From NCBI GenBank assembly GCA_001000065.1, contig LCGZ01000004.1:128867-192866 (forward strand): a DNA stretch of 64,000 nucleotides. The letters run 5' to 3'. This stretch comes from a candidate division TM6 bacterium GW2011_GWF2_43_87 (GTDB lineage: Bacteria; Babelota; Babeliae; Babelales; Babelaceae). The notes under the pieces were generated by a model. It did no database searches and was not told the origin of the DNA. It saw only the letters and a list, made by a program, of their open reading frames with translations. Position numbers and translations under genes: made by a program. Shown one piece after another: positions 1 to 64,000 of this stretch; position 1 is the first letter of the stretch; each line of letters starts with the position of its first letter.

Positions 1-508
1 GCATCAGCTTAGCGGTTCTATATTTCAAATTCCAAAAACACGTATAGCGGATCGAGAGCATGAGTGGCTTCAGGTGAAAATCTGTAATCAAGATCCAACG
101 CTTGCCCCACCGGGCAGGACATTGGTGACTGTTTTGATTGATTCTGACTATGACTATTGGAATCAGCTAGCGCAAAATCCTGATGAATATCGTGCGGCTA
201 AAGATGCAGTTGCAAAAGAGGTGGCGCGTCTTCTTGAGGGCGTAATTCCTGGAATTGCTGCAGATATTCAAATGCACGATGTGTCGACACCTGTAACGGT
301 TAATAGGTATACGGGTAATTGGAAAGGCTCCTACGAGGGGTGGTTGCCAACGCCAGATGCCATTATTATGCAGATGGATAAAACCGTGTCGGGACTACGG
401 AATTTTTACATGGTTGGGCAGTGGGTCCAGCCAGGAGGCGGTTTGCCTAGTTGTGCTATGACAGCGCGTGAAGTAGTGAATATGCTCTGTAAGGCGGACA
501 AGAAGTAG
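1..508 (+). CDS. FAD-dependent oxidoreductase (phytoene desaturase / amine oxidase family), C-terminal fragment; 5' end lies outside the window
   Basis: The frame is open from position 2 to the window edge. The C-terminal motif ...NFYMVGQWVQPGGGLPSCAMTAREVV is typical of CrtI-like oxidoreductases. Confidence 0.55.
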   Translation, partial: HQLSGSIFQIPKTRIADREHEWLQVKICNQDPTLAPPGRTLVTVLIDSDYDYWNQLAQNPDEYRAAKDAVAKEVARLLEGVIPGIAADIQMHDVSTPVTVNRYTGNWKGSYEGWLPTPDAIIMQMDKTVSGLRNFYMVGQWVQPGGGLPSCAMTAREVVNMLCKADKK

Positions 509-714
509 GATAGAGGTGTTGGCGTTGCTGGAATAATTTTTTATTTTTATAAACAAAGTTTTTACACTAAAATATAATTAAATTTCTAATATTGATTTTA
601 TATTCGGTAATTTGGTATAATGATTCTGGAGATGAATATCATAGAGGTGTTTGGCTGCCATTTTATGTGCGCGTTATGCGCACGGGGCACAATTTTTTGT
701 GGAGGTGGGTAGTT

Positions 715-1272
715 ATGAAGAAGATTTTAATAAGGATGCTCTTGGGAGCTAGTTTTATCGTATGTTTGAGTTTGCCGCTTTTTGTGGGAGCGGGTAGTCA
801 GTCTTACGAAGAACTGATTAATCGCATACAAAGTAAGCTTGCTTATACTTTGGGGGCTGTGTCTTTGGAGAATCCATGGGAGCTTAGTCAGGCCCTTTTT
901 GACGTTGGGAGTGTGAAAGGTCTTATTGATAATGAGGCTAGGAGCACAGCGGTTGTTTCAGTTGCAGCCAAGAGAAAACTGGATAAGGCTATTATGGCTA
1001 TTGAAGATGCCTTAAAGATTATGCAAAAAGACTGGGGCAGCGGAGAGCGTAGGCAACAGGCAGCGACGCAGAGAAAATTACTTGAGTCGGTGCAGAAGAG
1101 TTTGAAAATCGGGGTTTTTGATACAACGACAACGCAGGCACTTAAAGAAGCTCTAGATGTTGCACTTGAATCGTTTATCATCAATCTGAAGAACAATTTG
1201 CCTATTCTTGAAGAGATAAAAGAGGTTAAGGAGATTAAAAAGGCGCCGCAAGCGGCTATAGGGCAGGTGTAA
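715..1272 (+). CDS. Secreted hypothetical protein, member 1 of a 'G-F-x-TTTTQ-x-LK' paralog family
   Basis: GGAGGTG RBS then ATG at 715. Signal peptide MKKILIRMLLGASFIVCLSL. Conserved C-terminal block GVFDTTTTQALKEALDVALESF is shared with 3257..3742 and 5353..5856. Confidence 0.6.
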   Translation: MKKILIRMLLGASFIVCLSLPLFVGAGSQSYEELINRIQSKLAYTLGAVSLENPWELSQALFDVGSVKGLIDNEARSTAVVSVAAKRKLDKAIMAIEDALKIMQKDWGSGERRQQAATQRKLLESVQKSLKIGVFDTTTTQALKEALDVALESFIINLKNNLPILEEIKEVKEIKKAPQAAIGQV

Positions 1273-1310
1273 GAGCGTTGCTGTATTTTTCTTTATCCAA
1301 TTTTTTGATC

Positions 1311-1344
1311 AAAAGGGCCTTGGAATTTAACCCAAGGCCCTTTT
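1311..1344. terminator. Bidirectional rho-independent terminator hairpin between convergent genes
   Basis: aaaa-AAGGGCCTTGG-aatttaac-CCAAGGCCCTT-tt forms a perfect 11-bp stem with an A-run on the left and a T-run on the right. Confidence 0.6.
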
Positions 1345-1385
1345 GCATAGATCAGATTTAAAAATTTTATTGTTTTGTATCTGTT

Positions 1386-2228
1386 TTAATCATTGGTGAA
1401 GTTTATTTTTAGGTCATTAAAACGCAGGTTTTTGTAGGTTTCGTTTTTAAACTCTTTTTCAATGCATTTGAATACGCGTTCCAGGTTTTTGTAGAAGTAA
1501 TGCGTGTCTTGTGTAAGTAGGATGCCTGGCTTTTCTAGACTCAGCTTTTCTAGTTGGTTTTCAACCTGTGGTGTTATAACTAGTTGCGTGTGGACTTTTA
1601 GCCCTCTAAATAGGTCTGTTGCCATTTTTAACAAGGGTATAAGAGAGCGGAACTTTTTAGCGTTTTCTGGTAGGGGTTTGTTTTGCAGAAGGGCGAATAC
1701 TAGGGAGCTTACTATAGGAATTTTGAAAGCGAGTTGTGGCCCCTCTTTTTTGAATGGAATAATAGACGAGATAAGCTCTGCGCCGTTGTTGTTGGAAAGA
1801 GCCGGCGTCGATTGCTTAGGATGACCTGATGGGTTGGCGCCGGATAATATAAGAATCTTGATGATATCTAAGTTGTCGACTAAGTCGGCAAAGTGAAGGG
1901 GAGTTTTATAATGTATATTTTCTGCATTTGGGTTGGCCTTAGATGCAATGAGTTTTTTAACAATCCCTTCACATTCATGTAAACAGGCGTAGTGAAGAGG
2001 GGTGTTTTTTCTGTTATCCGATACATTGACGTTGGCGTGATCGACGTCAATGAGCTTTGTTACCAGGGGTAGGTCTCCGTTTTTTGCAGCGTCAAAAAGT
2101 TGTTTGCTAACCGGTTCTTGTGTTTGTTGCGGGTGTTGGAGGTTTTGTATTTTATTCATACCTCGTGCAGGTATTACCAAGAGGATGATGCCGAGACCAA
2201 GATATAGACGTGAATGTTTGCTAAGCAT
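1386..2228 (-). CDS. Ankyrin-repeat protein with N-terminal signal peptide
   Basis: Signal peptide MLSKHSRLYLGLGIILLVIPARG. ANK motifs NGDLPLVTKLI..., TPLHYACLHECEGIVKKLIASKANPN, and TPLHFA. Confidence 0.8.
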   Translation of the reverse strand: MLSKHSRLYLGLGIILLVIPARGMNKIQNLQHPQQTQEPVSKQLFDAAKNGDLPLVTKLIDVDHANVNVSDNRKNTPLHYACLHECEGIVKKLIASKANPNAENIHYKTPLHFADLVDNLDIIKILILSGANPSGHPKQSTPALSNNNGAELISSIIPFKKEGPQLAFKIPIVSSLVFALLQNKPLPENAKKFRSLIPLLKMATDLFRGLKVHTQLVITPQVENQLEKLSLEKPGILLTQDTHYFYKNLERVFKCIEKEFKNETYKNLRFNDLKINFTND

Positions 2229-2403
2229 GATTGCATTCCTTTAAATTAAGACAAATTGCGACATTTAAATTTTATTTTGGGGAGTAGATAAGCTTTAGTC
2301 CCTTTCAAGAGCTTATCTCATATTTCAAATTTGTCAAAAATAAATAAATAGATTTTGCGTATTTATTTGATAAAGGGAGTGAGTGGTGGGATTTAGGCTT
2401 ATC

Positions 2404-3069
2404 CTATTTTAATCCATAGATGCCTAGCTCTTTTTCTATGCTTTCGACGTCTTTTACTATAGTTTCAAAGCCTTTGTTACCAAAAAGCTGAGTCTCTATA
2501 TCCTCAAATATTTCACCAAGGTCTTCAAAGCCTTTTTTAGTAATAAGAGCGCGAACTTGGGGAAATAACACGGTATCTTCCCATGCTGCATGAGGTCGGT
2601 ACATGGTAATGAATTCTTGCATTAGGGCCTGTAGCTGTTTTTTAGTTTGGTTATTAAGGGGCTCTTTTTGTGCTACTATTTTTAATAATTGCTTCGTGAT
2701 TTTTTTGCCCTGGATGTGTTGTCTCTTTAGAGTTTTGACTAATTCAGTCTCTTTTTTGTTTTTCTCAAAGAGTGAGAATATATAGTTTTCCTCAAGTTTT
2801 TCATGATACTCTTCGATAAACGATCTGATTATATTTGCCGTTTTATAAAGCTCTTTCAGTGGAATTTTATCTTTTTTATCAATGCGCTTTATTATTTCCT
2901 CATAAATTAAGAAAATACGATGGATGACACCGTGTTCGCGCATTAAATCTTCTGTTGGTGGGATATCGAGATCTTCTTTTTTATTAACAGCATTTAACCC
3001 AGTGAAGTTTGCTAAAAAGGCTAGGGATAAGATAATGCGATAGGGTGTGCAAAAAAAAGATTTTTGCAT
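2404..3069 (-). CDS. Hemerythrin-like (HHE cation-binding) domain protein with signal peptide
   Basis: Motifs MREHGVIHRIF, EEYHEKLEE, and HAAWEDTVLFP match paired His/Glu metal-binding helices of hemerythrin-like proteins. There is an N-terminal hydrophobic leader. Confidence 0.55.
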   Translation of the reverse strand: MQKSFFCTPYRIILSLAFLANFTGLNAVNKKEDLDIPPTEDLMREHGVIHRIFLIYEEIIKRIDKKDKIPLKELYKTANIIRSFIEEYHEKLEENYIFSLFEKNKKETELVKTLKRQHIQGKKITKQLLKIVAQKEPLNNQTKKQLQALMQEFITMYRPHAAWEDTVLFPQVRALITKKGFEDLGEIFEDIETQLFGNKGFETIVKDVESIEKELGIYGLK

Positions 3070-3256
3070 TTTAAAACTCCTTAAATTTTAGCAAAACAAT
3101 TGAGCGCTGCTTTGCCTTAGTATCATAAAGCCCTGTGTAACTTTTCAAGAGTTAAGCCTTCTTTATTGATTTTGAAGGTTTGATCTTGCTACTTTAAGAG
3201 TAGAAGAAAGATGCGAAAGTGCATTTTGTAGGTGTTTTAATAAAAGCGGAGGGGTT

Positions 3257-3742
3257 ATGAAAAAACTATTATTAGCCGGATTAATTGTGGTTATAGGTTG
3301 TACGGTCTACGTGCAGTTAAGCGCAACACTTCCTGCAAACTATAAGGATCGGGTTACGCTGATAAACGTGAGGCTTAAAAATGCTCTGGGAAGTTTTGGT
3401 GGAACAATTGAAAAGTTTAACCCTGCCTATTCTATTGCAATGATTGCAACGGCTAAAAAAGTTATAAATGCAGAACCTAATGCAACGCTTTCTGTTTTAA
3501 ACAAGAAAAACCTAAATCAGATTTTGGATGAAATGGAGAATGGTTTAGCGGGTCTCAAAACGCTAAAGGGCAAAGAAAGTGACTTTAAAGCAAGGGTTGA
3601 TGTGTGTCAAAGAAGGATGGGAGATCTGCTTGATGATTTAAAGGTAGGTTTTTTCGAAACAACAACGACTCAAGATTTGAAAAAAGCTGTGCGCACAGCC
3701 GCTGAAACGTATCAAAAAGCTCTTGCCAATTTAGTGCGTTAG
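3257..3742 (+). CDS. Secreted hypothetical protein, TTTTQ-family paralog 2
   Basis: GGAGGGG RBS and signal peptide. C-terminal block VGFFETTTTQDLKKAVRTAAETYQKALANLVR. Confidence 0.6.
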   Translation: MKKLLLAGLIVVIGCTVYVQLSATLPANYKDRVTLINVRLKNALGSFGGTIEKFNPAYSIAMIATAKKVINAEPNATLSVLNKKNLNQILDEMENGLAGLKTLKGKESDFKARVDVCQRRMGDLLDDLKVGFFETTTTQDLKKAVRTAAETYQKALANLVR

Positions 3743-4026
3743 CAAATTTTTCTTTTTATGCCTTGTGGATAGATGATTTGGATTGATTTCTAAAAAGTGC
3801 GGGTGGAATCAGTATAAAATTGTAAAATATGCTGGTTCTACTCGTAGAAATTGAAAAATTTATTTGGCGCACTTCTGATCGTCAAGAAGAGGTGGATGAG
3901 GATGCACTGCAGGATTTGCCACAGTTGCTGGGGGTTAAATTAAATCTTTAAAACGTTAGCGAGCATTGGCCAGAGTGAGATTTTTCTTCTGACTAATGCT
4001 CGCTTTTCTATTTCTAAGTAAGGGGT

Positions 4027-5214
4027 TTAAACGCCTTGATCGCCTTCTTCTAATGGCATTTCATAAAAGAAATGAAACTCTTTCGGTAACGCGGTGTATG
4101 GAATTTTGCTAACAATATCGTCAAAAGAGCCTGAACAGAACGTATCCCAGAATAGAATTACTTTGTCCTTAATATTCCTTGTGTTTACATCATGCAGAAG
4201 GGCGGCAAATGTTTTTCCTGTATATGTCCCATCCAGTTTAATGCCTTCTGTTTCCCACAATAATTTAACGGCATCATGAGTTTGAGCCGAAATAGCAGCA
4301 TATCCTTTACCAACAAAATCAAAAGATACGGCGAAATCTTTTTCTGTTAACACAATGCGAGGGAAGGTTGGATCTGCTTTGATAAGGTTGTTACATGCTC
4401 CCTGTACAAGTGTTATAAGTTTGGCTGCATGTGTTGGACTTTCTTCATCTTCAATACATATAGGTATGACAACGGATTTAAGTCCTGCTGCACGGAGTCC
4501 TAGCATAAGACCTGCAGCAGTTCCGCAACTACCTAGGGCTGTGTAGATATAATCAGGTTCTGGTAGAAGCCCCTTGTCTATCTGTTGCTTAAGTTCAAAA
4601 GCAGCATTGACAAAGCCAAGGGTTCCAACAAGATCAGATCCGCCTGAAGTGATGTTATAAAGTTGCGTTCCCGTCTTTTCATAATGAAGGCTATTAAGCC
4701 GCGCAATTTCTCCATTGCGTGAGTTGTCGTCTTCATAATCAGCAATAAAGTGTTGTTCGGCGCCCCAGTAATAATCAAGTTTTAGGTTGCGCTGTAGATA
4801 TGAGGTGTTGCGTTGCATGCCTAATAAACATACGCATTCAAGTCCGCAAAGATGTGCATACAACGCCGTAGCACATACATGGTTTGAGCCGGCAAAGCCG
4901 CGAGTAAAAATGCCACGGTAACCCTTGGCAATTGCATCCGCGAGAAGAAATTCTAGTTTTCTGACTTTGTTGCCACCAAACGGGTTTCCTGAAAGATCAT
5001 CTCGTTTAATCCATAGGTTTGGTACGTTCAAGAGGGTGCCTAGCGTGTTTAGTTGCTGGACAGGGGTAGGGAGATTGCCTAGATGACAGTGAGGGATAGA
5101 TAGTGCAAGCGCTGGGTAAGCCTCAAAGAGGGGGTTTGGTTGTTCTACGTGTGCTTCTAGCATTAGCGTAACAAGGGCTAATGCCATGTACCCTATGCGT
5201 GTAAAAAACTTCAT
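4027..5214 (-). CDS. PLP-dependent enzyme of the D-cysteine desulfhydrase / ACC deaminase family, with an N-terminal hydrophobic leader
   Basis: LPTPVQQL...WIKRDDLSG..GGNKVRKLEFLLADA...GSNHVCATA matches the DcyD/ACC-deaminase fold-II PLP family along its whole length. There is an extra N-terminal MKFFTRIGYMALALVTLMLEA. Confidence 0.7.
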   Translation of the reverse strand: MKFFTRIGYMALALVTLMLEAHVEQPNPLFEAYPALALSIPHCHLGNLPTPVQQLNTLGTLLNVPNLWIKRDDLSGNPFGGNKVRKLEFLLADAIAKGYRGIFTRGFAGSNHVCATALYAHLCGLECVCLLGMQRNTSYLQRNLKLDYYWGAEQHFIADYEDDNSRNGEIARLNSLHYEKTGTQLYNITSGGSDLVGTLGFVNAAFELKQQIDKGLLPEPDYIYTALGSCGTAAGLMLGLRAAGLKSVVIPICIEDEESPTHAAKLITLVQGACNNLIKADPTFPRIVLTEKDFAVSFDFVGKGYAAISAQTHDAVKLLWETEGIKLDGTYTGKTFAALLHDVNTRNIKDKVILFWDTFCSGSFDDIVSKIPYTALPKEFHFFYEMPLEEGDQGV

Positions 5215-5352
5215 ACTAACTCAATTCCTTTTGATGGTTGAAAATAATTTCTGGTCCTTAAATTACCAAAAATTAAACAAACGTGCTACGTTTGCCAGCT
5301 CTCTATACTTTGTTTGAACAGAAGGCGCCCCTGATGGGTCTTTAAAATGCCC

Positions 5353-5856
5353 TTATTTTTGTTTATGAACCAACTTGCTTAGATAGCTTATGTAACTAGT
5401 GGCAGCATCTTTTACCGCCCCTTTAAAATCCCTGGTAGTTGTCGTATCTGAAAAGCCTATCTTGATGTCAGAGAGGTGTTTGTTGATTGCCTTTAATGCC
5501 TGTTTCACCTGTTCTTGACGACACCTGTTAGTAGCGCACCCGTTGACCAATGCCACTTCAAAACCTATCGTTTCCAAAGCATCTATTAATAGCGTTCTTA
5601 CTTTCGATGACAGGCCAGGCTCAGCTTGAATAGTCCCTTTAGCATGATTGATAGCATCTTGGATTGACTCTGTGTTTAAAACTTGAATTGAATCGCCCAG
5701 CATTTCTTTGAGTGATTGTACAACTTGAAGGTGATCTTTGTAATAGCCAAGAGTAGCTTCCTGGGACGGTGTAGCCGTTAGCTTTTTACTTGCAAACGAT
5801 ACAATAAAACTGGATATTCCTACAACCAATAAGCCTACTAAAAAAAGTCTTTTCAC
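5353..5856 (-). CDS. Secreted hypothetical protein, TTTTQ-family paralog 3
   Basis: Signal peptide MKRLFLVGLLVVGISSFIVSFA. C-terminal block IGFSDTTTTRDFKGAVKDAATSYISYL. Confidence 0.6.
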   Translation of the reverse strand: MKRLFLVGLLVVGISSFIVSFASKKLTATPSQEATLGYYKDHLQVVQSLKEMLGDSIQVLNTESIQDAINHAKGTIQAEPGLSSKVRTLLIDALETIGFEVALVNGCATNRCRQEQVKQALKAINKHLSDIKIGFSDTTTTRDFKGAVKDAATSYISYLSKLVHKQK

Positions 5857-6254
5857 AACTTACTCTTTTTCTGAACAGAACCTTAATTACTGTTTTTAAA
5901 CTTCTTATCATTTTTTGCTGCGCCTAGGCAAACATTTAAGGTGTGGAATTTTTACAGAAGACATTCGAATGTTTATGTACCGCTCGTACCCGTTCGATAC
6001 ATTGTGTCGCTGCGCCGACACAACACTCAGGGTGAGCGGTCTGGAGCTGTTTTTAGAGAATATGGTGCTGAGTTTAACTGGCAAATGAATCAGCTTTCCC
6101 CCTTCTAAGGAGACTATTAGAGGTGGTGGATCATCTACTATGCTTCTTTAGTAAGATTTGAAATGTATTGTCCAAAATTCACGCAGAGTACAACCGTTGA
6201 TAAATCAGATTTTTTGATGCACGATAATAGAGAAATTGTTCTCACTCGTTTACT

Positions 6255-6518
6255 ATGAGGAAATCCATGAAAACGTCACTTAATCTAACGCAAGAGCAAT
6301 TACAATGCGAATTTGAATTGCTACAAAAAGTAATCAAAACCAATAAACTAAGTTCACCTGAAATTGAAAGCGCCGTCAAAGCTTTTACTGCATCTCCAAG
6401 CTGTTCTACACTTACCGCTCTGTCAACTGTAGTAGAAAAGGCAGCGGAAAAGTCTGCTAAATCTGATGAATCGCCCAAAAAACGGTCGTGCTGCAGAAGC
6501 TGTTGCAAAAAGGCATAA
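6255..6518 (+). CDS. Small hypothetical protein with a Cys-rich basic C-terminus (…KKRSCCRSCCKKA)
   Basis: ORF with helical-looking composition. A competing antisense ORF at 6242..6508 looks less protein-like. No recognisable family. Confidence 0.3.
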   Translation: MRKSMKTSLNLTQEQLQCEFELLQKVIKTNKLSSPEIESAVKAFTASPSCSTLTALSTVVEKAAEKSAKSDESPKKRSCCRSCCKKA

Positions 6519-6551
6519 GAAGCATTTTTATTGGGAATTTCATCAACGGTT

Positions 6552-7790
6552 TTAAAACGGTGAGAATGAACAAGCTAGTTTTTTAACTTCTGATGCAAGA
6601 ATTGCAACACTTTTTTTAGGGCTTTGCGATAAGGCATCATGTATAATGCCGGTTAGCTTTAGCACCTCATTTTCTCTCATGCCACGAGTAGTTAGTGCTG
6701 CTGTGCCAATTCTAATGCCGCTTCCTACCATGGGGCTCTGCGTATCAAAAGGAATGCAGTTTCGGTTTACCGTTATACCTATCTGACTTAGACGTATTTC
6801 TGCATCCGCTCCCGTTATGCCTTTGTTTGTTAAATCGACCATAAAGAGGTGGTTGTCGGTCCCTCCGGCCACTATCCTGTATCCCAGACTCTCAAGGCTC
6901 TTGGCCATAAATTGTGCGTTTGCAACAACCTGTGTTTGATATACTTTGAAGGCCGGTTGATGTGCCAGTTCAAAACAGACGGCCTTTGCTGCAATTTGTT
7001 GCATTAACGGTCCGCCTTGCATGCCTGGCATTACTGCTCTATTAATGGCTGTTGCATACTGGGCTTGGCTAAGTATAAATCCTCCACGTGGCCCACGTAG
7101 CGTTTTTTGCGTGGTGCTCGTTATACAATCTGCATGTCCTATGGGTGAAGGATGACATCCAGCGGCTATCAAACCCGCAATGTGAGCAATGTCCGCCATC
7201 AAAAATGCACCCACTTTTTTTGCAATCTGGCCAAATCGCTCAAAATCTATCGTGCGTGAATAAGCCGATGCGCCTGCAATAATAAGTTTAGGCCGGTGTT
7301 CAAGAGCACATTTTTCAACGGCATCATAATCAATGCATTCAGTCGCTCTATCCACTGTGTAAAACACAAATTTAAAGAGTTTGCCTGAAAGGTTTATCGG
7401 GTAGCCGTGTGTTAAATGTCCGCCTGCAGCAAAATCCATTGCCAATACGGTGTCACCAAGGTTCAAGAAGGCGAGATATGCCGCACTGTTTGCTTGCGAT
7501 CCAGAGTGGGGCTGAACATTGGCGTATTCGCAGTTAAATAGTTTTTTGCATCGGTCAATTGCAAGTTGTTCAAGTTCATCTACAACTTCACAGCCTGCAT
7601 AAAATCTCTTTCCAACCGTTCCTTCGGCATATTTGTTTGTGAAAACGGATCCTGACGCTTCGCAAATTGCTGCATTCGCATAATTTTCAGATGCAATGAG
7701 ACTTATAGTTTCGAATTGTCGGGCTCGTTCGCGCTCTATAAGATGGGCTACGAGAGGGTCGGTGTTAATAAGGGTCATAGGGGGGTTCAC
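6552..7790 (-). CDS. glyA: Serine hydroxymethyltransferase
   Basis: Full-length match to SHMT, including the HLTHGYP and LIASENY signatures. Overlaps tsaD by 4 nt, suggesting an operon. Confidence 0.95.
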   Translation of the reverse strand: MNPPMTLINTDPLVAHLIERERARQFETISLIASENYANAAICEASGSVFTNKYAEGTVGKRFYAGCEVVDELEQLAIDRCKKLFNCEYANVQPHSGSQANSAAYLAFLNLGDTVLAMDFAAGGHLTHGYPINLSGKLFKFVFYTVDRATECIDYDAVEKCALEHRPKLIIAGASAYSRTIDFERFGQIAKKVGAFLMADIAHIAGLIAAGCHPSPIGHADCITSTTQKTLRGPRGGFILSQAQYATAINRAVMPGMQGGPLMQQIAAKAVCFELAHQPAFKVYQTQVVANAQFMAKSLESLGYRIVAGGTDNHLFMVDLTNKGITGADAEIRLSQIGITVNRNCIPFDTQSPMVGSGIRIGTAALTTRGMRENEVLKLTGIIHDALSQSPKKSVAILASEVKKLACSFSPF

Positions 7791-8848
7791 GGTGTTTTTC
7801 CCGGTCTAGTTTTTCGTTGTAAAGATATATCTAGTGCAAGATCTGCAAAGAGTCCTTGTTCTGCTCGGTAGCTCCCTACAAAGGCAACCATTGCAGCGTT
7901 ATCGGTGCAAAAATGGCGAGGAGGTGCGTAAAACAGTACATCAGATTCCTTTGCTTGTGCTGCAATGCGATCTACAAGATAACGGTTGCATGCAACTCCG
8001 CCTGCAAAGGTTATCGCTTGTGACTGTGGAAATTCATTTAAAGCCCTAGTGAGACGATCAACCAAAATGTCACCCACGCAGACCAAAAATGAGCTAGCAA
8101 CTCGTTCTTTTAGATCGGTATCATCCGGGCAGAGGAATGTTTTTGTTTTTAGGTCGAAGGCGCCTTGTTCAACCAGATTGTATAGTACAGCTGTTTTGAG
8201 CCCCGAAAAGCTGAAATCCAAGGTCTTTGCTTTTAGCCGTGGATAATGCAAAGAATCCTTAAATCCAGACTCGCGTGCTAGCCGTTCTATAGTAGGGCCT
8301 CCGGGATAGGGTAACCCAATAAGCTTTGCTACTTTATCGAATGCTTCTCCAGCGGCATCATCTCGAGTTGTACCTATAAGATTGTATTTCCCTAATTCCT
8401 CTATATAAAATAGTGATGTGTGTCCACCGGATGCGGTTAAGCAGATGTGGGGAAACGGAACAACGGTCTGAATAAGGGGGGAGAATGCATGTGCTTCAAT
8501 ATGATTAACCTCGATAAGGCGTATATGATTCGCATACGCAAGCGCCTTTGCAAAACAGAGACCTACAAGGAGTGAGCCGGGCAATCCAGGGCCTGTGGTG
8601 ACTGCAATGGCCCCTATGTCTTTTAGGTCGATGCCTGCATCATCAAGGGCCTGTTCTGTTATGCTGGTGATTTTTTCGATATGAGAGCGTGATGCAACCT
8701 CAGGAACAACGCCACCGTAGGGGCGATGGAGCTCTATTTGTGAAAACAAAACGTTAGACCTGATTCCAACTCCGATTTCATACACTGCTGCCGCAGTTTC
8801 GTCGCATGACGTTTCAATTCCTAGGACAAACGGAGTTTTCACAGGCAT
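7787..8848 (-). CDS. tsaD: tRNA N6-adenosine threonylcarbamoyltransferase
   Basis: GIETSCDETAAAVY N-terminus and Kae1/TsaD fold along its whole length. Confidence 0.9.
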   Translation of the reverse strand: MPVKTPFVLGIETSCDETAAAVYEIGVGIRSNVLFSQIELHRPYGGVVPEVASRSHIEKITSITEQALDDAGIDLKDIGAIAVTTGPGLPGSLLVGLCFAKALAYANHIRLIEVNHIEAHAFSPLIQTVVPFPHICLTASGGHTSLFYIEELGKYNLIGTTRDDAAGEAFDKVAKLIGLPYPGGPTIERLARESGFKDSLHYPRLKAKTLDFSFSGLKTAVLYNLVEQGAFDLKTKTFLCPDDTDLKERVASSFLVCVGDILVDRLTRALNEFPQSQAITFAGGVACNRYLVDRIAAQAKESDVLFYAPPRHFCTDNAAMVAFVGSYRAEQGLFADLALDISLQRKTRPGKTP

Positions 8849-8852
8849 TGTC

Positions 8853-9548
8853 CTAATCGGGGCAGTGGATATGATGAGCGCAGGGCAATGCAGCCGCTGT
8901 GGATAGGGCTGAAAGACACGAAGGACGTTCTCTACAATTTATCGCTCTCATGTCTGGACGACTCATGGTAGCAAATAGGATTGCCTCATCAAAGGCTTCC
9001 TTGGTTTTAGCGTCATCTAGTGATTTGAAAATAAGCGTAGGCAGGTTTATAGAGTCTGCACTAGGAATTTCGGTTAACGTTTCTATAAATTGTGGGTCAA
9101 TTAGGACGACAACCGCGTGTTCCGGTAAAGCTTCAGGCATATCGGCGCGTGCGACGGGTTTGATGATCCATGAATATTCTTTGATACTTTCGCCATCTTC
9201 CCCTTCCATTTCATATTCACGAGGAATAAGTGTTAGGTCCCACCAGGCACATGGTAGTGTGGTGTCGCGAACCAGGGCAGAGACTGTTTTACCGCGCATT
9301 TTAAAGGTTAAGTAAGGAGTTACAACGAGAGAGAACACCGTAGGGGAACCACACTCAGGAAGCAGCGCGCGGCCTTCACTTAATGACAGTTCAAAGCCCT
9401 TATAATATCCGCATAGTCCATCAATGCTTACTAAGTTAGGCACATGAAGATTCAGCAAGTAGGGACGCGCCGAACTCTGGAGACCATTGTGTACCAAAAT
9501 GGTTGAAATCAGGCCCAAAAGTAGGGGAATTAGCTTAAACAGTTTCAT
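8853..9548 (-). CDS. Hypothetical secreted protein (first gene of the hyp-tsaD-glyA operon)
   Basis: The start is chosen at the internal ATG (MKLFKLIPLLLGLISTILV signal peptide) preceded by AGGAAAGGA. The longer 333-aa ORF would overlap the divergent DUF2062 gene. Confidence 0.5.
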   Translation of the reverse strand: MKLFKLIPLLLGLISTILVHNGLQSSARPYLLNLHVPNLVSIDGLCGYYKGFELSLSEGRALLPECGSPTVFSLVVTPYLTFKMRGKTVSALVRDTTLPCAWWDLTLIPREYEMEGEDGESIKEYSWIIKPVARADMPEALPEHAVVVLIDPQFIETLTEIPSADSINLPTLIFKSLDDAKTKEAFDEAILFATMSRPDMRAINCRERPSCLSALSTAAALPCAHHIHCPD

Positions 9549-9639
9549 GCAAGTATCCTTTCCTATTATACTTAGGGTTAGGATAGCTGAAAAAAACATT
9601 TTTTCAAAATACAAGCTTGTTATAATAAGGAGAGACTGG

Positions 9640-10128
9640 ATGAATTCTTTTGGGAAAAAAATTATAGATCGCTTTGTTAAAAAGGGTGTATCACCACATA
9701 AAGTAGCCTGGTCTTCGTCATGGGGAATGTATTTAGCGTTTTCTCCTTTTCTGGGGATACAGACGATATTGGTATTCATTGTTGCGTTTTTTTTTAGAGC
9801 CCAAGCAAGCGTAGTATTTACGGTTTTGTATACTGTCAATAATCCTTGGACCATGATTCCTATAGTGCTTATGGACTATCTTTTTGGAGTTTGGTTGTTC
9901 CAGATTTTTGGTATTAGTATGGCAGCCTATGAACCTTATTGGATGGGTTGGGTGAATGCAAAGCTTACGCCGTACCTAACTCCATATCTTGGAGTTCAGC
10001 AGCTTAAGATCTGGCCTTACTTGGTAGGTGGGAATATTATTGCTATTATTGCTGCATGCATTACTTATCCCGTTATAAAACGAGTCTATTTGCGTGGATT
10101 TGAGGCTGCCAAAAGACGCGTCGCTTAA
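9640..10128 (+). CDS. DUF2062-family membrane protein
   Basis: AAGGAGAG RBS then ATG at 9640. MNSFGKKIIDRFVKKGVSPHKVAWSSSWGMYLAFSPFLG… matches DUF2062. Confidence 0.6.
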   Translation: MNSFGKKIIDRFVKKGVSPHKVAWSSSWGMYLAFSPFLGIQTILVFIVAFFFRAQASVVFTVLYTVNNPWTMIPIVLMDYLFGVWLFQIFGISMAAYEPYWMGWVNAKLTPYLTPYLGVQQLKIWPYLVGGNIIAIIAACITYPVIKRVYLRGFEAAKRRVA

Positions 10129-10322
10129 ATTATTGCGTTTCATGGTTTTCATTGTCTTATAGAACCAGTCCGTCAGCGCGTTCGAAAAGATATTTTTAAG
10201 CCAATCTTGTAATAAAACACTCAAAGAGCCATTTCTGCGCGCTGTTGAATTTGACAAAAAATCGAGAAGATTTATAGTGTAATTTATATCAATATTAAAG
10301 TGATCAGATGGAGGAATATTTG

Positions 10323-11231
10323 ATGGAAAAGTTTTTTATGAATAAAAAATTGAATCGCATAGTTATAGCTTTATTGTTGGGCGCTTTTGCAGGATTTATT
10401 GAAGCTGCAAATACACAGGCTACTGAAGATTTTTTTAAAGCGGTTAGTCAAAAAGACTTTGTTGCAGCTGATCAGGCTATTGCAGATGGTGCGGATATAA
10501 ATGGGGTTGATACGTTAGGCCGCACGCCTCTTCATTGCGCTACAGAGATAGATAATAATATTGAAGCCATTAAATATTTGGTTGGCAAGGGTGTGGACGT
10601 TGATAAAATCAATTACACGACACTTTGTCCGCCTTTGTACGAGGCGCTGAAGCGTGGAGATTTTGAAGCTATAGAATGTTTAGTTGGTGCAAAAGCTAAT
10701 ATAAAACTCCCTTATACCACTAACACTGCGTGGAATTTTCTTCATGATGCTGCGAGGGAAAATTGGAAGGTTTCAGTTATAAAATATTTAATTGAGCAGG
10801 GCTTAAATATTGATCAAGCTAATACTGCGGGTGAGACCCCTTTGCATCTTGCTGCACAGAACGGAAATGAAGCCGTTGTCAGGTGCTTGGTTGAAGCGGG
10901 GGCTTCTATTTCTTTAAAGAATGTGAACAATAAAACACCTCGCGATGAGGCGGTCGAAAATAAACAGTCTCTTGTAGTTGATTATTTAGATAGTTTTTCT
11001 TTGTCTTCTTCGCTTTCTTCCAAAATGAGAGCGTTTGTAAGTCGGCATAAAGTGTTGATAAGCGGTATTTCTGCGGTAGCAATTTTGGCTGCAGGTGCGC
11101 GTTTGTGGTATGCTCGTCGCCGTAGGTTGCCATTTATTCCGTCTTTTTGGGGTAAGCGAGGCCTTCCGTTTGTGTCAAAGGTGTCATCTACTCATGGGGT
11201 GATTACGCCCAATCTGTTTTCACGCGTATAA
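10323..11231 (+). CDS. Ankyrin-repeat protein with signal peptide and conserved C-terminal TM-plus-tail module (array member 1)
   Basis: GGAGGAA RBS. MEKFFMNKK…FAGFIEA signal peptide. ANK repeats. C-terminus ISGISAVAILAAGARLWYARRRRLPFIPSFWGKRG…. Confidence 0.8.
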   Translation: MEKFFMNKKLNRIVIALLLGAFAGFIEAANTQATEDFFKAVSQKDFVAADQAIADGADINGVDTLGRTPLHCATEIDNNIEAIKYLVGKGVDVDKINYTTLCPPLYEALKRGDFEAIECLVGAKANIKLPYTTNTAWNFLHDAARENWKVSVIKYLIEQGLNIDQANTAGETPLHLAAQNGNEAVVRCLVEAGASISLKNVNNKTPRDEAVENKQSLVVDYLDSFSLSSSLSSKMRAFVSRHKVLISGISAVAILAAGARLWYARRRRLPFIPSFWGKRGLPFVSKVSSTHGVITPNLFSRV

Positions 11232-11269
11232 GCTTTAAATAAGAGCCTGTGAATAGGGAGGAGTCTTTG

Positions 11270-12163
11270 ATGGAAAAATTTTTTATTCATAAAAAATTTA
11301 ATCGCATAGTTATAGCTTTATTGCTGGGCGCTTTTGCAGGATCTGTTAAAGCTGCAAACACACAGGCTACTGAAAATTTTTTTGAAGCGGTTAATCAAAA
11401 AGACTTTGTTTCAGCTGATCAGGCTATTGCAGATGGTGCGGATATAAATGGGGTTGATAAATTAGGCCGTACTCCTCTTCATTGCGCTACAGAAATAAGT
11501 AATAATATTGAAACCATTAAATATTTGGTTGGCAAGGGTGTGGACGTTGATAAAATCCATAACAAGACACGTTGTCCGGCTTTGTACGAGGCGCTGAAGC
11601 GTGGAGATTTTGAAGCCATTGAATGTTTGGTTGGTGCAAAAGCCAATATAAAACTCCCTTATATCAACACGTGGAATTTTCTTCATGATGCTGCGACGGA
11701 AAATTGGAGCGCTTCAGTTGTAAAGTATTTAATTGAGCATGACTTAAACATTGATCAAGTTAATGTTGCGTATCAGAGCTCTCTGCATATTGCTGCACGG
11801 GAAGGAAATTATGGCATTGTCAAGTGCTTGGTTGAAGCGGGAGCCTCTATTTCTTTAAAGGATGAGAACAATAAAACACCTCGCGATTTGGCGGTCGAAA
11901 ATAATCATTCTCTTATAGTTGATTATTTAGATAGTTTTTATGTGCCCTTTTATAAAATGAGAGCATTTGTAAGGCGGTATAAAGTGTTGATAAGCGGTAT
12001 TTCTGCGGTAGCAATTTTGGCTGCAGGTGCGCGCGGGTGGTATGCTCGTCGTAATAGGTTGCCATTTATACCGTCTTTTTTGGGTAAACGAGGCCTTTCG
12101 TCCGTGTCAAAGGTGCCATCTACTCATGGGGTGATTACGCCTAATCTGTTTTCACATGTATAA
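11270..12163 (+). CDS. Ankyrin-repeat protein, array member 2 (close paralog of 10323..11231)
   Basis: N-terminus and C-terminus nearly identical to member 1. ANK repeats. Confidence 0.8.
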   Translation: MEKFFIHKKFNRIVIALLLGAFAGSVKAANTQATENFFEAVNQKDFVSADQAIADGADINGVDKLGRTPLHCATEISNNIETIKYLVGKGVDVDKIHNKTRCPALYEALKRGDFEAIECLVGAKANIKLPYINTWNFLHDAATENWSASVVKYLIEHDLNIDQVNVAYQSSLHIAAREGNYGIVKCLVEAGASISLKDENNKTPRDLAVENNHSLIVDYLDSFYVPFYKMRAFVRRYKVLISGISAVAILAAGARGWYARRNRLPFIPSFLGKRGLSSVSKVPSTHGVITPNLFSHV

Positions 12164-12226
12164 GCTTTAAATAGGTGGGATTTTAGATTATAGGGTAAAG
12201 AGCCCGTGAATATGGAGGAATATTCA

Positions 12227-13309
12227 ATGGAAAAGTTTTTTATGAATAAAAAACTAAATTGCGTAGTTATGGCTCTGTTGCTGGGCGTTTTTGCAGGATC
12301 TGTTGAAGCCACTAACAATCAAAATGCTCAGGCTGATAAAGATTTTTTAAGGGCTATTGCTGATCGCAATTGTGGCGCGGCTGCTCAGGCTCTTAATAAT
12401 GGGGCGAAGATAGATGGGACTGGCGACTGGACTCCGCTTCATTATGCCGCTCTTCATGGCTGGGGCGTTAACGTGGTTCAATTTCTTATTGATAATGGTG
12501 CCAACGTTAATCAGATTAATAATAATGACGACACTCCTTTGTCATTGGCGTTTGAGCTTGGACATGTTGATATAGTGCGTTGCTTGGTTGAAGCAGGTGC
12601 CGACATAAATCAAACTGATAAGGTGGGATGGAGTCTACTTCATTATGCTGCATTTAATGGGTGGGACTTTGCATGTTTCAATTATTTGGTTAGTAAGGGC
12701 GCGGATATTCAAAAAATTAGTGATGACAATGATTCTCCGTTGTCTTGTGCTTTTCAAAGTGGGTATCTTGATGCGGCTCGTTGTTTAATAAAAGCTGGTG
12801 CTTCTATAAATGTTATTGCTCCAGATGGTAGTAACTTGCTTCATCGTGCTGCCTATGATAATTGGAATGTGAAAAGTGTTAAATATCTGATTGAGCAGGG
12901 TGTGGCTATTGATAAAGTCAATAATAATAACGAGACGCCTTTATTGTTGGCAGCGCAGAGGGGTCACCTTGACGTTGTTCGGTGTTTGGTTGAAGCAGGA
13001 GCTTCTTTCTCTATAAAGAATACTGCGGGTCAAACAGCCCGCGATTTGGCAGTCCAGGGAATACATCCACTGGTAGTTAGTTATTTAGATAACCCATTTT
13101 TAAAGTTATATAGAGCAAAAGCGTTTGTAAAAAGGCATAAATTTTCACTAACAGCGACTGCCACTTTGGCCACAGTAGGTGTTCGTTGGTGGTATGCTCG
13201 TCGCCATGGGTTGTCATTTGTGCCATCATTTTTTAGTAGGCGGGGCTTCTTTTCAGTTTCAAAGATGACGCCTGTTCAAATAGCCCCGCGCACGCAGTTT
13301 TGTCTGTAG
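12227..13309 (+). CDS. Ankyrin-repeat protein, array member 3
   Basis: MEKFFMNKK signal peptide. Multiple ANK repeats. C-terminus RWWYARRHGLSFVPSFFSRRG…. Confidence 0.8.
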   Translation: MEKFFMNKKLNCVVMALLLGVFAGSVEATNNQNAQADKDFLRAIADRNCGAAAQALNNGAKIDGTGDWTPLHYAALHGWGVNVVQFLIDNGANVNQINNNDDTPLSLAFELGHVDIVRCLVEAGADINQTDKVGWSLLHYAAFNGWDFACFNYLVSKGADIQKISDDNDSPLSCAFQSGYLDAARCLIKAGASINVIAPDGSNLLHRAAYDNWNVKSVKYLIEQGVAIDKVNNNNETPLLLAAQRGHLDVVRCLVEAGASFSIKNTAGQTARDLAVQGIHPLVVSYLDNPFLKLYRAKAFVKRHKFSLTATATLATVGVRWWYARRHGLSFVPSFFSRRGFFSVSKMTPVQIAPRTQFCL

Positions 13310-13313
13310 GTTG

Positions 13314-13940
13314 TTAATCAGTAACTTTAAGTATAACGTCGGGTGCCGTTAGAGCATACGGTACTCCTTTGGCTGTTAATATCATGCCATCTTCATTGAT
13401 GAGAGTTATCTCTCTTCCCACAGAGCCTTGAGCTAACCATTTTCCTTTTTCATCAATTAAAACAAGCTGTTCAGGCTTCCCTCGTAGACTATTTTCGCCT
13501 GGTACACCCGTGGCAAATTTGGCATCTACGTCAACGCGTCGGATATTAGATAAGGATTGACCGCGATAGTTTCCATCAACCCAGATATCTAGAGGTTTAT
13601 GTTTGTTGCCTTCAAATTCAACACGAGCTCCACGCAACACGTGTTTGTCAAAAATGCCTCCAAAGACATTGAGTTCTAAATGTCCAATCCAGTCGTACAT
13701 CACGGCTTTGCCTGGTTCTACGGTTATGATTCTATCGGAAAAGACAAATCCTTTAGATAGTGTTTCTCGTGCTGTTTCTGTCCAAATGTAAGGTTTTATA
13801 AATACCCTACCTTTGGTGAAGTTCTCAAAATATATATCAATGTTAGGGGCAAACGGGTTGGCGTTTGCTTGTATTAGGGATCCACAAAAGAGTGGAATGA
13901 TAATTAAAAAAAATCTATTTTTCATAATGGTTTTCCTCAT
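13314..13940 (-). CDS. Secreted hypothetical protein, triplet paralog A
   Basis: Signal peptide. Conserved core KPYIWTETAR…VMYDWIGHLE…RGARVEFEGN…IWVDG is shared with the next two genes. Confidence 0.6.
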   Translation of the reverse strand: MRKTIMKNRFFLIIIPLFCGSLIQANANPFAPNIDIYFENFTKGRVFIKPYIWTETARETLSKGFVFSDRIITVEPGKAVMYDWIGHLELNVFGGIFDKHVLRGARVEFEGNKHKPLDIWVDGNYRGQSLSNIRRVDVDAKFATGVPGENSLRGKPEQLVLIDEKGKWLAQGSVGREITLINEDGMILTAKGVPYALTAPDVILKVTD

Positions 13941-14527
13941 TTTGATTTAAAGACAAATTCAGCATCTGGTGATGCTAAGGGATAACTGACACCGCGAATG
14001 GATACTTTAAGTGTTTCATCGTCAATAGAATCTTCTTGCCATACTTCTGCTCCATTTGCTATCCAGCTTCCCGAGAGGGTTGGCTTTTCTGCAGGTCCTT
14101 TTAGAGCATTGATACCGATGGTGTCTTTTGCCAGGAATGTTCCCGCGATGATGCCTCTTACAAAGCCTTTTGTGATTGCACCATACCAAATTTCGATGGC
14201 AGGGTGACTGTTATCCAAAAATTCTACTCGAGCACCGCGAATAATCTGTCTAAAAGGACTTATCTCCCCACTGACTATCCAATCAAACATGACGGATTCT
14301 TGTGGATTTACAAAGTAAGGTTTTCGGTTTGAGTTGATTATCCATCCATTTGGAGTCCAGACATAGGGAAGTGCTTTTAAGGTTGTGGTAGGTAAAAGAT
14401 TTTTTATCCACCCTTCTGCACTAAGATTGGGGGAGGATTTTATAGGCGCTATAAATGCAAAAGCAGCTCCGATTAAAAGGAGGCTTGGATGCATTGCCAT
14501 AATTATCCATCGATAAAGATTTTTCAT
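13937..14527 (-). CDS. Secreted hypothetical protein, triplet paralog B
   Basis: Signal peptide. LPYVWTPNGW…VMFDWIVSGE…RGARVEFLDN…IWYGA. Confidence 0.6.
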   Translation of the reverse strand: MKNLYRWIIMAMHPSLLLIGAAFAFIAPIKSSPNLSAEGWIKNLLPTTTLKALPYVWTPNGWIINSNRKPYFVNPQESVMFDWIVSGEISPFRQIIRGARVEFLDNSHPAIEIWYGAITKGFVRGIIAGTFLAKDTIGINALKGPAEKPTLSGSWIANGAEVWQEDSIDDETLKVSIRGVSYPLASPDAEFVFKSK

Positions 14528-14538
14528 GATTTAATCCT

Positions 14539-15150
14539 TTATATTTTTTTGAATAAGAAGCGTACGTCTGGTGATTGAGTAATGGGGTAAGCGACGCCCT
14601 CAGCCGCAATTAAAAGACCTTCGCCTTTATAAAATTCAATACGATTTTCCTTGAATCCCTGAGCCATCCACCAATTTTTTGCATCTTTTAGAACGGGCTG
14701 ATCAGGATGACCTACAATACACCCTTGTCCTATGACGGGCGTTGCAAGAGAGACGCAGGCTTCGGCGCGTCGAACATTTATTAAAGGTCCATCTCCACTA
14801 AAGGTAGCTGCAAACCAGATTTCAAAATTTCTGTCACCGACCTGAACAAGTGCACCTTTCATAAATGTTTTTCCAAAGGCGGCTGCTATTCCCGATGCTT
14901 CAATTCCCCAAATCCAGTCAAACATTACGCGTTCACCGGGCTTTACAATATAGGGAGCGCGGGCTGTATTTAAGACCCACCCTTTTGAATTTGTGTCTCG
15001 AGCCGCAGCGGTCCAGACAAATGGCTTGACTATAACATCTTGGTCAAAGTCATTGTGAATCCAACCCTGAAGATTGCCGTCCGTATTCGCGTTTGCAAAG
15101 AACGAACATAACAGAATGACTAGAGGTACATAATTTAATTTATTCCACAT
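14539..15150 (-). CDS. Secreted hypothetical protein, triplet paralog C
   Basis: Signal peptide. KPFVWTAAAR…VMFDWIWGIE…KGALVQVGDRNFEIWFAA. Confidence 0.6.
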   Translation of the reverse strand: MWNKLNYVPLVILLCSFFANANTDGNLQGWIHNDFDQDVIVKPFVWTAAARDTNSKGWVLNTARAPYIVKPGERVMFDWIWGIEASGIAAAFGKTFMKGALVQVGDRNFEIWFAATFSGDGPLINVRRAEACVSLATPVIGQGCIVGHPDQPVLKDAKNWWMAQGFKENRIEFYKGEGLLIAAEGVAYPITQSPDVRFLFKKI

Positions 15151-15410
15151 GAAACCTACTCCTTTTGGTTTTATTTAGTTTTTATAGTATCCATCTCTTA
15201 TTTTAGACTAACAAAATTCATTTCAATTTTGCAATAAAAACATTGAAAAAGTCGGGCATTTTTCCCTTGTTTTTGACAAAAAAGAAGATTGTTTTATACT
15301 ATAGTTCATGTTGTATGCTTGGCACCAATGTCACTAAATTTCCAGCGAGTCAAAATTAAGAATGTTCTCGCCATTGCATTCAGCAAGAACATTTTATGGA
15401 GGAAAATTCG

Positions 15411-17750
15411 ATGATTAAGAAAAGTTTATATCTATTTCTTTTGCTACCACTTTGTCTGTTTGTTTTTTCCATGCGCGCTATGGAAATTAATGAAAAGCCT
15501 GTTCCTGGTGATGCCGAGCCTGAGATTCAAGAGAAAGAAGTAGTAATTGATCAAGAGGAGACTCTTTTTCAATTGATAGAGGCTGGTGATACACAGAAAT
15601 TTTTAGAGGTGTTTTCAGAGCAGCTATTAAAAAAAGATATTGATTTAGAGTATTTTAGAGAAGAGGATCATCAAACACTTCTTTCACTTGCTGCGAGCAA
15701 GGGAAATATTACGGTAGCTAAGGCGCTTATAGATGCCGGAGCTATGATTGATAATAATAACAAAAACAACGACCTGCCAATAGAAGGAAACGGTCGTTTA
15801 CCTTTGCATGAGTCTATAGAGCATGGACAGCTTGAAATGATTAAGTATTTAATTTGTAACTTTTCTCTTATGCGAGATAAAAAAGCCGCCATGTCTAAAC
15901 GCATTGCTTTTTTGTCCTGTAATATAGACCCGTTTAATGGCAAAACTCCATTGCATAAAGCCGTTGAATCTGGATCTTGTCAAATTACACAATTCCTTTT
16001 GGATAGCTTTATAGAAAGTTTTAAGGATAAAGAGTTAGGCGCGCATGAATGCGCGATTAACTTTATGAGTATTACTGACTATGCCGGAGAATCTGCGTTG
16101 CACCGGGCTGTTGTGAGTGGTAACATTGAAATGGTTAAGCTTCTCATACATTATTTTTCTTCTACATTATTTGAAGTTGTTAACGGGAACGTGATTTCAT
16201 TAAAAAATTTTGTGAACGCATACTCAATTCGAAGTGCCCGTTGTATAGCAGGGGGGCTTGCGCCGCTGCATATGGCTGTAAAAAATAATGATCTTGCTAT
16301 GGTCAAATGTTTGGTGGAAAGCGGTGTCGGTGTTGAGATAGATGCGCAGGATGATTGGGGGCTGACTCCGGTGCAGAGAGCGGCGACATGTGGCTATTTT
16401 GAGATAGTCACATATTTGCTCGAAAAGGGAGCGGATCTGTTTTGTCCTAGCTTTGCCATGGAGGATGGAAAGCAACTGTTTTTTAATCGGATGAAGGAGC
16501 AGCGGGAAAAGTGGGAAGTAGAGCTTCTTGCAACCGTCAAGTCTCTTGCGACTGCTGAGTTGGAGAAATGCGAGATTGAGCAGGAGCTTAAGAAGGGTGA
16601 AAGAGAGCCTTTGTGCTGTGTGCCCTTGAAGAAGCGGTTGCTTAGACGGGAGCAATTGCTTAAGGTGTTTGCGCAGAAAAAAATAGAACTAGAGCAGCAG
16701 ATAAAAAATATGTCGCAGACGCTACTATTTTTGGAAACACAATTTCCTGATGAGCATAAAGAGAAGGTTAAAGAAGCGAAAATTAATGAAGAGCCCGTTG
16801 TTGTTGATGCTGAGCTCGTGGCATTGTGTCCAGATGAACTTCTGTTCACGGCATTAGAAAGAGGGGTCTTGCAAGAGGTTAAGCACGCCCTTGAAGAGAA
16901 ATTTGCAAATATTGAAGGGTGTGATGCCTATGCGTGCACGCCTCTTTTGGCTGCTGCGTCTAAGGCTGGTCCTGCTTATGTTACTATTGTAAAGTATTTG
17001 ATTGATCAGGGTGCTGATTTGACGGCCGTTGATTTTTACAAAAATTCGGCTCTCCATTTAGCTGCTTTGAATGAAAATATGGGGACGATTAGGGTTCTGC
17101 TTGAAGCAGGAGTTTCGTGCGATGCTGTAAATAGTGAAAATGTTTCGGCAGGAGCAATGGTTGCAAAGGCAGCGGCATTTGATGCGGTTGATTCTGGTGA
17201 TATTAATCGCGTTCGAGGAGTAATCGGCGCGCAAATGCCAATAGATACCTTGGCAAACAAACGCGGGGAAAAGCTTTTACATTGTGCGGTTTTGACGGGG
17301 AGTTGTGACGTTGTACGTTTCTTAGTTGTTGAGCGAAGTGCAACTATTAATGTTGTGGATGCTAATGGAAATACACCAATGCACAATCTTGCATGTATGA
17401 TAAACCCTGCTCCCATTATGAATTTTTTGCTTCAGTTTAACCCGGATGTTAATAAGAAAAATAATGCAGGCCTAACCCCTTTGGATCTAGCTGTTAAAGA
17501 GAATAACTTAGAAGTACAACAGATCTTTAAGGGATATGCTGCGCGGCGGCAGCCTAGCTCATTATGGGGGAAGAGATGGTTTAAGGGGTTTGTTGTAGGC
17601 GGGAGTATTTTTGCAGGCATGAGCTTGCGGTGGTGGTATGCGCGTCGGCATGGCGTGTCTTTTATACCTAAATTTAATTGGTTTGGTAAGCAGAGAATTT
17701 CTGCAATGCCAAAGGTAACAGGTCCAGTTATTGCACCAATGGCTGTATGA
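15411..17750 (+). CDS. Large ankyrin-repeat protein (~780 aa) with signal peptide, central coiled-coil-like region and the conserved C-terminal module (array member 4)
   Basis: GGAGGAAAA RBS. Many ANK repeats in two blocks. C-terminus LRWWYARRHGVSFIPKFNWFGKQRISAMPKVTGPVIAPMAV. Confidence 0.8.
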   Translation: MIKKSLYLFLLLPLCLFVFSMRAMEINEKPVPGDAEPEIQEKEVVIDQEETLFQLIEAGDTQKFLEVFSEQLLKKDIDLEYFREEDHQTLLSLAASKGNITVAKALIDAGAMIDNNNKNNDLPIEGNGRLPLHESIEHGQLEMIKYLICNFSLMRDKKAAMSKRIAFLSCNIDPFNGKTPLHKAVESGSCQITQFLLDSFIESFKDKELGAHECAINFMSITDYAGESALHRAVVSGNIEMVKLLIHYFSSTLFEVVNGNVISLKNFVNAYSIRSARCIAGGLAPLHMAVKNNDLAMVKCLVESGVGVEIDAQDDWGLTPVQRAATCGYFEIVTYLLEKGADLFCPSFAMEDGKQLFFNRMKEQREKWEVELLATVKSLATAELEKCEIEQELKKGEREPLCCVPLKKRLLRREQLLKVFAQKKIELEQQIKNMSQTLLFLETQFPDEHKEKVKEAKINEEPVVVDAELVALCPDELLFTALERGVLQEVKHALEEKFANIEGCDAYACTPLLAAASKAGPAYVTIVKYLIDQGADLTAVDFYKNSALHLAALNENMGTIRVLLEAGVSCDAVNSENVSAGAMVAKAAAFDAVDSGDINRVRGVIGAQMPIDTLANKRGEKLLHCAVLTGSCDVVRFLVVERSATINVVDANGNTPMHNLACMINPAPIMNFLLQFNPDVNKKNNAGLTPLDLAVKENNLEVQQIFKGYAARRQPSSLWGKRWFKGFVVGGSIFAGMSLRWWYARRHGVSFIPKFNWFGKQRISAMPKVTGPVIAPMAV

Positions 17751-17765
17751 GTTTTTTAAAATGGA

Positions 17766-18446
17766 ATGGGATTTTTGTTAGCGGCATTACTCTGTTCTTT
17801 TGCAGGGTTTGTTAAAGCTCAAGATACAAGAAGTCAGGTCACTGAAGAGTTTATGGATGCCGTTGATAACTCTGACTTTAATTTAGCCGACGAAAAGTTA
17901 GCACATGGTGCAGACATAAATGGGGCTGACAAAGATGGATGGGCTGCTTTGCACTTTAGGGCTTTGTCAGGTGATTTGCGTGGTGTGTGGTATTTGTTTG
18001 CTTGTCATGCAAATATAAATCAAAAGAATGTTGAGGGTAAAACTCCTTTGCATTTGGCGGCAGCATATGGCCATCTTGGCGTTGTAAAATATTTAGTTGA
18101 ACAAGGTGCCGATATTTTTAGTAAGGACAATGACGGGAAAACTGCTCGGGATCTTGCAGCTGATGGTAAGCATCAACTGGTGGTTAGCTATTTAACTAGT
18201 GCTGTTATATGGCAGGCGCGCCTAGATAGAAGCCGTAGTTTTGATAAATCCCGTGGTTTTTTAGAGAGCCGTAAGGATTTAATGGTCTGTTTTTCTGCAG
18301 CGGCAGTTCTTGTGGTTGGTTTGCGCTGGTGGTATGCGCGTCGGCATGGTCTGTCTTTTATACCTAAAATCAATTGGTTTGGTAGGCAGAGAATTTCTGC
18401 AATGCCAAAGGTAATGGGTCCCGTTATTGCATCAATGGCTGTATGA
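17766..18446 (+). CDS. Ankyrin-repeat protein, array member 5 (short leader)
   Basis: ANK repeats plus C-terminus RWWYARRHGLSFIPKINWFGRQRISAMPKVMGPVIASMAV. The leader MGFLLAALLCSFAGFVKA is shortened relative to member 6. Confidence 0.7.
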   Translation: MGFLLAALLCSFAGFVKAQDTRSQVTEEFMDAVDNSDFNLADEKLAHGADINGADKDGWAALHFRALSGDLRGVWYLFACHANINQKNVEGKTPLHLAAAYGHLGVVKYLVEQGADIFSKDNDGKTARDLAADGKHQLVVSYLTSAVIWQARLDRSRSFDKSRGFLESRKDLMVCFSAAAVLVVGLRWWYARRHGLSFIPKINWFGRQRISAMPKVMGPVIASMAV

Positions 18447-18461
18447 GTTTTTTAAAATGGA

Positions 18462-19154
18462 ATGGGATTGTTTATGAATAAGATATTAAATAGCATGTTG
18501 TTAGCGGCATTACTCTGTTCTTTTGCAGGGTTTGTTAAAGCTGAAGATACAAGAAGTCAGGTCACTAAAGAGTTTATGGATGCAGTTCGTAACTCTGACT
18601 TTAACTTAGCCGACGAAAAGCTAGCAAATGGTGCAGACATAAATGGGGTTGATGAAGATAGTTGGATTGCTCTTGGTGACCGCGCTTTTTTCGGAAAATT
18701 GGATGCAGTTAAGTATTTAATTGACCATAATGCAGATATTGAAAGCGGATATAGTAGTAATTGTCAAACTCCACTGAGCCTCGCCGCAGAGGAAGGGGAG
18801 TTTGAGGTTGCAAAGTATTTGGTTGAAGCGGGTGCTGATATTTACAGCAGAGATGAAGATGGTAAAACTCCGCGCGATTTTGCAGTTGAAAAAACCCATC
18901 AACGGGTAGTTGATTATTTTGATAACCTCACTTTTTTGCAGCGGCGTTTTTATAAAATCAGAGCCGTCGTAAAAAGACATAAAATTTTATTAGCTAGTCT
19001 TTCGACAGCGGCAGTTCTTGCGGGCGGCTTGCGGTGGTGGTATGCACGTCAGCATGGTGTGCCTTTTATACCTAAATTCAATTGGTTTGGTAAGCAGAGA
19101 ATTTCTGCAATGCCAAAGGTAACAGGTCCAGTTATTGCACCAATGGCTGTATGA
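18462..19154 (+). CDS. Ankyrin-repeat protein, array member 6
   Basis: Signal peptide MGLFMNKILNSMLLAALLCSFAGFVKA. ANK repeats. Conserved C-terminus. Confidence 0.75.
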   Translation: MGLFMNKILNSMLLAALLCSFAGFVKAEDTRSQVTKEFMDAVRNSDFNLADEKLANGADINGVDEDSWIALGDRAFFGKLDAVKYLIDHNADIESGYSSNCQTPLSLAAEEGEFEVAKYLVEAGADIYSRDEDGKTPRDFAVEKTHQRVVDYFDNLTFLQRRFYKIRAVVKRHKILLASLSTAAVLAGGLRWWYARQHGVPFIPKFNWFGKQRISAMPKVTGPVIAPMAV

Positions 19155-19169
19155 GTTTTTTAAAATGGA

Positions 19170-20036
19170 ATGGGATTTCTCTGTTCTTTTGCAGGGTTTG
19201 TTAAAGCTGAGGAAGAAGATACAATAAGCCAGGTTACTGAAGAGTTTATAGATGCAGTTGATCACTCTGACTTTAACTTAGCCGACGAAAAACTAGCAAA
19301 TGGTGCAGACATAAATGGGGCTAATAAAGGTTGGACGGCTCTTGATGGCGGCGCTTTTTCCGGAAAATTGGACGCAGTTAAGTATTTAATTGATCGTAAT
19401 GCAGATATTGAAAGCGGACATAGTAGTGATTGTCAAACTCCATTGAGCTACGCCGCAGAGGAAGGGGCGCTTGAGGTTGTAAAGCATTTGGTTAAAGCGG
19501 GTGCCTGTATTGAAAGTCACAAGTATGGGAAAACTCCATTGAGCTACGCCGCAGAGAAAGGGAAGCTTGAGGTTGTAAAGTATTTAGTTGAAGCGGGTGC
19601 CTATATTGAAAGTGGAGCTAGTGATGATAAAACTCCACTGGACTTCGCCGCAGAGGCAGGGGAGCTTGAGGTTGTAAAGTACTTGGTTGAAGCGGGTGCC
19701 TATATTGGAAGTGGAGATAGTGACGATTATCAAACTCCGCGCGATCTTGCGGTTGAAGAAAACCACCAACTGGTAGTTGATTATTTTGATAGCCTCACTT
19801 TTTTGCAGCGGCGTTTTTATAAAACCAGAGCCGTCGTAAAAAGACATAAAATTTTATTAGCTAGTCTTTCGACAGCGGCAGTTCTTGCGGGCGGCTTGCG
19901 GTGGTGGTATGCACGTCAGCATGGCGTGTCTTTTATACCTAAATTCAATTGGTTTGGTAAGCAGAGAATTTCTGCAATGCCAAAGGTAACAGGTCCAGTT
20001 ATTGCATCAACGAATGTTTTGCCTAAGTTTATATAA
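19170..20036 (+). CDS. Ankyrin-repeat protein, array member 7 (very short leader, near-identical internal ANK repeats)
   Basis: Contains 4 near-identical 33-aa ANK units (TPLSYAAE[EK]G.LEVVK.LV.AGA.IES…). The conserved C-terminus diverges only in its last 10 aa. Confidence 0.7.
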   Translation: MGFLCSFAGFVKAEEEDTISQVTEEFIDAVDHSDFNLADEKLANGADINGANKGWTALDGGAFSGKLDAVKYLIDRNADIESGHSSDCQTPLSYAAEEGALEVVKHLVKAGACIESHKYGKTPLSYAAEKGKLEVVKYLVEAGAYIESGASDDKTPLDFAAEAGELEVVKYLVEAGAYIGSGDSDDYQTPRDLAVEENHQLVVDYFDSLTFLQRRFYKTRAVVKRHKILLASLSTAAVLAGGLRWWYARQHGVSFIPKFNWFGKQRISAMPKVTGPVIASTNVLPKFI

Positions 20037-20092
20037 AATTAGCTTAGGGCGATGGATTAAGGTAGTTGATTTAGAGATCGGTGGGGGTTGAT

Positions 20093-21220
20093 ATGTGTAG
20101 ATGTTTGGCCAAACGATTTTTGTTGTTGTCGCTTATGACTGGTTTGATGGTGCATATGCCTGCAGATGCAGTAAGATGGTTTGATTTTAAACTGTCAGAA
20201 CAGACTAAGGCTCGGGTAAAAAAGGCATCTTTGGGTGTTTTTGGTTTTGGTGCTTTGGCATGGGCAGGAGTACGTTTGTGGCCACATCCCAACCGTAATG
20301 GGAGTGACCATCGTGCCGTGAAAGCGCTTGGCTTTGACCCTTGTCTAACCGAATATTGTAAGAGTGGGGCTCGAACGGAAACTGCCGTTGTTTTTGCTCA
20401 TGGATTTGGCAATCAGGCTATTTCGTCTAGTGATGAACGGGTTATGTCAGATGTATACACAGGCGTGGTGTTTGAATTTGCCGATTCGCGGCGTTTTAAA
20501 CCATTTGGATATCGTTGTGCTAATTTGGGTGGTGAGTTTGATTTAAGAACCTTGCTTTATGTGTTGGTTCGTTGCCGTGAGATGGGTTATAAGCAGATTG
20601 TATTATGGGGTGAATCACGCGGTGGTGCAACGGTGTTAAGGGCCTTGCATGCTCTTACAAAACCGCGGCTATATGAGAAAAGCTGGAGGGCTTTAGGTGT
20701 TTTAACAGAGTCTGAGGATTTAGATTTTGTTACGATTCGCGAGCTTAGAAAGATGGTTGAAATGGGGCGCGTGATACTTGCACAACCTTTGCTTAGTACT
20801 CATTCTGTTCTTAGAAAAATGGCTCGAGATAAAGTTAAATGTGCAACTCCGCGCTGTTGCCATTCTCTCATTGGTCCTGTTAATTACGTTGGGCACGTGG
20901 TTATAGAAGCGGTCTTTGCAGCGCTGACTAACTACAATCCTTTTATAGAAACACCGTTAGTACTTCTTAAAGATTTAGCTTTTACTTCGAAAGCTGAAAA
21001 CCCACAGTTTTCAATTTTTATGACGTTGCGTGATCAAGATGGGGTGATCGGTAATGAGCTTGATGATGAGGTTATTAAGCTTTCCGCTAAGATGAAGAAT
21101 AAGTCAACCGTTAGGCTTATGGTGGTAAAAGACCCTTCTGCGGGAACGGGTTTTGAAAATCATACCAACGTTAAAAAGGCCACAAAATATCTACAGCTTA
21201 TCGCTTCGGGACTGGAATAA
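20093..21220 (+). CDS. Alpha/beta-hydrolase fold protein (esterase/lipase-like) with N-terminal hydrophobic segments
   Basis: GGTGGGGG RBS. HGFGNQ (oxyanion-hole-like) and GESRGG (GxSxG nucleophile elbow) motifs. Confidence 0.5.
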   Translation: MCRCLAKRFLLLSLMTGLMVHMPADAVRWFDFKLSEQTKARVKKASLGVFGFGALAWAGVRLWPHPNRNGSDHRAVKALGFDPCLTEYCKSGARTETAVVFAHGFGNQAISSSDERVMSDVYTGVVFEFADSRRFKPFGYRCANLGGEFDLRTLLYVLVRCREMGYKQIVLWGESRGGATVLRALHALTKPRLYEKSWRALGVLTESEDLDFVTIRELRKMVEMGRVILAQPLLSTHSVLRKMARDKVKCATPRCCHSLIGPVNYVGHVVIEAVFAALTNYNPFIETPLVLLKDLAFTSKAENPQFSIFMTLRDQDGVIGNELDDEVIKLSAKMKNKSTVRLMVVKDPSAGTGFENHTNVKKATKYLQLIASGLE

Positions 21221-21290
21221 TAAGTGCAGAAGCTTTACCTTTTCAAACCCTCTGTCGTATACTAAATAGTAAGCAGAGGGATTTGAATTT

Positions 21291-21752
21291 ATGAAGATAA
21301 TAACGCAGAACAAAAAAGCTTTTTTTGATTATACAGTACTGGAAACCTTTGAGGCAGGAATTGCATTGACGGGCGACGAGGTTAAATCCTTGCGTGCGGG
21401 TAATGCTAACTTGGTGGGCGCTTTTGTTACTCCTCATGCAGGTCGCCTTTCTATGATTAATGCGTATATTGGGCCTTATTCACACGCATATCAAAAGACC
21501 AATGACAATGAATCTCGTCGGACGCGGTATCTGTTATTGCATCGGCGCGAGATAAACAAGCTTATGGGAGAAGTTTCTCGTGGTGGAGTAACTCTTATCC
21601 CTCTAAAACTCTATTTCAATGATCGTGGATTTGTAAAAGTAGAGATTGGTCTATGTAAGCACAAAAAAGCCCATATGAAAAAAGAAGAGCTCAGGGAGCG
21701 TGACATTAAGCGTGACACGCAGCGTGAGCTCAGAGGGAAATACGATTATTAA
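21291..21752 (+). CDS. smpB: SsrA-binding protein
   Basis: Typical SmpB sequence: FDYTVLETFEAGIALTGDEVKSLR… with a basic C-terminal tail. Confidence 0.9.
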   Translation: MKIITQNKKAFFDYTVLETFEAGIALTGDEVKSLRAGNANLVGAFVTPHAGRLSMINAYIGPYSHAYQKTNDNESRRTRYLLLHRREINKLMGEVSRGGVTLIPLKLYFNDRGFVKVEIGLCKHKKAHMKKEELRERDIKRDTQRELRGKYDY

Positions 21753-21762
21753 GGGTTGTATC

Positions 21763-22566
21763 CTATTTTAATAAGCGTTCTATGTAGTCTAATAGATATG
21801 CTGTATTTGGTTTTTTATTTAAGCAAAATGCTTTCCACTGCTTTGCATAATCTTTTGCAGTTCGTTCAAAGCCGTCTTGTTCTGCAAAAAGCTCAGGGCA
21901 ATGGGCATCTACATAGCGAATTAGTTCTCGGGCAAAGTTATAAATAGGCTTTATTAAAAAGTTTGGTAGATCAGCATCTTCATAGGGCCCGCACGCAAGA
22001 TCGGTAAGAAGATGGAGCGTTGTCCCCCATGAACCGGTTTTTTCTATTAGTTTGTATTCGCTTCTGGCCATTAGTCGAATAGTGTCGTAAGCCCAGTCAG
22101 GATCAAAGAGCACGACCATAACCAAAGAAGCTAGTGCCATAGTGATTACTCTATTTGAGAACCACTCTTGAGCATCTGGGGCTCGAACAATTCCATCTAA
22201 TACCTTAACGGCATCTTTAAAAAGATCGGCTCTTAACAAAAGAGCTATGGCAAGTCCTGCTTTTGTAGGAAATTTCTCAAATAAGACCTTTTGAGTCCAG
22301 GTGCGCATAAAAACTGCATGGTCTGAAATGGTGGGTGCAAGAGGTTTGATAATTTTCTTAAAGACCTCTTGTGGTTCAAGTAAATCAGAAAATGAGAAGG
22401 CCTGGTTCATTAGGACGGTGAACGTAGTGGACGTACTATTTTCTTCAAATTCAAGGAATGCGTATTCAAAGTCTTCTTCAGTTACTACGATTCGATCTAT
22501 AATTTGGACCGAGGCGCCTGCGGTTACGGTTGCAAGCATTAGGCAGGCAAAAAGAGCTTTTTTCAT
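21763..22566 (-). CDS. Hypothetical secreted protein
   Basis: Internal ATG with signal peptide MKKALFACLMLATVTAGASV. No recognisable family. Confidence 0.45.
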   Translation of the reverse strand: MKKALFACLMLATVTAGASVQIIDRIVVTEEDFEYAFLEFEENSTSTTFTVLMNQAFSFSDLLEPQEVFKKIIKPLAPTISDHAVFMRTWTQKVLFEKFPTKAGLAIALLLRADLFKDAVKVLDGIVRAPDAQEWFSNRVITMALASLVMVVLFDPDWAYDTIRLMARSEYKLIEKTGSWGTTLHLLTDLACGPYEDADLPNFLIKPIYNFARELIRYVDAHCPELFAEQDGFERTAKDYAKQWKAFCLNKKPNTAYLLDYIERLLK

Positions 22567-22610
22567 CAAGATATCCTTATGTAAAATTTTATGAGATAGA
22601 AAATAGAAAG

Positions 22611-23144
22611 TTACGGACAGTTTCGCATGGTTTTTCTTTTTTCTCTTCCCTTCCATCTTCCCTGAGCATCCATATTAAACGAATTCCATGCAGCTTTTTG
22701 ATTTGGACTCCAGGCTGTGAAAAGATCTTTTTGTTCCTGGGTCCAGTGTTTTGGCATGCCATCATGGCCAAGAAAGCCTCCTCTGCCTCGACCGCGCCAA
22801 AACCCTCCTCGCCCTCTGCCACCTCCAGAGGGAAATTGCACACAGGGGAATTTGATGAGTTCTAATCGCTCTTGCAGTGTCAAAAGGTTCCATGCGTTTT
22901 TTTCGTTGGTATCCCAGGAGTTATAGCCTTGTGGATAGGGAGATTTGATAAGTCCTACACGCTCTGGTTCACTTAACGATTCCCATAGCGCCTTTTGTTT
23001 AGGCTTCCATGTGTTAAAATCTGATGGGTAAGTTCCCTTTGCTATCGTAGCAAGGCTTTGTGCCAGATTATTAAGTTCATCGCCAAGCGCTCTGCCTACG
23101 AGGCAGAGCGAGCTAAGGTAAAGAGCTAAGATTTTTAGTTTCAT
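22611..23144 (-). CDS. Secreted protein with three Trp-containing ~30-aa repeats and an RGG box (GGGRGRGGFWRGRGRGG)
   Basis: Signal peptide MKLKILALYLSSLCLVGRALG. Repeats of the form W….K..W..L…ER..LIK.P. A Gly/Arg-rich RGG segment. Confidence 0.55.
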   Translation of the reverse strand: MKLKILALYLSSLCLVGRALGDELNNLAQSLATIAKGTYPSDFNTWKPKQKALWESLSEPERVGLIKSPYPQGYNSWDTNEKNAWNLLTLQERLELIKFPCVQFPSGGGRGRGGFWRGRGRGGFLGHDGMPKHWTQEQKDLFTAWSPNQKAAWNSFNMDAQGRWKGREKRKTMRNCP

Positions 23145-23265
23145 TATGTTATCTCGTAAAATAACGGAAATGTTAGTTCGTCGACATCCTAGTTTGTCGC
23201 GCAGGCAAAGTCAATGGATTAGGGTTGGATCACGATAGGATTTTCAGATTTTTTGAAATAAAAAA

Positions 23266-23294
23266 CTTGACTAATATTTTGAACTCTATTAGAA
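23266..23294 (+). promoter_or_regulatory. Candidate sigma70-type promoter for ssrA (TTGACT, 17-nt spacer, TAGAAT)
   Basis: Consensus-like -35 and -10 boxes about 45 nt upstream of the mature tmRNA 5' end. Confidence 0.35.
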
Positions 23295-23337
23295 TTAAAC
23301 TATATAAGTGATTATATGCAAATTCTTTGAAATCTTT

Positions 23338-23776
23338 GGGGGCGTACTGGCTTCGACGCGTTGTGCCTGTTGCAGAGAGCATGTCGAGCTTTGGTTTTGT
23401 GCTCGTTAAACAAAATACCAAAACAATAAGTGCAGCGACTAATATCCCTGCCGGTAGCTTATTTGCCTTGCTTCTTTCGGGCTTAATTGCACTCTTTGGT
23501 GCAGTTGCTCCTAGGAAACAAGAAGCTTTTGCTTAAAGCGTAAGCTACTACCTCTTTTTCGTGGCGTGTCCATCAGCTGCGTTTAAAGAGTATTACCAAG
23601 ATGGAACTGACACATAAGATTTTTTCGTTGTGGTAATGTGTCTGATCACTATAACGGGCTATCGCATTTTTCTCGTGTCTCTACGGGAATGCAGATAGTA
23701 TAATTAGAGAATAAGCATGTAGCGCTGGGCAATTGACAGGGCGTGGACATGGGTTCGACTCCCATCGCCTCCACCA
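23338..23776 (+). ncRNA. ssrA: tmRNA (transfer-messenger RNA, SsrA)
   Basis: 5' GGGGGCGTACTGGCTTCGACG pairs with 3' …GGGTTCGACTCCCATCGCCTCCACCA to form an acceptor stem with the G3-U70 alanine identity pair. There is a T-arm and an encoded CCA. The internal tag reading frame ends …KQEAFA-TAA (23432..23536). It lies about 1.6 kb from smpB. Confidence 0.85.
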
Positions 23777-23790
23777 GATTATTTTTTAAA

Positions 23791-23832
23791 ATAGGCTGTT
23801 GCAAACTATTGAGTTGCGACAGCCTATTTTTT
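23791..23832 (+). terminator. Rho-independent terminator after ssrA
   Basis: ATAGGCTGTTGCAAC-tattga-GTTGCGACAGCCTAT (15-bp stem with one G-U) followed by TTTTTT. Confidence 0.65.
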
Positions 23833-23881
23833 TATGCTTAAAACAGTTTTTATAACGTGTGGCATAAAGGGTGGGACGTGT

Positions 23882-24583
23882 ATGAAAAATTGTTTTATCG
23901 TAATGTTTTTGCTTTTAGGTGCGCCGTGCATCCTAGCAATGGAGAACAAAAATTATGGCTCCACAAGTTCTTTAGCCAAGCCAAATGTTAATGAAAATAT
24001 TATTCCAAAGAAGGAGTCTGACTTTCATGAAACCGAGATAATACTGACTACTGAGCAGCTAAATAAAAAAGAAAAAGAGTTTGATCTTAATAGCCTAGAA
24101 CCCAAAAACCAACAAAACAATGGGGGAGGAGGGTCGGTTCTTAATTCTAATAGTCCACTTACTCCAGAGCAATTTTGGAAAGCGGCCTTATTAAACAGAG
24201 GGTTTAAGCAAACCAAAAAAAACAAAAAAATTAAGAAGAGCTCTGGTTTTTCAACAAAAAATCCTTACCGATCGACTGATTTTTATATACAGCCTAAGTT
24301 GCAGGCTGTACCGCTTAAAACTAGTGATTTACTTGAGCAGTATAATAATCTTACTCAAACCGGGATGATAGATTTGCTTCAACAGATAAACAATTTATTC
24401 CAAGATGCTTTAAACGAGCGTACGACGGAGTTGAAAGAAGATATTGGTTCAGTGCAAAAAAAACAGCAATCAACTTTCCGAGATTGGCTCCACGAGGGAA
24501 CAGGAGCCATCCGATCTGGAGTTACAGTAGCAGTTCTAGGTCTAGGGTACTGGCTCATGAACCGATACATTTTACCTAAGTAA
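23882..24583 (+). CDS. Hypothetical secreted/membrane protein with a poly-Asn/Gly low-complexity region and a C-terminal TM segment
   Basis: Signal peptide MKNCFIVMFLLLGAPCILA. C-terminal hydrophobic segment VTVAVLGLGYWLM. Confidence 0.45.
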   Translation: MKNCFIVMFLLLGAPCILAMENKNYGSTSSLAKPNVNENIIPKKESDFHETEIILTTEQLNKKEKEFDLNSLEPKNQQNNGGGGSVLNSNSPLTPEQFWKAALLNRGFKQTKKNKKIKKSSGFSTKNPYRSTDFYIQPKLQAVPLKTSDLLEQYNNLTQTGMIDLLQQINNLFQDALNERTTELKEDIGSVQKKQQSTFRDWLHEGTGAIRSGVTVAVLGLGYWLMNRYILPK

Positions 24584-24696
24584 AAAACGAAGAATCATTT
24601 TTTTGAGATTGAGAGCATCTATAATAGATGCTCTCTTTTTTGTATACTGGAAGAACTAGTTTTATATGGTTTAACCATTATGTAAGGGATTGACTC

Positions 24697-25533
24697 GTGA
24701 AGCAGATACTTAGCGTGTTATATTTAGTTGCAACAGCAGCTGTTTTTGGTGGTAGTGCAATCGTAGCTCTTAATACCGGATCAATAGTTCCAACTCCTGC
24801 AGTTTCTGGTATTGAAGTTACGGCACCTGGACAACAAGTAACTCCACAGACTTTGGTAGCAGAAGAGGTAGCGCACGCGGCGGAGGCAGTAGAGCCTTTG
24901 GCAGTTCCAGAAGTTGCGGCAGAGGTAGTTGCAGAGTCTGCCCCAGTGGTAGCTGCTGCACCAAAAGCAAAGCCTGTATCAAAGCCCGTTGAAAAGAAAG
25001 CTGAAAAAGCATTTGCTCCTGCAGCGCGTGTTGCTTACATTGATTTTGAAGAAGTTCTTATGACCTGTGATGAGGCTAAGGAACAGATTGTTATCATTCA
25101 ACAAGAAATCCGTGAAAAAGCGGAAGAGCTTGAAAAACGTTTTGAATCTTTAGAAAAGAAACGTACATCGGGACAAATTAATCCTACAGACTACGCTAAA
25201 GAGCGTGGATACCTTGAAGTTGACCAACGCGATCTTGAAAGTCTTGCTCAACAGCGTCAATATGAAATTCAGCGAGTAATTGCGCCTCACGTGATTGAAT
25301 CAATTAATAAAGTTGCTGAAGCTCTTTCATTAGATGGTGTTTCGCCTAAGGTCTTTTATGCAAAAGAGTCGGCTGTAATTACCGAACGCGTTCGCAAAGA
25401 GATGAACGATGCCTATGCGCGCAGCAAAAAAGAGGCTAAGTTTAAAAAGACGGGTGAAAAGAAACCAGCGGTTGCCAAGCCGGTCAAAAAAACAGAGGTT
25501 AAGCCTGCAGCTGTAAAAGCCCCAAAAAGCTAA
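24697..25533 (+). CDS. OmpH/Skp-family periplasmic chaperone-like protein with an Ala/Val/Pro/Glu-rich N-terminal extension and a Lys-rich C-terminal tail
   Basis: GTG start. The core AYIDFEEVLMTCDEAKEQ…LEKRFESLEKK…LEVDQRDLESLAQQRQYEIQRVIAPHV matches OmpH-like coiled-coil chaperones. Confidence 0.55.
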   Translation: MKQILSVLYLVATAAVFGGSAIVALNTGSIVPTPAVSGIEVTAPGQQVTPQTLVAEEVAHAAEAVEPLAVPEVAAEVVAESAPVVAAAPKAKPVSKPVEKKAEKAFAPAARVAYIDFEEVLMTCDEAKEQIVIIQQEIREKAEELEKRFESLEKKRTSGQINPTDYAKERGYLEVDQRDLESLAQQRQYEIQRVIAPHVIESINKVAEALSLDGVSPKVFYAKESAVITERVRKEMNDAYARSKKEAKFKKTGEKKPAVAKPVKKTEVKPAAVKAPKS

Positions 25534-26003
25534 TAATTAGTTTTTTTAGAGCTTTGACTCCATAGTCTGAAGGCTTCCAAGGCACGATCGTGCGCACTAT
25601 GTTTGGTAGTAATGACGCGGTGGTCTATCGGGCGTGTTATTTCTTCGTAAATGAAGGAATCATCAAATCCGATGGCTGCCGCGTTTTCTTTTGTAGCCGC
25701 AAAATAAAGCGTCGATATTCGTGCCCAATAGAGTGCACCTAAGCACATGGGGCAGGGCTCGCAGGATGAGTAGAGTGAACATTCGGTTAATTGGAATGAG
25801 GATAATTTTGCACAGGCTGTACGGATTGCACAGATTTCGGCATGGGCTGTTGGATCATTAGTTGTAGTAACTAAATTTACGCCCTCTGCAATGATAAGGT
25901 CATTCTTTACAAGTACGGCGCCAAAGGGACCCCCTTTGTTCGAACGTACATTTTCTATAGCGAGTTCAATAGCACGGTCCATATATTTTTTATGGTAGGT
26001 CAT
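25530..26003 (-). CDS. Guanine deaminase-like nucleoside/nucleotide deaminase (CMP/dCMP-type zinc deaminase fold)
   Basis: HAEICAIR … SCEPCPMCLGALYWAR zinc-binding motifs. Very close to the Bacillus GuaD-type small guanine deaminase (recalled from memory). Confidence 0.7.
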   Translation of the reverse strand: MTYHKKYMDRAIELAIENVRSNKGGPFGAVLVKNDLIIAEGVNLVTTTNDPTAHAEICAIRTACAKLSSFQLTECSLYSSCEPCPMCLGALYWARISTLYFAATKENAAAIGFDDSFIYEEITRPIDHRVITTKHSAHDRALEAFRLWSQSSKKTNY

Positions 26004-26143
26004 AGGGTACTCCTTGGTTACGTAGGGGGTGTTTTGACCTTATTGTGCGGTGAAAAAATGAGAATGACAATGCACCAATTTCATGGCAGGGTAAAAGCAT
26101 ACAGAGCAAACTGTTATAACCTTGGTTTAGAAGGGATTGGTAG

Positions 26144-26674
26144 ATGATTGCACTTAAGGCTATTGTGGGTTTGGGTAATCCGGGGATGGCTTATTTAAAT
26201 ACGCGACACAATGTTGGATTTAAAGTAGTAGACGCATTGGCAAAGAAACATGGAGCGGAGTGGCGCTTGCGCAATGCATTGGAATTTGCCGAGGTAATGG
26301 CCCCAGGCGGTAAGATAATACTTCTAAAGCCCCTAACCTTTATGAATGCTTCGGGCACTGCATTTCCCTTTTTAACAAAGCAAGGTATAAAACCCGAAGA
26401 GGTTTTGGTAGTGCATGATGAGCTTGAGCTTCCATTTGGTAAAGTTACAATGCGGCAGGGTGGGAGTGCGCGAGGGCATAATGGCTTGCGTTCGATTATT
26501 GCCACAGTTGGCGAAAATTTTCATCGCATGCGGTGTGGTGTAGGCCGTCCCCAAGATAATACCCCCGTGGGAGACTATGTATTAAAATCGTTCTCCGAAG
26601 GGGCTGAGGCGGTTAATGAGCTTATTGAAAAGGCCGTTGTTTTACTTGAAAAAAGTGTGGGTTTGACCGATTGA
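26144..26674 (+). CDS. pth: Peptidyl-tRNA hydrolase
   Basis: IVGLGNPG…YLNTRHNVGF N-terminus. Typical Pth length. Confidence 0.9.
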   Translation: MIALKAIVGLGNPGMAYLNTRHNVGFKVVDALAKKHGAEWRLRNALEFAEVMAPGGKIILLKPLTFMNASGTAFPFLTKQGIKPEEVLVVHDELELPFGKVTMRQGGSARGHNGLRSIIATVGENFHRMRCGVGRPQDNTPVGDYVLKSFSEGAEAVNELIEKAVVLLEKSVGLTD

Positions 26675-26935
26675 GTAGTGTCGGAGCCTGGTCACCCCAT
26701 CGTGTCCGCCATAATCAAGTTATGCTGAGCTTGACGAAGCATGTCCTGAGGTTTATCGAAGGGTAGGAGATTGTCGTAGGGTGAGTGGAATTGACCGTAG
26801 AAGAATCGGCCATCCTGAGTCTGTTTAACAAGGTTGTATTTACTGACATTTTAAAGTGCAGCAGAAAAAGAGATAGCCCTAATCCTTTAGGTTGATTTAT
26901 TGAACTAAGATTCTTGTTTTATGTAGAGTAAATCT

Positions 26936-28975
26936 GTGAATCTTGATGTATTTTATGGGGAGGATGGGTTGATGAAGCTATATATATATTTCTTAATAGC
27001 TATTTGGCTTCTGGCTCTTGGGCATGTGGACGGGCATTCCAAATTTGCAACGCATGGTTTAATTATAATAAATGACATTTCTGAGAGAGCTGATGCAGTT
27101 GGTGCAGTATTAAACATGGTAGGCTATGCATTTACGAATACAAAAGTACCTCTTATGCTCCCAGGAAGATTGTTGTATGAATATATTGAAAACCCTCTTT
27201 CTTCTTTTTCTTCATATGGAAAGCGTTTCCAATATTTTCTTTTGCCACGGGGTGGGCTTGGTAACATTCAATTTGTTCTTTGTATGCCAGATTCAATTTT
27301 GAAGCATGCATTAGGTTCAACCATTATTAATGACCTTGCTATTGAGAAAGTAGAATTAACAGACAATGATAAGGCGCAAGAAATTTTTCCTGCTGTGGTA
27401 ACGGAAAGCGAAGAAAAATATGGTATTTTATTGGACCATTTCAAACGAATAACAGTTGATTTTGCGAATATAGATTCTTTTAAAAAAATGCTTTTGGATG
27501 AGGAGTGGATGCTTGAATCTGGGGCTTCTGGGAATGGAAATAGGCATCCCGCAAAACAGACAGGATTTGGTGGATTTTCCTTATTTTCCATGTATTTAAC
27601 ATCAGAACGAGCTGCTCAGTCTCTTCGTTATGTACTTAAAAGATTGTTTGTACCTCGGGCGTCTTATACAAAAGAGGAAGCGGCCTTGTGGGTTTTATGC
27701 TTTGCAGGTCATGGGAGCCAATATGAAGCAGAAACGAACAGTAAGCGATTAGAAGTTGGGGCCGATTTTTTGAGAAGAAGAGGAGATATTTCCTGTCTAG
27801 ATAGCCGAATCTTTGGGTTGGTAATATCAGAACTTAGCAGAAAAATTAGTATAAGAATGATTGATATATTCTCCTGCTTTGGAGGTGGAATAAACCTAGG
27901 TGATCTGTTGCGCGATGTTGAGACGGGCGTAATCCCTCCATATAATTTTATTTTGGGAGGTCATACGGTTGTTGGCGATGCGACTATTGATTTAACCATG
28001 GGAGTTAAATTTGAACATTTTTTTGATACTTTTTTAGATTTAGACTTTAAGGCTCCTGAGGTTGATTGGGAAAAGGTTTCCCCAGAGAAATCATCTCTTG
28101 AGCAGGCGTATAAGATTCTTCAGACTGCATATGACAAGGTATATGCAGTCTTGGCAACTGCATATAAAAACTTTATGCCGGCGTTAAAAAATGCGACTGT
28201 AACTGCAAATAATCTTCCAGTCTATAAGCCCATAGAAACAAATTATTTTGTAGAAATTCCGTTTCCATGGCTAATGAGAATTGGAAAAAAGGAAAAAGAA
28301 GGGTGCAAGGGCTTACTTCAAATTCCCAAAGGCATAAAAAAACTATTGCTATACGCCACTACTATTCCATGCACGTTAAAATTTGAAAATTGGGGGGACG
28401 TGGACTCTTTTATATCCGCTATTCCTGGCGATACATTTCATTCTATTGAGAGGTTAGAAGGAACGGTTACGGCTGATGAATTGATCAGAAAGTTTTGTGT
28501 TGTAGATCATTTAGAAGCTATAAAATACTTCTATATAAAAAAAGTGGATCATATAAAACTTATGGACCAAGTGAAAAAGCATATTGATGGCCCTGGATCG
28601 GTGATAGTAAAACTGGATCGCAACGATGTTTCGGCGATTGTTTTTTCCGAGAAAGATGGGGCTTGTTGCCAACTTGAAGGAAAATGGGAAGGGAAGAAGA
28701 ATGTTTTTGGATCTCTTGATTATAAGGTTGGCGAATTTAAGATAGAAGCGACTACAAAAGAGGAGTGGCTAAAGGTACTTGAAGACTTAGATAAAGAGAT
28801 AATCATGTTGAAAAAGATTGCTCAGGCTCAGTCTCCCTACCGATTTTTGAAAGATGCAGATATTGATTTGCTTCCGTGGGGCTATGTAGCTCCTGTTAAG
28901 GATGATCCAAAAGAGACCGAAAAAATTTTTCAGGAGCTTGCCCGATCTTTGCACCAGATAGCAACAACCAATTAA
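26936..28975 (+). CDS. Large hypothetical protein (about 670 aa) with an N-terminal hydrophobic leader
   Basis: Long ORF with protein-like composition. Candidate start MKLYIYFLIAIWLLALG at 26972. No recognisable domain. Confidence 0.5.
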   Translation: MNLDVFYGEDGLMKLYIYFLIAIWLLALGHVDGHSKFATHGLIIINDISERADAVGAVLNMVGYAFTNTKVPLMLPGRLLYEYIENPLSSFSSYGKRFQYFLLPRGGLGNIQFVLCMPDSILKHALGSTIINDLAIEKVELTDNDKAQEIFPAVVTESEEKYGILLDHFKRITVDFANIDSFKKMLLDEEWMLESGASGNGNRHPAKQTGFGGFSLFSMYLTSERAAQSLRYVLKRLFVPRASYTKEEAALWVLCFAGHGSQYEAETNSKRLEVGADFLRRRGDISCLDSRIFGLVISELSRKISIRMIDIFSCFGGGINLGDLLRDVETGVIPPYNFILGGHTVVGDATIDLTMGVKFEHFFDTFLDLDFKAPEVDWEKVSPEKSSLEQAYKILQTAYDKVYAVLATAYKNFMPALKNATVTANNLPVYKPIETNYFVEIPFPWLMRIGKKEKEGCKGLLQIPKGIKKLLLYATTIPCTLKFENWGDVDSFISAIPGDTFHSIERLEGTVTADELIRKFCVVDHLEAIKYFYIKKVDHIKLMDQVKKHIDGPGSVIVKLDRNDVSAIVFSEKDGACCQLEGKWEGKKNVFGSLDYKVGEFKIEATTKEEWLKVLEDLDKEIIMLKKIAQAQSPYRFLKDADIDLLPWGYVAPVKDDPKETEKIFQELARSLHQIATTN

Positions 28976-29064
28976 AAATAGGCTTATGATAATTATCCCT
29001 GGCTGACAATCAATCGGTCAGGGATAATTTGTTTGGCGGTTTTAGTTGGATTCTAAGTCTGCTA

Positions 29065-29475
29065 TTATTCTTTCTTGTCGTTTTGGCTGTTGTTGTTCGA
29101 TTGCGCGGATATTTCTTGGAGTTTTTCCAAGGTTTTCAAAGCGGCAACGGATAGAGTAAGTAATGGGAAGAGATTTGAGTTTGTTTTTTTCTCATTAGAA
29201 TCCACAACAAGCGGCTTTTGCTCGTGGGGTGTTTGAGTTAGGGGTGTTTTGAAAAGTGCAGTGATATGCACGTATTTATCGCTAGGGCGACGTATGTAAT
29301 AGTAGTTATCTTCGAATTGCAACGTACTGAAAAGATTATCATTCTCGTCGACATAGGTCCGTATTTGGAGTCCAGGATAGGGGGTGTCTTGTATGTTGCA
29401 ACACCAGCTCACACAGCTTACTCCAGCCACACTCAAAAATAACAGTAGTATGCATAGCGCGTTAAAGCGTTTCAT
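29065..29475 (-). CDS. Small hypothetical secreted protein
   Basis: Signal peptide MKRFNALCILLLFLSVAGVSC. No known family. Confidence 0.4.
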   Translation of the reverse strand: MKRFNALCILLLFLSVAGVSCVSWCCNIQDTPYPGLQIRTYVDENDNLFSTLQFEDNYYYIRRPSDKYVHITALFKTPLTQTPHEQKPLVVDSNEKKTNSNLFPLLTLSVAALKTLEKLQEISAQSNNNSQNDKKE

Positions 29476-29510
29476 CGTTAGTCCTTCTTTGTAGGATTAA
29501 AGTACAGTTT

Positions 29511-32111
29511 TTAAGCTTTCATATTACTTTCAAGCCACAGACGCAGATCATTTTTCAATGTCTGAGGAATCTGGACAGCACCACCTTGCATTGTATCACC
29601 CGAACAGCCCCCCTTTAATCCTTTTGTAGTAAGCCATGCAGCGCATGCACGAAGGTCAAAGGCATTTGCAAATGCGGCAGCCCGGAGAGCAAAGAAGGTT
29701 GAAGAACTTTCTCCGTGCGAAAGTAAGAAATAAAAGCCCGGTTTTTTTTGTACCAGAATTTGTCCTAGTTCGCGTAACTCTTTACCCGACATTTCTTCTG
29801 CAACAATAAAACCAAACGGCATGCCGCGAACAAGTTCTGAGTTATTAAGCCATTCAGGAATCTGCAGAGATGCGAGTTTTTGGCGAATTTCACGCAGAGC
29901 TTGTGTTAGCTCTTTCTGTTCATTTTGCAGCCGATTAACGGCATCAACTACTTCATGCGTTTGCACTTTAAAGTGCTGGGAAAGTGTTTTTACCGTTGTA
30001 AGTGTTTCGTCAAATAGTTCTCGCGCCGCATCTCCGGTGACTGCTGTAATACGTTTAACTCCCGTTGAAAGCGCCGCGCTGGACGTGATTTTAAAGAGAC
30101 CGATTTCGCCCGTGGCTTGCACATGCGTACCGCCGCAAAGCTCAGATGAAAATCCAGTAACTTCGACTACACGTACTGATTCGGGGTTATATTTTTCGCC
30201 AAAGAATGCTATAACTCCATCTTCTAGAGCCTGTTTGTAGTTTGTGGTACGTACGTTTACGGGTAGGTTTTCAAGAATTTTTTGATTAACTAATTCTTCA
30301 ATTTCCATGAGTTTGCTTGAGGAAAGTGTATCATGGTGGGTGAAGTCAAATCGAAGATAGTCAGCACTTACCAAAGAGCCTGCTTGTTTGACATGCGATC
30401 CTACCAATTTCATTAGAGCAGATTGCAAAAGATGCGTAGCCGTGTGGTTGCGAGCCGAGCTTTTTCTATTTTTTTTGTCCACGGTTAGGGTAACTTTGTC
30501 CCCCAATACCAATTTCTCTGGTGCATCGATAGTCAGGAGGTAGGCATTACTTACTTTTTTAATGTTCTTTATCAAGGATGAATTGCCGTGCGACGTGGAA
30601 AGATATCCGGTATCCTCCATTTGGCCCCCACCAGCAATGTAGAAAGGGCTCTGCTTTGTTATTACAATGCATTCAGTTCCACGTTCAACCGATTTTATAA
30701 ACTGTCCGTCAAGCATGAGAGCTATGATTGATGAGTGCACAACAAGCTCATTGTATCCTACAAATTCTGTAACGATAGTCGGATCAAGAACTATCTTCTC
30801 TACGGTTTCTACCTTCTTGCCAGATTGCTCACGCTGCAGTGACATAGCCTTTTCAAAGCCGGGCTCATCCACCGTAAACCCTTGTTCATAAGCAACCAGC
30901 GAGGTTAACTCAAAAGGAAAACCGTAGGTGTCATACAATTTGAAGGCTTGTTCGCCCGAAATAACTTTAGTCTCTGTTGAATCCTTAAGGTACTTTTGTA
31001 AAATTCCCTGTCCTTGAATTAGGTTGTGGGAAAATTTTTCAAGTTCACTCGTTATAATACTAATGATTAACTCACGGCTAGTATAAAGCTCAGGATAGAT
31101 AGGCCCCATGTTTTCTATTAAGACAGGTGCAAGCCGGGCAAAGAACATAAGGTCGCCTAGTTTTTGAGCAAACAAAGCGGCTCGCCGTATAATTTTGCGA
31201 AGCACATACCCGCGTCCCTCGTTTGAGGGCATGCCACCGTCAGCAATACAGAGACTGGTGGAGCGTATGTGATCAGCAAGAACGCGGAACGCTGTTTGAG
31301 TTTCTGCGTCTGACGATTTGTATGACCTCCCGGAGAATTTTTCAAGAGCGGTCATGAGAGGTTCAAATAGATCGGTATCAAGAACGGTGCTAGCATTTTG
31401 AAGTACTGCAGAGATCCGTTCTAGCCCCATTCCAGTGTCAATGCCTTTTCGTTCAAGAGGAAGTTCTTTCCCATCGGCTTGCCGGTCAAATTGCATAAAT
31501 ACTAGGTTCCAGATTTCTAAAAAGCGTTCGCACTCATCACCAACTTTTAGATTTACTTCGGATTCATCTTTAGGGCCACGATCATAATAAATTTCGGAAC
31601 AGGGGCCGCATGGACCTGTATCGCCCATCTGCCAGAAATTATCTCGTCTGCCTAAACGCACGATGTGATCTGCAGGAATTCCTATTTCTTTGTTCCATAT
31701 TTGGTAGGCTTCGTCATCCGCCTCGTAGACGCTGATGTAAAGTTTGTCAGGAGAGAGATTAAGTTCTTTGGTTAAAAAGTCCCATGCAAAACGGATGGCA
31801 TCCTGTTTGAAGTAGTCTCCAAAGGAAAAGTTGCCAAGCATTTCGAAGAAAGTTAAATGGCGAGCTGTGCGCCCTACATTATCAAGATCGTTATGTTTGC
31901 CACCAGCTCTCATGCATTTTTGTATGGTTACGGCTCGAGAATAATGCCGTTTTTCTTTGCCAAGGAAGATGTCTTTAAATTGGTTCATGCCCGCATTGGC
32001 AAACAAGAGTGTTGGGTCATCAGCGGGGATAAGCGAGGAGCTTGCAACGTGTGTATGCCCGTTCTTTTTAAAGAATTCGAAGAACTTTTGACGAATCTCA
32101 ATCGATTTCAT
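29511..32111 (-). CDS. alaS: Alanine--tRNA ligase
   Basis: MKSIEIRQKFFEFFKKNGH…, FANAGMNQFK, and an 866-aa AlaRS architecture ending in a DHHA1-like C-terminus. Confidence 0.95.
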   Translation of the reverse strand: MKSIEIRQKFFEFFKKNGHTHVASSSLIPADDPTLLFANAGMNQFKDIFLGKEKRHYSRAVTIQKCMRAGGKHNDLDNVGRTARHLTFFEMLGNFSFGDYFKQDAIRFAWDFLTKELNLSPDKLYISVYEADDEAYQIWNKEIGIPADHIVRLGRRDNFWQMGDTGPCGPCSEIYYDRGPKDESEVNLKVGDECERFLEIWNLVFMQFDRQADGKELPLERKGIDTGMGLERISAVLQNASTVLDTDLFEPLMTALEKFSGRSYKSSDAETQTAFRVLADHIRSTSLCIADGGMPSNEGRGYVLRKIIRRAALFAQKLGDLMFFARLAPVLIENMGPIYPELYTSRELIISIITSELEKFSHNLIQGQGILQKYLKDSTETKVISGEQAFKLYDTYGFPFELTSLVAYEQGFTVDEPGFEKAMSLQREQSGKKVETVEKIVLDPTIVTEFVGYNELVVHSSIIALMLDGQFIKSVERGTECIVITKQSPFYIAGGGQMEDTGYLSTSHGNSSLIKNIKKVSNAYLLTIDAPEKLVLGDKVTLTVDKKNRKSSARNHTATHLLQSALMKLVGSHVKQAGSLVSADYLRFDFTHHDTLSSSKLMEIEELVNQKILENLPVNVRTTNYKQALEDGVIAFFGEKYNPESVRVVEVTGFSSELCGGTHVQATGEIGLFKITSSAALSTGVKRITAVTGDAARELFDETLTTVKTLSQHFKVQTHEVVDAVNRLQNEQKELTQALREIRQKLASLQIPEWLNNSELVRGMPFGFIVAEEMSGKELRELGQILVQKKPGFYFLLSHGESSSTFFALRAAAFANAFDLRACAAWLTTKGLKGGCSGDTMQGGAVQIPQTLKNDLRLWLESNMKA

Positions 32112-32168
32112 ATAGTGCTACCTGCGGTAAAAGGTCATGTATAAAGACATGAGTAAGTATATAATCTT

Positions 32169-33626
32169 TTGCTTATTTTGAAAAAGCACGTTCTAAAAAA
32201 AGGCGCATTTTCTATGGAGCGACTTTTACATATAGGAATTTTGGCACTGCCATTTGTTTGCATGTTAAGTGCTTTTGGTGGGGATATAGAGGCGGAAGAT
32301 CAATCGGATAAGCCATCAATAACTTTTTCTGAAAAAATTAGATGGTGCGATAATTTAGGCTGTTCATGCACAAAGCTAGAACCCACCCCCAAACCTACAT
32401 TAATTTTAAGTGGGTATGTGAATGCACAGCAGTGCTTTGATACACGTCAGGTGTATAGTTCTCGGGATGGAGAGGGCTTAGAGTATCCCTTTAAAAAAGA
32501 TATTGTAGCCTGCGGGGTTGATGCGAATAAGCAGGGTTCATTTTCGATGTATCTCTTTAACGTGCTTTTGGCTTTTTACGCGTGTGGAAAGCCTGTATGG
32601 GGAACTAAGAAAACGTATGCTATTATTTCGACTGATTTTCGAGGTATGGATGCCACTACTATCGAATTGTTGCGAATGCGCGATGCCTACGTTGTTTTTG
32701 ATTGGGAGCGAACGCAGCTTTTAACGGGTCAAAAATTACACCCTTTCTTTATAGACGATTGTTATCCCAATACGGTTGCAGGTGGTCCATTGGAGGTTTT
32801 TACCAATATTCCTATGGTTCGGTTAACCCAGAAACTGAATGGCGCGTATAAAAAGCCTAGTGATAATTTGATTTTTACCCTGGGTACACAGTGCCCGGCA
32901 ACTATGAGTAAAAGCCCAACTTCAGATGCGCCTGGAACGTCTTTTGTGAGAAGTACGCTGGTGGGACGCAACGGGGTAATGCCTATACTGCAGGTTCAGT
33001 GGCGCCATTATTTTGGTACGGATAATTTCTTTGGGATCATGATTGAGGGTCAACGGCTTCGTCCTCGTCTTAAAACAGCTGCATCTATACCCTATGCTGA
33101 AAAATGTTCTGCGTTTACTGAATGCATGTGTGGCATGTATGCAAAAATAGTTTCTGATTGTGCCATTTTAAAAACCAAGGCATCGTTTATTCAAGACGGC
33201 AGTGAGCTGGGATTTATGGGAGGATACGCGGTTGAGGACCAAGCTTCGTTCTCAAAGCGACAAAAATACACTCCTTTAAGGTCGATTTCCTTCTGGTTTG
33301 ACGTAGATTTTTGGCCAGATCAGGAGCTTTCTCCAGGGTTTATTGTTGCATTCTCAAAAAATTTGGGAGCAGGAAAATTGTTATTCCTGGATGCAAATAA
33401 ACAGCCAACCATTTACTGTTATGGACCGGGTGGATCGGCTGCAAGTATTGATACATTTTTTAAGGTTTCACCGCGATTGTGGTTTTCGAAGGGTGTGATA
33501 AATATAGGGGCAGAGATTGATTGGACTCGGGCTGGTTATGGGACTATTGATGAATATGGAGCGGTGCAGAATGCAGTTCCAGTAAATAATGTTAGATTCC
33601 AGTTATCGATATTTTATAAATTCTAG
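32169..33626 (+). CDS. Cys-rich outer-membrane beta-barrel protein (porin/MOMP-like family), paralog 1
   Basis: Signal peptide (MERLLHIGILALPFVCMLSAFGG). Many Cys. C-terminal beta-signal …VRFQLSIFYKF with alternating hydrophobics and a terminal Phe. Confidence 0.55.
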   Translation: MLILKKHVLKKGAFSMERLLHIGILALPFVCMLSAFGGDIEAEDQSDKPSITFSEKIRWCDNLGCSCTKLEPTPKPTLILSGYVNAQQCFDTRQVYSSRDGEGLEYPFKKDIVACGVDANKQGSFSMYLFNVLLAFYACGKPVWGTKKTYAIISTDFRGMDATTIELLRMRDAYVVFDWERTQLLTGQKLHPFFIDDCYPNTVAGGPLEVFTNIPMVRLTQKLNGAYKKPSDNLIFTLGTQCPATMSKSPTSDAPGTSFVRSTLVGRNGVMPILQVQWRHYFGTDNFFGIMIEGQRLRPRLKTAASIPYAEKCSAFTECMCGMYAKIVSDCAILKTKASFIQDGSELGFMGGYAVEDQASFSKRQKYTPLRSISFWFDVDFWPDQELSPGFIVAFSKNLGAGKLLFLDANKQPTIYCYGPGGSAASIDTFFKVSPRLWFSKGVINIGAEIDWTRAGYGTIDEYGAVQNAVPVNNVRFQLSIFYKF

Positions 33627-33658
33627 TTTGAAGTGGTTTAAAAAGGGGTGTGTAGCTG

Positions 33659-35127
33659 ATGACCATGGGTAGGAGATTGAGGATACTGAGCGTTTTATGG
33701 ATAGGTATTTGTACTGTTAGTGGTTTTGCGTATAATTATGCTCAGAGTAAGAATTTTGGCGAAAAGACGCAAAAAAAATTAAATACCCGAGTGATTCATA
33801 AAGCATCAGGTGAAAATTTTGACTGCTCTTGTTTAAAATTAGCGCCTACTTCTAAGCCTGTAATTACGGCTAGTGGATATGTAGATATTGAGCATTGTTT
33901 TGATACGCGTCAAATCTATGGATTTCGTGATGGTGAAAGCTTGGTATACCCTTTAAAGCGCGATTTATGTGCGTGTGGAGTTGATGCACATAAACAGGGA
34001 GCTTTTTCTATGTATCCATTTAATGTTCGGTTGGATCTGCTTATTCAACCACCCCCTGGAGTAGCCGTGGGGAATACTAAGAAGACATGGGCCTGTATAT
34101 TAACGGATTTTTATGGAATAAGTGACAGTATTACTGAACTTTTGCGTATGCGAGAAGCTTATGTTGTTTTCGAGTGGCCTGAGTCTCGGTTGTTGGTGGG
34201 ACAAGATTTACATCCATTTTTTATCGAAGATTGTTTTCCTAATACCGTGTCTTTTTCTAATGGCGCTCCTATGGAAGTTTCCACTTATATTCCTGTTGTT
34301 CGTTTTACACAAAATCTGAATAGTATATCTGGGATAAGTAAAAAAAAACCGATCAATTAATTTTTGTTTTGGCAGGTTCGCAATGTATGTTTACCAAAAG
34401 TCAAAGTCCTCTTTTTGATGCTGTTACTTCTCCAGCATCCGTTTCGTCCACTTTGGTAGCGCGCAATGGAGTAATGCCTGTTATGCATGTTCAATGGCGT
34501 CACTGTTTTGGCGGGGATAATTTTTTTGGGGTTTTGATTGAGGGACAGCGGCTTCGTCCACGTCTAAAAACCGGAACAACTCCAGCTTTTGCAGAACATG
34601 ATTCGGCTTTTACAGAATGTCTAGCGGGGGCATATGTAAGAGTTGGGTCAGATTGTGCTGTTTTGAAAGCCAAGGCGATGTTTGTTCAGGATGGGAGTGA
34701 GTTAGGATTAATAAGTGGCTATGCCGTGGAAGAGATGGCGCCAGTATCCCACAAACAAAAATATACGCCTACACGTTCTGTTGCAGCTTGGGTTGATTTA
34801 GATTTGTGGCCAGATCAGAAATGGGTGCCAGGGGGGGTGGTTGCGTTTGCAAAAAATTTGGGTGCAGGTAAGCGATTATATGTAAATCCTTCAACCGGGA
34901 GCCCGGTTGTATATGGTCTTGGACCAGTTTCTGGAGCGGCATCTACCATTGATATTGTTTTTAAAGTAGCTCCTAGATTGTGGATTAAACGAGCGGTTGT
35001 TGAGGTAGGTCTTGAGATTGATTGGACTCAGGCTAGGTATGGGACTATTGATGAATATGGGGCGGTACAGAATGCAGTTCCAGTAAATAATGTTAGATTC
35101 CAGTTATCGATATTTTATAAATTCTAA
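33659..35127 (+). pseudogene. Paralog 2 of the Cys-rich OMP family, split into two ORFs by a frameshift in an A9 homopolymer (34340..34348)
   Basis: ORFs 33659..34360 and 34369..35127 together align end-to-end with paralogs 1 and 3. Removing one A restores …ISKKKTDQLIFVLAGSQCMF…. Confidence 0.6.
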
Positions 35128-35252
35128 AAAAGGCGTTAATAACTTTTGACGAATTGCAATCGATTTCATATAGTGCTACCGGTAGCAAAATTTAGGCGTA
35201 ATATGGACGTAAGCTTATAGAAGCATGTTTTTGAAAAAGAGGGGAGCCGTAT

Positions 35253-36761
35253 ATGAAGCAACTTATAAAAATTAGCACTGGTTTCGTCGCCTCTGTCTGT
35301 ATATTGCAGATTTGCGCGGCTGATGAGGCGTCTAAAAAATTGGCAGATAAAACAGAAAAAGTTCTAGAAAGTGCTGCAGTTAAACCAGTAAAAACACCTT
35401 ATGAAAAAACCAGTTTTTGTGAGAAATTTGGCTGCTCGTGTACAAAGCTAAAGCCGCATAAAAAGCCAGTGATAACTATCAGCGGATTTGTTGATGCAGA
35501 GCACTGTTTTGATACGCGCCAGGTTTATGGATCTCGTGATGGAGAAGGGTTTTATTACCCGCGGGAGAAAGATCTTGTCGCTTGCGGGGTGGACGCTAAC
35601 AAACAGGGCTCTTTTTCAATGTTTCCGTTTAACGTTCGTTTGCTTTTCCAGATTGAGGGAGATCCGGTAGCAAATATGAAAAGAACGTATGCATTTATTG
35701 GTACGGATTTCCGTGGTACAGCTGATACTACCATTGAGCTTTTACGTATGCGTGAAGCGTACATAGTTCTCGATTGGGAGCGCACGCAGATTTTAGCGGG
35801 GCAAAAATTACATCCTTTCTGTAGTGATGACTGCAACCCTAATACGGTTTCGTATTCCAAGGGTGGCCCGATGGAAATCTATACCTATATTCCCATAGTT
35901 CGTCTAACACAGACTTTAAATGGAACCTATGAAAAACCTGCAGACCAGCTCTTTTTAATTCTTGCGGGTGGTCAATGCCCTGCAACCCAAAGTAAAAGTC
36001 CGTTGACAGATGCTCCTGGGGCGACATCTACAACGGTAGGAACTGCTAGCGCTGCAACTACTTTGGTGGGACGCAACAGTGTAATGCCCATTATGCAGGC
36101 GCAATGGCGTCATTATTTTGGCAAAGAAAATTATTTTGGAGTCACTATCGAAGGTCAGCGCCTAAGACCTCGTCTTAAAACTGTTGGGACGGGAAGTCCT
36201 GTTGTACCCTATGCCGAAAAATGTTCCGCCTTTACTGAGTGTATGTGTGCCGCTTATATGAAACTGACTTCGGAATGTGCGATTTTAAGGGCTAAATTAG
36301 CCTTTATACAAGATGGAAGTGAGCTAGGGTTTATTAGCGGCTATGCCGTTGAAGACCAAGCGAGTGTATCTAAACGACAAAAATATACTCCGTTGCGTTC
36401 TATCGCATCGTGGTTTGATGTAGATTTTTGGCCTGACCAGGAGTGGATGCCTGGGGCTGTAATTGGCTTTGCGAAAAACTTTGGTGCAGGCAAGAAGCTG
36501 TGGCTAAATGCCAATGGACAGCCTACCGTTTACACGTCAGGACCGGTTTCTGTAGCTAATCCAGGGGGTACAGGTGCAACTATCGATACGCTCTTTAAGT
36601 TTGCTCCACGATTGTGGATTAAAAAGGGCCCCGTGCATTTAGGCCTCGAATTTGACTGGACACGAGCTGCTTTTGGGAAGCTGGATGAATATGGTGCAGT
36701 CTATGGGGCTGTGCCGGTTAACAATTTCCGACTACAGTTTTCTATTTTCTATAGATTCTAG
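35253..36761 (+). CDS. Cys-rich outer-membrane beta-barrel protein, paralog 3
   Basis: Signal peptide. Conserved blocks CSCTKLKP…GFVDAEHCFDTRQVYGSRDGEG…ACGVDANKQGSFSM. C-terminus …FRLQFSIFYRF. Confidence 0.55.
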   Translation: MKQLIKISTGFVASVCILQICAADEASKKLADKTEKVLESAAVKPVKTPYEKTSFCEKFGCSCTKLKPHKKPVITISGFVDAEHCFDTRQVYGSRDGEGFYYPREKDLVACGVDANKQGSFSMFPFNVRLLFQIEGDPVANMKRTYAFIGTDFRGTADTTIELLRMREAYIVLDWERTQILAGQKLHPFCSDDCNPNTVSYSKGGPMEIYTYIPIVRLTQTLNGTYEKPADQLFLILAGGQCPATQSKSPLTDAPGATSTTVGTASAATTLVGRNSVMPIMQAQWRHYFGKENYFGVTIEGQRLRPRLKTVGTGSPVVPYAEKCSAFTECMCAAYMKLTSECAILRAKLAFIQDGSELGFISGYAVEDQASVSKRQKYTPLRSIASWFDVDFWPDQEWMPGAVIGFAKNFGAGKKLWLNANGQPTVYTSGPVSVANPGGTGATIDTLFKFAPRLWIKKGPVHLGLEFDWTRAAFGKLDEYGAVYGAVPVNNFRLQFSIFYRF

Positions 36762-36799
36762 ATAGTTATTCTGGACTTAAAAAAGAGGGAGAAGTAGCT

Positions 36800-37837
36800 A
36801 TGCAGGTGTTACCACGTGGCGAAGATGGTATAGGGTATGTTGCACCAGCTTTTCTTTTAGCTGGAATGGGAATTATGTCGATCTTATTAGGGGTGATATT
36901 TTACCAGGCCAGTTTTAACGTTAAGATTCGGGATCTGTACGCACCGGTTCAGACTTTGACTCCCAAAAAATTGGCTTATTTTGGAGGAACGCCTTCTGAT
37001 GTAACTGTAGGAATGTTTGTGCGAGACTTTCCCCAATTTGATGCGGTTCGAGGGACCTTTTCTGTAGATACTACCGTCTGGTTTTTATTTGACCCGCGGC
37101 TTGTTTCTATTGAGCGAATCGGAGATTTTACCTTTGAGCGGGCAGAAATTTTGAAACGATCCGAGCCCTACGTTCGCGTTGTGGGTAATATGGTTTTTGT
37201 TCGTTATGATATGCGCATGCGGTTCAATATGTCTTTTGACTATCAAGATTTTCCTTTTGATGGTCACCGGCTTAATTTTACCATGGTGCACTACTTTCTC
37301 TCTCCTGCCGAGGTTACCTTTAACTCTTCGCGTGCCAACTTAGTAATGAGTCCTGATATTAATATTCCGGGATGGAGAAATATTGATAGGCGCGTTGCTA
37401 CAGGGTACTCAGAAGAGCGGTTAGAGACGCAAGATGGTAAGCAGGAGTCTTTTTATCCCCGTGCCGTTTTTTCGCTTGATTTTGAGCGCATTGGGACTCG
37501 TAATATTATTTCGATATTTCTCCCTCTTCTTTTGGTTTTTTTTATAGCGTTATTTACATTTTCATTTGATCCTGTTGGAAAAATGGGTGTGCAGGCTGTT
37601 ACACTTTCAGCGACATCTATTACGGCACTGATTGCCTATCGATTTGTTATTGAAAATATGTCTCCTCCCGTAGGTTATTTTATGGCGTCTGACTATATAT
37701 TTTTAATATTTCTTGTGTCGTGCTGTGCCATATTTTTTATAAATATTTTTGGAGCCTATGTATCAGGAATCAGTAAGGCAATTATAGCGGTTGTACTTGA
37801 ATCGATCATAGTAACGACGTTCTTTTTATTGGTTTAG
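36800..37837 (+). CDS. Pentameric ligand-gated ion channel (Cys-loop receptor / neurotransmitter-gated ion-channel family) homolog
   Basis: AGAGGGAGAAG RBS. About 190-aa extracellular-type domain with W..D.RL and the Cys-loop-equivalent FPFD motif. A pre-M1 Arg, then M1 with a conserved Pro (IFLPLLLVFF), M2 (VQAVTLSATSITALIAYRFV), M3, a short loop and M4. Confidence 0.7.
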   Translation: MQVLPRGEDGIGYVAPAFLLAGMGIMSILLGVIFYQASFNVKIRDLYAPVQTLTPKKLAYFGGTPSDVTVGMFVRDFPQFDAVRGTFSVDTTVWFLFDPRLVSIERIGDFTFERAEILKRSEPYVRVVGNMVFVRYDMRMRFNMSFDYQDFPFDGHRLNFTMVHYFLSPAEVTFNSSRANLVMSPDINIPGWRNIDRRVATGYSEERLETQDGKQESFYPRAVFSLDFERIGTRNIISIFLPLLLVFFIALFTFSFDPVGKMGVQAVTLSATSITALIAYRFVIENMSPPVGYFMASDYIFLIFLVSCCAIFFINIFGAYVSGISKAIIAVVLESIIVTTFFLLV

Positions 37838-37847
37838 GACGTAACTT

Positions 37848-40034
37848 ATGAGGAAGATAGTACTAGGTGTCATTCTGTTAAATACCTCTTGTGCTAATGC
37901 TTTATTTGAAACGCTTTCTGAATGTAAGAATTTTGCAAATACATACAGGGAAGATGTAGAGTGTGATAATTGTAGTTGGAGGGATCCCTCGTACTCGACC
38001 TTTTATGGTTCTGTGAGAGTCGGTTTTTTCAAACGTCTTTTAAAAAAGCTTGGAATAAAAGCGGGTGTGTGGGATTTATTGGAACTTAAGCAGCCCATTG
38101 GTAGAATAGTTCAACGTTTTAATGTGACGAAACAACAACGTTCTTGGACCCCTGAGATAACGGTTGAAGAGGGCGTAAATCTTTTTGTATGGGGTGATTT
38201 ATATGGAGCGTTTCATTCTTTTCTTCGTGATCTTGATGAACTTGCAGCACGGAAAGTGCTAAGTGAGCAACTTAAGATAAATAGTAAAACAGATTATCTA
38301 GTGGTATTAGGGAATGCGATTAATTATTCTCCTTATTCTTACCCCTTGCTTACTCTGTTACTTTCTCTGATTGAAAAAAACCCTGAGCATTTTATTTATA
38401 TACGAGGTCCTCAGGAAACTGCTGCTCACTGGAAAGATTTTTATGTAATGCGTAAGCCTCTTGTAGACCTTGGAAAGCAGCAGGGTTTTGATGTGAAAGG
38501 GAAGTTGCCGCTTGAGGACGAGTTGAATACATTTTTTGGTACCTTGCCAGATGGTGTTCTTTTTAGGCATAAAAAAGCTGAGGATCTATGTTGTCTTTCC
38601 CATTCAATAATATCGCGAAAGTTATTTTTTGACCCCAAGGTTCAGGCCGCATTGATGGGGAAATCCAGGATTGATACATATTGGTCTAATAATGGACTTG
38701 AGTTTTCAGGATTCGAGGGCAATGCTGCAACATGGTCTCTCTTTTCAGCTCCTGTGGGAATTTATCAGAAGGCTGTGAATTTCTATAGTGATAGTTTTGT
38801 AGCGGTACATGTCGGAAAGTCATTCGCGCAGAGCACTATGTCTCTATTTTCTCGCGATATTCGTTTGGTGGAAAATTTTAAGGAGCAGGTTTTTTCATTG
38901 TCTGTGGGGATGAAAATTGATCCGAGAAAAAAAACTCAAGAAATCCCGATTTTCTCGATTGGATCTACTATGCCGCTGACGGGGGGGTTGATGCCTTTAG
39001 GCGTTTCTGTAAAGCAAGGAGTTGAAGCGGCTTTTAGGAAGGTTAATGATTTGGGCGGTGTTGATGGTTATTTTTTGAAGCTTGTAATATTAGATGATCG
39101 CTATTCTCCTGGAATAGCTAGGGCAAATGTTGATCTTTTATTAAAAAAATTTGGAATTCAGACATTGATTTGTCCTGTTGGAACTCCCACTCTAAATGCT
39201 TATTTGGATCTAGTGCGCGCTGGAAAGGTGTGGGTGTTTTATCCGATTACGGGTAGTGAATTCTTTAGATCTCCAGACCTTGGAAATATTGTTAACCAAC
39301 CCTATGGTAATGATACAAAGGCTTTGATGAAATTTATGGCTTCAACCCATAAATTTGAGCAATATGCTATAGTTTATCCTCGAGATCTTTACGGAAACTT
39401 GTTGATGGAGCAGGCTCAAGATGTTCTTAAGAGTTATGGCATAAATGATGTTTTATTATTTCCTGTCTCTCCCAAACAGAGAGATTTTAAAGAAATAGTG
39501 AAAAAATTGAAAGAAGCGGATCCAGAAGTATTAGCTATCTTTTTGGCTTCAGGATCTATGGCTTCATCTTTCTTAAGTCAACTTGGTAATGCTTTTCTTG
39601 GGGGAAAGAATTTGGCTGCTCTTGCCTATTTGGATGATGCAAACTTTGGGCCGTTTTTACATAAAACGGGGTTAAAGTTTAATTTTTCGTATTTACTTCC
39701 AAATCCTTATGGAAGTGACTTTGCATTTTTAAGAGACTACCGGGAGCATTTGAAACGGTATGATGGCCCTATTGACGTTAATTCATTAGAAGGATTTTTG
39801 GGTGCAACTTGTTTTGTTGAAGCAATGAAGAAAGTTGGAAAACCATTTGCCCCTTCTGCTATTAATGATTATCTAACGCATTTAAATCCATTTCCTATCA
39901 AAGGTTTTTTGACCCTTGAGAAGGATCCTCTAACGGGAAAGCGTTATCTTCCTGTTAGCATAAAAAACGATGAGAATGAGTGGATAATGTTGAATAATCT
40001 ACAAGAGGACCATGATTTATCCAAGAGGAAATAG
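37848..40034 (+). CDS. Secreted two-domain protein 1: N-terminal PPP-family Ser/Thr phosphatase-like (calcineurin/PP1-like, degenerate motifs) fused to a C-terminal type-I periplasmic binding protein (LivJ / ANF-receptor-like)
   Basis: Signal peptide. WGDLYGAFHSF (GDxHG-like), VVLGNAINYSPYSY (GDxxDRG-like, D->N), and YIRGPQE (GNHE-like). C-terminal half IGSTMPLTGGLMPLGVSVKQGVEAAFRKVNDLGGVDGYFLKLVILDD… has a LivJ-like pattern. Confidence 0.65.
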   Translation: MRKIVLGVILLNTSCANALFETLSECKNFANTYREDVECDNCSWRDPSYSTFYGSVRVGFFKRLLKKLGIKAGVWDLLELKQPIGRIVQRFNVTKQQRSWTPEITVEEGVNLFVWGDLYGAFHSFLRDLDELAARKVLSEQLKINSKTDYLVVLGNAINYSPYSYPLLTLLLSLIEKNPEHFIYIRGPQETAAHWKDFYVMRKPLVDLGKQQGFDVKGKLPLEDELNTFFGTLPDGVLFRHKKAEDLCCLSHSIISRKLFFDPKVQAALMGKSRIDTYWSNNGLEFSGFEGNAATWSLFSAPVGIYQKAVNFYSDSFVAVHVGKSFAQSTMSLFSRDIRLVENFKEQVFSLSVGMKIDPRKKTQEIPIFSIGSTMPLTGGLMPLGVSVKQGVEAAFRKVNDLGGVDGYFLKLVILDDRYSPGIARANVDLLLKKFGIQTLICPVGTPTLNAYLDLVRAGKVWVFYPITGSEFFRSPDLGNIVNQPYGNDTKALMKFMASTHKFEQYAIVYPRDLYGNLLMEQAQDVLKSYGINDVLLFPVSPKQRDFKEIVKKLKEADPEVLAIFLASGSMASSFLSQLGNAFLGGKNLAALAYLDDANFGPFLHKTGLKFNFSYLLPNPYGSDFAFLRDYREHLKRYDGPIDVNSLEGFLGATCFVEAMKKVGKPFAPSAINDYLTHLNPFPIKGFLTLEKDPLTGKRYLPVSIKNDENEWIMLNNLQEDHDLSKRK

Positions 40035-40046
40035 TGAGGAGGTAGT

Positions 40047-42266
40047 ATGGCAAATTTATCCCTAAAGCATTTGGTAATTTTATTTTATATAGGTGTTCTC
40101 CTGTTTGATAGTCTTGGGGTGCATGCATCTTTTAACACACTCTTTGAGTGTAAAAAATTTGCAGCACGGCATGAAGAAAGTCCCAAGAGTGATGATAGTA
40201 ATTGGAATGATCCTATTTTTGCTTCCTTTTATTCAAAAATGTTGCCTAGTTTTTTAAAGCGTATCGCGTTAAAATTTGGGTTTGGATCGAATGAATGGGA
40301 TGTCTCAAGGTTGGAAATTCCTTTAAAAAGAGTGGTTGAGCTGCGCCAAAAGATAGTAAAACCTCATCCATGGACCGTAGAGATTGAGGTAAAGGAGGGG
40401 ACGCGACTTTTTATATGGGGAGATCTGTATGGGGCAATTCACTCGTTTGTTCGTGGGCTTGAAGAGCTTGAGAGACGAGAGATAATCAACGAGAACTTGA
40501 AAATCATAAAGAATGATGACTATATAGTGCTTCTAGGGAATGCGATTAATCTTTCACCGTACTCATATCAGATGCTAGAGCTTATACTTTCTTTGATGGA
40601 AAAGAATCCGGAGCGCTTTATTTATTCGCGTGGGCTGCAAGAAAAAGGGCTTAAGTGGAAAGATGGCTATGTAATGCGTCAACCACTTATTGAATTGGCG
40701 CGTAAGGCAGGGAAAATTCATACAGGCGATGTGTCTCTTGAGAATGCCCTTAGCACTTTCTTTAATACGTTACCCGATCTGATTTTATTCAAGCATATAG
40801 GGCAGGGTAAAGAACAGCTGATATGTTCACATACAGACGTCCCTTATTCTATGTTGTCTAATCCAAAAGTTATGGCCTGGCTCGCAGGAGAGCGACGAGG
40901 AGAGCTATCATGGACAACAACAGGATTATCCTTTCTCGGGTTTGACGGTAATGCAGCGAAATGGTCTCTATTGTCGGCACCTATCTCCATTTATCAGGAA
41001 TTGGCAGAATTTTATTCAGATAGCTTTATGGAAATTAGTGTTGAAGATTCATTTACTCAGAGTATCTTGAATCTTTTTTCGCGAGATATGCGGACTAAAG
41101 AGGCCTTTAAAAAAGAGAGCCATTATCTGTCTGTGGGGTTGTCTATTCCTGTTGGCGAAGCACCTAAAAAGATATCTATCTTTACCGTGGGGTCTTCTTT
41201 GTGTTTAACAGGAGCAATGCGCCCACTTGGACGTGCGGTAAGGCGAGGGATTCTTGCGGCCTTTAGGAATGTAAATGAGCAGGGTGGAGTAAGTGGTTCT
41301 TACGTTAAATTGGTGGGATTGGATGATCAATATAGTCCGCGACTTGCGCGAAAAAATATTGACCTGTTTCTTGATCAGTTTGGTATTAATGTCATCCTAT
41401 GCCCTACGGGAACTCCCACGTTAGATTCCTACCTTGATTTGGTACGCAAGGGAGATGTTTTTGTATTTTATCCGGTTAGTGGAAGTGAAACTTTTAGAAC
41501 TCCTGATCTTTTGAATCTTATTAATCAGCATGTTCCTTATGCAAATGAGGTGCAGGCTTTGATGAACTTTGTTGTTTCAGAATATAAGCTAAAGCAGTAC
41601 GCAATCGTCTATCCTGATGATAGCTTTGGAAATCCTCTTATGCGCACGGCCAAAGAAATACTTGAAAAATTGGGCGTGAAAAGTGTTGTTCCTATTCCTT
41701 TTTCTCGTGATCAGACAAGTTTTGAGGAACAGGTTAAAAAACTGAAAGAAGTTACCCCAGAAGGAATCGCCTTCTTTTTTGCTGCAGGATCTTTGGCTAG
41801 CGCATTTTTAAGCCAAACTGGAACCGCATTTTTGGTGGGGAAACATCTGGCTGCGCTTTCTTATTTGGATGACATTGTTTTTAGGCAGTTTATTACAAAG
41901 GCGGGCTTGAGGTTTACTTTTTCCTATGGGGTTCCAGATCCAAATTTAAGTGAACTTGGGTTTGTTAAAGAGTATCGGTCGCAGATGGGAAAATACCATT
42001 ATCCTATCGATAGTAATTCTCTAGAGGGATTTTTAGGGGCGTCTGCCTTTATTGAGGCAATGAAGAAAGTAGGGTCTCCTTTTAAGGCAAATAAATTAAT
42101 GGGTTATCTAGAGTCGCTGCAAGTTTCTCCTGTAAAGAATTTTATAGATGTTCCCTTTGATCGAAGAGTTAGAGGCGTTGTGTATCCCACCTGGATAAAG
42201 TCAGAATCGGGGAACTGGATTGCTGCGGATGAGAAAAAAGGGCTAGATGGAGCAGCTAAAAAATGA
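40047..42266 (+). CDS. Secreted two-domain protein 2: PPP-phosphatase-like + PBP type-I fusion (paralog)
   Basis: IWGDLYGAIHSF, VLLGNAINLSPYSY, and YSRGLQE. C-terminal VGSSLCLTGAMRPLGRAVRRGILAAFRNVNEQGGVSG…LDDQYSP. Confidence 0.65.
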   Translation: MANLSLKHLVILFYIGVLLFDSLGVHASFNTLFECKKFAARHEESPKSDDSNWNDPIFASFYSKMLPSFLKRIALKFGFGSNEWDVSRLEIPLKRVVELRQKIVKPHPWTVEIEVKEGTRLFIWGDLYGAIHSFVRGLEELERREIINENLKIIKNDDYIVLLGNAINLSPYSYQMLELILSLMEKNPERFIYSRGLQEKGLKWKDGYVMRQPLIELARKAGKIHTGDVSLENALSTFFNTLPDLILFKHIGQGKEQLICSHTDVPYSMLSNPKVMAWLAGERRGELSWTTTGLSFLGFDGNAAKWSLLSAPISIYQELAEFYSDSFMEISVEDSFTQSILNLFSRDMRTKEAFKKESHYLSVGLSIPVGEAPKKISIFTVGSSLCLTGAMRPLGRAVRRGILAAFRNVNEQGGVSGSYVKLVGLDDQYSPRLARKNIDLFLDQFGINVILCPTGTPTLDSYLDLVRKGDVFVFYPVSGSETFRTPDLLNLINQHVPYANEVQALMNFVVSEYKLKQYAIVYPDDSFGNPLMRTAKEILEKLGVKSVVPIPFSRDQTSFEEQVKKLKEVTPEGIAFFFAAGSLASAFLSQTGTAFLVGKHLAALSYLDDIVFRQFITKAGLRFTFSYGVPDPNLSELGFVKEYRSQMGKYHYPIDSNSLEGFLGASAFIEAMKKVGSPFKANKLMGYLESLQVSPVKNFIDVPFDRRVRGVVYPTWIKSESGNWIAADEKKGLDGAAKK

Positions 42267-42283
42267 TTGTGAGGGGTTAGAAT

Positions 42284-44485
42284 ATGAAGGGATATTTTTT
42301 AGTTTCACTAATGATATATGTCGGTATGGCCAATGGGGCTGTAGGGCTAGATACACTTGAAAAATGTCGCACCTTTGCAGCTTCGTATCCAGAGTTTCCC
42401 AAGGCTGATAATGACGATCTTATTGATCCTAAATATTCTTCGTTTTATGCAAGCTCTTATCCGTCATTTTTGATGCGCATATCAGCTTCTATTCGTATGG
42501 TTGATAATATATGGGATTTCTCGATTTTAGAAAAATTATTAGATAAAATAATTGCAACGGCTGGCAAAAAACCTGAATCAGGTCTTTTTATTAAGAACGT
42601 TATTGTAGAGCCTGGAGCTCGCGGTATAGTTTTTGGGGACTTGCATGGACAGATTCACTCATTTATACGAGATTTAGGCGAGCTTGAGCGTCTGGGTTTT
42701 ATGGACGGGAATCTTAAGTTTAAAGATCAGCGTACCTATGGCATTCTTTTGGGAGATGTTATTAATAGGACATCGTATTCGTACCAAATTCTGCAGGTTG
42801 TATGCAATCTTATATTAAATAATCCAGGACACTTTTTTTATATTCGTGGCAATCAAGAGCGTGAACAGCGGTGGGAGAGTGCTTTTGCTATGAATGAACC
42901 ACTGCATTGGTGGTCGAATATTCAGGGATATAGACGAGGTGCCTGTGCTTCTCTTAAGGATAAAATAAATCAGTTCTTTGACACGTTACCCGATATTGTG
43001 GCTTTGAAACTGACAACAAAGCCGAATGAGGTTGTGTATTGCGCTGCTGACACGGTGCCGGTTTCCATACTTTCACATCCGGGAGTTGAAGCTCTATTAG
43101 TAGGGGAGCAGCGCAAGCAAATGTTTCATATTCCATCAGGTCTTGATTTTATGAAGTTTAATGTGGGTGTTGCGCATTGGTCTCTTTTTTCATGTCCTTC
43201 AACCGTTTATCAATCTATGGTTGAGTTTTTTCGAGATGCGTTTGTTATTTTACGTGTTGGATCGTCATGGAGGCTATCTTCATTAGTTCTTAACTACCGT
43301 GATATTCGCAGGAAAGAGGGTTTTAAAAAAGAATTATTTGATTTAACTATGGGTATTGCATGCCCGTCAGAAAGTGATCTTGAAAAAAGTCTTAATAAGC
43401 CGGTTTATTCGATAGGTTCTAGTGTAGCGTTTTTTAGTGGCTATGGTGCAGCTGGAACATCATTAGGGCATGGCATAGAAGGAGCTATTTTAGCTGCAAA
43501 TGATAGCGGTGGTGTAAAGGGATATCTTATTAGGCCTATTGTGTTGGATGATGAAACGCTTGCGCGGCTTGCTCGGGCGAATGCAGAAAAATTAAAGAAA
43601 GAATATGGGGTTGATGTTATTGTTAGCGCTCAGGGAACTGAGCAGGTATCCTCGTATCTTGATCAAGTAAAGGCTGGAAGCATTATCTCGCTATTTCCCC
43701 GTACAGGCGCCCCACAGCTTAGGAATATGTCGATGAAAAATATGGTGCATTTTAGAACTTCCTATGATGATGAAACAACGGCGTTAATAGACTATGTGAT
43801 AAAAGAGTATAAGGTACGTTCCTTTACGTTTGTGTACCAGAATGATGGGTATGGTATTCCAGTTTTGGAAGCTGCACACAAAGCGCTTATAAAATGGGGT
43901 ATAACTACCTGGACTGATATTCCTTACTCTCGAGAGCAGGTTTCGTTTAGCGATACGGTTAAAAGAGTGAAAAAGGCTGGAGCTGAAGGATTAGGAATGT
44001 TCTTTTCTGCCCATGCTCCTATTCGAGCATTTTTGGAGCTTTTGGGAGCAGAGTTTTTCTTGGGCCGGGTAGGATTTGGTTTTTCGTTTATGATTAGCGA
44101 GGCAACTCGACAATTTTGTGAGTCACGTGGGATGCATTTTATATTGTCTTATTCAACGCCTGATCCCAACAGCGAGGATACTCCGTTTATACGAGAGTAT
44201 ACAAAGGCAATGAAACGGTATGGTATTATTCGTGATGTTAATTCTTTGGATGGATACATGGCTGGTGCGCTTTTGGTTGAGGCACTCTCCCATATTGAGC
44301 CTCCTTTTACCAAAGAAAAAATTATGAATTTTTTTGAAAATTTGAAGGACTATTCATTTGCAGGTTTCAAACTAAATTTTGATCCTGAAACCCGTCAGCT
44401 AGGATTGCCTGTTTGGGTGGTTGCTCCCGACAAAAAGGCACTTACTTTTGAGTATAAACGCTCTGTGTTAAAGGATCGGTGGTAG
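42284..44485 (+). CDS. Secreted two-domain protein 3: PPP-phosphatase-like + PBP type-I fusion (paralog with the best-preserved phosphatase motifs)
   Basis: FGDLHGQIHSF (GDxHGQ), LLGDVINRTSYSY (GDxxxR), FFYIRGNQE (GNHE with H->Q). C-terminal IGSSVAFFSGYGAAGTSLGHGIEGAILAANDSGGVKGYLIRPIVLDDE. Confidence 0.65.
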   Translation: MKGYFLVSLMIYVGMANGAVGLDTLEKCRTFAASYPEFPKADNDDLIDPKYSSFYASSYPSFLMRISASIRMVDNIWDFSILEKLLDKIIATAGKKPESGLFIKNVIVEPGARGIVFGDLHGQIHSFIRDLGELERLGFMDGNLKFKDQRTYGILLGDVINRTSYSYQILQVVCNLILNNPGHFFYIRGNQEREQRWESAFAMNEPLHWWSNIQGYRRGACASLKDKINQFFDTLPDIVALKLTTKPNEVVYCAADTVPVSILSHPGVEALLVGEQRKQMFHIPSGLDFMKFNVGVAHWSLFSCPSTVYQSMVEFFRDAFVILRVGSSWRLSSLVLNYRDIRRKEGFKKELFDLTMGIACPSESDLEKSLNKPVYSIGSSVAFFSGYGAAGTSLGHGIEGAILAANDSGGVKGYLIRPIVLDDETLARLARANAEKLKKEYGVDVIVSAQGTEQVSSYLDQVKAGSIISLFPRTGAPQLRNMSMKNMVHFRTSYDDETTALIDYVIKEYKVRSFTFVYQNDGYGIPVLEAAHKALIKWGITTWTDIPYSREQVSFSDTVKRVKKAGAEGLGMFFSAHAPIRAFLELLGAEFFLGRVGFGFSFMISEATRQFCESRGMHFILSYSTPDPNSEDTPFIREYTKAMKRYGIIRDVNSLDGYMAGALLVEALSHIEPPFTKEKIMNFFENLKDYSFAGFKLNFDPETRQLGLPVWVVAPDKKALTFEYKRSVLKDRW

Positions 44486-44496
44486 TAAAAATGTGA

Positions 44497-45501
44497 TCAG
44501 TTTTGTGACTGTTTTTTCACCACGCGAGATTTTGCTTTTGGGGCGTTTTTTAGAGCTTCTTTTAAGTGTGTGATGCACCAGGATAAACTCTCTGTTTTTA
44601 ATGAGGTGGGCTGAATTTTTGCCTGGGAATATGCATCGTTTAAGGAGAATAAAATGTAGGTGAACATCTGTTTTTTTGTGGGGATAGAAGAATTTTTACT
44701 TTTGGTAACAATGAAGCTTATTATAACTTTTAATGATTCAAAGCGTTCATTTTGAATTGCCCACTCTAGAATGGATGATATGTTTGGTTTTTTGAGATTG
44801 TTGGTGGAGAAAGGGTCGCAGAATAGATGAGAAATGGCGGTAGGAAGACCCCTTACTGTGTTATTTAGGAAGAGCGACAGAGTTTGAGGAGTGTCGTCTT
44901 TTACGTGGCTGTAAATGAGACACTTTTTTTGTTCTCTTGGAATAGCATTCCACTCTTCAAATAAGTTTTTTTTCGTTTTTGTATTCGGTTCCGTGGTGTT
45001 GCTGTCCTGTATAGGTCTTTTTTTACAGAATTTTTTTGAGGAGCCTCTTTTCCGTTTAATAGGGGGATTTTTTGTGGACGCGATTTTTTGTGGGCCCTGT
45101 TCAACTATTTTAGTTGGCTGTGGCTCGGTCTCCTCGTCTGGGTCGAAAAACTGGAAAGTTGGCATGTCAAAAAACTTGTCAGGGTCTAAGGTCATCGGTT
45201 TTAAAATGGTTGTGGGGGATTGTGGTGGTGTCACGATTCCCTGATCAACGAGCACGTTGGTTGAGTTGTTTTCTAGGTGAGCTAGTAGATCTTGTATTGG
45301 GGTATTGTTTTCATCTAGCCAAAAAGGCGTTGGGTCGGGAGTAGTTGAGGGTGGAAAGCTTGACGGCTGTTGATCATCAAGATCCAGAAGGTTGAAAGTT
45401 GGTTCTGTGTTATCGTTTTCCCATTCATTCATTGCCCACAGGCTGCTTGTGATAGAAAAGAGTAGCAGGACAATTAGCTGTGGCAGATGTTTTCTGATCA
45501 T
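44497..45501 (-). CDS. Hypothetical secreted Pro/Thr/Asn-rich protein with a basic KRKR…KKFCKKR cluster
   Basis: Signal peptide MIRKHLPQLIVLLLFSITSSLWA. Low-complexity PSSFPPSTTPDPTP. A basic patch PPIKRKRGSSKKFCKKRP. Confidence 0.5.
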   Translation of the reverse strand: MIRKHLPQLIVLLLFSITSSLWAMNEWENDNTEPTFNLLDLDDQQPSSFPPSTTPDPTPFWLDENNTPIQDLLAHLENNSTNVLVDQGIVTPPQSPTTILKPMTLDPDKFFDMPTFQFFDPDEETEPQPTKIVEQGPQKIASTKNPPIKRKRGSSKKFCKKRPIQDSNTTEPNTKTKKNLFEEWNAIPREQKKCLIYSHVKDDTPQTLSLFLNNTVRGLPTAISHLFCDPFSTNNLKKPNISSILEWAIQNERFESLKVIISFIVTKSKNSSIPTKKQMFTYILFSLNDAYSQAKIQPTSLKTESLSWCITHLKEALKNAPKAKSRVVKKQSQN

Positions 45502-45681
45502 AAAATCCTATTATTTCATAGTGTGTTTTTATTCATTAATTATGTTATTAGGATAAGGGAATAATATTTTTTGTAAAATACAGAGTATTGTTTTTCTATC
45601 TGGTTTTTCAAGGGGAATTTACGCAATAAAATATGTTAGACTAAGGGTAATGGTAAAAATTGCGGTGAGAGAAAGGGTGTT

Positions 45682-45852
45682 ATGACTGAACAAAAAAAGA
45701 AAAAGCTTATTCCCATTGGAATAGATGATTTTAAAGAGCTTGTGGAGCAGAATTATTATTTTGCGGATAAGAGTTTGTTGATAAAAGAGCTACTTGATTC
45801 TGGAGCTGCCGTAATACTTGTCCCTCGTCCTCAAAAGAGAGTTTTGTGTTGA
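45682..45852 (+). pseudogene. Truncated N-terminal fragment (56 codons) of a PF09820-like AAA-ATPase gene (paralog of 56733..58415)
   Basis: MTEQKKKKLIPIGIDDFKELVEQNYYFADKSLLIKELLDSGAAVILVPRPQKRVLC-stop is about 85% identical to the first 55 aa of the intact copy. Confidence 0.5.
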
Positions 45853-45867
45853 TTGGATAAAAATGTA

Positions 45868-45896
45868 GGGCGGATTAGAGATTAACCAATCCGCCC
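45868..45896 (-). terminator. Rho-independent terminator hairpin for the minus-strand ankyrin gene
   Basis: GGGCGGATT-agagattaacc-AATCCGCCC 9-bp stem. On the minus strand it is followed by a T-rich run. Confidence 0.5.
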
Positions 45897-45922
45897 TTAT
45901 ATGTCTGTTTCTTGCTACTATC

Positions 45923-46816
45923 TTATTTTTCGGTCATGTGTTTAAATTTAATGGGCGACTCAAACCGAATCCTTAGATCGCAAAAGCGTTTGGAGCGGTT
46001 TTTAAGGACTGTGGTTTGTTTGGCAAATTTGTTAAGCAGGTTGAGCTGTGTGATAAGGTGCCCTTTATTCATGTGATAGACTGCTTTGAGCTCTTTTTCA
46101 AGCGGGGTTCTTTTAAAAACAATATTTAAGGTACTGTTGTTTTTAAGATCTTGCATGTTTTTTGGCCAAAGATACGTAGGGTTTCTGGCTCCGAAAATTG
46201 TTTGCATATATCGATTGGCTGCATCGATTAATACGGGATCTCCATTGTAATCGCTAGGCAGTTGCGGAAGTATTATACCTTTTTGAAGTTCTTCGGCAAA
46301 CTTAGGCGCAAGGAAGTTTTTTACGAATATGACACGGTCATCCTTAGTTATTGTCTTTCCCCCTTTTTTGGTGGACATCAAGAGATTGATGAGCTGAGTA
46401 CACTGTTCTGGTTTCCAAAGATTGCCCTCTAGAAGATAGTTCAAGGAATATGCATAGCCTCCAATAAAGGGATCAGCCCCATATTTGAGGAGAAAATTTA
46501 CAAATTCAAGGTTCTTATCGAGAGTAGCGGTATATAACGAAGTGGTCGAGCCACCTATCCTGTTAACGTCTGCGCCATTTTTGACTAGTAACTTTATGAT
46601 TTCAAAGTTGCATGCATAAAAAACAGCACGATTTAGGGGTGGGTAGCCATTGTTGTTCTTGGCATTGACATCTATTTTGTGTCCCGGTTGCAGAAGAGTT
46701 TTAATCCCTTCAAGATCATTTTTGTTTATGAGCTGGTGTAAATTCGCTCCCTTTAACAGGGTAGTGCTTGGTGCAAGCAGAGCGAGTGAGAGTGCGATGA
46801 GTTTTGCAATTTTCAT
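45923..46816 (-). CDS. Ankyrin-repeat protein with signal peptide and a C-terminal domain of unknown function
   Basis: Signal peptide MKIAKLIALSLALLAPSTTLL. ANK motifs NGYPPLNRAVFYACNFEIIKLLVKNGADVN…. Confidence 0.7.
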   Translation of the reverse strand: MKIAKLIALSLALLAPSTTLLKGANLHQLINKNDLEGIKTLLQPGHKIDVNAKNNNGYPPLNRAVFYACNFEIIKLLVKNGADVNRIGGSTTSLYTATLDKNLEFVNFLLKYGADPFIGGYAYSLNYLLEGNLWKPEQCTQLINLLMSTKKGGKTITKDDRVIFVKNFLAPKFAEELQKGIILPQLPSDYNGDPVLIDAANRYMQTIFGARNPTYLWPKNMQDLKNNSTLNIVFKRTPLEKELKAVYHMNKGHLITQLNLLNKFAKQTTVLKNRSKRFCDLRIRFESPIKFKHMTEK

Positions 46817-46947
46817 AAGAATTCTTTCATTATTTTTAATAATTATTAGTTTGCTTAAATTTAGCCCGTGCTATTTTTAATTATAAATTGAATTGTATTT
46901 TTTTCAACAAAGTAACAGATATTTTTAAGTAGAATCAAAGATTAGCT

Positions 46948-47889
46948 CTACTCTTTTACCACGGGTGTCTTTGTCTGTGTACTTTTGTTCTGTATAAACA
47001 GATAGGTACCAAGCGCAACAAACGCTAATGAGACGAAGAAGGTAAGTGAAAGCGGTTCGCCGAGAATAAGGGGACCGTAAAGGTGGACAAAGAGCGGTAT
47101 GGATATTCCGCAGAGTGAGGTTAGGGTGATAGGGTATTTTTTCAGCAGTGTGCCATAAATCGAGTATCCCAGAATGTTTGCTATGGTAATGGAATACAGG
47201 CATACGGCCCAGAAGGTCCATGTTGTAGGGATAGCGTTAAAGTCAACGTTTTCGGTTAATGTTGAAGTAATTAGAGCATATGAACCGCCAATTAACATAA
47301 TAAGCCCATTGAGTTCTGTGGGCGTGTACCGTTCGCTGTGAATAACACGTTGAGCAAGAATCCATCCATATCGCGCAATAACCATGGATACGAAGGCTGC
47401 AATTTCGGGTAATGAAAGAATTCCAATTGAGAAGAATGAAGCCTCTGCAGGCGATGTAGTCCAGAGGAGTATCACTATTCCTGCAAAACTAATGGCTATG
47501 CCTAAAATTTGCGAGCGGGACATGCGTTCGCCCCAGAGAAAGTAGGCATAAAGTGCCGTTACAAACGGGTCCATGCTTGCGATAAGGGTGGCTTTGGATG
47601 AAATTAGATTTTTGAGAGCAAAAGCTTTGAGAACCGAGGGTAAGAAGGTGGTGAAGGCTCCAATAACGAGAAGATGTTTAATATCCGGCTTTAGGTGACA
47701 CATTTTCATGCGAGGAGATTTAAATGCTTGGTAGGTGAGGATAATAATTCCCGAGGCAAGCATGCGAATGCCAACATAAAAGAGGGGCGGTAAATGAAAA
47801 AGAATAAGCTTATTTAAAGTTGTAGCGCTTGCAAAGAGCGCGTAGCCGCCGAAAATGTAGAGCAGCGCGGTTGGAGAAAGGTTAACCAT
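46948..47889 (-). CDS. DMT-superfamily (EamA-like) transporter
   Basis: About 10 predicted TM helices in two EamA-like halves. Overlaps the upstream HIT gene by 8 nt. Confidence 0.7.
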   Translation of the reverse strand: MVNLSPTALLYIFGGYALFASATTLNKLILFHLPPLFYVGIRMLASGIIILTYQAFKSPRMKMCHLKPDIKHLLVIGAFTTFLPSVLKAFALKNLISSKATLIASMDPFVTALYAYFLWGERMSRSQILGIAISFAGIVILLWTTSPAEASFFSIGILSLPEIAAFVSMVIARYGWILAQRVIHSERYTPTELNGLIMLIGGSYALITSTLTENVDFNAIPTTWTFWAVCLYSITIANILGYSIYGTLLKKYPITLTSLCGISIPLFVHLYGPLILGEPLSLTFFVSLAFVALGTYLFIQNKSTQTKTPVVKE

Positions 47890-48403
47890 GGGTGCCTAGA
47901 ATTAGTTTGCTAAACGGTTCTTTTAATAAATTATAAACTATACGTAAATCTTCAGACAGCAATTTGGTCTCAGCTATAAGAGGCAAAAAGCCGGTGTCAC
48001 CGCGCCATCGAGGAATTACATGAAGGTGCAGATGTTCTGGAATGCTTCCGCCGGACGAATGATCGCCTAGATTAAACCCTATGTTTATCCCGTTGCACTT
48101 TAGTACGGTGTATAGTATGCGTTCGCTTGCACTCGCAATTTCCATCATTTCGCAGCGTGTTTGTGGAGTTAATTCATACAGGTTGGCGGCCGGTTGTTTG
48201 GGAACGATAAGTAGATGGCCTGGGTTGTAAGGATAGAGATTTAGCAAGACAATGCTATTTTCAAAGCGCCTTAGTATGAGGCATTTTTCATCATCTGTAG
48301 TTTCAAATTGTGCAGTGAATACACTTTTACCGTCTGATGATTTTTCCTTTTTTTGGATCTTTTCAGCATAGGTACCCCGCCAGGGGGCATAAAGATATTC
48401 CAT
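47882..48403 (-). CDS. HIT-family hydrolase
   Basis: C-terminal histidine triad HLHLHVIPRW. Confidence 0.75.
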   Translation of the reverse strand: MEYLYAPWRGTYAEKIQKKEKSSDGKSVFTAQFETTDDEKCLILRRFENSIVLLNLYPYNPGHLLIVPKQPAANLYELTPQTRCEMMEIASASERILYTVLKCNGINIGFNLGDHSSGGSIPEHLHLHVIPRWRGDTGFLPLIAETKLLSEDLRIVYNLLKEPFSKLILGTHG

Positions 48404-48430
48404 AAGTGGAACTTCCTTTATTAAGGGTTT

Positions 48431-49387
48431 TTACAGCTTACTCACAGGGTGACAGGTTTTTAAAAAAGCAGCAAGATCGTTGGGTAACTCCGCCTTAAAA
48501 AAGAAGGGCGTGTTGTCAAACGTAAAAGAAAGCTCTGTGGCGTGTAAAAAATGAAGTTCATTTATGCCTAGCGCTCCAGGTCTTTTATTTCCATAGAGCG
48601 TATCCCCAAGAAGTGGGTGCTCTATTGAGGCCATATGTACTCGGATTTGATGTGTTCGTCCGGTGCGTGGATAAACACGCAGTAGGGTGCCCTCTTGGAA
48701 GTAACTAACTGCTTCGAAATAAGTTTCTGCAGGTCGCCCTTCAGAGGTGAAGCAACAGGTCATACGTCGAGGGTCGAGAGCATCACGCATTATGGGTGTT
48801 GATATTGTCCCTTTTTCAGGTGTGTGACCTTGAACAAGTGCAAGATAGACTTTTTTTACGCTGCGTGTGCTAAATAATGCGCGCAGTTCATTGTAGCCCT
48901 GTTCTGTTTTGGCGATAAGAATGAGGCCTGAGGTAAATTTATCCAGTCGGTGTACAATTCCGGGACGATGCGCTTCTCCTATATTAGCTATGGACGGGTA
49001 GTCTGCAACTACTATATCGGATAGAGAAACTTCATTGTTTGCGACAGATGCAGGGTGAGTGAGCAGACCGGCAGGTTTGTTGATTACTAAAAAATGTTCA
49101 CATTCTTTTACTAGATTTTTTTTGATAAAATCTTCGTAACCTGTGAATCTAGGCTTTCGTTGAGTGGGTTGTGGGGTAGCTATTTCTACCGCATCATTGG
49201 TATAGAGTAACCGGCTAGATTTTGTGGTGATTATATCGTTTACAGTAACTAGACCTTTTTCAATAATACGCTGAGCCTCGGTGCGAGAGCAGGGTTTTTT
49301 GTGCGCAGTAATGAATTGATCAAGACGCGTAGCGTTCTCAATTTCTGAAACGTGTATCAAAAGTTTCTCTGTCATACTTTCCAACAT
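48431..49387 (-). CDS. RluA-family pseudouridine synthase (RluD-like, with S4 domain)
   Basis: S4-like N-terminus. Catalytic HRLDKFTSGLILIAK motif. Confidence 0.85.
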   Translation of the reverse strand: MLESMTEKLLIHVSEIENATRLDQFITAHKKPCSRTEAQRIIEKGLVTVNDIITTKSSRLLYTNDAVEIATPQPTQRKPRFTGYEDFIKKNLVKECEHFLVINKPAGLLTHPASVANNEVSLSDIVVADYPSIANIGEAHRPGIVHRLDKFTSGLILIAKTEQGYNELRALFSTRSVKKVYLALVQGHTPEKGTISTPIMRDALDPRRMTCCFTSEGRPAETYFEAVSYFQEGTLLRVYPRTGRTHQIRVHMASIEHPLLGDTLYGNKRPGALGINELHFLHATELSFTFDNTPFFFKAELPNDLAAFLKTCHPVSKL

Positions 49388-49472
49388 TTTTTATATTATA
49401 TATTCTCTTTTTAAGAGTAGAACGAATACAATGAAAGTCAAATAGGTCGCGTGTCAAAAACGAGGGGGCACA

Positions 49473-50828
49473 ATGGAAAGAGAAGAGTTATTTGCCGCGA
49501 TGGTTGATCATCTTGATGAGGTGGTGGCTGGAAGTTCGGATATTGGAAAGTTGTTGCACTCAAAACTGGAGGCGTTGCACCCGGCGGATGCGGCAGCTTT
49601 TTTGGGGAGCTTGAAAGATGAAGACGAACATCGTCTTTTCCTTTCTTTTTCTCGAGGGCGGCAGCTTGAGGTATTCAAGGAGCTATCTAACCCTAGTAAG
49701 GCTCATATTGTAGCATTGTTGGATGACAACCAACGGCGTGCTATTTTTACGCATTTGTCGGTTGACGAGTTAACGGACTTTCTTGAGGAGATTTCTGACC
49801 AAGCGCTAGAGCATTATCTTCGGCTCTTGCAGAAGAAGGATAGAGACCAAGTAGTTTCGGTTTTGCAGTTTGAGGCTGAGACAGCGGGACGTCATATGGA
49901 CGTAAGCGTGTTGTCTCTTATTAACGATTTTACGGTTGAGAAGAGTATTCAGCTTATACGACGGTTGCAGCCGGATCGAGAGTTGCATCGGAGTATTTTT
50001 GTAACGGATAGAGACGGTCTTTTGCGGGGGTATATTTTATTGGAAGATCTGGTTCTTAAGAATGCAGATGTGCGTCTTTCGTCATTTTTGAGAAAAAATG
50101 AAATAGTAGTAGAGAGCCACGAGGATCGGGAAGAAGTCGCCTACAAGATGATGCATTATAACGTTATGACGGTGCCGGTTGTGGATAAAAAAGGGGTCTT
50201 TTTGGGCGTTATTCCGGGCGATGAGTTGGTTGATATTATTGAAGAAGAGTCGAGCGAAGACATTTATCGCATGGCAACCATGAGCCCTATTAAAGATTCG
50301 TACTTAGAGACGTCCTTTTGGAAGCTCTTGGGCCAACGTAGTTCCATTCTCATTGTCCTGCTCTTTGTGCAATCACTTTCTACCTCGTTAATTGCTCATT
50401 ACCAGGCAGTTTTGGCTTCATTGCTTATTCTGTTTATACCGATGTTAACTAGTGCGGGTGGAAATGTAAGTAGTCAGACGTCGGCATTTGCAATAAAGGG
50501 GCTTGCAACTGGAGAGATTGACGATCAAAACTTTAAGCGTTTTATTCGTAGAGAGTTTTTTATGGCACTCATGATTGGTGCAATTTTGGGTGCATTTGCA
50601 TTTGTTCGTGTTTTCTTGTGGCATGCGGATTTATGGAGTGCTGTGGCGGTAAGTTGTTCGCTGACAGCCATTGTGGTGGTGTCTGTGATGCTTGGAAGTG
50701 CTATTCCCTTGGTGTTGAAAAAGTTTAATTTTGATCCTGCTCACTCTGCTGGTCCGCTATTAGCGACTCTTATGGATATTATAGGGCTGTCTATTTTTTG
50801 TGTAATTAGCAGTTTTATTTTGTCTTAA
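49473..50828 (+). CDS. mgtE: Magnesium transporter MgtE
   Basis: MgtE N-domain, CBS pair, and a 5-TM C-terminal domain. Confidence 0.85.
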   Translation: MEREELFAAMVDHLDEVVAGSSDIGKLLHSKLEALHPADAAAFLGSLKDEDEHRLFLSFSRGRQLEVFKELSNPSKAHIVALLDDNQRRAIFTHLSVDELTDFLEEISDQALEHYLRLLQKKDRDQVVSVLQFEAETAGRHMDVSVLSLINDFTVEKSIQLIRRLQPDRELHRSIFVTDRDGLLRGYILLEDLVLKNADVRLSSFLRKNEIVVESHEDREEVAYKMMHYNVMTVPVVDKKGVFLGVIPGDELVDIIEEESSEDIYRMATMSPIKDSYLETSFWKLLGQRSSILIVLLFVQSLSTSLIAHYQAVLASLLILFIPMLTSAGGNVSSQTSAFAIKGLATGEIDDQNFKRFIRREFFMALMIGAILGAFAFVRVFLWHADLWSAVAVSCSLTAIVVVSVMLGSAIPLVLKKFNFDPAHSAGPLLATLMDIIGLSIFCVISSFILS

Positions 50829-50894
50829 AAAGGGAGTGTTTTATTAAGATTTTTTAATTTTCGGCGAGAATAGAAAAGAAAATGATTCATTCTC

Positions 50895-50923
50895 TTGACA
50901 AAGCGATCCTCGATCCGTAAATT
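50895..50923 (+). promoter_or_regulatory. Candidate sigma70 promoter for tRNA-Lys(UUU) (TTGACA, 17 nt spacer, TAAATT)
   Basis: Consensus -35 box and a good -10 box 13 nt upstream of the tRNA. The ttctcttgaca motif is repeated before the second tRNA. Confidence 0.4.
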
Positions 50924-50936
50924 AAAATTATAACTA

Positions 50937-51012
50937 GAGCCGCTAGCTCAGGTGGTAGAGCAACAGCCTTTTAAGCTGTGGGTCGTAGGTTCGAGTCCTA
51001 CGCGGCTCACCA
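50937..51012 (+). tRNA. tRNA-Lys (anticodon UUU)
   Basis: Cloverleaf with acceptor GAGCCGC/GCGGCTC, anticodon loop cTTTTaa, T-arm GGTTCGAGTCC, and an encoded CCA. Confidence 0.9.
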
Positions 51013-51085
51013 GGTTTTTCTAAGACCTGTGTGAGGTTTTGAAATTTTGACAAGAGAAAGGCACGAGATCTAGGTCGTAGCTTCC

Positions 51086-51114
51086 TAAATTCTCTTGACA
51101 TGTTGTGGTTCAAC
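51086..51114 (+). promoter_or_regulatory. Candidate promoter for tRNA-Lys(CUU) (TTGACA, 17 nt spacer, TAACAT)
   Basis: The same ttctcttgaca -35 motif as the upstream tRNA promoter. Confidence 0.35.
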
Positions 51115-51136
51115 CCGTAACATTTGAATAGTGAAT

Positions 51137-51212
51137 GAGCCGCTAGCTCAGTTGGTAGAGCAACAGCCTCTTAAGCTGTGGGTCGTAGGTTCGAGCCCTA
51201 CGCGGCTCACCA
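51137..51212 (+). tRNA. tRNA-Lys (anticodon CUU)
   Basis: Near-identical to the first tRNA-Lys except for anticodon CTT and a few D-loop and T-arm bases. Encoded CCA. Confidence 0.9.
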
Positions 51213-51240
51213 TTCATTTACTTTCGGGTTTTCTATCCAG

Positions 51241-51318
51241 GTCCCCATCGTCTAGCCTGGTCCAGGACATCGCCCTTTCACGGCGGTAACAGGGGTTCGA
51301 ATCCCCTTGGGGACGCCA
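51241..51318 (+). tRNA. tRNA-Glu (anticodon UUC)
   Basis: Acceptor GTCCCCA/TGGGGAC. Anticodon loop CTTTCAC. T-arm GGTTCGAATCC. Discriminator G and CCA. Confidence 0.85.
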
Positions 51319-51516
51319 GCTTTCGCCAAGGCTTCAGCTGGCACGGCCAGTTTCTTTAACGGAATGATTTTATAGGTAAGTTGGTGTGGTAAGCTTAAGC
51401 GAAAGCTGTCCGCCATAGCTTAGTTAAACCTCGAAGTTATTACCCACGCAAGCGACGGCTGGACTGGCTGGCCCCATAATTAAAGTTAATTCCATTTTTC
51501 TGGTTATCTGGTCTCT

Positions 51517-51759
51517 ATGCATTACGTATATCTTATTAGATCCGTAAAATTTCCTGATCAAACTTATGTTGGTAATACAGTCTATTTGAAGCAGCGATTG
51601 GAAGTCCATAATTCTGGTGGTTCCATTCATACAGCCAATGCTAGGCCATGGGAATTAGTTATGTTTCTTGGATTTAAAGATAAACTTAAAGCAACAGCAT
51701 TTGAAAAATACTTAAAATCAGGTTCGGGCAGGGTCTTTGCCAAAAAACATCTCTGGTAA
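51517..51759 (+). CDS. GIY-YIG nuclease-superfamily protein (YhbQ-like small standalone GIY-YIG)
   Basis: YVYLIRS…YVGNT…R…H…E motif spacing of the GIY-YIG catalytic domain. 80 aa. Confidence 0.65.
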   Translation: MHYVYLIRSVKFPDQTYVGNTVYLKQRLEVHNSGGSIHTANARPWELVMFLGFKDKLKATAFEKYLKSGSGRVFAKKHLW

Positions 51760-51840
51760 AAGTCTTTGCTTGTCTTTTTCGCTAGTTCGTCGTGGCTAAG
51801 GGGTGCGACGAAGTTATTACTCATGCCCGTGCTCAAGGGA

Positions 51841-51872
51841 GCTTTAATTTGACATGAATGTCAAATTAAAGC
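51841..51872. promoter_or_regulatory. Near-perfect 32-bp palindrome (candidate operator or terminator) upstream of 51920 gene
   Basis: GCTTTAATTTGACAT-ga-ATGTCAAATTAAAGC forms 15 perfect pairs. No immediate T-run follows on the + strand. Confidence 0.3.
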
Positions 51873-51919
51873 AGGATAAATAGAAATATTAATTTTATTT
51901 TGAAGTGGAGGATTCATAA

Positions 51920-53194
51920 ATGAAAAATACGAAAATTTTAATAGCTACATTAGTTCTATTTTTGAGTTGTTCATCCCTGCAGTCCGTTGGTTCTGACAGT
52001 AGCACAAAAAATGGTTCTGTGAGCTCATTTGTTAAAAATGGGTTATGGGGGGCTGGGGCTGGTTTTGCAAGTGCTGGTTTGTTGCGTCTGGCGTCGGCCA
52101 CCAAAAAATGGGGCAACCATTCACCCACACTCAAACAGTATCTTGGGGCAGGATTTGGCGTGGGAATTAGCGTAATGGGCCTAAAATACCTCTATGATTA
52201 TTGCACCGCTCCTTATACGCCTGAACAACTGCTTAAATTGATCATAAACAACCCCAAGAAGGCGCTTGCTTACACATCGCGGCTTAATGATAAGTTTTTT
52301 GCAAATGCCGAAAAGTCTCCCAAAAAGATTTTGGAATTGGCACGACAGTACGAGCATGACTGTCCAATACTGCTCTTGGGGGAATGCATGAAGGAAGATT
52401 GGGGGCATTGCATATTGAGCAGAGATTATAATCCGAAATTTAGAGACCATTTCGAGTCAAAGGTGGTTGCTGCCATGAGCAAGAGACTTGAGGGTGGCAA
52501 GACGGTCAATTATGTCGGTTTTGGCTCGGGGGGCATGTTCCAAGACCTTGTGATTATGGCTAAGATGCTCACGAAAAATCCGACCGCTCAGATTAATATC
52601 AATCTCATAGATCCAAAATATTGGGTTTACGTGGCCATGCGTGATTACCTGAAAAATGGCCGTGAGGTAGGGCAAAAATATGATGACACGCCAACGGAGG
52701 AATTTGCAGATTATGCACTCAAAAAGGTCAAAGAGGCAGTTGGTACTATTGAAGTTAGCGATGGGGAGTTTAAGGAAAATACTAAAACAAACGCGACGTT
52801 TGAGGGAATGAAGTATAAGCAATTTATCTCATTCCTCCAAAAAGCATTTCCGAACGCATCTCTAACGCTTTCAATTCATGAATCTGCAGATAAGTACCTA
52901 GAGTATGTGGATGCTAATAACTTGCCTTACCCAGATGTTATTACTGCAGCCGATATTCAAGATGAGATGAGTTTTGGGAGTCTTAAGGACTATTTTAAAC
53001 TCTCTCTTCTCGCTAAAAAAAAACAGCCCTCTTCGATAAATCTTTGGCTTTCCAAGGGTGAAGAAAACCTAAATCCGGAGCTTGTTACATACTCATTCAA
53101 AAAGCTGCAAGGTGGGGAGAAGATAGATATCAAGGGGAAACTTGACTATGCCAAAAACATAAATCACATCTGGCAGAAGGCTGTAAAGATATAA
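51920..53194 (+). CDS. Hypothetical secreted protein (424 aa) with a Gly-rich N-terminal segment
   Basis: Signal peptide MKNTKILIATLVLFLSCSS. No recognisable domain. Confidence 0.5.
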   Translation: MKNTKILIATLVLFLSCSSLQSVGSDSSTKNGSVSSFVKNGLWGAGAGFASAGLLRLASATKKWGNHSPTLKQYLGAGFGVGISVMGLKYLYDYCTAPYTPEQLLKLIINNPKKALAYTSRLNDKFFANAEKSPKKILELARQYEHDCPILLLGECMKEDWGHCILSRDYNPKFRDHFESKVVAAMSKRLEGGKTVNYVGFGSGGMFQDLVIMAKMLTKNPTAQININLIDPKYWVYVAMRDYLKNGREVGQKYDDTPTEEFADYALKKVKEAVGTIEVSDGEFKENTKTNATFEGMKYKQFISFLQKAFPNASLTLSIHESADKYLEYVDANNLPYPDVITAADIQDEMSFGSLKDYFKLSLLAKKKQPSSINLWLSKGEENLNPELVTYSFKKLQGGEKIDIKGKLDYAKNINHIWQKAVKI

Positions 53195-53300
53195 TAATTG
53201 TGCTGTGTTATTATTTTAGCCTTTATTGACTATTCCTTTGTCAGCACTTGAATTTTCGATCGATTTTAATGAGCGGATCAAAAAAACTAATAATATGACA

Positions 53301-53639
53301 TCAATGCATTTTTTGTCCATTTTCGACCTTCAGATCGGCTGAGATTAAACAAATTCCACCATTTTTGTCTGAAAATCCAACAAGCAAAAATTGGGATAGG
53401 AAGCCCGCAATATTTTTCTCTCCTAAGTTGACGCATCCTACAATTTGTTTGCCAAGAAGTGTTTGCGGGGTGTAATGTATAGTTACCTGAGCGGATGTTT
53501 GTAATATTCCTAGTTCAGGACCAAAATCCGCCCATATCTTGAAGGCAGGCTTTTTGGCTCTTGGGAATTCTTCCACTTTCACGATCGTTCCAGAGCGCAA
53601 ATCGACGCGTTCAAAGTCTTCGTATGTGATTGTTGTCAT
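53301..53639 (-). CDS. csaA: tRNA-binding protein (CsaA / YgjH-like OB-fold, EMAP domain)
   Basis: ITYEDFERVDLRSGTIVKVEEFP…VGCVNLGEKNIAGFLSQ matches CsaA family proteins. Confidence 0.8.
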   Translation of the reverse strand: MTTITYEDFERVDLRSGTIVKVEEFPRAKKPAFKIWADFGPELGILQTSAQVTIHYTPQTLLGKQIVGCVNLGEKNIAGFLSQFLLVGFSDKNGGICLISADLKVENGQKMH

Positions 53640-54288
53640 TTTTTACTTCTTAAAAGGAGAGCGGGGATAATGACTGTCAAGCTTCATGACGCTCTCCTTT
53701 CTTGTTAAAGTTTCTCTGTGTCTTCTTCTAGGATTCTGGAGGGACAATGACTGGTCTTGGCCAGTATCTATCATGTTTAAATTTTAGTGGCAGGATGTTG
53801 GAGCTAAAAATGCGGTTGCGTCTCCCATCATCCAAACCACCCTTGAAGGGCAGGAACGGGCCGACGAACTTGAGCTCAGCACCGCTCTTTAAAAATTTTC
53901 CATCCCCATATTTTAAAAAAAAGTACTTCTGATAATGAGTGCCAAAGCTGCTTGGCGGTAGTTCCATTTTTAGCAAAGATAAAGATACGCAGCTGAAAAA
54001 TTTTTGAGTGGTAAGGTTTGGCTCTGCGGCCTGAGGTACGGCGGAAACAACAGTATGGTTATCAGAGCGATTTTAATGAGTTTCATTAGAGGACTCCCGG
54101 TTAATTAGTAAATCCCTTGCGTCCGTTGCTTTAGAATGCAAGAGGACATGGACAGTTAATTCTCATAGAAAAGCCTCGTACACCAACCCAACGAAAGTCA
54201 AGTTATTCTTCTTTCATTACTAAGTAGAAGGTTATGCGCATTTTACCTCTTAAATTGAAAGACTTTGTTTTGTGAGTCGCAAAAATAA

Positions 54289-54933
54289 TTACGCACCAAA
54301 GGGCTTTTCTAGCTGCATAGTATATGCAAAACGGTTCCCAATCATATTTTTTTCAAGAAATCCAACAGCTGTGGTCAATTGACGTACCGTTTTTTGGGAC
54401 TGAAAATGGGGATCAAAGATAACCTCGGTTATGGATAAGATGCCTCCTGGTTTGAGAGCATTAAAAAGCTCTTTTAATGCAAATTCGCGGTTAGGAATTT
54501 CGCCCAAGACGGTGACTAGTAAAATGCGGTCGTAGTAATCGTGTTCTAACTTTCCCTCGCCAATTCCGGCTTGGAGAAATCGAATGTGGGGGAGGTTCAA
54601 GGCTTCTGCCTTTTCCCGGACTCGCTGAAGCATTCCTGGTTGCATATCCATGGCTACAACTTCTCCTTGCGGACTAATTTTTTGTGCAAGGGGGATGGTG
54701 AGTCGTCCAGGGCCGCAACCGGCATCTAGAACCTTCATAGTGGGTTTCAATCCTAAAGTTTCAATAATGACGTGTGCCCGGTTGGTTTTTGTGAAGGGGT
54801 TGTCAAGTTCAACCATCCAGCCTAGCCAAGTAGGGCAGGGAAGCGTGTGGCGGCGTGAATAAAGGCGCCACATAAGGCTGATAAGTAAACCAAGCGCTAT
54901 CAATCCGAGCATAGGGTATAGGATTGTTTTCAT
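54289..54933 (-). CDS. Class I SAM-dependent methyltransferase with N-terminal TM helix
   Basis: Motif I VLDAGCGPGRLTIPLA. Methyltransf_11/25-like spacing. N-terminal hydrophobic helix. Confidence 0.75.
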   Translation of the reverse strand: MKTILYPMLGLIALGLLISLMWRLYSRRHTLPCPTWLGWMVELDNPFTKTNRAHVIIETLGLKPTMKVLDAGCGPGRLTIPLAQKISPQGEVVAMDMQPGMLQRVREKAEALNLPHIRFLQAGIGEGKLEHDYYDRILLVTVLGEIPNREFALKELFNALKPGGILSITEVIFDPHFQSQKTVRQLTTAVGFLEKNMIGNRFAYTMQLEKPFGA

Positions 54934-55772
54934 GCAAGTACCTTTTTATTGAAGAAGAATTTTTTGTTCTGAAGAACAATGATGGTTGAAATTATAAGCA
55001 AGAGGACTGTTATGATGCATTTTGTAAATTGTTCTGTTTGAAAAAGAACAGAGCTAAGATTGAACATGACATGAAACATAATGGCCGCTTGAATACTCCG
55101 GTTATTTTTATAGTAAATCCAATTTATTAGAATTGTGGCTGGCAGGATGCTGACGAAAAAATTGATGACGTAGACGATGTTTGTATTCCACAATTCGTGG
55201 TGGTAATAGCCGTTGATGAAAAACAAGGGGAGGTGCCACAGGGCCCAAAGGCTTGCAAACAGTAGGGTTGTTTTCCATAGTGTGAATTTGCTCATGAGAC
55301 TGTCTACACCGTAACCTCTCCATCCAAGTTCTTCAAGTGTTGGGGCCAGAAACAGAATAAGTAGGCTGATCAGGCTTTGCCCCCTCATGATCTTATACTG
55401 GCTAGCAAGGGAGAATTGATCGATCGACCGCCCAAATATCAGGGAGATGGTTGTTGCCAAAAATAGAACAATAGGAAGGAGTAGCAACAATGTCGGAAGG
55501 AAACGTAATTTAATTTTACGAAAGCTCAACCTATCGTAAAAATCTTTTCTAAGGTTTTTATTATTTGAACCAGAAAGAAGGATTAGAGTCGCAACGCACG
55601 GCCCGAACAAGCCAATTCCCATGAAGAGGAATTGTAAATCGGTCCCGGTTACTTGGTAACTAAAATAAGCTGAGATGAACCATGGTATCCACGTGAGTAG
55701 AAATGTAATAAGAAAAAAATGTATTGGTTTATAGGTGTGTGTTGGTTGCATTCTTTGCTTTCTAGATTTCAA
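54930..55772 (-). CDS. CPBP-family intramembrane metalloprotease (CAAX protease / Abi-like)
   Basis: LAPTLEELGWRGY (EExxxR) and FASLWALWHLP (FxxxH) motifs in a polytopic membrane protein. Confidence 0.75.
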   Translation of the reverse strand: MKSRKQRMQPTHTYKPIHFFLITFLLTWIPWFISAYFSYQVTGTDLQFLFMGIGLFGPCVATLILLSGSNNKNLRKDFYDRLSFRKIKLRFLPTLLLLLPIVLFLATTISLIFGRSIDQFSLASQYKIMRGQSLISLLILFLAPTLEELGWRGYGVDSLMSKFTLWKTTLLFASLWALWHLPLFFINGYYHHELWNTNIVYVINFFVSILPATILINWIYYKNNRSIQAAIMFHVMFNLSSVLFQTEQFTKCIITVLLLIISTIIVLQNKKFFFNKKVLA

Positions 55773-56463
55773 TTTTTGGATGATCTTTGTCTAAAATAAA
55801 TTCTTGAAATGACCCATTAGTATAGGTCGTGAGCAAGGAACGTAATTCAGCAATGGCATTTGAAAGTTCTTCATGTGTAGTATGGGAGAGCCCTTCAATG
55901 ACAAGATAAACATGGTGGATGTGTTCAGTAATTTTTGTTTTTTCTGATTCACGATAATTCCACGCACGACAGAGCACTTCTTCATCATCACTGTACACCA
56001 CCTCCCCAGCCTTCACGATTTCTGGGGTAGTTGATCCGAGCATTATAAATTTTTCTGTTCCCTGCGCGATTTTCAGAGTAATAGAGCCTTTGATTTTTTC
56101 GAGATTTCCACCGCCAACAGGCAGCATGTGCTTGATAGAAATAAGGTTATAAAGATCGACTATAGGGCTTATTGTAGGGAGTTGCTTTCCTTGGAGTATT
56201 CTTCGCACTAGTGCTTCTATTGAACTGCGATATTCTGATGGCTTAAAGCCAAATGATCGATATGCTTCTCGCCAATCTAGAATTTTAGGTAGTGAGGTAA
56301 GTTCTGCTAAATTGATAGTAGCTTTGATTTTCTCTTCAGTATCTCGCAGAAGCTTTGTGATTTCTTCGGATGGGTGCTGGTTATTAACATTTTTACCAAA
56401 CAATAATCCTATTTTTGTGTGGGGGAATTGTTGAATAACGGTGTTATCAATTTTGATAATCAT
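55762..56463 (-). CDS. B3/4 domain protein (tRNA-binding, PheT B3/B4-like)
   Basis: PIVDLYNLISIKHMLPVGGGNLEKI and the overall length fit the standalone B3/4 domain family. Confidence 0.55.
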   Translation of the reverse strand: MIIKIDNTVIQQFPHTKIGLLFGKNVNNQHPSEEITKLLRDTEEKIKATINLAELTSLPKILDWREAYRSFGFKPSEYRSSIEALVRRILQGKQLPTISPIVDLYNLISIKHMLPVGGGNLEKIKGSITLKIAQGTEKFIMLGSTTPEIVKAGEVVYSDDEEVLCRAWNYRESEKTKITEHIHHVYLVIEGLSHTTHEELSNAIAELRSLLTTYTNGSFQEFILDKDHPKIEI

Positions 56464-56662
56464 TTTTTAAAATACCTAGCGATGATACTATAACTAATCT
56501 AGCGATATAAATTTTTTCATCGACTCTCCAACTATTTTTTGGGACAATTTATTGTATCATGATCTTGATACAAATGTTTGGGGTTTGTTTTCTTTTACAA
56601 TCATTCCAGTTTTTGAGGGTTTGCAAAAATTTTTATAAGAGTTTTTAACGCGCCGCAGTACG

Positions 56663-56698
56663 CTGGTTGGTTGGGGTAAAGTTTGTTAATCTAATAAA
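56663..56698. repeat. 36-bp direct repeat, left copy, flanking the AAA-ATPase gene
   Basis: ctGgttggttggggtAaAgtttgttaatctaataaa matches 58428..58463 at 33 of 36 positions. Confidence 0.6.
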
Positions 56699-56732
56699 TA
56701 TCGGGTTGCCAAACAGACAAAAGGGTAAGTAA

Positions 56733-58415
56733 ATGACTGAGCAAAAGAAGAAAAAACTGATTCCTATCGGGATAGATGATTTTGAGCGGATTGTAGAGGG
56801 AAACTATTATTTTGCGGATAAGAGTTTGCTGATAAAAGAGCTGCTTGATTCTGGAGCCGTTGTAACCCTTATTCCTCGCCCACGACGTTTTGGTAAAACA
56901 TTGAATCTTTCTATGCTTCGTTATTTTTTTGAAAAAGTTAATCAGTCTCGTTGCCACCTTTTTGACGGGCTCAAGATTGAGCAACACGCCGACTGCATGA
57001 AGCATCAGGGGCAGTATCCGGTAATCTGGTTGACCTTTAAAGATGTTAAAAGTAAAAATTGGGCAGAGTGTTACCATTTGTTACGTAAGCAAATTTCAGG
57101 TGAATTTGCCCGTCACAGTTGGCTTGGTGAAAATCTTTTCTCGCCAGAAAGAGAGCAATTTGAAAAAATAAGAATGGGTGAAGGAGATTTGGCCGATTAT
57201 ATGCATGCGTTGCTTGATCTTTCCCGTTATCTAGAACATGTGCATAAAGCCAAAGTTATGATTCTTGTTGATGAATATGATGCTCCTATCCATGCGGGCT
57301 ACCTTAACGGCTACTATAACGAAATAATTGATTTCATGCGTGTGTTTATGGGTGCAGGACTTAAAGGCAATAATTCTCTCAACTTTGGTGTATTAACCGG
57401 AATTTTACGAGTAGCAAAAGAAAGTATTTTTAGTGGGATTAATAACTTACGAGTTTGTACGCTTGTACAGGATAGTTATGCCAATCAATTTGGGTTTCTT
57501 GAAGCTGAAGTAAGAGCGATGCTCACCTATTTTGAGTTGGAAAACAAGCTTGATGAGGTAAAGCGTTGGTATAATGGTTATCAGAGTGGTTCTTACAAAG
57601 TATATAATCCCTGGTCTATTATCAATTTGGCCGGCAATAAAGGGGTAATACACGCTTACTGGGTTAATACAAGTGATAATGCCCTTATAAAAGATCTGCT
57701 CAAACGTTGTACTCCCGAAATGAAAGAAGATCTTGAGGTTATCGTCAAAGGGGGTAAGGTAACTAAAGCTATTCAAGAAAATATTATCATGCTTGATATT
57801 GAGAAAAACGACGCAGTATTGTGGAATTTTTTGCTTTTTTCAGGATATCTAACTTTTGAAAACTATCGATTAATTGAGGACATCAACTACGCAGAGCTTT
57901 TGATTCCTAATGTTGAGGTTGGCACCACATACAAAACCTCGTTTAGTACGTGGTTTGCTGAAGGCTCTGGTATGCGCAATTATACCAAAATGCTCGAAAG
58001 TCTTGTTGCAGGAGAGATGGAGCCTTTTCAAGATTATTTTATGAAGTTTACACGAGAAACATTGAGCACTTTTGATATGCATGGTGATGAACCAGAGCGT
58101 TTTTATCATGCGCTTGTGTTGGGTATGCTTGCAACGTTAGCATCAACACATGAAGTACGTTCAAATCGTGAAAGCGGCTACGGACGTTATGATGTTTCAC
58201 TTATTCCAAAAGATCTTTCAAAATCGGGCATTATACTTGAGTTCAAAAAGGTTAATATTAAAAGAAAAGAGACGTTGAAAACTGCGGCGCAAAATGCTCT
58301 CAAGCAAATTGAAGAGAGGGATTACGAGACTGAATTGCGTGCTCGAGGACTTAATAAAATTATCAAGCTAGGCATTGCGTTTTTAGGCAAAGAAAGCCTT
58401 GTTTTGATAGGATAA
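56733..58415 (+). CDS. Predicted AAA-ATPase with C-terminal PD-(D/E)XK nuclease domain (PF09820 AAA-ATPase_like + PDDEXK_9-like)
   Basis: N-terminal KLIPIGIDDFERIVEGNYYFADKSLLIKEL is the hallmark start of this family. C-terminal GRYDVSLIP…IILEFKK is a PD-(D/E)XK motif. Confidence 0.75.
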   Translation: MTEQKKKKLIPIGIDDFERIVEGNYYFADKSLLIKELLDSGAVVTLIPRPRRFGKTLNLSMLRYFFEKVNQSRCHLFDGLKIEQHADCMKHQGQYPVIWLTFKDVKSKNWAECYHLLRKQISGEFARHSWLGENLFSPEREQFEKIRMGEGDLADYMHALLDLSRYLEHVHKAKVMILVDEYDAPIHAGYLNGYYNEIIDFMRVFMGAGLKGNNSLNFGVLTGILRVAKESIFSGINNLRVCTLVQDSYANQFGFLEAEVRAMLTYFELENKLDEVKRWYNGYQSGSYKVYNPWSIINLAGNKGVIHAYWVNTSDNALIKDLLKRCTPEMKEDLEVIVKGGKVTKAIQENIIMLDIEKNDAVLWNFLLFSGYLTFENYRLIEDINYAELLIPNVEVGTTYKTSFSTWFAEGSGMRNYTKMLESLVAGEMEPFQDYFMKFTRETLSTFDMHGDEPERFYHALVLGMLATLASTHEVRSNRESGYGRYDVSLIPKDLSKSGIILEFKKVNIKRKETLKTAAQNALKQIEERDYETELRARGLNKIIKLGIAFLGKESLVLIG

Positions 58416-58427
58416 ATAGACGAGTGG

Positions 58428-58463
58428 CTAGTTGGTTGGGGTGATGTTTGTTAATCTAATAAA
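58428..58463. repeat. 36-bp direct repeat, right copy
   Basis: See the left copy. Located 12 nt after the stop codon of 56733..58415. Confidence 0.6.
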
Positions 58464-58553
58464 ACTTGTTAAGTGGACTTTTAAAGTAATTGAGGTATGA
58501 ATGCGACAATGCATCCATGCTTCAATCACTTATCTTCGTTATCATTAAGCTTT

Positions 58554-59810
58554 TTACTGATTATTGTACTCAAACTTAAACCATAAATCGCACAATTTTC
58601 GCATCGTCTTGGCCGGAATAACTATTTTACCGTCCGTTTTTGTGTAGGCCGGTACAACTTTTTGTAGATTCCGTAAAAACATAAGGTGTTCATGCGTTAG
58701 ACTAAACTCAGCCTTCAACTGCCTCAATGACAAACGGAATACTAGCTTTTCTATCCCCATCGCACTGTTCGATCCAACCACTATCGGCCAGAGATGGGCA
58801 GGTTTCTTTGCCACAGTCGCAAACGGAGTAAATAAGAGCAAGCGCACGGCCGTTTCTATCTGATTAATCACCTGCTCAGGATTTGCAATTCCGGTATATT
58901 TGCGTAGCCCATCATTACTCGAAATTATTGGGGCGACTGTAGAATTTTGTTGCATATTTTCAGCCAAGGAGGAAACCACAAGCTCTTTAAAAATTCGACT
59001 TTTTTGCGGCTCTTCTGTCTCGGTCTCAGCTCCTGCTTCTGGAACAGAGAGCAAGCTCATTAATAATTTCTTCCGCCCTGCAGTTGTCCATTTAGAAGAG
59101 CAAATTGTTTCAATGGCCTTTTTGCCTAAAGCACCAGCCGTTGCATCTGCTCCATTCTTCAGCAACAGCTCTACCATCTTTAGATTATTCCTCCAGCATG
59201 CGCGATAGAGCGGTGTTTCCCTATCTTTATCCACTTTATTTACAGATTCTTTTGCTCCATTGTTCAGCAACAGCTTCACTATCTCTAGATTATCTTTGTA
59301 GCATGCCCAGTAGAGCGGCGTTTCTTCATTATTATTCGCCCTATTCACAGAATCCTTTGCTCCATTGTTCAGCAACAGCTCTACCATCTTTAGATTATTG
59401 TTGTAGCATGCGCAGTAGAGCGGTGTCACCCTATTATCATCTACTTTATTTACAGAGTCCTTCGCTCCGTTCTTTAGCAACAGCTCCACCATCTCTAGAT
59501 TATTATTCAAGCATGCCCAGTAAAGCGGTGCCTTACCCCACGTATTTGCTTTATTTACAGATTCTTTAGCTCCATTCTTCAGCAACAACTTCACCATCTC
59601 TAGATTACCTTTGTGGCATGCCCAGCAGAGCGAAGTCCCTCCATTTTCATTCACCTGATTTACTTCATCGTTATCCAGCTTTTCAAGGTATTTTTGCACC
59701 TCTTCAATCTTATTCTTTTCTATTAAATCAAAAAGCGTACCCCCCAGTGCTTCAGGCGCATGGGTAGATAATGCACAGATGGTAAGTAGAGCAATTTTTA
59801 TAATTTTCAT
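58554..59810 (-). CDS. Ankyrin-repeat protein with signal peptide and near-identical tandem 33-aa repeats. C-terminal domain unknown
   Basis: AAAGGTG RBS then ATG at 59810. Signal peptide MKIIKIALLTICALSTHA. Five or more ANK units of the form LLLKNGAK[ED]SVN…TPLYWAC..NNL[EK]MVE. Confidence 0.8.
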   Translation of the reverse strand: MKIIKIALLTICALSTHAPEALGGTLFDLIEKNKIEEVQKYLEKLDNDEVNQVNENGGTSLCWACHKGNLEMVKLLLKNGAKESVNKANTWGKAPLYWACLNNNLEMVELLLKNGAKDSVNKVDDNRVTPLYCACYNNNLKMVELLLNNGAKDSVNRANNNEETPLYWACYKDNLEIVKLLLNNGAKESVNKVDKDRETPLYRACWRNNLKMVELLLKNGADATAGALGKKAIETICSSKWTTAGRKKLLMSLLSVPEAGAETETEEPQKSRIFKELVVSSLAENMQQNSTVAPIISSNDGLRKYTGIANPEQVINQIETAVRLLLFTPFATVAKKPAHLWPIVVGSNSAMGIEKLVFRLSLRQLKAEFSLTHEHLMFLRNLQKVVPAYTKTDGKIVIPAKTMRKLCDLWFKFEYNNQ

Positions 59811-59992
59811 ATTGCACCTTTCTTTTGAATAAAACATTATCCGATGCTTTGTATGTGACCTACACCATTATACACTCTTTATTTTATCCCAGTTTTTTTT
59901 CGCGCTAACTCGGCTTCGCCTCCGGTTCTTCGCGCTTTAGGGTAGCATTCATCCTCAGGTTTAAAAAGACCTGGGGTTTTTTGCTTGGTTTT

Positions 59993-60112
59993 CTTAAAGG
60001 TGAAGTGAGAGCGATGCTCGCCTATTTTGAGTTAAAAAATAAGCTTGATGAGGTAAGGCGCTGGTATAACGGTTATCAGAGGGGTTTTACAAAGTATAAA
60101 ACCCCTGGTCTA
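59993..60112 (+). pseudogene. Internal fragment (about 40 codons) of another PF09820-like AAA-ATPase paralog
   Basis: The DNA aligns with 57507..57625 of the intact gene (…SDARLF-ELKNKLDEVRRWYNGYQRGFTKYKTPGLFS-like). Flanking sequence is unrelated. Confidence 0.45.
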
Positions 60113-60125
60113 TTCTCAATAGCCG

Positions 60126-61046
60126 TTACTTCTTTGTAGCATTCTGCACTTGTCCAGCAACTAGCATAGCATTGCGCATTTGTTCAGATAAATCGGTTAA
60201 TGTGCTGGGTGAATGAGGAAGCAGAATAGTGTTTGTTTGTGCGTTGGCGCTTATATCTTTGAGCGTATCGAAATATTGAGTCATAAGAACGAGAAACATA
60301 ACGTCCTGCGCGGAAGTTCCTGGAATATGCTCCCGAAATTCACTGACCGATTTACTTAGTCCTTCAATAATGGCTTCTCGTTGTTGTGCAATACCTTGGC
60401 CATGCAATGCGTTGCTTTGAGCAGCGGCTTCAGCAGCCTTTACGGTTATGATACGCTCGGCTTCACCTTTTTCAACCGCAGCAATACGTAACCGTTGTGC
60501 CGCGTTGATCTCATTCATCGAGATTTTGACTTTTTGGTCGGGTTCTATATCGGTGACGAGTGATTTGAGAATGCCATACCCAAAGTCTTTCATTACGGAC
60601 GTAATTTCATCTTTGACGGCGATAGCTATCTCATCTTTTTTTTCAAAGAGCTCGTCGAGTTTAAGGCGTGGCACACGTGCTCGGACAACATCAAAGACAA
60701 AGGATGTAATCTGTTGTTCAGGATTTTTTAGCTTGTAAAATGCTTCATACACATGTTCTTGAAACACGAAATATTGTACAGCAACGGTGACATGCACAAA
60801 AACATTATCCTCAGTCTTTGTTTCTACTTTGACATCAAGTTGAGTAATTCGTAGGCTCACGGTGCCCGCAATTTCCTCAATGAAAGGGAGTTTGAAGTTG
60901 AGCCCTGGATGTAGGATTTTACTAAAGCGTCCAAGGCGCTGTAGTATGGCTGCTGTCTGTTCGTTTACGACCACTGCAGTCATGTAGAATAGTGTAATTA
61001 CGACAAAGACGATGCAACTGATTAATACGATGATTAAAGTTGTCAT
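60126..61046 (-). CDS. SPFH/band-7 domain protein (stomatin/HflC-like)
   Basis: N-terminal TM helix. Band-7 core VVNEQTAAILQRLGRFSKILHPGLNFKLPFIE… with a coiled-coil C-terminal region. Confidence 0.85.
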   Translation of the reverse strand: MTTLIIVLISCIVFVVITLFYMTAVVVNEQTAAILQRLGRFSKILHPGLNFKLPFIEEIAGTVSLRITQLDVKVETKTEDNVFVHVTVAVQYFVFQEHVYEAFYKLKNPEQQITSFVFDVVRARVPRLKLDELFEKKDEIAIAVKDEITSVMKDFGYGILKSLVTDIEPDQKVKISMNEINAAQRLRIAAVEKGEAERIITVKAAEAAAQSNALHGQGIAQQREAIIEGLSKSVSEFREHIPGTSAQDVMFLVLMTQYFDTLKDISANAQTNTILLPHSPSTLTDLSEQMRNAMLVAGQVQNATKK

Positions 61047-61185
61047 GTGCGTAAATTCCCTTAGGTTTAGGAAATAAGATTTTTACTACATCGCCTGAGC
61101 ATAGCCCTATACTGCAATTTGGGCAAGCAGGGTTTTTCTTGCGCAGGTTTACGCTTATAAAATGTTGAAGATAAGGCTTTTCTGA

Positions 61186-61509
61186 TTATTTCTTCACCTT
61201 TGGTTTAGGTTCTGGGAGCTCTTGTGCGGTGATTTTGATTAACTGGCTTAGCCAGTTGCTATTCTCACATTTATCCTCAATCAAGAACCATAATTTTGCG
61301 CCAGGATAGGGTGGAGCTTCAGTGACATTGCCAATAAATGTTCGCCCATTCTTTGTTGGCTTTACAAAGAGCATATCATCACAGATGAGCGCCACAAACT
61401 TGCTACCGCAGTAGATCCCATACTCACCAAACATTTTTCGAAAGGTGATGTGCCCAGCTCCTTCTGCTTGGGATACAATAAAATCAACGAAAACTTGGGT
61501 TGATGACAT
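61186..61509 (-). CDS. TfoX N-terminal domain protein
   Basis: GGGAGAG RBS. FRKMFGEYGIYCGSKFVALICDDMLFVK matches the TfoX_N signature. Confidence 0.6.
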   Translation of the reverse strand: MSSTQVFVDFIVSQAEGAGHITFRKMFGEYGIYCGSKFVALICDDMLFVKPTKNGRTFIGNVTEAPPYPGAKLWFLIEDKCENSNWLSQLIKITAQELPEPKPKVKK

Positions 61510-61672
61510 AGTACTCTCCCTATTTTTTAGGATATCTAGCAAAAACTCTTTATCATTTGACAATCAATCTACATCGAATTGAATGATTTTGGTATTCAGT
61601 CGGTTTGACAAGGTTATGGGGCATTGTTACGCTAATACTGTTTTTAAATTAATACAATTTATAGGCATATTT

Positions 61673-62665
61673 ATGGTAATAAAAAAAATAACAACGCCTG
61701 GGCTTGCTATAGACGCGCGTGGGCTTGTAAAAGTGTTTGGGCAATTCCGTGCTGTTGATGGTGTTGATTTACAGGTACCTACCGGTAGTGTCTATGGTGT
61801 ACTTGGGCCAAATGGTGCAGGCAAGACAACTACGCTCAATATATTGGCAACATTGCTTAGGCCAGATGGCGGGAGCGCATTAATCTTTGGCCATGATGTT
61901 GAGCGAGAGCCTCATGTGGTGCGGCAGTTGATTGGGGTTACTGGTCAGCATGCATCGGTTGATGAGATGCTTTCTGCAACTGAAAATCTTATGATTTTTG
62001 GGTGCTTGCTAGGGTTATCCCATCGCGATGCAAAGCAAAAAGCGGCTGAATTGCTTGAAAAATTTGGCCTTACTGAGGCGGCAAAACGCCCTTTAGCAAA
62101 CTTTTCGGGTGGCATGCGGCGGCGGCTTGATTTGGCCGCGAGTCTGATTGTTCAGCCCCCGCTTATTTTCCTTGATGAGCCGACTACCGGTCTTGATCCG
62201 CGAACACGAGCCCAGATGTGGGACACCATACGTCATCTTGTTGATACGGGATCGACGGTTCTTTTAACCACACAGTATCTTGATGAAGCCGACCAGTTAG
62301 CAGATCGTATTGCCGTTATTGATCGTGGTAGGGTCGTTGCTGAAGGAACGCCGGATGAACTTAAAGAATCGGTTGGAACAGCATCGTTACATCTTCGACT
62401 TGCAGATCTTACGCAACTTGATGCCGCACACAAAATAATCGAAGCTCATCTTAAAGTAAAGGGTGTCTGTTCGCCTGAGGCCGCTCGTTTGACGATTCCC
62501 ATGGCTGATCCTGACCAGATGACCGACCTGCTTGTTGCGCTTCGTAATAATGGCATTTGTTTGAGTGAGCTTAGCATGCAAAAACCGACATTAGACGAAG
62601 TGTTTATGGCTATTACGGGGTGTGGCACAAAAGCTAAAAAAGATAATAGTGAGGACGCTAAATGA
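61673..62665 (+). CDS. ABC transporter ATP-binding protein (DrrA / ABC-2 type exporter family)
   Basis: Walker A GPNGAGKTT, signature FSGGMRRRL, and Walker B LIFLDEPTTGLD. Confidence 0.85.
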   Translation: MVIKKITTPGLAIDARGLVKVFGQFRAVDGVDLQVPTGSVYGVLGPNGAGKTTTLNILATLLRPDGGSALIFGHDVEREPHVVRQLIGVTGQHASVDEMLSATENLMIFGCLLGLSHRDAKQKAAELLEKFGLTEAAKRPLANFSGGMRRRLDLAASLIVQPPLIFLDEPTTGLDPRTRAQMWDTIRHLVDTGSTVLLTTQYLDEADQLADRIAVIDRGRVVAEGTPDELKESVGTASLHLRLADLTQLDAAHKIIEAHLKVKGVCSPEAARLTIPMADPDQMTDLLVALRNNGICLSELSMQKPTLDEVFMAITGCGTKAKKDNSEDAK

Positions 62666-63480
62666 AAAAAAGTACAATGATTGTTCCTGGAGCCGAGCGT
62701 CAGCTTAAAAACCATGCAAGTTTGCGTGAGACGATAACAGCTTCTTTTGCGATGGCATGGCGCGGATTGCTTAAAATTCGTCGTAGACCAGAGCAGCTGT
62801 TTGATGTTGTTTTTCAGCCGATAATTTTTACACTTATGTTCGCGTATATTTTTGGTGGGGCTATTAGTGGAAGTGTGCATAAATATTTGGTTATCTTAAT
62901 TCCTGGGATTCTTGTTCAGACGGTTATAACGACATCAGTGGTAACAGGAGTGCAATTGCGTGAGGATATGGATAAGGGAGTATTTGATCGCTTTAGATCG
63001 TTACCTATTGCTCGCATAGCACCACTTGCAGGAGCGTTGCTTGCGGATACGATTCGTTATGCTATTGCTACAATTTTGACGTTGGCTGTGGGATATACTC
63101 TTGGGTATCGCCCTGCGGCTGGCCTTGGAGCGTTAGCGCTTGGGGGATTGTTGGTTATAATCAGTTCATGGGCATTAAGTTGGGTGTTTGCATTCTTTGG
63201 TGTAATTGCTCGCTCAGCGTCTAGTGTACAAGGAATTTCGATGCTGATTTTATTCCCGCTTACTTTTCTTTCAAATGCCTATGTTCCCGTTGATACTTTG
63301 CCTCCTTTTTTAAAATGGTTTGCATCCGTAAATCCTGTCTCTCACTTGATTACATCGGTTCGTGAATTGGCAGATCAGGGAGTGGTTTCTGGTGAAGTAA
63401 TTTGGACGCTGGTTGGTATAACGGCAATTGTATGTATTTTTGCTCCGCTAACGGTTAGAGCGTATATGCATAAAGCCTAG
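62662..63480 (+). CDS. ABC-2 type transporter permease (DrrB-like)
   Basis: Six predicted TM helices. Translationally coupled to the ATPase with a 4-nt overlap. Confidence 0.75.
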   Translation: MKKSTMIVPGAERQLKNHASLRETITASFAMAWRGLLKIRRRPEQLFDVVFQPIIFTLMFAYIFGGAISGSVHKYLVILIPGILVQTVITTSVVTGVQLREDMDKGVFDRFRSLPIARIAPLAGALLADTIRYAIATILTLAVGYTLGYRPAAGLGALALGGLLVIISSWALSWVFAFFGVIARSASSVQGISMLILFPLTFLSNAYVPVDTLPPFLKWFASVNPVSHLITSVRELADQGVVSGEVIWTLVGITAIVCIFAPLTVRAYMHKA

Positions 63481-63646
63481 ATAAGATTGTTGGGATTTAC
63501 GCGTCTTCTAGGTATAAGCGGTTGGACGCATAAGTCTTTAAGATCCTTACAAAAAGTTCACATCCAATTTCAACATTTTTTGGTGCCATTATAATTACCT
63601 TTAAATCTTTTCTACTGACTCAATCGAGAGCTTAGCGAATAAATAC

Positions 63647-64000
63647 TTAAACTCTGTTTCCACTCAATTTTTCACCTTGTAATAACTGTATCAGGTTTTT
63701 TACATCAACAAAGGTTATTGATAAGTCACCAAATTTTCTGGTAAATGGAGTGTCTATATTAAAAGCAACAACGTAGTTTTCTCCGTTTGCATAATGGTTA
63801 CGAAAAGCCCCAAAATTTTTTGAAATTGATTTTGGGGCTTGAATATCTGATAGTATGGAAAATTTGCATTCAATGGCATGCACGATATTGTCATTGCCAC
63901 TAATAACAAAATCAATTTCAGAGCCTGATTTATCGCGCCAATAATTGATTGAACGGGTTTGCAAATGAGCATGTAATTGATTAAGTACGCAGTGCTCCCA
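63647..64000 (-). CDS. C-terminal DUF4143 portion of an AAA+ ATPase (AAA_14 / DUF4143 family); N-terminus lies outside the window
   Basis: YWRDKSGSEIDFVI… matches DUF4143. The frame stays open to the window edge (…WEHCVLNQLHAHLQTRSINYWRD). Confidence 0.55.
   Translation of the reverse strand, partial: WEHCVLNQLHAHLQTRSINYWRDKSGSEIDFVISGNDNIVHAIECKFSILSDIQAPKSISKNFGAFRNHYANGENYVVAFNIDTPFTRKFGDLSITFVDVKNLIQLLQGEKLSGNRV

Follow-up and report, generated by a model that had tools for sequence, protein, structure and literature searches.

Degenerate PPP-fold domains joined to predicted periplasmic binding domains beside a divergent pentameric ligand-gated ion channel gene in Dependentiae

In candidate division TM6 bacterium GW2011_GWF2_43_87, three consecutive genes encode proteins in which the motifs of PPP-type phosphatases are recognisable in altered form, which raises the question of what such a fold is kept for once catalytic residues have gone. 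The window considered here, i.e. the whole stretch of DNA analysed, is 64,000 nucleotides long and carries these genes as three tandem open reading frames on the + strand, designated c1, c2 and c3, with the following organisation:

37848..40034, + strand: c1, 728 aa, starting 10 nt after the channel gene described below
aa 1-18 of c1, + strand: signal peptide, ending in ANA before L
about aa 20-365 of c1 (core nt 38145-38882), + strand: degenerate PPP-fold domain
aa 371-674 of c1 (nt 38958-39869), + strand: Peripla_BP_6 domain
40047..42266, + strand: c2, 739 aa, signal peptide ending in VHA before S
core nt 40359-41102, + strand: degenerate PPP-fold domain of c2
aa 380-693 of c2 (nt 41184-42125), + strand: Peripla_BP_6 domain
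42284..44485, + strand: c3, 733 aa, signal peptide ending in ANGA before V
core nt 42590-43342, + strand: partly degenerate PPP-fold domain of c3
aa 377-716 of c3 (nt 43412-44431), + strand: Peripla_BP_6 domain

The N-terminal domains (N-domains) belong to the metallophosphoesterase/PPP fold, with eukaryote-type PPPs (PP5, PPEF, PP1) as their nearest relatives in fold and sequence. While the Pfam Metallophos profile exceeds its cut-off in c3 only (31.2 bits vs. 21.5), the family profile aligns with PP1 in hhalign at a probability of 97.9-98.5% (E 3.5e-13 to 1.6e-14), and homology to PPP phosphatases far exceeds what chance would give. Identity is 49% between c1 and c2, and 34% over 358 residues between the N-domains of c1 and c3 (E 2e-68). 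In the C-terminal part, Pfam Peripla_BP_6 scores 121, 136 and 114 bits in c1, c2 and c3, respectively, against a cut-off of 31.7 (E 1e-32 to 4e-39). With their plain Sec-type signal peptides, the three proteins are predicted to be exported to the periplasm.

In PPP phosphatases, the GDxHG motif provides Asp64 and His66 of the first metal site, GDxxDRG the bridging Asp92 together with Asp95 and Arg96, and GNHE the metal ligand Asn124 and the general acid His125, whereas His173 and His248 contribute to the second metal site and Arg221 binds phosphate. Residues were mapped through HMMER and hhalign alignments to PP1, PP2A and PP5, with the reference numbering of PP1 and lambda phosphatase verified, and the relevant segments are:

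38193..38417, + strand: motif block of c1, with GDLYGA (38193-38210), GNAINYS (38310-38330) and RGPQE (38403-38417)
38589..38606, + strand: CCLSHS of c1, keeping the His equivalent to His173
40419..40643, + strand: motif block of c2, with GDLYGA (40419-40436), GNAINLS (40536-40556) and RGLQE (40629-40643)
40818-40835, + strand: LICSHT of c2, keeping the His equivalent to His173
42635..42859, + strand: motif block of c3, with GDLHGQ (42635-42652), GDVINRT (42752-42772) and RGNQE (42845-42859)
43034..43114, + strand: VYCAAD of c3, with Ala at the His173 equivalent, and LVGEQR

GDxHG is thus present in c3 (GDLHG) and reads GDLYG in c1 and c2, GDxxDRG is intact in none of the copies, and GNHE has become GNQE in c3, GPQE in c1 and GLQE in c2. 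In c1, the changes are H66 to Tyr, D92 and D95 to Asn, R96 to Tyr, N124 to Pro and H125 to Gln; in c2, H66 is again Tyr, D92, D95 and R96 are all replaced (GNAINLS), and Leu and Gln stand for N124 and H125. As for c3, it keeps D64, H66, D92, R96 and N124, with D95 changed to Asn and H125 to Gln. The general-acid position is consequently Gln in all three copies and, over seven positions (D64, H66, D92, R96, N124, H125, H173), c3 has five canonical residues, c1 two and c2 two. The His173/His248/Arg221 set is found in no copy. The best candidate column for H248 holds Glu in c2 and c3, Lys in c1 and His in no copy; across the family it is Glu in 102/150 members, His being outside the six most frequent residues. 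The Glu at the strand end of LVGEQR in c3 probably occupies the H248 position, the mapping of H248 vs. R221 being ambiguous, as it is for the R221 region itself, which is deleted or shifted in c1-c3.

The initial annotation had described a graded decay of motifs and had named misalignment as what would undo it. With the alignment carried out, the strings are all there, and both the His-to-Tyr change of GDxHG and the bridging Asp-to-Asn change of GDxxDR in c1 and c2 were placed correctly, but GNHE had been misread: the general-acid His is indeed absent from RGPQE and RGLQE, yet it is Gln in c3 too, and the additional loss in c1 and c2 is that of the Asn. That the third copy retains the motifs was likewise overstated, considering its Asn at D95, Gln at H125, Ala at the H173 equivalent and want of a His at the H248 position.

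Three metal-site residues are missing from c1 and c2, namely the His of the first site, the Asn of the second and the Asp bridging the two, so that both copies are predicted to be unable to build a two-metal site; the phosphate-binding Arg and the general acid are gone as well. In c3, by contrast, one metal site could be retained; however, with no general-acid His, no Asp to pair with it and no second-site His, the protein would act as a very poor enzyme at most, or else as a metal/phosphate binder. In ortholog pairs the N-domains show a pN of 0.21-0.28 against a pS of about 0.73, so these degenerate domains are under purifying selection, i.e. maintained rather than rotting. On the sequence evidence, a phosphatase fold, the loss of essential residues and retention under selection come together here, and the term pseudophosphatase appears to fit c1 and c2, and probably c3.

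The decay extends well beyond this locus. Among 1.84e9 representatives, the family search returned 2331 matches at E<1e-3, 449 of them with E<1e-30, and every member that could be named or traced belongs to Dependentiae. Family statistics were drawn from the best-scoring 150 cluster representatives of the 2331, kinship being ignored. Together with c1-c3, only 6/153 show the complete D-H-D-R-N-H set, and a gradient first taken as peculiar to c1-c3 turns out to belong to a family-wide and repeated decay. About a quarter of the representatives nonetheless keep 6-7 of the seven catalytic residues and, compared with independence, the canonical-residue count is bimodal, with 37 members observed vs. 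11.6 expected at 6-7 residues and 44 vs. 24 at 0-2 residues (best 150, kinship ignored). The decay is also coordinated, the Asp95-His125 pair covarying: where Asp is present at D95, His is present at H125 in 54/56 cases (Fisher p 8e-11, kinship ignored). From this well-equipped quarter and the Asp-His covariation, it follows that catalysis or metal binding is of importance to part of the family, and the N-domain may originally have been an enzyme.

Within this frame, c3 could be a working Ser/Thr or phospho-metabolite phosphatase, of which c1 and c2 would be recently decayed, binding-only duplicates. It passes the Metallophos cut-off and keeps D64, H66, D92, R96 and N124, residues that are identical in its ortholog (L002_1708/P0001, in another Babeliaceae genome), where the motif states are the same; such conservation suggests that some binding of metal or phosphate may persist. 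Besides, in the same chromosomal slot (AlaRS ... EamA/HIT) of other Dependentiae, L012 has one canonical copy and L013 one canonical plus one degenerate copy, and the canonical first copy of these orthologous loci indicates that active-looking versions exist there. Against an active c3 stand the Gln at H125, the Asn at its Asp partner, the Ala at the H173 ligand and the want of a His at the H248 position; replacement of the His in lambda phosphatase or calcineurin reportedly lowers kcat several hundred-fold, which counts in the same direction. Nor are the duplicates recent. As c2 (ortholog L002_3) and c3 each have their own ortholog in that other Babeliaceae genome, c1, c2 and c3 are old paralogs, and this, along with the family-wide decay, makes an active c3 unlikely. 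The slot contents do fit the duplication followed by catalytic loss that had been put forward for these genes, but no copy here is intact and the paralogs are old. Repurposing as binding modules, proposed at the same time, agrees with a PPP fold kept under purifying selection after loss of catalytic residues.

The columns that are best conserved are other than the catalytic ones, which rank only 45th to 259th of 368. In c3 numbering, N180 and D318 are found in 150/150 members, S126 in 149/150, W197 in 146/150, R129 in 145/150 and H125 in 141/150, and E37 and P49 are conserved within a conserved N-terminal extension of 100 aa. As these columns differ from the PPP catalytic ones, the N-domain could be an enzyme whose active site has been remodelled around family-specific invariant residues for some non-PPP chemistry. 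This seems doubtful, since such residues would equally fit an interaction surface or a structural core, and the Asp95-His125 covariation shows the classical site being kept or lost together. Almost all of the best 150 representatives have the N-domain at their N-terminus or close to it, and in most Pfam-scanned members this domain is followed by 1 to 7 binding domains, a few short proteins consisting of the N-domain alone.

These binding domains have Leu/Ile/Val-binding proteins as their closest solved relatives (4kv7, E 4e-16; 1z15, E 3e-4), and database names such as 'ABC-type branched-chain amino acid transport system substrate-binding protein' or 'Extracellular ligand-binding receptor' suggest a quite different role, in which c1-c3 would serve a branched-chain amino-acid ABC importer while the phosphatase-like domain frees the nutrient from a phosphorylated precursor. 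In LivJ, Glu226 is the alpha-amino-binding residue; it is Ser in 51/60 members, and Tyr202 is Ser or Thr, whereas the positions equivalent to Ser79, the Thr102 region and Tyr150 are conserved. The pocket thus differs from that of LivJ. Neither the scanned flanks in the window nor the annotated neighbours of five related loci contain ABC permease or ATPase genes, and neither the LivJ/LivK ligand contacts nor the neighbouring ABC genes expected of that function are found for c1-c3, the invariant neighbour being instead a channel gene. Adding the catalytic residues missing from most N-domains and the up to seven tandem binding domains per member, unlike transporter binding proteins, an importer role is improbable.

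The neighbourhood upstream of c1 comprises:

32169..33626, + strand: paralog 1, a signal-peptide protein of ~490 aa, putatively outer-membrane, with an aromatic beta-signal-like C-terminus
33659..35127, + strand: paralog 2 of the putative outer-membrane protein, frameshifted (ORFs 33659-34360 and 34369-35127)
35253..36761, + strand: paralog 3 of the putative outer-membrane protein, with a 38-nt gap to the channel gene
36800..37837, + strand: divergent pentameric ligand-gated ion channel (pLGIC) subunit, with an N-terminal helix, a beta-sandwich ectodomain and four transmembrane helices

The spacing is operon-like, with 10, 12 and 17 nt between the channel gene and c1, c1 and c2, and c2 and c3, respectively, and paralog 3, preceded by a promoter-like site at 35146-35174, is probably the first gene of the operon. 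Paralogs 1 and 3 match each other at E about 1e-203, without a Pfam match for the former or a match among PDB sequences for the latter; the first ORF of paralog 2 corresponds to the N-terminal half of the paralog and the second, in a different frame, to the C-terminal half, which makes paralog 2 a pseudogene or an assembly error. A homologue lies upstream of the channel gene in six related loci (L005, L006, L008, L011, L012 and L013), and the ~490-aa proteins would be the outer-membrane proteins of the cluster. Ankyrin-repeat proteins are also encoded near the c1-c3 locus.

The channel assignment draws on several lines. While 36800..37837 has no Pfam match and scores below the cut-off of 500 with NCBIfam LGIC_1 (E 2.4e-9, 37 bits), its phmmer matches in the PDB are pLGICs (best E 3.5e-4), and the AF2 model (pLDDT 91.7) aligns along its whole length with GluCl, GABA-A receptors and GLIC in Foldseek (E about 1e-17, probability 1.00); the modelled protein thus has the beta-sandwich ectodomain and four-helix transmembrane domain of the pLGIC fold. 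All named ones among its 142 homologs are Dependentiae. A pLGIC gene is directly upstream, on the same strand, in 6/6 loci found through the N-domain and having upstream DNA, and conversely a gene with N-domain and binding domain is directly downstream in 5/5 loci found through the channel, i.e. adjacency in 11/11 related loci plus the window, the two genes always being co-oriented and either overlapping or separated by about 10-30 nt. In L010 and L011, all partners of the channels are fully degenerate (GALGG, GPIAG, GPLNG). The trees of channel and partner are congruent (mirror-tree r 0.64), the two having been duplicated as units. Such adjacency establishes a functional connection but says nothing of how it works; it appears to be that of a binding-protein-assisted pLGIC, in a conserved operon with a predicted periplasmic small-molecule-binding domain. 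The binding-protein domain and the upstream channel gene, both overlooked in the initial annotation, are the most telling features regarding the function of c1-c3.

The explanation we favour, with a probability of roughly 0.6, is that c1-c3 serve the pLGIC as sensor or accessory subunits in the periplasm, with the PPP fold kept as a scaffold. A small molecule reaching the periplasm would be taken up by the binding domain, and the loaded protein would act on the channel, either as an accessory/co-receptor subunit or by handing over the ligand, which would change the ion flux across the inner membrane; the PPP-fold domain would have no enzymatic part in this and would serve for structure or docking. 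The contact of c1-c3 with the channel, the gating, the ligand identity and the absence of activity are what we infer here, beyond what the sequences show, namely the fold, the residue states, the export signals, a mosaic decay across the family, purifying selection and the constant presence of the channel gene next door. Dependentiae being a protist-/amoeba-associated phylum, with ankyrin-repeat proteins encoded nearby and N-domains closest to eukaryote-type PPPs, c1-c3 might instead be secreted effectors mimicking host PP1 or PP5 inside an amoeba, but plain Sec-type signal peptides, fusion to periplasmic binding domains, strict operon membership alongside the genes of an inner-membrane channel and of a putative outer-membrane protein, and degenerate catalytic residues make this very improbable.

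Compared with eukaryote-type PPPs (PP5, PPEF/rdgC, PP1, calcineurin), the N-domains share only about 15% identity, carry the conserved 100-aa N-terminal extension, show no His at the candidate H248 position across the family and variably lose their catalytic residues, and c1-c3 are predicted to be periplasmic and fused to binding domains; c1-c3 are also about 47 residues shorter between the H173 and SAPNY positions, where they lack either the H248 strand or the loop with R221. A PPP-type pseudophosphatase is known in Apicomplexa, PfPPP8, where GDxxDRG is mutated to GNLINRG and the role is structural, not catalytic, restoration of the residues giving no activity back (PMC10317984). The double Asp-to-Asn change is shared with GNAIN of c1 and c2, but PfPPP8 is eukaryotic and cytoskeletal whereas c1 and c2 are bacterial, predicted periplasmic and channel-linked, with many more residues lost. 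Vps29 and the B-subunits of DNA polymerases alpha, delta and epsilon are also inactive scaffolds of the metallophosphoesterase fold, from another branch of the superfamily, cytosolic or nuclear and without binding-protein fusion. With the class I binding proteins LivJ/LivK (Peripla_BP_6, ANF_receptor), c1-c3 have domain membership in common, but Glu226 and Tyr202 are replaced, no ABC partner is nearby, and 1-7 copies follow a PPP-fold domain. Closest in logic are bacterial pLGICs that either carry a fused class I binding domain or share an operon with a class II binding protein or a Cache domain, for which ligand pre-concentration or sensing by the extra module was proposed (Tasneem et al., 2004; PMC549065). 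These, like DeCLIC with its N-terminal domains, combine a channel with an extra periplasmic small-molecule-binding module, as here; unlike in those systems, the binding domain belongs to a distinct protein, where it always comes with a PPP-fold domain, the channel subfamily escapes Pfam, a putative outer-membrane gene is often in the cluster, and every named or traced member is from Dependentiae. On the favoured reading, c1-c3 would combine two known kinds, namely PPP pseudophosphatases and binding-protein-associated bacterial pLGICs.

Each of copies 1, 2 and 3 is an exported protein of two domains, with a PPP fold deprived of essential catalytic residues; selection acts on all three, and they are obligatorily encoded together with an ion channel of the pentameric ligand-gated type (pLGIC). 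Gaps of 12 nt (copies 1 and 2) and 17 nt (copies 2 and 3) separate their genes, which belong to the following tandem arrangement:

32169-36761, + strand: three tandem paralogous proteins of ~490 aa, starting with a signal peptide and closing in an aromatic, beta-signal-like C-terminus (...FSIFYRF)
36800-37837, + strand: divergent pLGIC gene, 10 nt upstream of copy 1
37848-40034, + strand: copy 1, ORF of 728 aa
40047-42266, + strand: copy 2, ORF of 739 aa
42284-44485, + strand: copy 3, ORF of 733 aa

Each copy opens with a hydrophobic signal sequence ending in an Ala-x-Ala-like site, has its phosphatase-like part in the N-terminal ~370 residues (the N-domain) and carries Peripla_BP_6 at the C-terminal end (Pfam, E 1e-32 to 4e-39). 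Copy 1 is 49% identical to copy 2 and 32% to copy 3. By exact look-up, the proteins belong to a Candidatus Dependentiae (TM6) genome and are named 'hypothetical protein', 'Extracellular ligand-binding receptor' or 'putative ABC-type branched-chain amino acid transport system, periplasmic component', and Pfam Metallophos is above threshold in copy 3 alone (31.2 bits), sub-threshold in copy 1 and without match in copy 2.

The phosphatase resemblance of the N-domains is real. PPP phosphatases were the sole, weak matches of the copy 3 N-domain among PDB sequences (best E 5e-4), the family profile aligned to PP1 with an hhalign probability of 97.9-98.5% (E 3.5e-13 to 1.6e-14) and an AlphaFold2 model of the copy 3 N-domain, built from 26 family sequences, reached a pLDDT of 90.1 and a pTM of 0.89; a chance resemblance of motifs is thereby rejected. 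Since the N-domains of copies 1 and 3 align (34% identity over 358 residues, E 2e-68), the fold is common to the three copies, which are members of both the PPP fold and Peripla_BP_6. Regarding the canonical family representative P0052, its 60 best PDB matches are all eukaryote-type PPPs (rdgC/PPEF, PP5, BSU1 and PP1; E ~3e-9), and an 'FNGD' motif is common to PP5/PPEF and the N-domain family. This affinity may reflect acquisition from a eukaryotic host, as a lead for horizontal transfer only.

In PP1, the first metal is held by Asp64, His66 and Asp92, and the second by Asp92, Asn124, His173 and His248; His125 together with Asp95 constitutes the general acid, and Arg96 and Arg221 bind phosphate. 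The reference sequences of PP1 and lambda phosphatase agree in length and at key positions with the literature numbering.

Residues of the three copies at PP1 catalytic positions, from alignments to PP1, PP2A and PP5
PP1 position: copy 3, copy 1, copy 2
D64: D, D, D
H66: H, Y, Y
D92: D, N, N
D95: N, N, N
R96: R, Y, L
N124: N, P, L
H125: Q, Q, Q
H173: A, H, H

Every motif string quoted in the initial annotation is present, and its mapping of the first two motifs (GDxHG and GDxxDR) is correct, but that of the third (GNHE) is wrong: the general-acid His is Gln in all copies alike, and what 'RGPQE' and 'RGLQE' of copies 1 and 2 have lost beyond copy 3 is the Asn metal ligand. As for the graded decay it put forward, with copy 3 as the retaining member, the gradient stands (5/7 canonical residues in copy 3 vs. 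2/7 in copies 1 and 2) but its intact end does not, the His173 ligand being gone from copy 3 and still present in the other two. From His173 to the SAPNY-like positions, the copies are ~47 residues shorter than PP1. At the conserved strand-end 'G-E-x-R', two local profile alignments disagree, pairing it with either 'R-A-H248' or 'G-E-N-D-R221' of PP1; the former is favoured by the alignment from longer family members and by the strand order in the model, the global hhalign alignment being forced and unreliable in the C-terminal half. Whichever alignment is followed, His is absent from the H248 position of copies 1 to 3, and the residue dominating that column in the family is Glu.

An intact enzyme in copy 3 is rejected considering the changes H125 to Q, D95 to N and H173 to A as well as the missing His at H248; mutating the general-acid His in lambda phosphatase or calcineurin reportedly costs several hundred-fold in kcat. 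Nor are the copies classed among the active PPP enzymes, because their sequences deviate from defining motifs of that group. Going by these residues, copies 1 and 2 are predicted to be unable to assemble the binuclear centre, and copy 3 may still bind one metal or phosphate, with its acid catalyst gone.

The degenerate state of copy 3 is shared with its sister in the neighbour-joining tree, the ortholog L002_1708 (family representative P0001) from another Babeliaceae genome, whose motif states are identical; copy 2 is sister to L002_3, and copy 1 to that pair. The dN/dS comparison proposed initially gives no usable ratio because synonymous sites are saturated (pS 0.64-0.76, with dS undefined or >1.4, for all paralog and ortholog pairs), but pN is qualitatively far below pS. 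As N-domain pN amounts to only 0.21 between copy 3 and its ortholog and 0.28 between copy 2 and its own, the degenerate N-domains are maintained. Other Dependentiae have the same genomic slot, bounded by alanyl-tRNA synthetase and, at the opposite end, by EamA and HIT genes; a single, fully canonical copy occupies it in locus L012, and in locus L013 a canonical copy precedes a degenerate one (GDLYG / GNVVNL / GAQE). Both slots support, as general history, the duplication with later loss that had been suggested, no canonical copy remaining in the lineage of the window.

Decay is in fact a property of a large family. At E<1e-3, the profile of the three N-domains retrieved 2331 cluster representatives, of which 449 passed E<1e-30, and family statistics were drawn from the best-scoring 150 of these 50%-identity representatives, phylogenetic non-independence being ignored. 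In nearly all of these 150, the N-domain is at or near the N-terminus, and 1-7 Peripla_BP_6 domains lie behind it in most members scanned with Pfam. A few short proteins show only the N-domain (P0052, P0056 and P0033), P0052 (386 aa) being canonical; in locus L011, a degenerate stand-alone protein of 330 aa (11254-12309), with no binding domain, is encoded after the fusion gene, i.e. the gene combining N-domain and binding domain. In P0024 (3020 aa), P0047, P0038 and the product of L007 5890-11592, one PPP-fold domain is followed by 3-7 tandem Peripla_BP_6, an unusual sensor layout resembling beads on a string.

Within the alignment, the signature D-H-D-R-N-H occurs in only 6/153 N-domains, the commonest being D-Q-D-R-N-H (22/153). 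Canonical residues per protein are bimodally distributed vs. independence, with 6-7/7 in 37 proteins (expected 11.6) and 0-2 in 44 (expected 24). Besides, of 56 proteins with an Asp at D95, 54 have a His at H125 (Fisher p 8e-11, without phylogenetic correction), a coupling that validates the residue mapping and shows the site being retained or lost as a whole. Signature counts, bimodality and coupling argue for a family that probably comprises active, or at least metal-binding, members together with many pseudoenzymes. Among 368 columns ordered by conservation, the catalytic ones occupy only places 45 to 259, and the best-conserved columns are glycines, an 'HS..R' helix, N180, W197, W299/S303/P305 and D318 (copy 3 numbering); counted as family-invariant in that numbering are E37, P49, H125, S126, R129, N180, W197 and D318.

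Regarding the channel gene, its product matches NCBIfam LGIC_1 (E 2.4e-9, below the model's cut-off) and, among PDB sequences, pLGICs only; its AlphaFold2 model (pLDDT 91.7) exhibits a beta-sandwich and four transmembrane helices, and Foldseek matched it along its entire length to GluCl, GABA-A receptors and GLIC (E ~1e-17). None of its 142 homologs has a Pfam match and every named one is from Dependentiae; the channel proteins of locus L007 (4241-5947 and 11604-13109) present an extra ~240-aa N-terminal region. Related loci were sought with the alignment of the three paralogs, and the 7/7 genome loci retrieved via the N-domain belong to Dependentiae or Babeliaceae. The channel gene is immediately 5' of the fusion gene in 6/6 N-domain-derived loci that include upstream DNA, and the fusion gene immediately 3' of the channel gene in 5/5 channel-derived loci; in several, the unit is repeated as channel-fusion-channel-fusion, and channel and partner trees are concordant on orthologous units (mirror-tree r 0.64). 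As the channels of loci L010 and L011 are accompanied by fully degenerate N-domains alone, the channel-linked role is independent of catalysis.

The closest solved relatives of the binding domain are Leu/Ile/Val-binding proteins (4kv7, E 4e-16; LivJ 1z15, E 3e-4). In a MAFFT alignment of 60 members, of moderate reliability, to a LivJ reference identical to 1z15, the Ser79 position is Ser or Thr in 56/60, the Thr102 region conserves 'P-x-[ST]-G', Tyr150 is Tyr or Phe in 54/60, Tyr202 is replaced, mostly by Ser or Thr, and so is the alpha-amino-binding Glu226, by Ser in 51/60. From this alignment, the pocket looks conserved within the family and the ligand is probably not bound in the LivJ manner. 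ABC transporter genes were lacking among the annotated neighbours of five related loci and in the scanned window flanks; together with the adjoining pLGIC and the replaced Glu226, this rejects a role as ABC transporter binding proteins, and current database names, 'branched-chain amino acid ABC transporter substrate-binding protein' among them, probably mislead.

Homologs of the ~490-aa proteins precede the channel gene in six related loci, on which basis they may represent an unannotated outer-membrane protein family of Dependentiae; the paralogs scanned gave no Pfam or NCBIfam match, and the one searched gave none among PDB sequences. ORFs 33659-34360 and 34369-35127 are the two pieces of the middle paralog (33659-35127), broken by a frameshift that reflects either a pseudogene or an error of assembly. 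An identical promoter-like sequence (TTGACG, 17-nt spacer, TATAGT) precedes two paralogs, at 32088-32116 and 35146-35174, a hint only as promoter-like counts in the promoter/terminator scan of the region did not exceed the shuffled expectation. On the other side, the minus strand encodes a 334-aa ORF (44497-45501) without a Pfam match, whose N-terminus is signal-like and which contains a segment rich in Pro/Thr; it is conserved beside the copy 3 ortholog in L002. The same strand then encodes an ankyrin-repeat protein (45923-46816), of a kind typical of host-associated bacteria, that starts with a signal-like sequence; in L010, an ankyrin-repeat gene lies a few kb downstream of the cluster.

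In the most likely mechanism, the binding domain would sense a periplasmic small molecule, the binding-protein complex would modulate or gate the pLGIC and the PPP-fold domain could serve as a docking or oligomerisation scaffold. In its fullest form, to which a probability of about three in ten is given, Dependentiae would possess an undescribed multi-part ionotropic receptor, where the pLGIC is gated or tuned by separate periplasmic subunits of PP5/PPEF-like fold, possibly from a eukaryotic host, bearing 1-7 binding domains; canonical members would dephosphorylate a host-derived phospho-metabolite and couple this step to the capture of ligand and the opening of the channel, and repeatedly and independently decayed members, copies 1 to 3 included, would be pure sensing/docking modules. 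Such a channel and fusion system is a candidate host-sensing device of obligate protist-associated bacteria. The literature searched contained no bacterial, periplasmic fusion of a PPP fold with a binding protein that was tied to a pLGIC, nor anything relevant on ligand-gated channels or periplasmic binding proteins of Dependentiae.

The first report of PPP-type pseudophosphatases dates only from 2023 and concerns Apicomplexa; the present bacterial family, with thousands of clusters, ranges from canonical to fully degenerate sites in one conserved architecture and thus offers a natural series in which to follow the conversion of an enzyme fold into a scaffold. Besides, its strict pairing with an unannotated pLGIC subfamily renders directly testable the long-standing prediction that bacterial ligand-gated channels cooperate with periplasmic binding modules separate from them. 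Tasneem et al. (PMC549065) described bacterial pLGICs in fusion with class I binding domains or sharing operons with class II binding proteins, and the sensing and gating model envisaged here would follow, by analogy, the logic proposed there for such channels.

What the first reader, a model, noticed from the sequence alone, without database searches (positions are those of the whole stretch)
56663..58463. AAA-ATPase / PD-(D/E)XK (PF09820-like) gene bracketed by 36-bp direct repeats, with two decayed fragments of paralogs elsewhere in the window
The intact gene (56733..58415) is flanked by ctggttggttggggtaaagtttgttaatctaataaa (56663) and its 33/36 match at 58428. A chance match of that length in 64 kb is negligible. 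There is also a 56-codon N-terminal fragment of a paralog at 45682..45852 and an internal ~120-nt fragment at 59993..60112. The end of the window holds a partial AAA_14/DUF4143 ATPase gene as well. The family therefore behaves like a proliferating and decaying selfish or defence-like element. The repeats could be attachment-site or target-site duplications, or the promoter-leader of a lost tandem copy.
Basis: seen in the sequence. Interest (0 to 1): 0.55.

Follow-up and report, generated by a model that had tools for sequence, protein, structure and literature searches.

The report
Orphan promoter of a lost paralog
The two 37-base repeats around this ATPase-nuclease gene are not insertion scars: they are two copies of the promoter region that sits in front of every close member of this multi-copy gene family, and the second copy was left behind by a neighbouring family gene that has since been destroyed, which is ordinary gene-family turnover in an intracellular-type bacterium.

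Summary
A 37-nt direct repeat (56662-56698 and 58427-58463, 34/37 identical) brackets an intact PF09820 + PF08011 (DUF1703) gene. Two dead fragments of paralogs lie at 45682-45837 and 59966-60120.

The insertion-boundary reading fails. The same block lies at a fixed position, ending 34-35 nt before the ATG, upstream of paralogs at unrelated loci in this Candidatus Dependentiae (TM6) genome and a sister genome. All five metagenome matches to the degenerate motif sit directly before a family gene. None of nine other family genes is bracketed by repeats.

The block contains an extended -10-like core, TGnTAnnCT, found 40-60 nt before the ATG in all 13 paralog upstreams inspected. It stays 27-29/37 identical between paralogs whose four-fold sites are only 37% identical.

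The downstream copy keeps every invariant position but has no gene behind it. An opposite-strand ankyrin gene follows, then a 45-codon family fragment carrying a frameshift and a stop codon.

A comparable array with a deletion derivative exists in the sister genome. DUF1703 expansions with decay and recombination are already described in Cardinium. Interest is low.

The parts
56662..56698 (+). Upstream copy of the 37-nt block (variant V1: GCTRGKTGGTT-N8-GTTTGTTAnnCTAA). It is the conserved promoter region of the intact gene. The extended -10-like core TGTTAATCT lies at 56684-56692.
   Evidence: The same block in the same register lies before P0002, P0019, P0020, L092a/b and L094. Promoter function is inferred from the consensus and the position.
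56699..56732 (+). Leader between the promoter block and the start codon, with a Shine-Dalgarno-like AAGGG at 56721-56725.
   Evidence: It is conserved 32/34 with the P0002 leader but not with the P0019/P0020 leaders.
56733..58415 (+). Intact DUF1703-type gene (560 aa): an N-terminal PF09820 AAA-ATPase-like domain and a C-terminal PF08011 PD-(D/E)XK nuclease domain.
   Evidence: It is 100% identical to P0001 from Candidatus Dependentiae. Invariant residues include Walker A G54-K55-T56, D180-E181-Y182-D183, and D487/E503/K505.
58427..58463 (+). Downstream copy of the 37-nt block, an orphan promoter region with no family gene behind it. All positions that are invariant among functional copies are retained. 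A weaker resemblance to the P0019/P0020 upstream regions may extend left to about 58414.
   Evidence: Homology to the family leader stops at 58463. One search shows the 50-nt match to L004.
58554..59837 (-). Ankyrin-repeat gene (427 aa) lying on the opposite strand between the orphan promoter and the internal family fragment. It occupies the place where the first ~246 codons of the lost paralog would be.
   Evidence: It contains internal 105-nt tandem units at 59148-59633.
59966..60120 (+). Internal pseudogene fragment of a family member (codons ~247-298), with a 1-nt deletion near 60082 and an in-frame TAA at 60097-60099. It ends at the 3' end of the Band_7 gene.
45631..45837 (+). A second dead copy. 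It keeps its own promoter region of the other variant (V2: ATATGTTAGACTAA at 45631-45644), the leader, and the first 52 codons. It is truncated just before the Walker A motif, and the ORF runs on to a stop at 45852.
   Evidence: The best DNA match including the upstream region is to P0003 of the sister genome (85% over 208 nt).

Best explanation
The 37-nt repeat is the promoter region of a multi-copy DUF1703 gene family (AAA-ATPase-like + PD-(D/E)XK nuclease) in a Candidatus Dependentiae genome.

The block ends 34-35 nt before the start codon. It carries an extended -10-type element (TG-n-TAnnCT) and, upstream of that, a box specific to this subfamily (GCTnGnTGGTT). It is copied whenever a family gene is duplicated and is then kept by selection.

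The copy at 56662-56698 drives the intact gene. The copy at 58427-58463, 12 nt after that gene's stop codon, is what remains of the promoter of a neighbouring, co-oriented family gene. That neighbour's leader and first ~246 codons were replaced by a segment carrying an opposite-strand ankyrin gene. Its 3' part was deleted, which left only a 45-codon frameshifted fragment at 59966-60120.

Shown: the fixed upstream position, the conservation, the family specificity, the absence of flanking repeats at other copies, the pseudogene state of the fragments, and the existence of comparable arrays with deletion derivatives in the sister genome.

Inferred: that the block acts as a promoter, and that the orphan block and the internal fragment come from one and the same lost gene.
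For: (1) The block lies at -71..-35 or -70..-34 from the ATG of paralogs at non-syntenic loci. Identity to the window copy is 36/37 for P0002, 29/37 for P0019 and 27/37 for P0020.

(2) A metagenome scan with GCTRGKTGGTT-N8-GTTTGTTAnnCTAA gave 5 matches. Every match is followed 35 nt later by the ATG of a family gene, and none precedes another kind of gene.

(3) None of nine other family genes has a direct repeat between its upstream 250 nt and downstream 400 nt. The best matches are 8-12 nt.

(4) Selective constraint. geneA versus P0019/P0020 is 37% identical at four-fold sites but 73-78% identical in the block. The leader and the sequence further upstream are not conserved between these subgroups.

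(5) All 13 paralog upstreams inspected carry TGnTAnnCT 40-60 nt before the ATG, with variation confined to the inner hexamer positions: TAATCT, TAGGCT, TAGACT, TAAACT, TACACT. More distant family members have canonical TGnTATACT or TGnTATAAT at the same place.

(6) TGnTAnnnT is 2.2-fold commoner in upstream intergenic DNA than in coding DNA of this genome. Ten of 14 hits lie at -70..-41. A near-identical TTTGTTAGTCTAA lies 50-65 nt before an unrelated gene at 15150.

(7) The three differences in the downstream copy all fall on positions that vary among functional copies.

(8) The order on the + strand is block, then internal fragment, which is collinear with a gene. The fragment is a pseudogene.

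(9) The sister genome has a co-oriented family array with an opposite-strand ankyrin gene and a deletion derivative. In the derivative, the upstream region is fused to the last 48 codons, between two copies that each carry the box (L092).
Against: No transcription start has been mapped. The generic sigma-70 scan did not call a promoter at the block, because there is no recognisable -35 hexamer.

The distance from the orphan block to the internal fragment is 1558 nt, against 828 nt in the intact gene. At least one replacement event must therefore be assumed.

The fragment is not closer to geneA (15-16 mismatches in 137) than to P0003 (12-13), L094 (13) or L092b (14). P0003 has the other promoter variant, so the block and the fragment could come from different dead copies.

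The complete 1.35-Mb genome was not available for a full census of the motif. The window genome itself was not returned by either collection scan.
Confidence: 0.8

Rival explanations
1. The repeats are a target-site duplication or attachment sites made when the gene inserted as a mobile element.
For: A gene is bracketed by a 34/37 direct repeat that is far beyond chance. The family is multi-copy, and it occurs on some plasmids and on unannotated phage-labelled contigs.
Against: The same sequence lies upstream of paralogs at unrelated loci, so it travels with the gene rather than belonging to a target. Nine other copies lack any downstream partner. A 37-nt duplication would be unusually long for a target-site duplication (general knowledge). 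There is no integrase or transposase in the bracket. The block ends at a constant 34-35 nt from the ATG.
Confidence: 0.03
2. Only the promoter block was duplicated locally, or it is kept for a present-day function such as driving an antisense RNA into the convergent ankyrin gene or a small ORF starting at 58497. Under this reading the internal fragment at 59966-60120 belongs to a different dead copy, for example the same P0003-like gene as the N-terminal fragment at 45682.
For: The orphan block has lost none of the invariant positions, whereas the fragment has a frameshift and a stop codon. Both fragments are nominally closest to P0003, which has the V2 promoter variant. An ATG lies 33 nt after the block, about where a start codon is expected.
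Against: Thirty-seven nt is too short to tell conservation from recent origin. The mismatch differences (12 versus 15 of 137) are not significant. The two fragments are 14 kb apart. The small ORF has no homology support, and its GAGG is too close to the ATG.
Confidence: 0.15
3. The conserved block is mainly an operator or activator site for a dedicated regulator, or a promoter for an alternative sigma factor, rather than a plain housekeeping promoter.
For: The box GCTnGnTGGTT is invariant in eight V1 sequences yet does not resemble a -35 hexamer. The V1 block was found only in front of family genes. Two similar heptamers (GKTGGTT and GTTTGTT) lie 15 nt apart.
Against: Other subfamilies (V2, and P0007/P0018/P0015) lack the box but keep the TGnTAnnCT core. 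No regulator gene is linked to the family loci. There is no sigma-54-type GG-N10-GC spacing in the sequence.
Confidence: 0.2
4. The block is part of a structured 5' leader RNA such as a riboswitch or attenuator.
For: It is a conserved non-coding sequence close to the start codon.
Against: There is no Rfam match at E <= 1. The consensus fold is -0.88 kcal/mol with an unfavourable covariation term, and the pairs break in the P0019/P0020 leaders. If the -10 reading is right, most of the block is not transcribed.
Confidence: 0.03

Closest known systems
DUF1703 gene-family expansions in intracellular bacteria (Cardinium hertigii cCpun, Simkania, Rickettsia; Siozios et al. 2019, PMC6387759)
   Same: The two-domain architecture PF09820 + PF08011 is the same. 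So are the many divergent paralogs per genome, the partial copies, the evidence of recombination among paralogs, the co-occurrence with expanded ankyrin-repeat genes, and the host-associated lifestyle.
   Different: The phylum here is Dependentiae/TM6, and the copy number seen is smaller (at least 4 and at least 7 intact copies). The Cardinium paper says nothing about shared upstream elements. Here a conserved promoter block and orphan promoter remnants are documented. The Cardinium proteins were predicted to be secreted, which was not tested here.
Extended -10 (TGn-TATAAT) sigma-70 promoters
   Same: A TG lies one base before a hexamer that keeps T at position 1, A at position 2 and T at position 6. 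It sits 40-60 nt before the ATG, with no need for a -35 match.
   Different: The hexamer has a conserved C at position 5 (TAnnCT), where the consensus has A. Activity has not been measured, and promoters of Dependentiae have not been characterised, to my knowledge.
Solo or orphan regulatory remnants left by gene decay in reduced or host-associated genomes (pseudogene erosion)
   Same: An intact-looking upstream region and short frameshifted coding fragments remain where a paralog once was. Deletions end at neighbouring gene boundaries.
   Different: No specific named system applies. This is a generic process, not a family.
Target-site duplications or att sites of mobile elements
   Same: Direct repeats flank a single gene.
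   Different: The repeat belongs to the gene's own upstream region at every locus. It is absent downstream of the other copies, and no recombinase is present.

Membership tests
DUF1703 family (PF09820 AAA-ATPase_like + PF08011 PDDEXK_9) | N-terminal PF09820 domain and C-terminal PF08011 domain in one protein, both above the Pfam gathering scores | tested here: met
   167.2 bits (cut-off 26.1) and 70.2 bits (cut-off 25.5).
DUF1703 family (PF09820 AAA-ATPase_like + PF08011 PDDEXK_9) | P-loop (GKT) and acidic Walker B-like motif in the ATPase domain; D...ExK catalytic triad in the nuclease domain | tested here: met
   G54, K55, T56, D180-E181-Y182-D183, D487, E503 and K505 are invariant in 29 sequences. 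Assigning them as catalytic rests on general knowledge of the folds.
DUF1703 family (PF09820 AAA-ATPase_like + PF08011 PDDEXK_9) | ATPase or nuclease activity | not testable with these tools
   No solved relative was found by sequence. The function of the family is unknown in the literature read.
Sigma-70 promoter of the extended -10 class | TG one base upstream of a -10 hexamer with T1, A2 and T6 | tested here: met
   TGTTAATCT at 56684-56692 and at 58449-58457. The equivalent is present in all 13 paralog upstreams.
Sigma-70 promoter of the extended -10 class | -35 hexamer resembling TTGACA 16-18 nt upstream (not obligatory for this class) | tested here: not met
   The consensus scan found no site at the block. 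The hexamer at 17-nt spacing is TGGTTG, which matches 2 of 6.
Sigma-70 promoter of the extended -10 class | Transcription starts 5-10 nt downstream of the -10 element | not testable with these tools
   No transcript data were available.
Mobile element bounded by a target-site duplication or att sites | Direct repeats flank each inserted copy, and the repeat sequence differs with the target or equals a host att site | tested here: not met
   Nine other copies have no flanking repeat. The repeat is the same family-specific sequence at every locus and lies upstream only.
Mobile element bounded by a target-site duplication or att sites | A transposase, integrase or other recombinase lies within the bounded segment | tested here: not met
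   The bracket holds one gene with only PF09820 and PF08011 domains.
Mobile element bounded by a target-site duplication or att sites | An empty site exists in a related genome | not tested
   The sister genome is not syntenic at this locus. All contigs carrying the identical protein show the same arrangement.
Known anti-phage defence systems (PADLOC) | A protein matching a PADLOC model | tested here: not met
   no family at E <= 0.01. A review lists PF09820 among the domains of RdrA, PARIS and Old-tin, but that is domain-level similarity only.
Known structured RNA (Rfam) | A covariance-model match, or a conserved fold with covariation | tested here: not met

The most novel reading that the evidence does not exclude
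The unit running from the promoter block to the stop codon may be a self-propagating cassette. Under this reading the family-specific box (GCTnGnTGGTT-N8-GTTTGTTA) serves not only as a promoter but also as the recombination or copy-junction site through which DUF1703 ATPase-nuclease genes spread and exchange segments within Dependentiae genomes. Orphan boxes such as 58427-58463 would still be active and would transcribe antisense into neighbouring ankyrin effector genes.
Probability: 0.07. Interest if true: 0.5.

Novelty: new member of a known kind. Interest (0 to 1): 0.15.

Why it matters
It matters little beyond annotation. The result removes a false lead for a mobile element or defence island. 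It gives an example of how a bracketing direct repeat can arise from gene-family turnover. It also provides a candidate promoter signature (TGnTAnnCT, 40-60 nt before the ATG) for an uncultured phylum in which no promoters have been mapped, to my knowledge.

It extends the known pattern of DUF1703 expansion, recombination and decay alongside ankyrin genes from Cardinium, Simkania and Rickettsia to Dependentiae. That fits the idea that this unexplained ATPase-nuclease family is repeatedly amplified in bacteria living inside eukaryotic cells.

Tried and rejected
1. Further family remnants in the window. tblastn with P0003 gave a weak hit at 14153-14293 (E 0.003), and a promoter-like TTTGTTAGTCTAA lies at 15199-15215 on the minus strand. 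The family HMM run on six-frame translations found nothing there, and the site precedes an unrelated ORF. I rejected it as a remnant and kept it as an example of the same -10 type before another gene.

2. Positional orthologue or empty site in the sister genome. The closest protein, P0002, lies in a different neighbourhood. P0003 shares only the PseudoU-MgtE pair several kb away. No ancestral state could be read.

3. Assigning the internal fragment to a parent gene. The mismatch matrices are unresolved, at 12-17 of 137.

It returned mostly distant relatives from many phyla, not the window genome. It was useful only for showing how wide and multi-copy the family is, and that distant members also have TGnTAnnnT upstream.

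5. Structured RNA was rejected.

6. Defence-system, NCBIfam and PDB sequence searches gave no hits.

7. My first ungapped register comparison of the block with P0019/P0020 was off by one base and gave spuriously low identities.

Full report
**1. Observation**

The window holds a 37-nt direct repeat at 56662-56698 and 58427-58463. The two copies are 34/37 identical. A search for the 33-nt core at up to three mismatches finds only these two copies, and none in 100 shuffles.

The ORF between them, 56733..58415 (+, 560 aa), matches PF09820 (AAA-ATPase_like) and PF08011 (PDDEXK_9) well above the gathering scores. That is the DUF1703 architecture.

Two dead pieces of family members are also present.
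- An N-terminal piece at 45682-45837 covers 52 codons, with the ORF running on to 45852.
- An internal piece at 59966-60120 is 88% identical in DNA to 57490-57626. It has a 1-nt deletion near 60082 and an in-frame TAA at 60097-60099.

A six-frame search with a family HMM finds no other remnant in the 64 kb. The gene cut by the window end is AAA_14/DUF4143, an unrelated family.

**2. Source and family**

The protein is identical to one from a Candidatus Dependentiae (candidate division TM6) groundwater genome, on contigs of up to 1.35 Mb. The window is also present in GCA_003506475.1.

The same genome encodes at least three further intact paralogs: P0019, P0020 and P0026, at 68-69% amino-acid identity. 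A sister genome (GW2011_GWE2_42_60) encodes at least seven: P0002, P0003, P0007, P0015, P0018, P0030 and a further one in L092.

The family is widespread and often multi-copy in other phyla. It occurs on 64 of 72,556 plasmids and on 33 unannotated phage-labelled contigs. There is no PADLOC, NCBIfam or PDB sequence match.

**3. What the repeat is**

I fetched the loci of the paralogs. The same block lies upstream of them at a fixed distance from the start codon.
- P0002: -71..-35, 36/37 identical.
- P0019: -70..-34, 29/37 identical.
- P0020: -70..-34, 27/37 identical.

These are non-syntenic neighbourhoods, next to genes such as SpoU/PLD, Omp85 and ankyrin genes.

A scan of the JGI metagenome collection with the degenerate motif GCTRGKTGGTT-N8-GTTTGTTAnnCTAA gave five matches. 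Each is followed 35 nt later by the ATG of a family gene, and none precedes another kind of gene.

I also compared the upstream 250 nt with the downstream 400 nt of nine other family genes. The best direct matches were only 8-12 nt. The block therefore belongs to the gene's own 5' region and is normally present once per gene. The bracketing seen in the window is the exception, not the rule. That excludes a target-site duplication or an att pair.

**4. Why a promoter**

In ungapped register, all 13 family upstream regions inspected share T-n-TG-n-TA-r-n-CT-AA 40-60 nt before the ATG.
- V1 has TTTGTTAATCTAA or TTTGTTAGGCTAA.
- V2 has ATATGYTARACTAA (P0003, P0026, L022 and the 45682 fragment).
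- P0007 and P0018 have TTTGGTAAACTAA.
- P0015 has TTTGTTACACTGA.

This is the pattern of an extended -10 element, TG one base before TAnnnT. Variation is confined to the inner hexamer positions. That the outer positions matter most is established knowledge of sigma-70 -10 recognition. More distant family members carry canonical TGTTATACT or TGCTATAAT at the same place.

The block is under constraint. geneA and P0019/P0020 are only 37% identical at four-fold degenerate sites, yet they are 73-78% identical in the block. The leader and the sequence further upstream are not conserved between these subgroups.

In the DNA of this genome that I hold, TGnTAnnnT is 2.9 per kb in upstream intergenic regions against 1.3 per kb in coding sequence. 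Ten of 14 upstream hits lie at -70..-41. One near-identical TTTGTTAGTCTAA precedes an unrelated gene.

There is no -35 match, and the generic scan did not call the site. The invariant upstream box GCTnGnTGGTT of the V1 group is unexplained and could be a regulator site. There is no Rfam hit and no conserved RNA fold. Promoter function is an inference, because no transcript data were available.

**5. The downstream copy**

This copy starts 12 nt after the stop codon of the intact gene. Its three differences from the upstream copy fall on positions that also vary among functional copies. Homology to family leaders ends abruptly at 58463.

What follows is the 3' end of an opposite-strand ankyrin-repeat gene (58554..59837). 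After that gene, on the + strand, comes the 45-codon internal family fragment, which stops at the 3' end of the Band_7 gene.

The order of promoter block and then internal fragment is collinear with a gene, but the two are 1558 nt apart instead of 828. The simplest history is this. A co-oriented neighbouring family gene lost its leader and first ~246 codons to a segment carrying the ankyrin gene. It then lost its 3' part to deletion.

The fragment belongs to the P0001/P0002/P0003 subclade, but it is equidistant from its members at 12-17 mismatches in 137 nt. I therefore cannot call it a recent tandem duplicate of this particular gene. I also cannot prove that the block and the fragment come from one gene.

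**6. Independent support from the sister genome**

Locus L092 shows a co-oriented array, in this order:
1. V1 box plus a full gene.
2. An opposite-strand 208-aa ORF.
3. A deletion derivative in which the upstream region is fused directly to the last 48 codons. The 3' end and its hairpin are duplicated.
4. An opposite-strand ankyrin gene.
5. V1 box plus the next gene.

Arrays of family genes with promoter boxes between them, interleaved ankyrin genes and eroded copies are thus a recurrent state in this lineage.

The N-terminal fragment at 45682 also keeps its own V2 promoter region and leader. Its coding part is closest to one paralog lineage (92% to L094) and its upstream region to another (L090). 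This hints at recombination among paralogs.

**7. Comparison with what is known**

DUF1703 was defined as a PD-(D/E)XK family that is multi-copy in some genomes (PMC1913061, PMC3424549). An expansion to at least 25 paralogs has been described for Cardinium hertigii cCpun, with partial copies, recombination, and co-occurring ankyrin expansions. Smaller expansions occur in Simkania and Rickettsia (PMC6387759).

The present locus is another example, in Dependentiae. The protein's function remains unknown. Its P-loop, acidic motif and D/ExK residues are invariant, so an ATP-dependent nuclease is the reasonable guess. 'Defence-like' has no specific support.

**8. Verdict**

The repeat is real. It is the conserved promoter region of a multi-copy gene family, and its second copy is the orphan of a destroyed neighbour. 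This is ordinary gene-family birth and death, not an insertion boundary. Novelty: a new member of a known kind. Interest is low.

Noticed in passing
window 15199-15215 (minus strand), upstream of ORF 14539..15150: TTTGTTAGTCTAAAATA is nearly the same as the -10 part of the family block. It lies 50-65 nt before an unrelated 203-aa ORF. It may illustrate the general promoter form of this genome.
   Followed up: partly
window 59148-59633 (inside the ankyrin gene 58554..59837, minus strand): Four tandem 105-nt units, 81-85% identical, lie within the ankyrin-repeat gene. This suggests recent expansion of the repeats.
   Followed up: no
L092 4100-3920 and 3084-2905 (sister genome, minus strand): The last ~100 nt of a family gene and its downstream hairpin are duplicated almost exactly. 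The second copy is fused on its 5' side to family upstream sequence, so it is a deletion derivative. A 208-aa ORF on the other strand lies between the two.
   Followed up: partly
window 45599-45840 compared with L094 472-596 and L090 7942-8149: The coding part of the N-terminal fragment is closest to the L094 gene (92% over 125 nt). Its upstream region is of the V2 type, like P0003 (L090). This mosaic suggests recombination between paralogs or promoter swapping.
   Followed up: partly
window 58497-58586 (+): A 29-codon ORF starts with an ATG 33 nt after the orphan promoter block, about where a family start codon would be. It overlaps the 3' end of the ankyrin gene. It has no homology to the family and there is no evidence that it is real.
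   Followed up: no
window 58414-58430 compared with L004 5917-5935 and L005: The sequence AAATAGACGAG just left of the downstream block resembles AAATAGTCGAG / AAATAGCCGCG left of the P0019/P0020 blocks. It overlaps the stop codon of the intact gene. This may be a longer remnant or chance.
   Followed up: no
window 50937-51318 and 51517..51759: A cluster of tRNA-Lys(ttt), tRNA-Lys(ctt) and tRNA-Glu(ttc) is followed by a small ORF. Its counterpart in L008 carries a GIY-YIG domain (80 aa).
   Followed up: no
window 23338-23776: A tmRNA gene with the predicted tag peptide APRKQEAFA.
   Followed up: no
L095 309-1499 and window 63647..>64000: An AAA_14/DUF4143 ATPase gene lies within a few kb of a DUF1703 gene in both genomes: next to P0015 in the sister genome, and about 5 kb from geneA here. 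This may be coincidence or a loose association of two multi-copy ATPase families.
   Followed up: no
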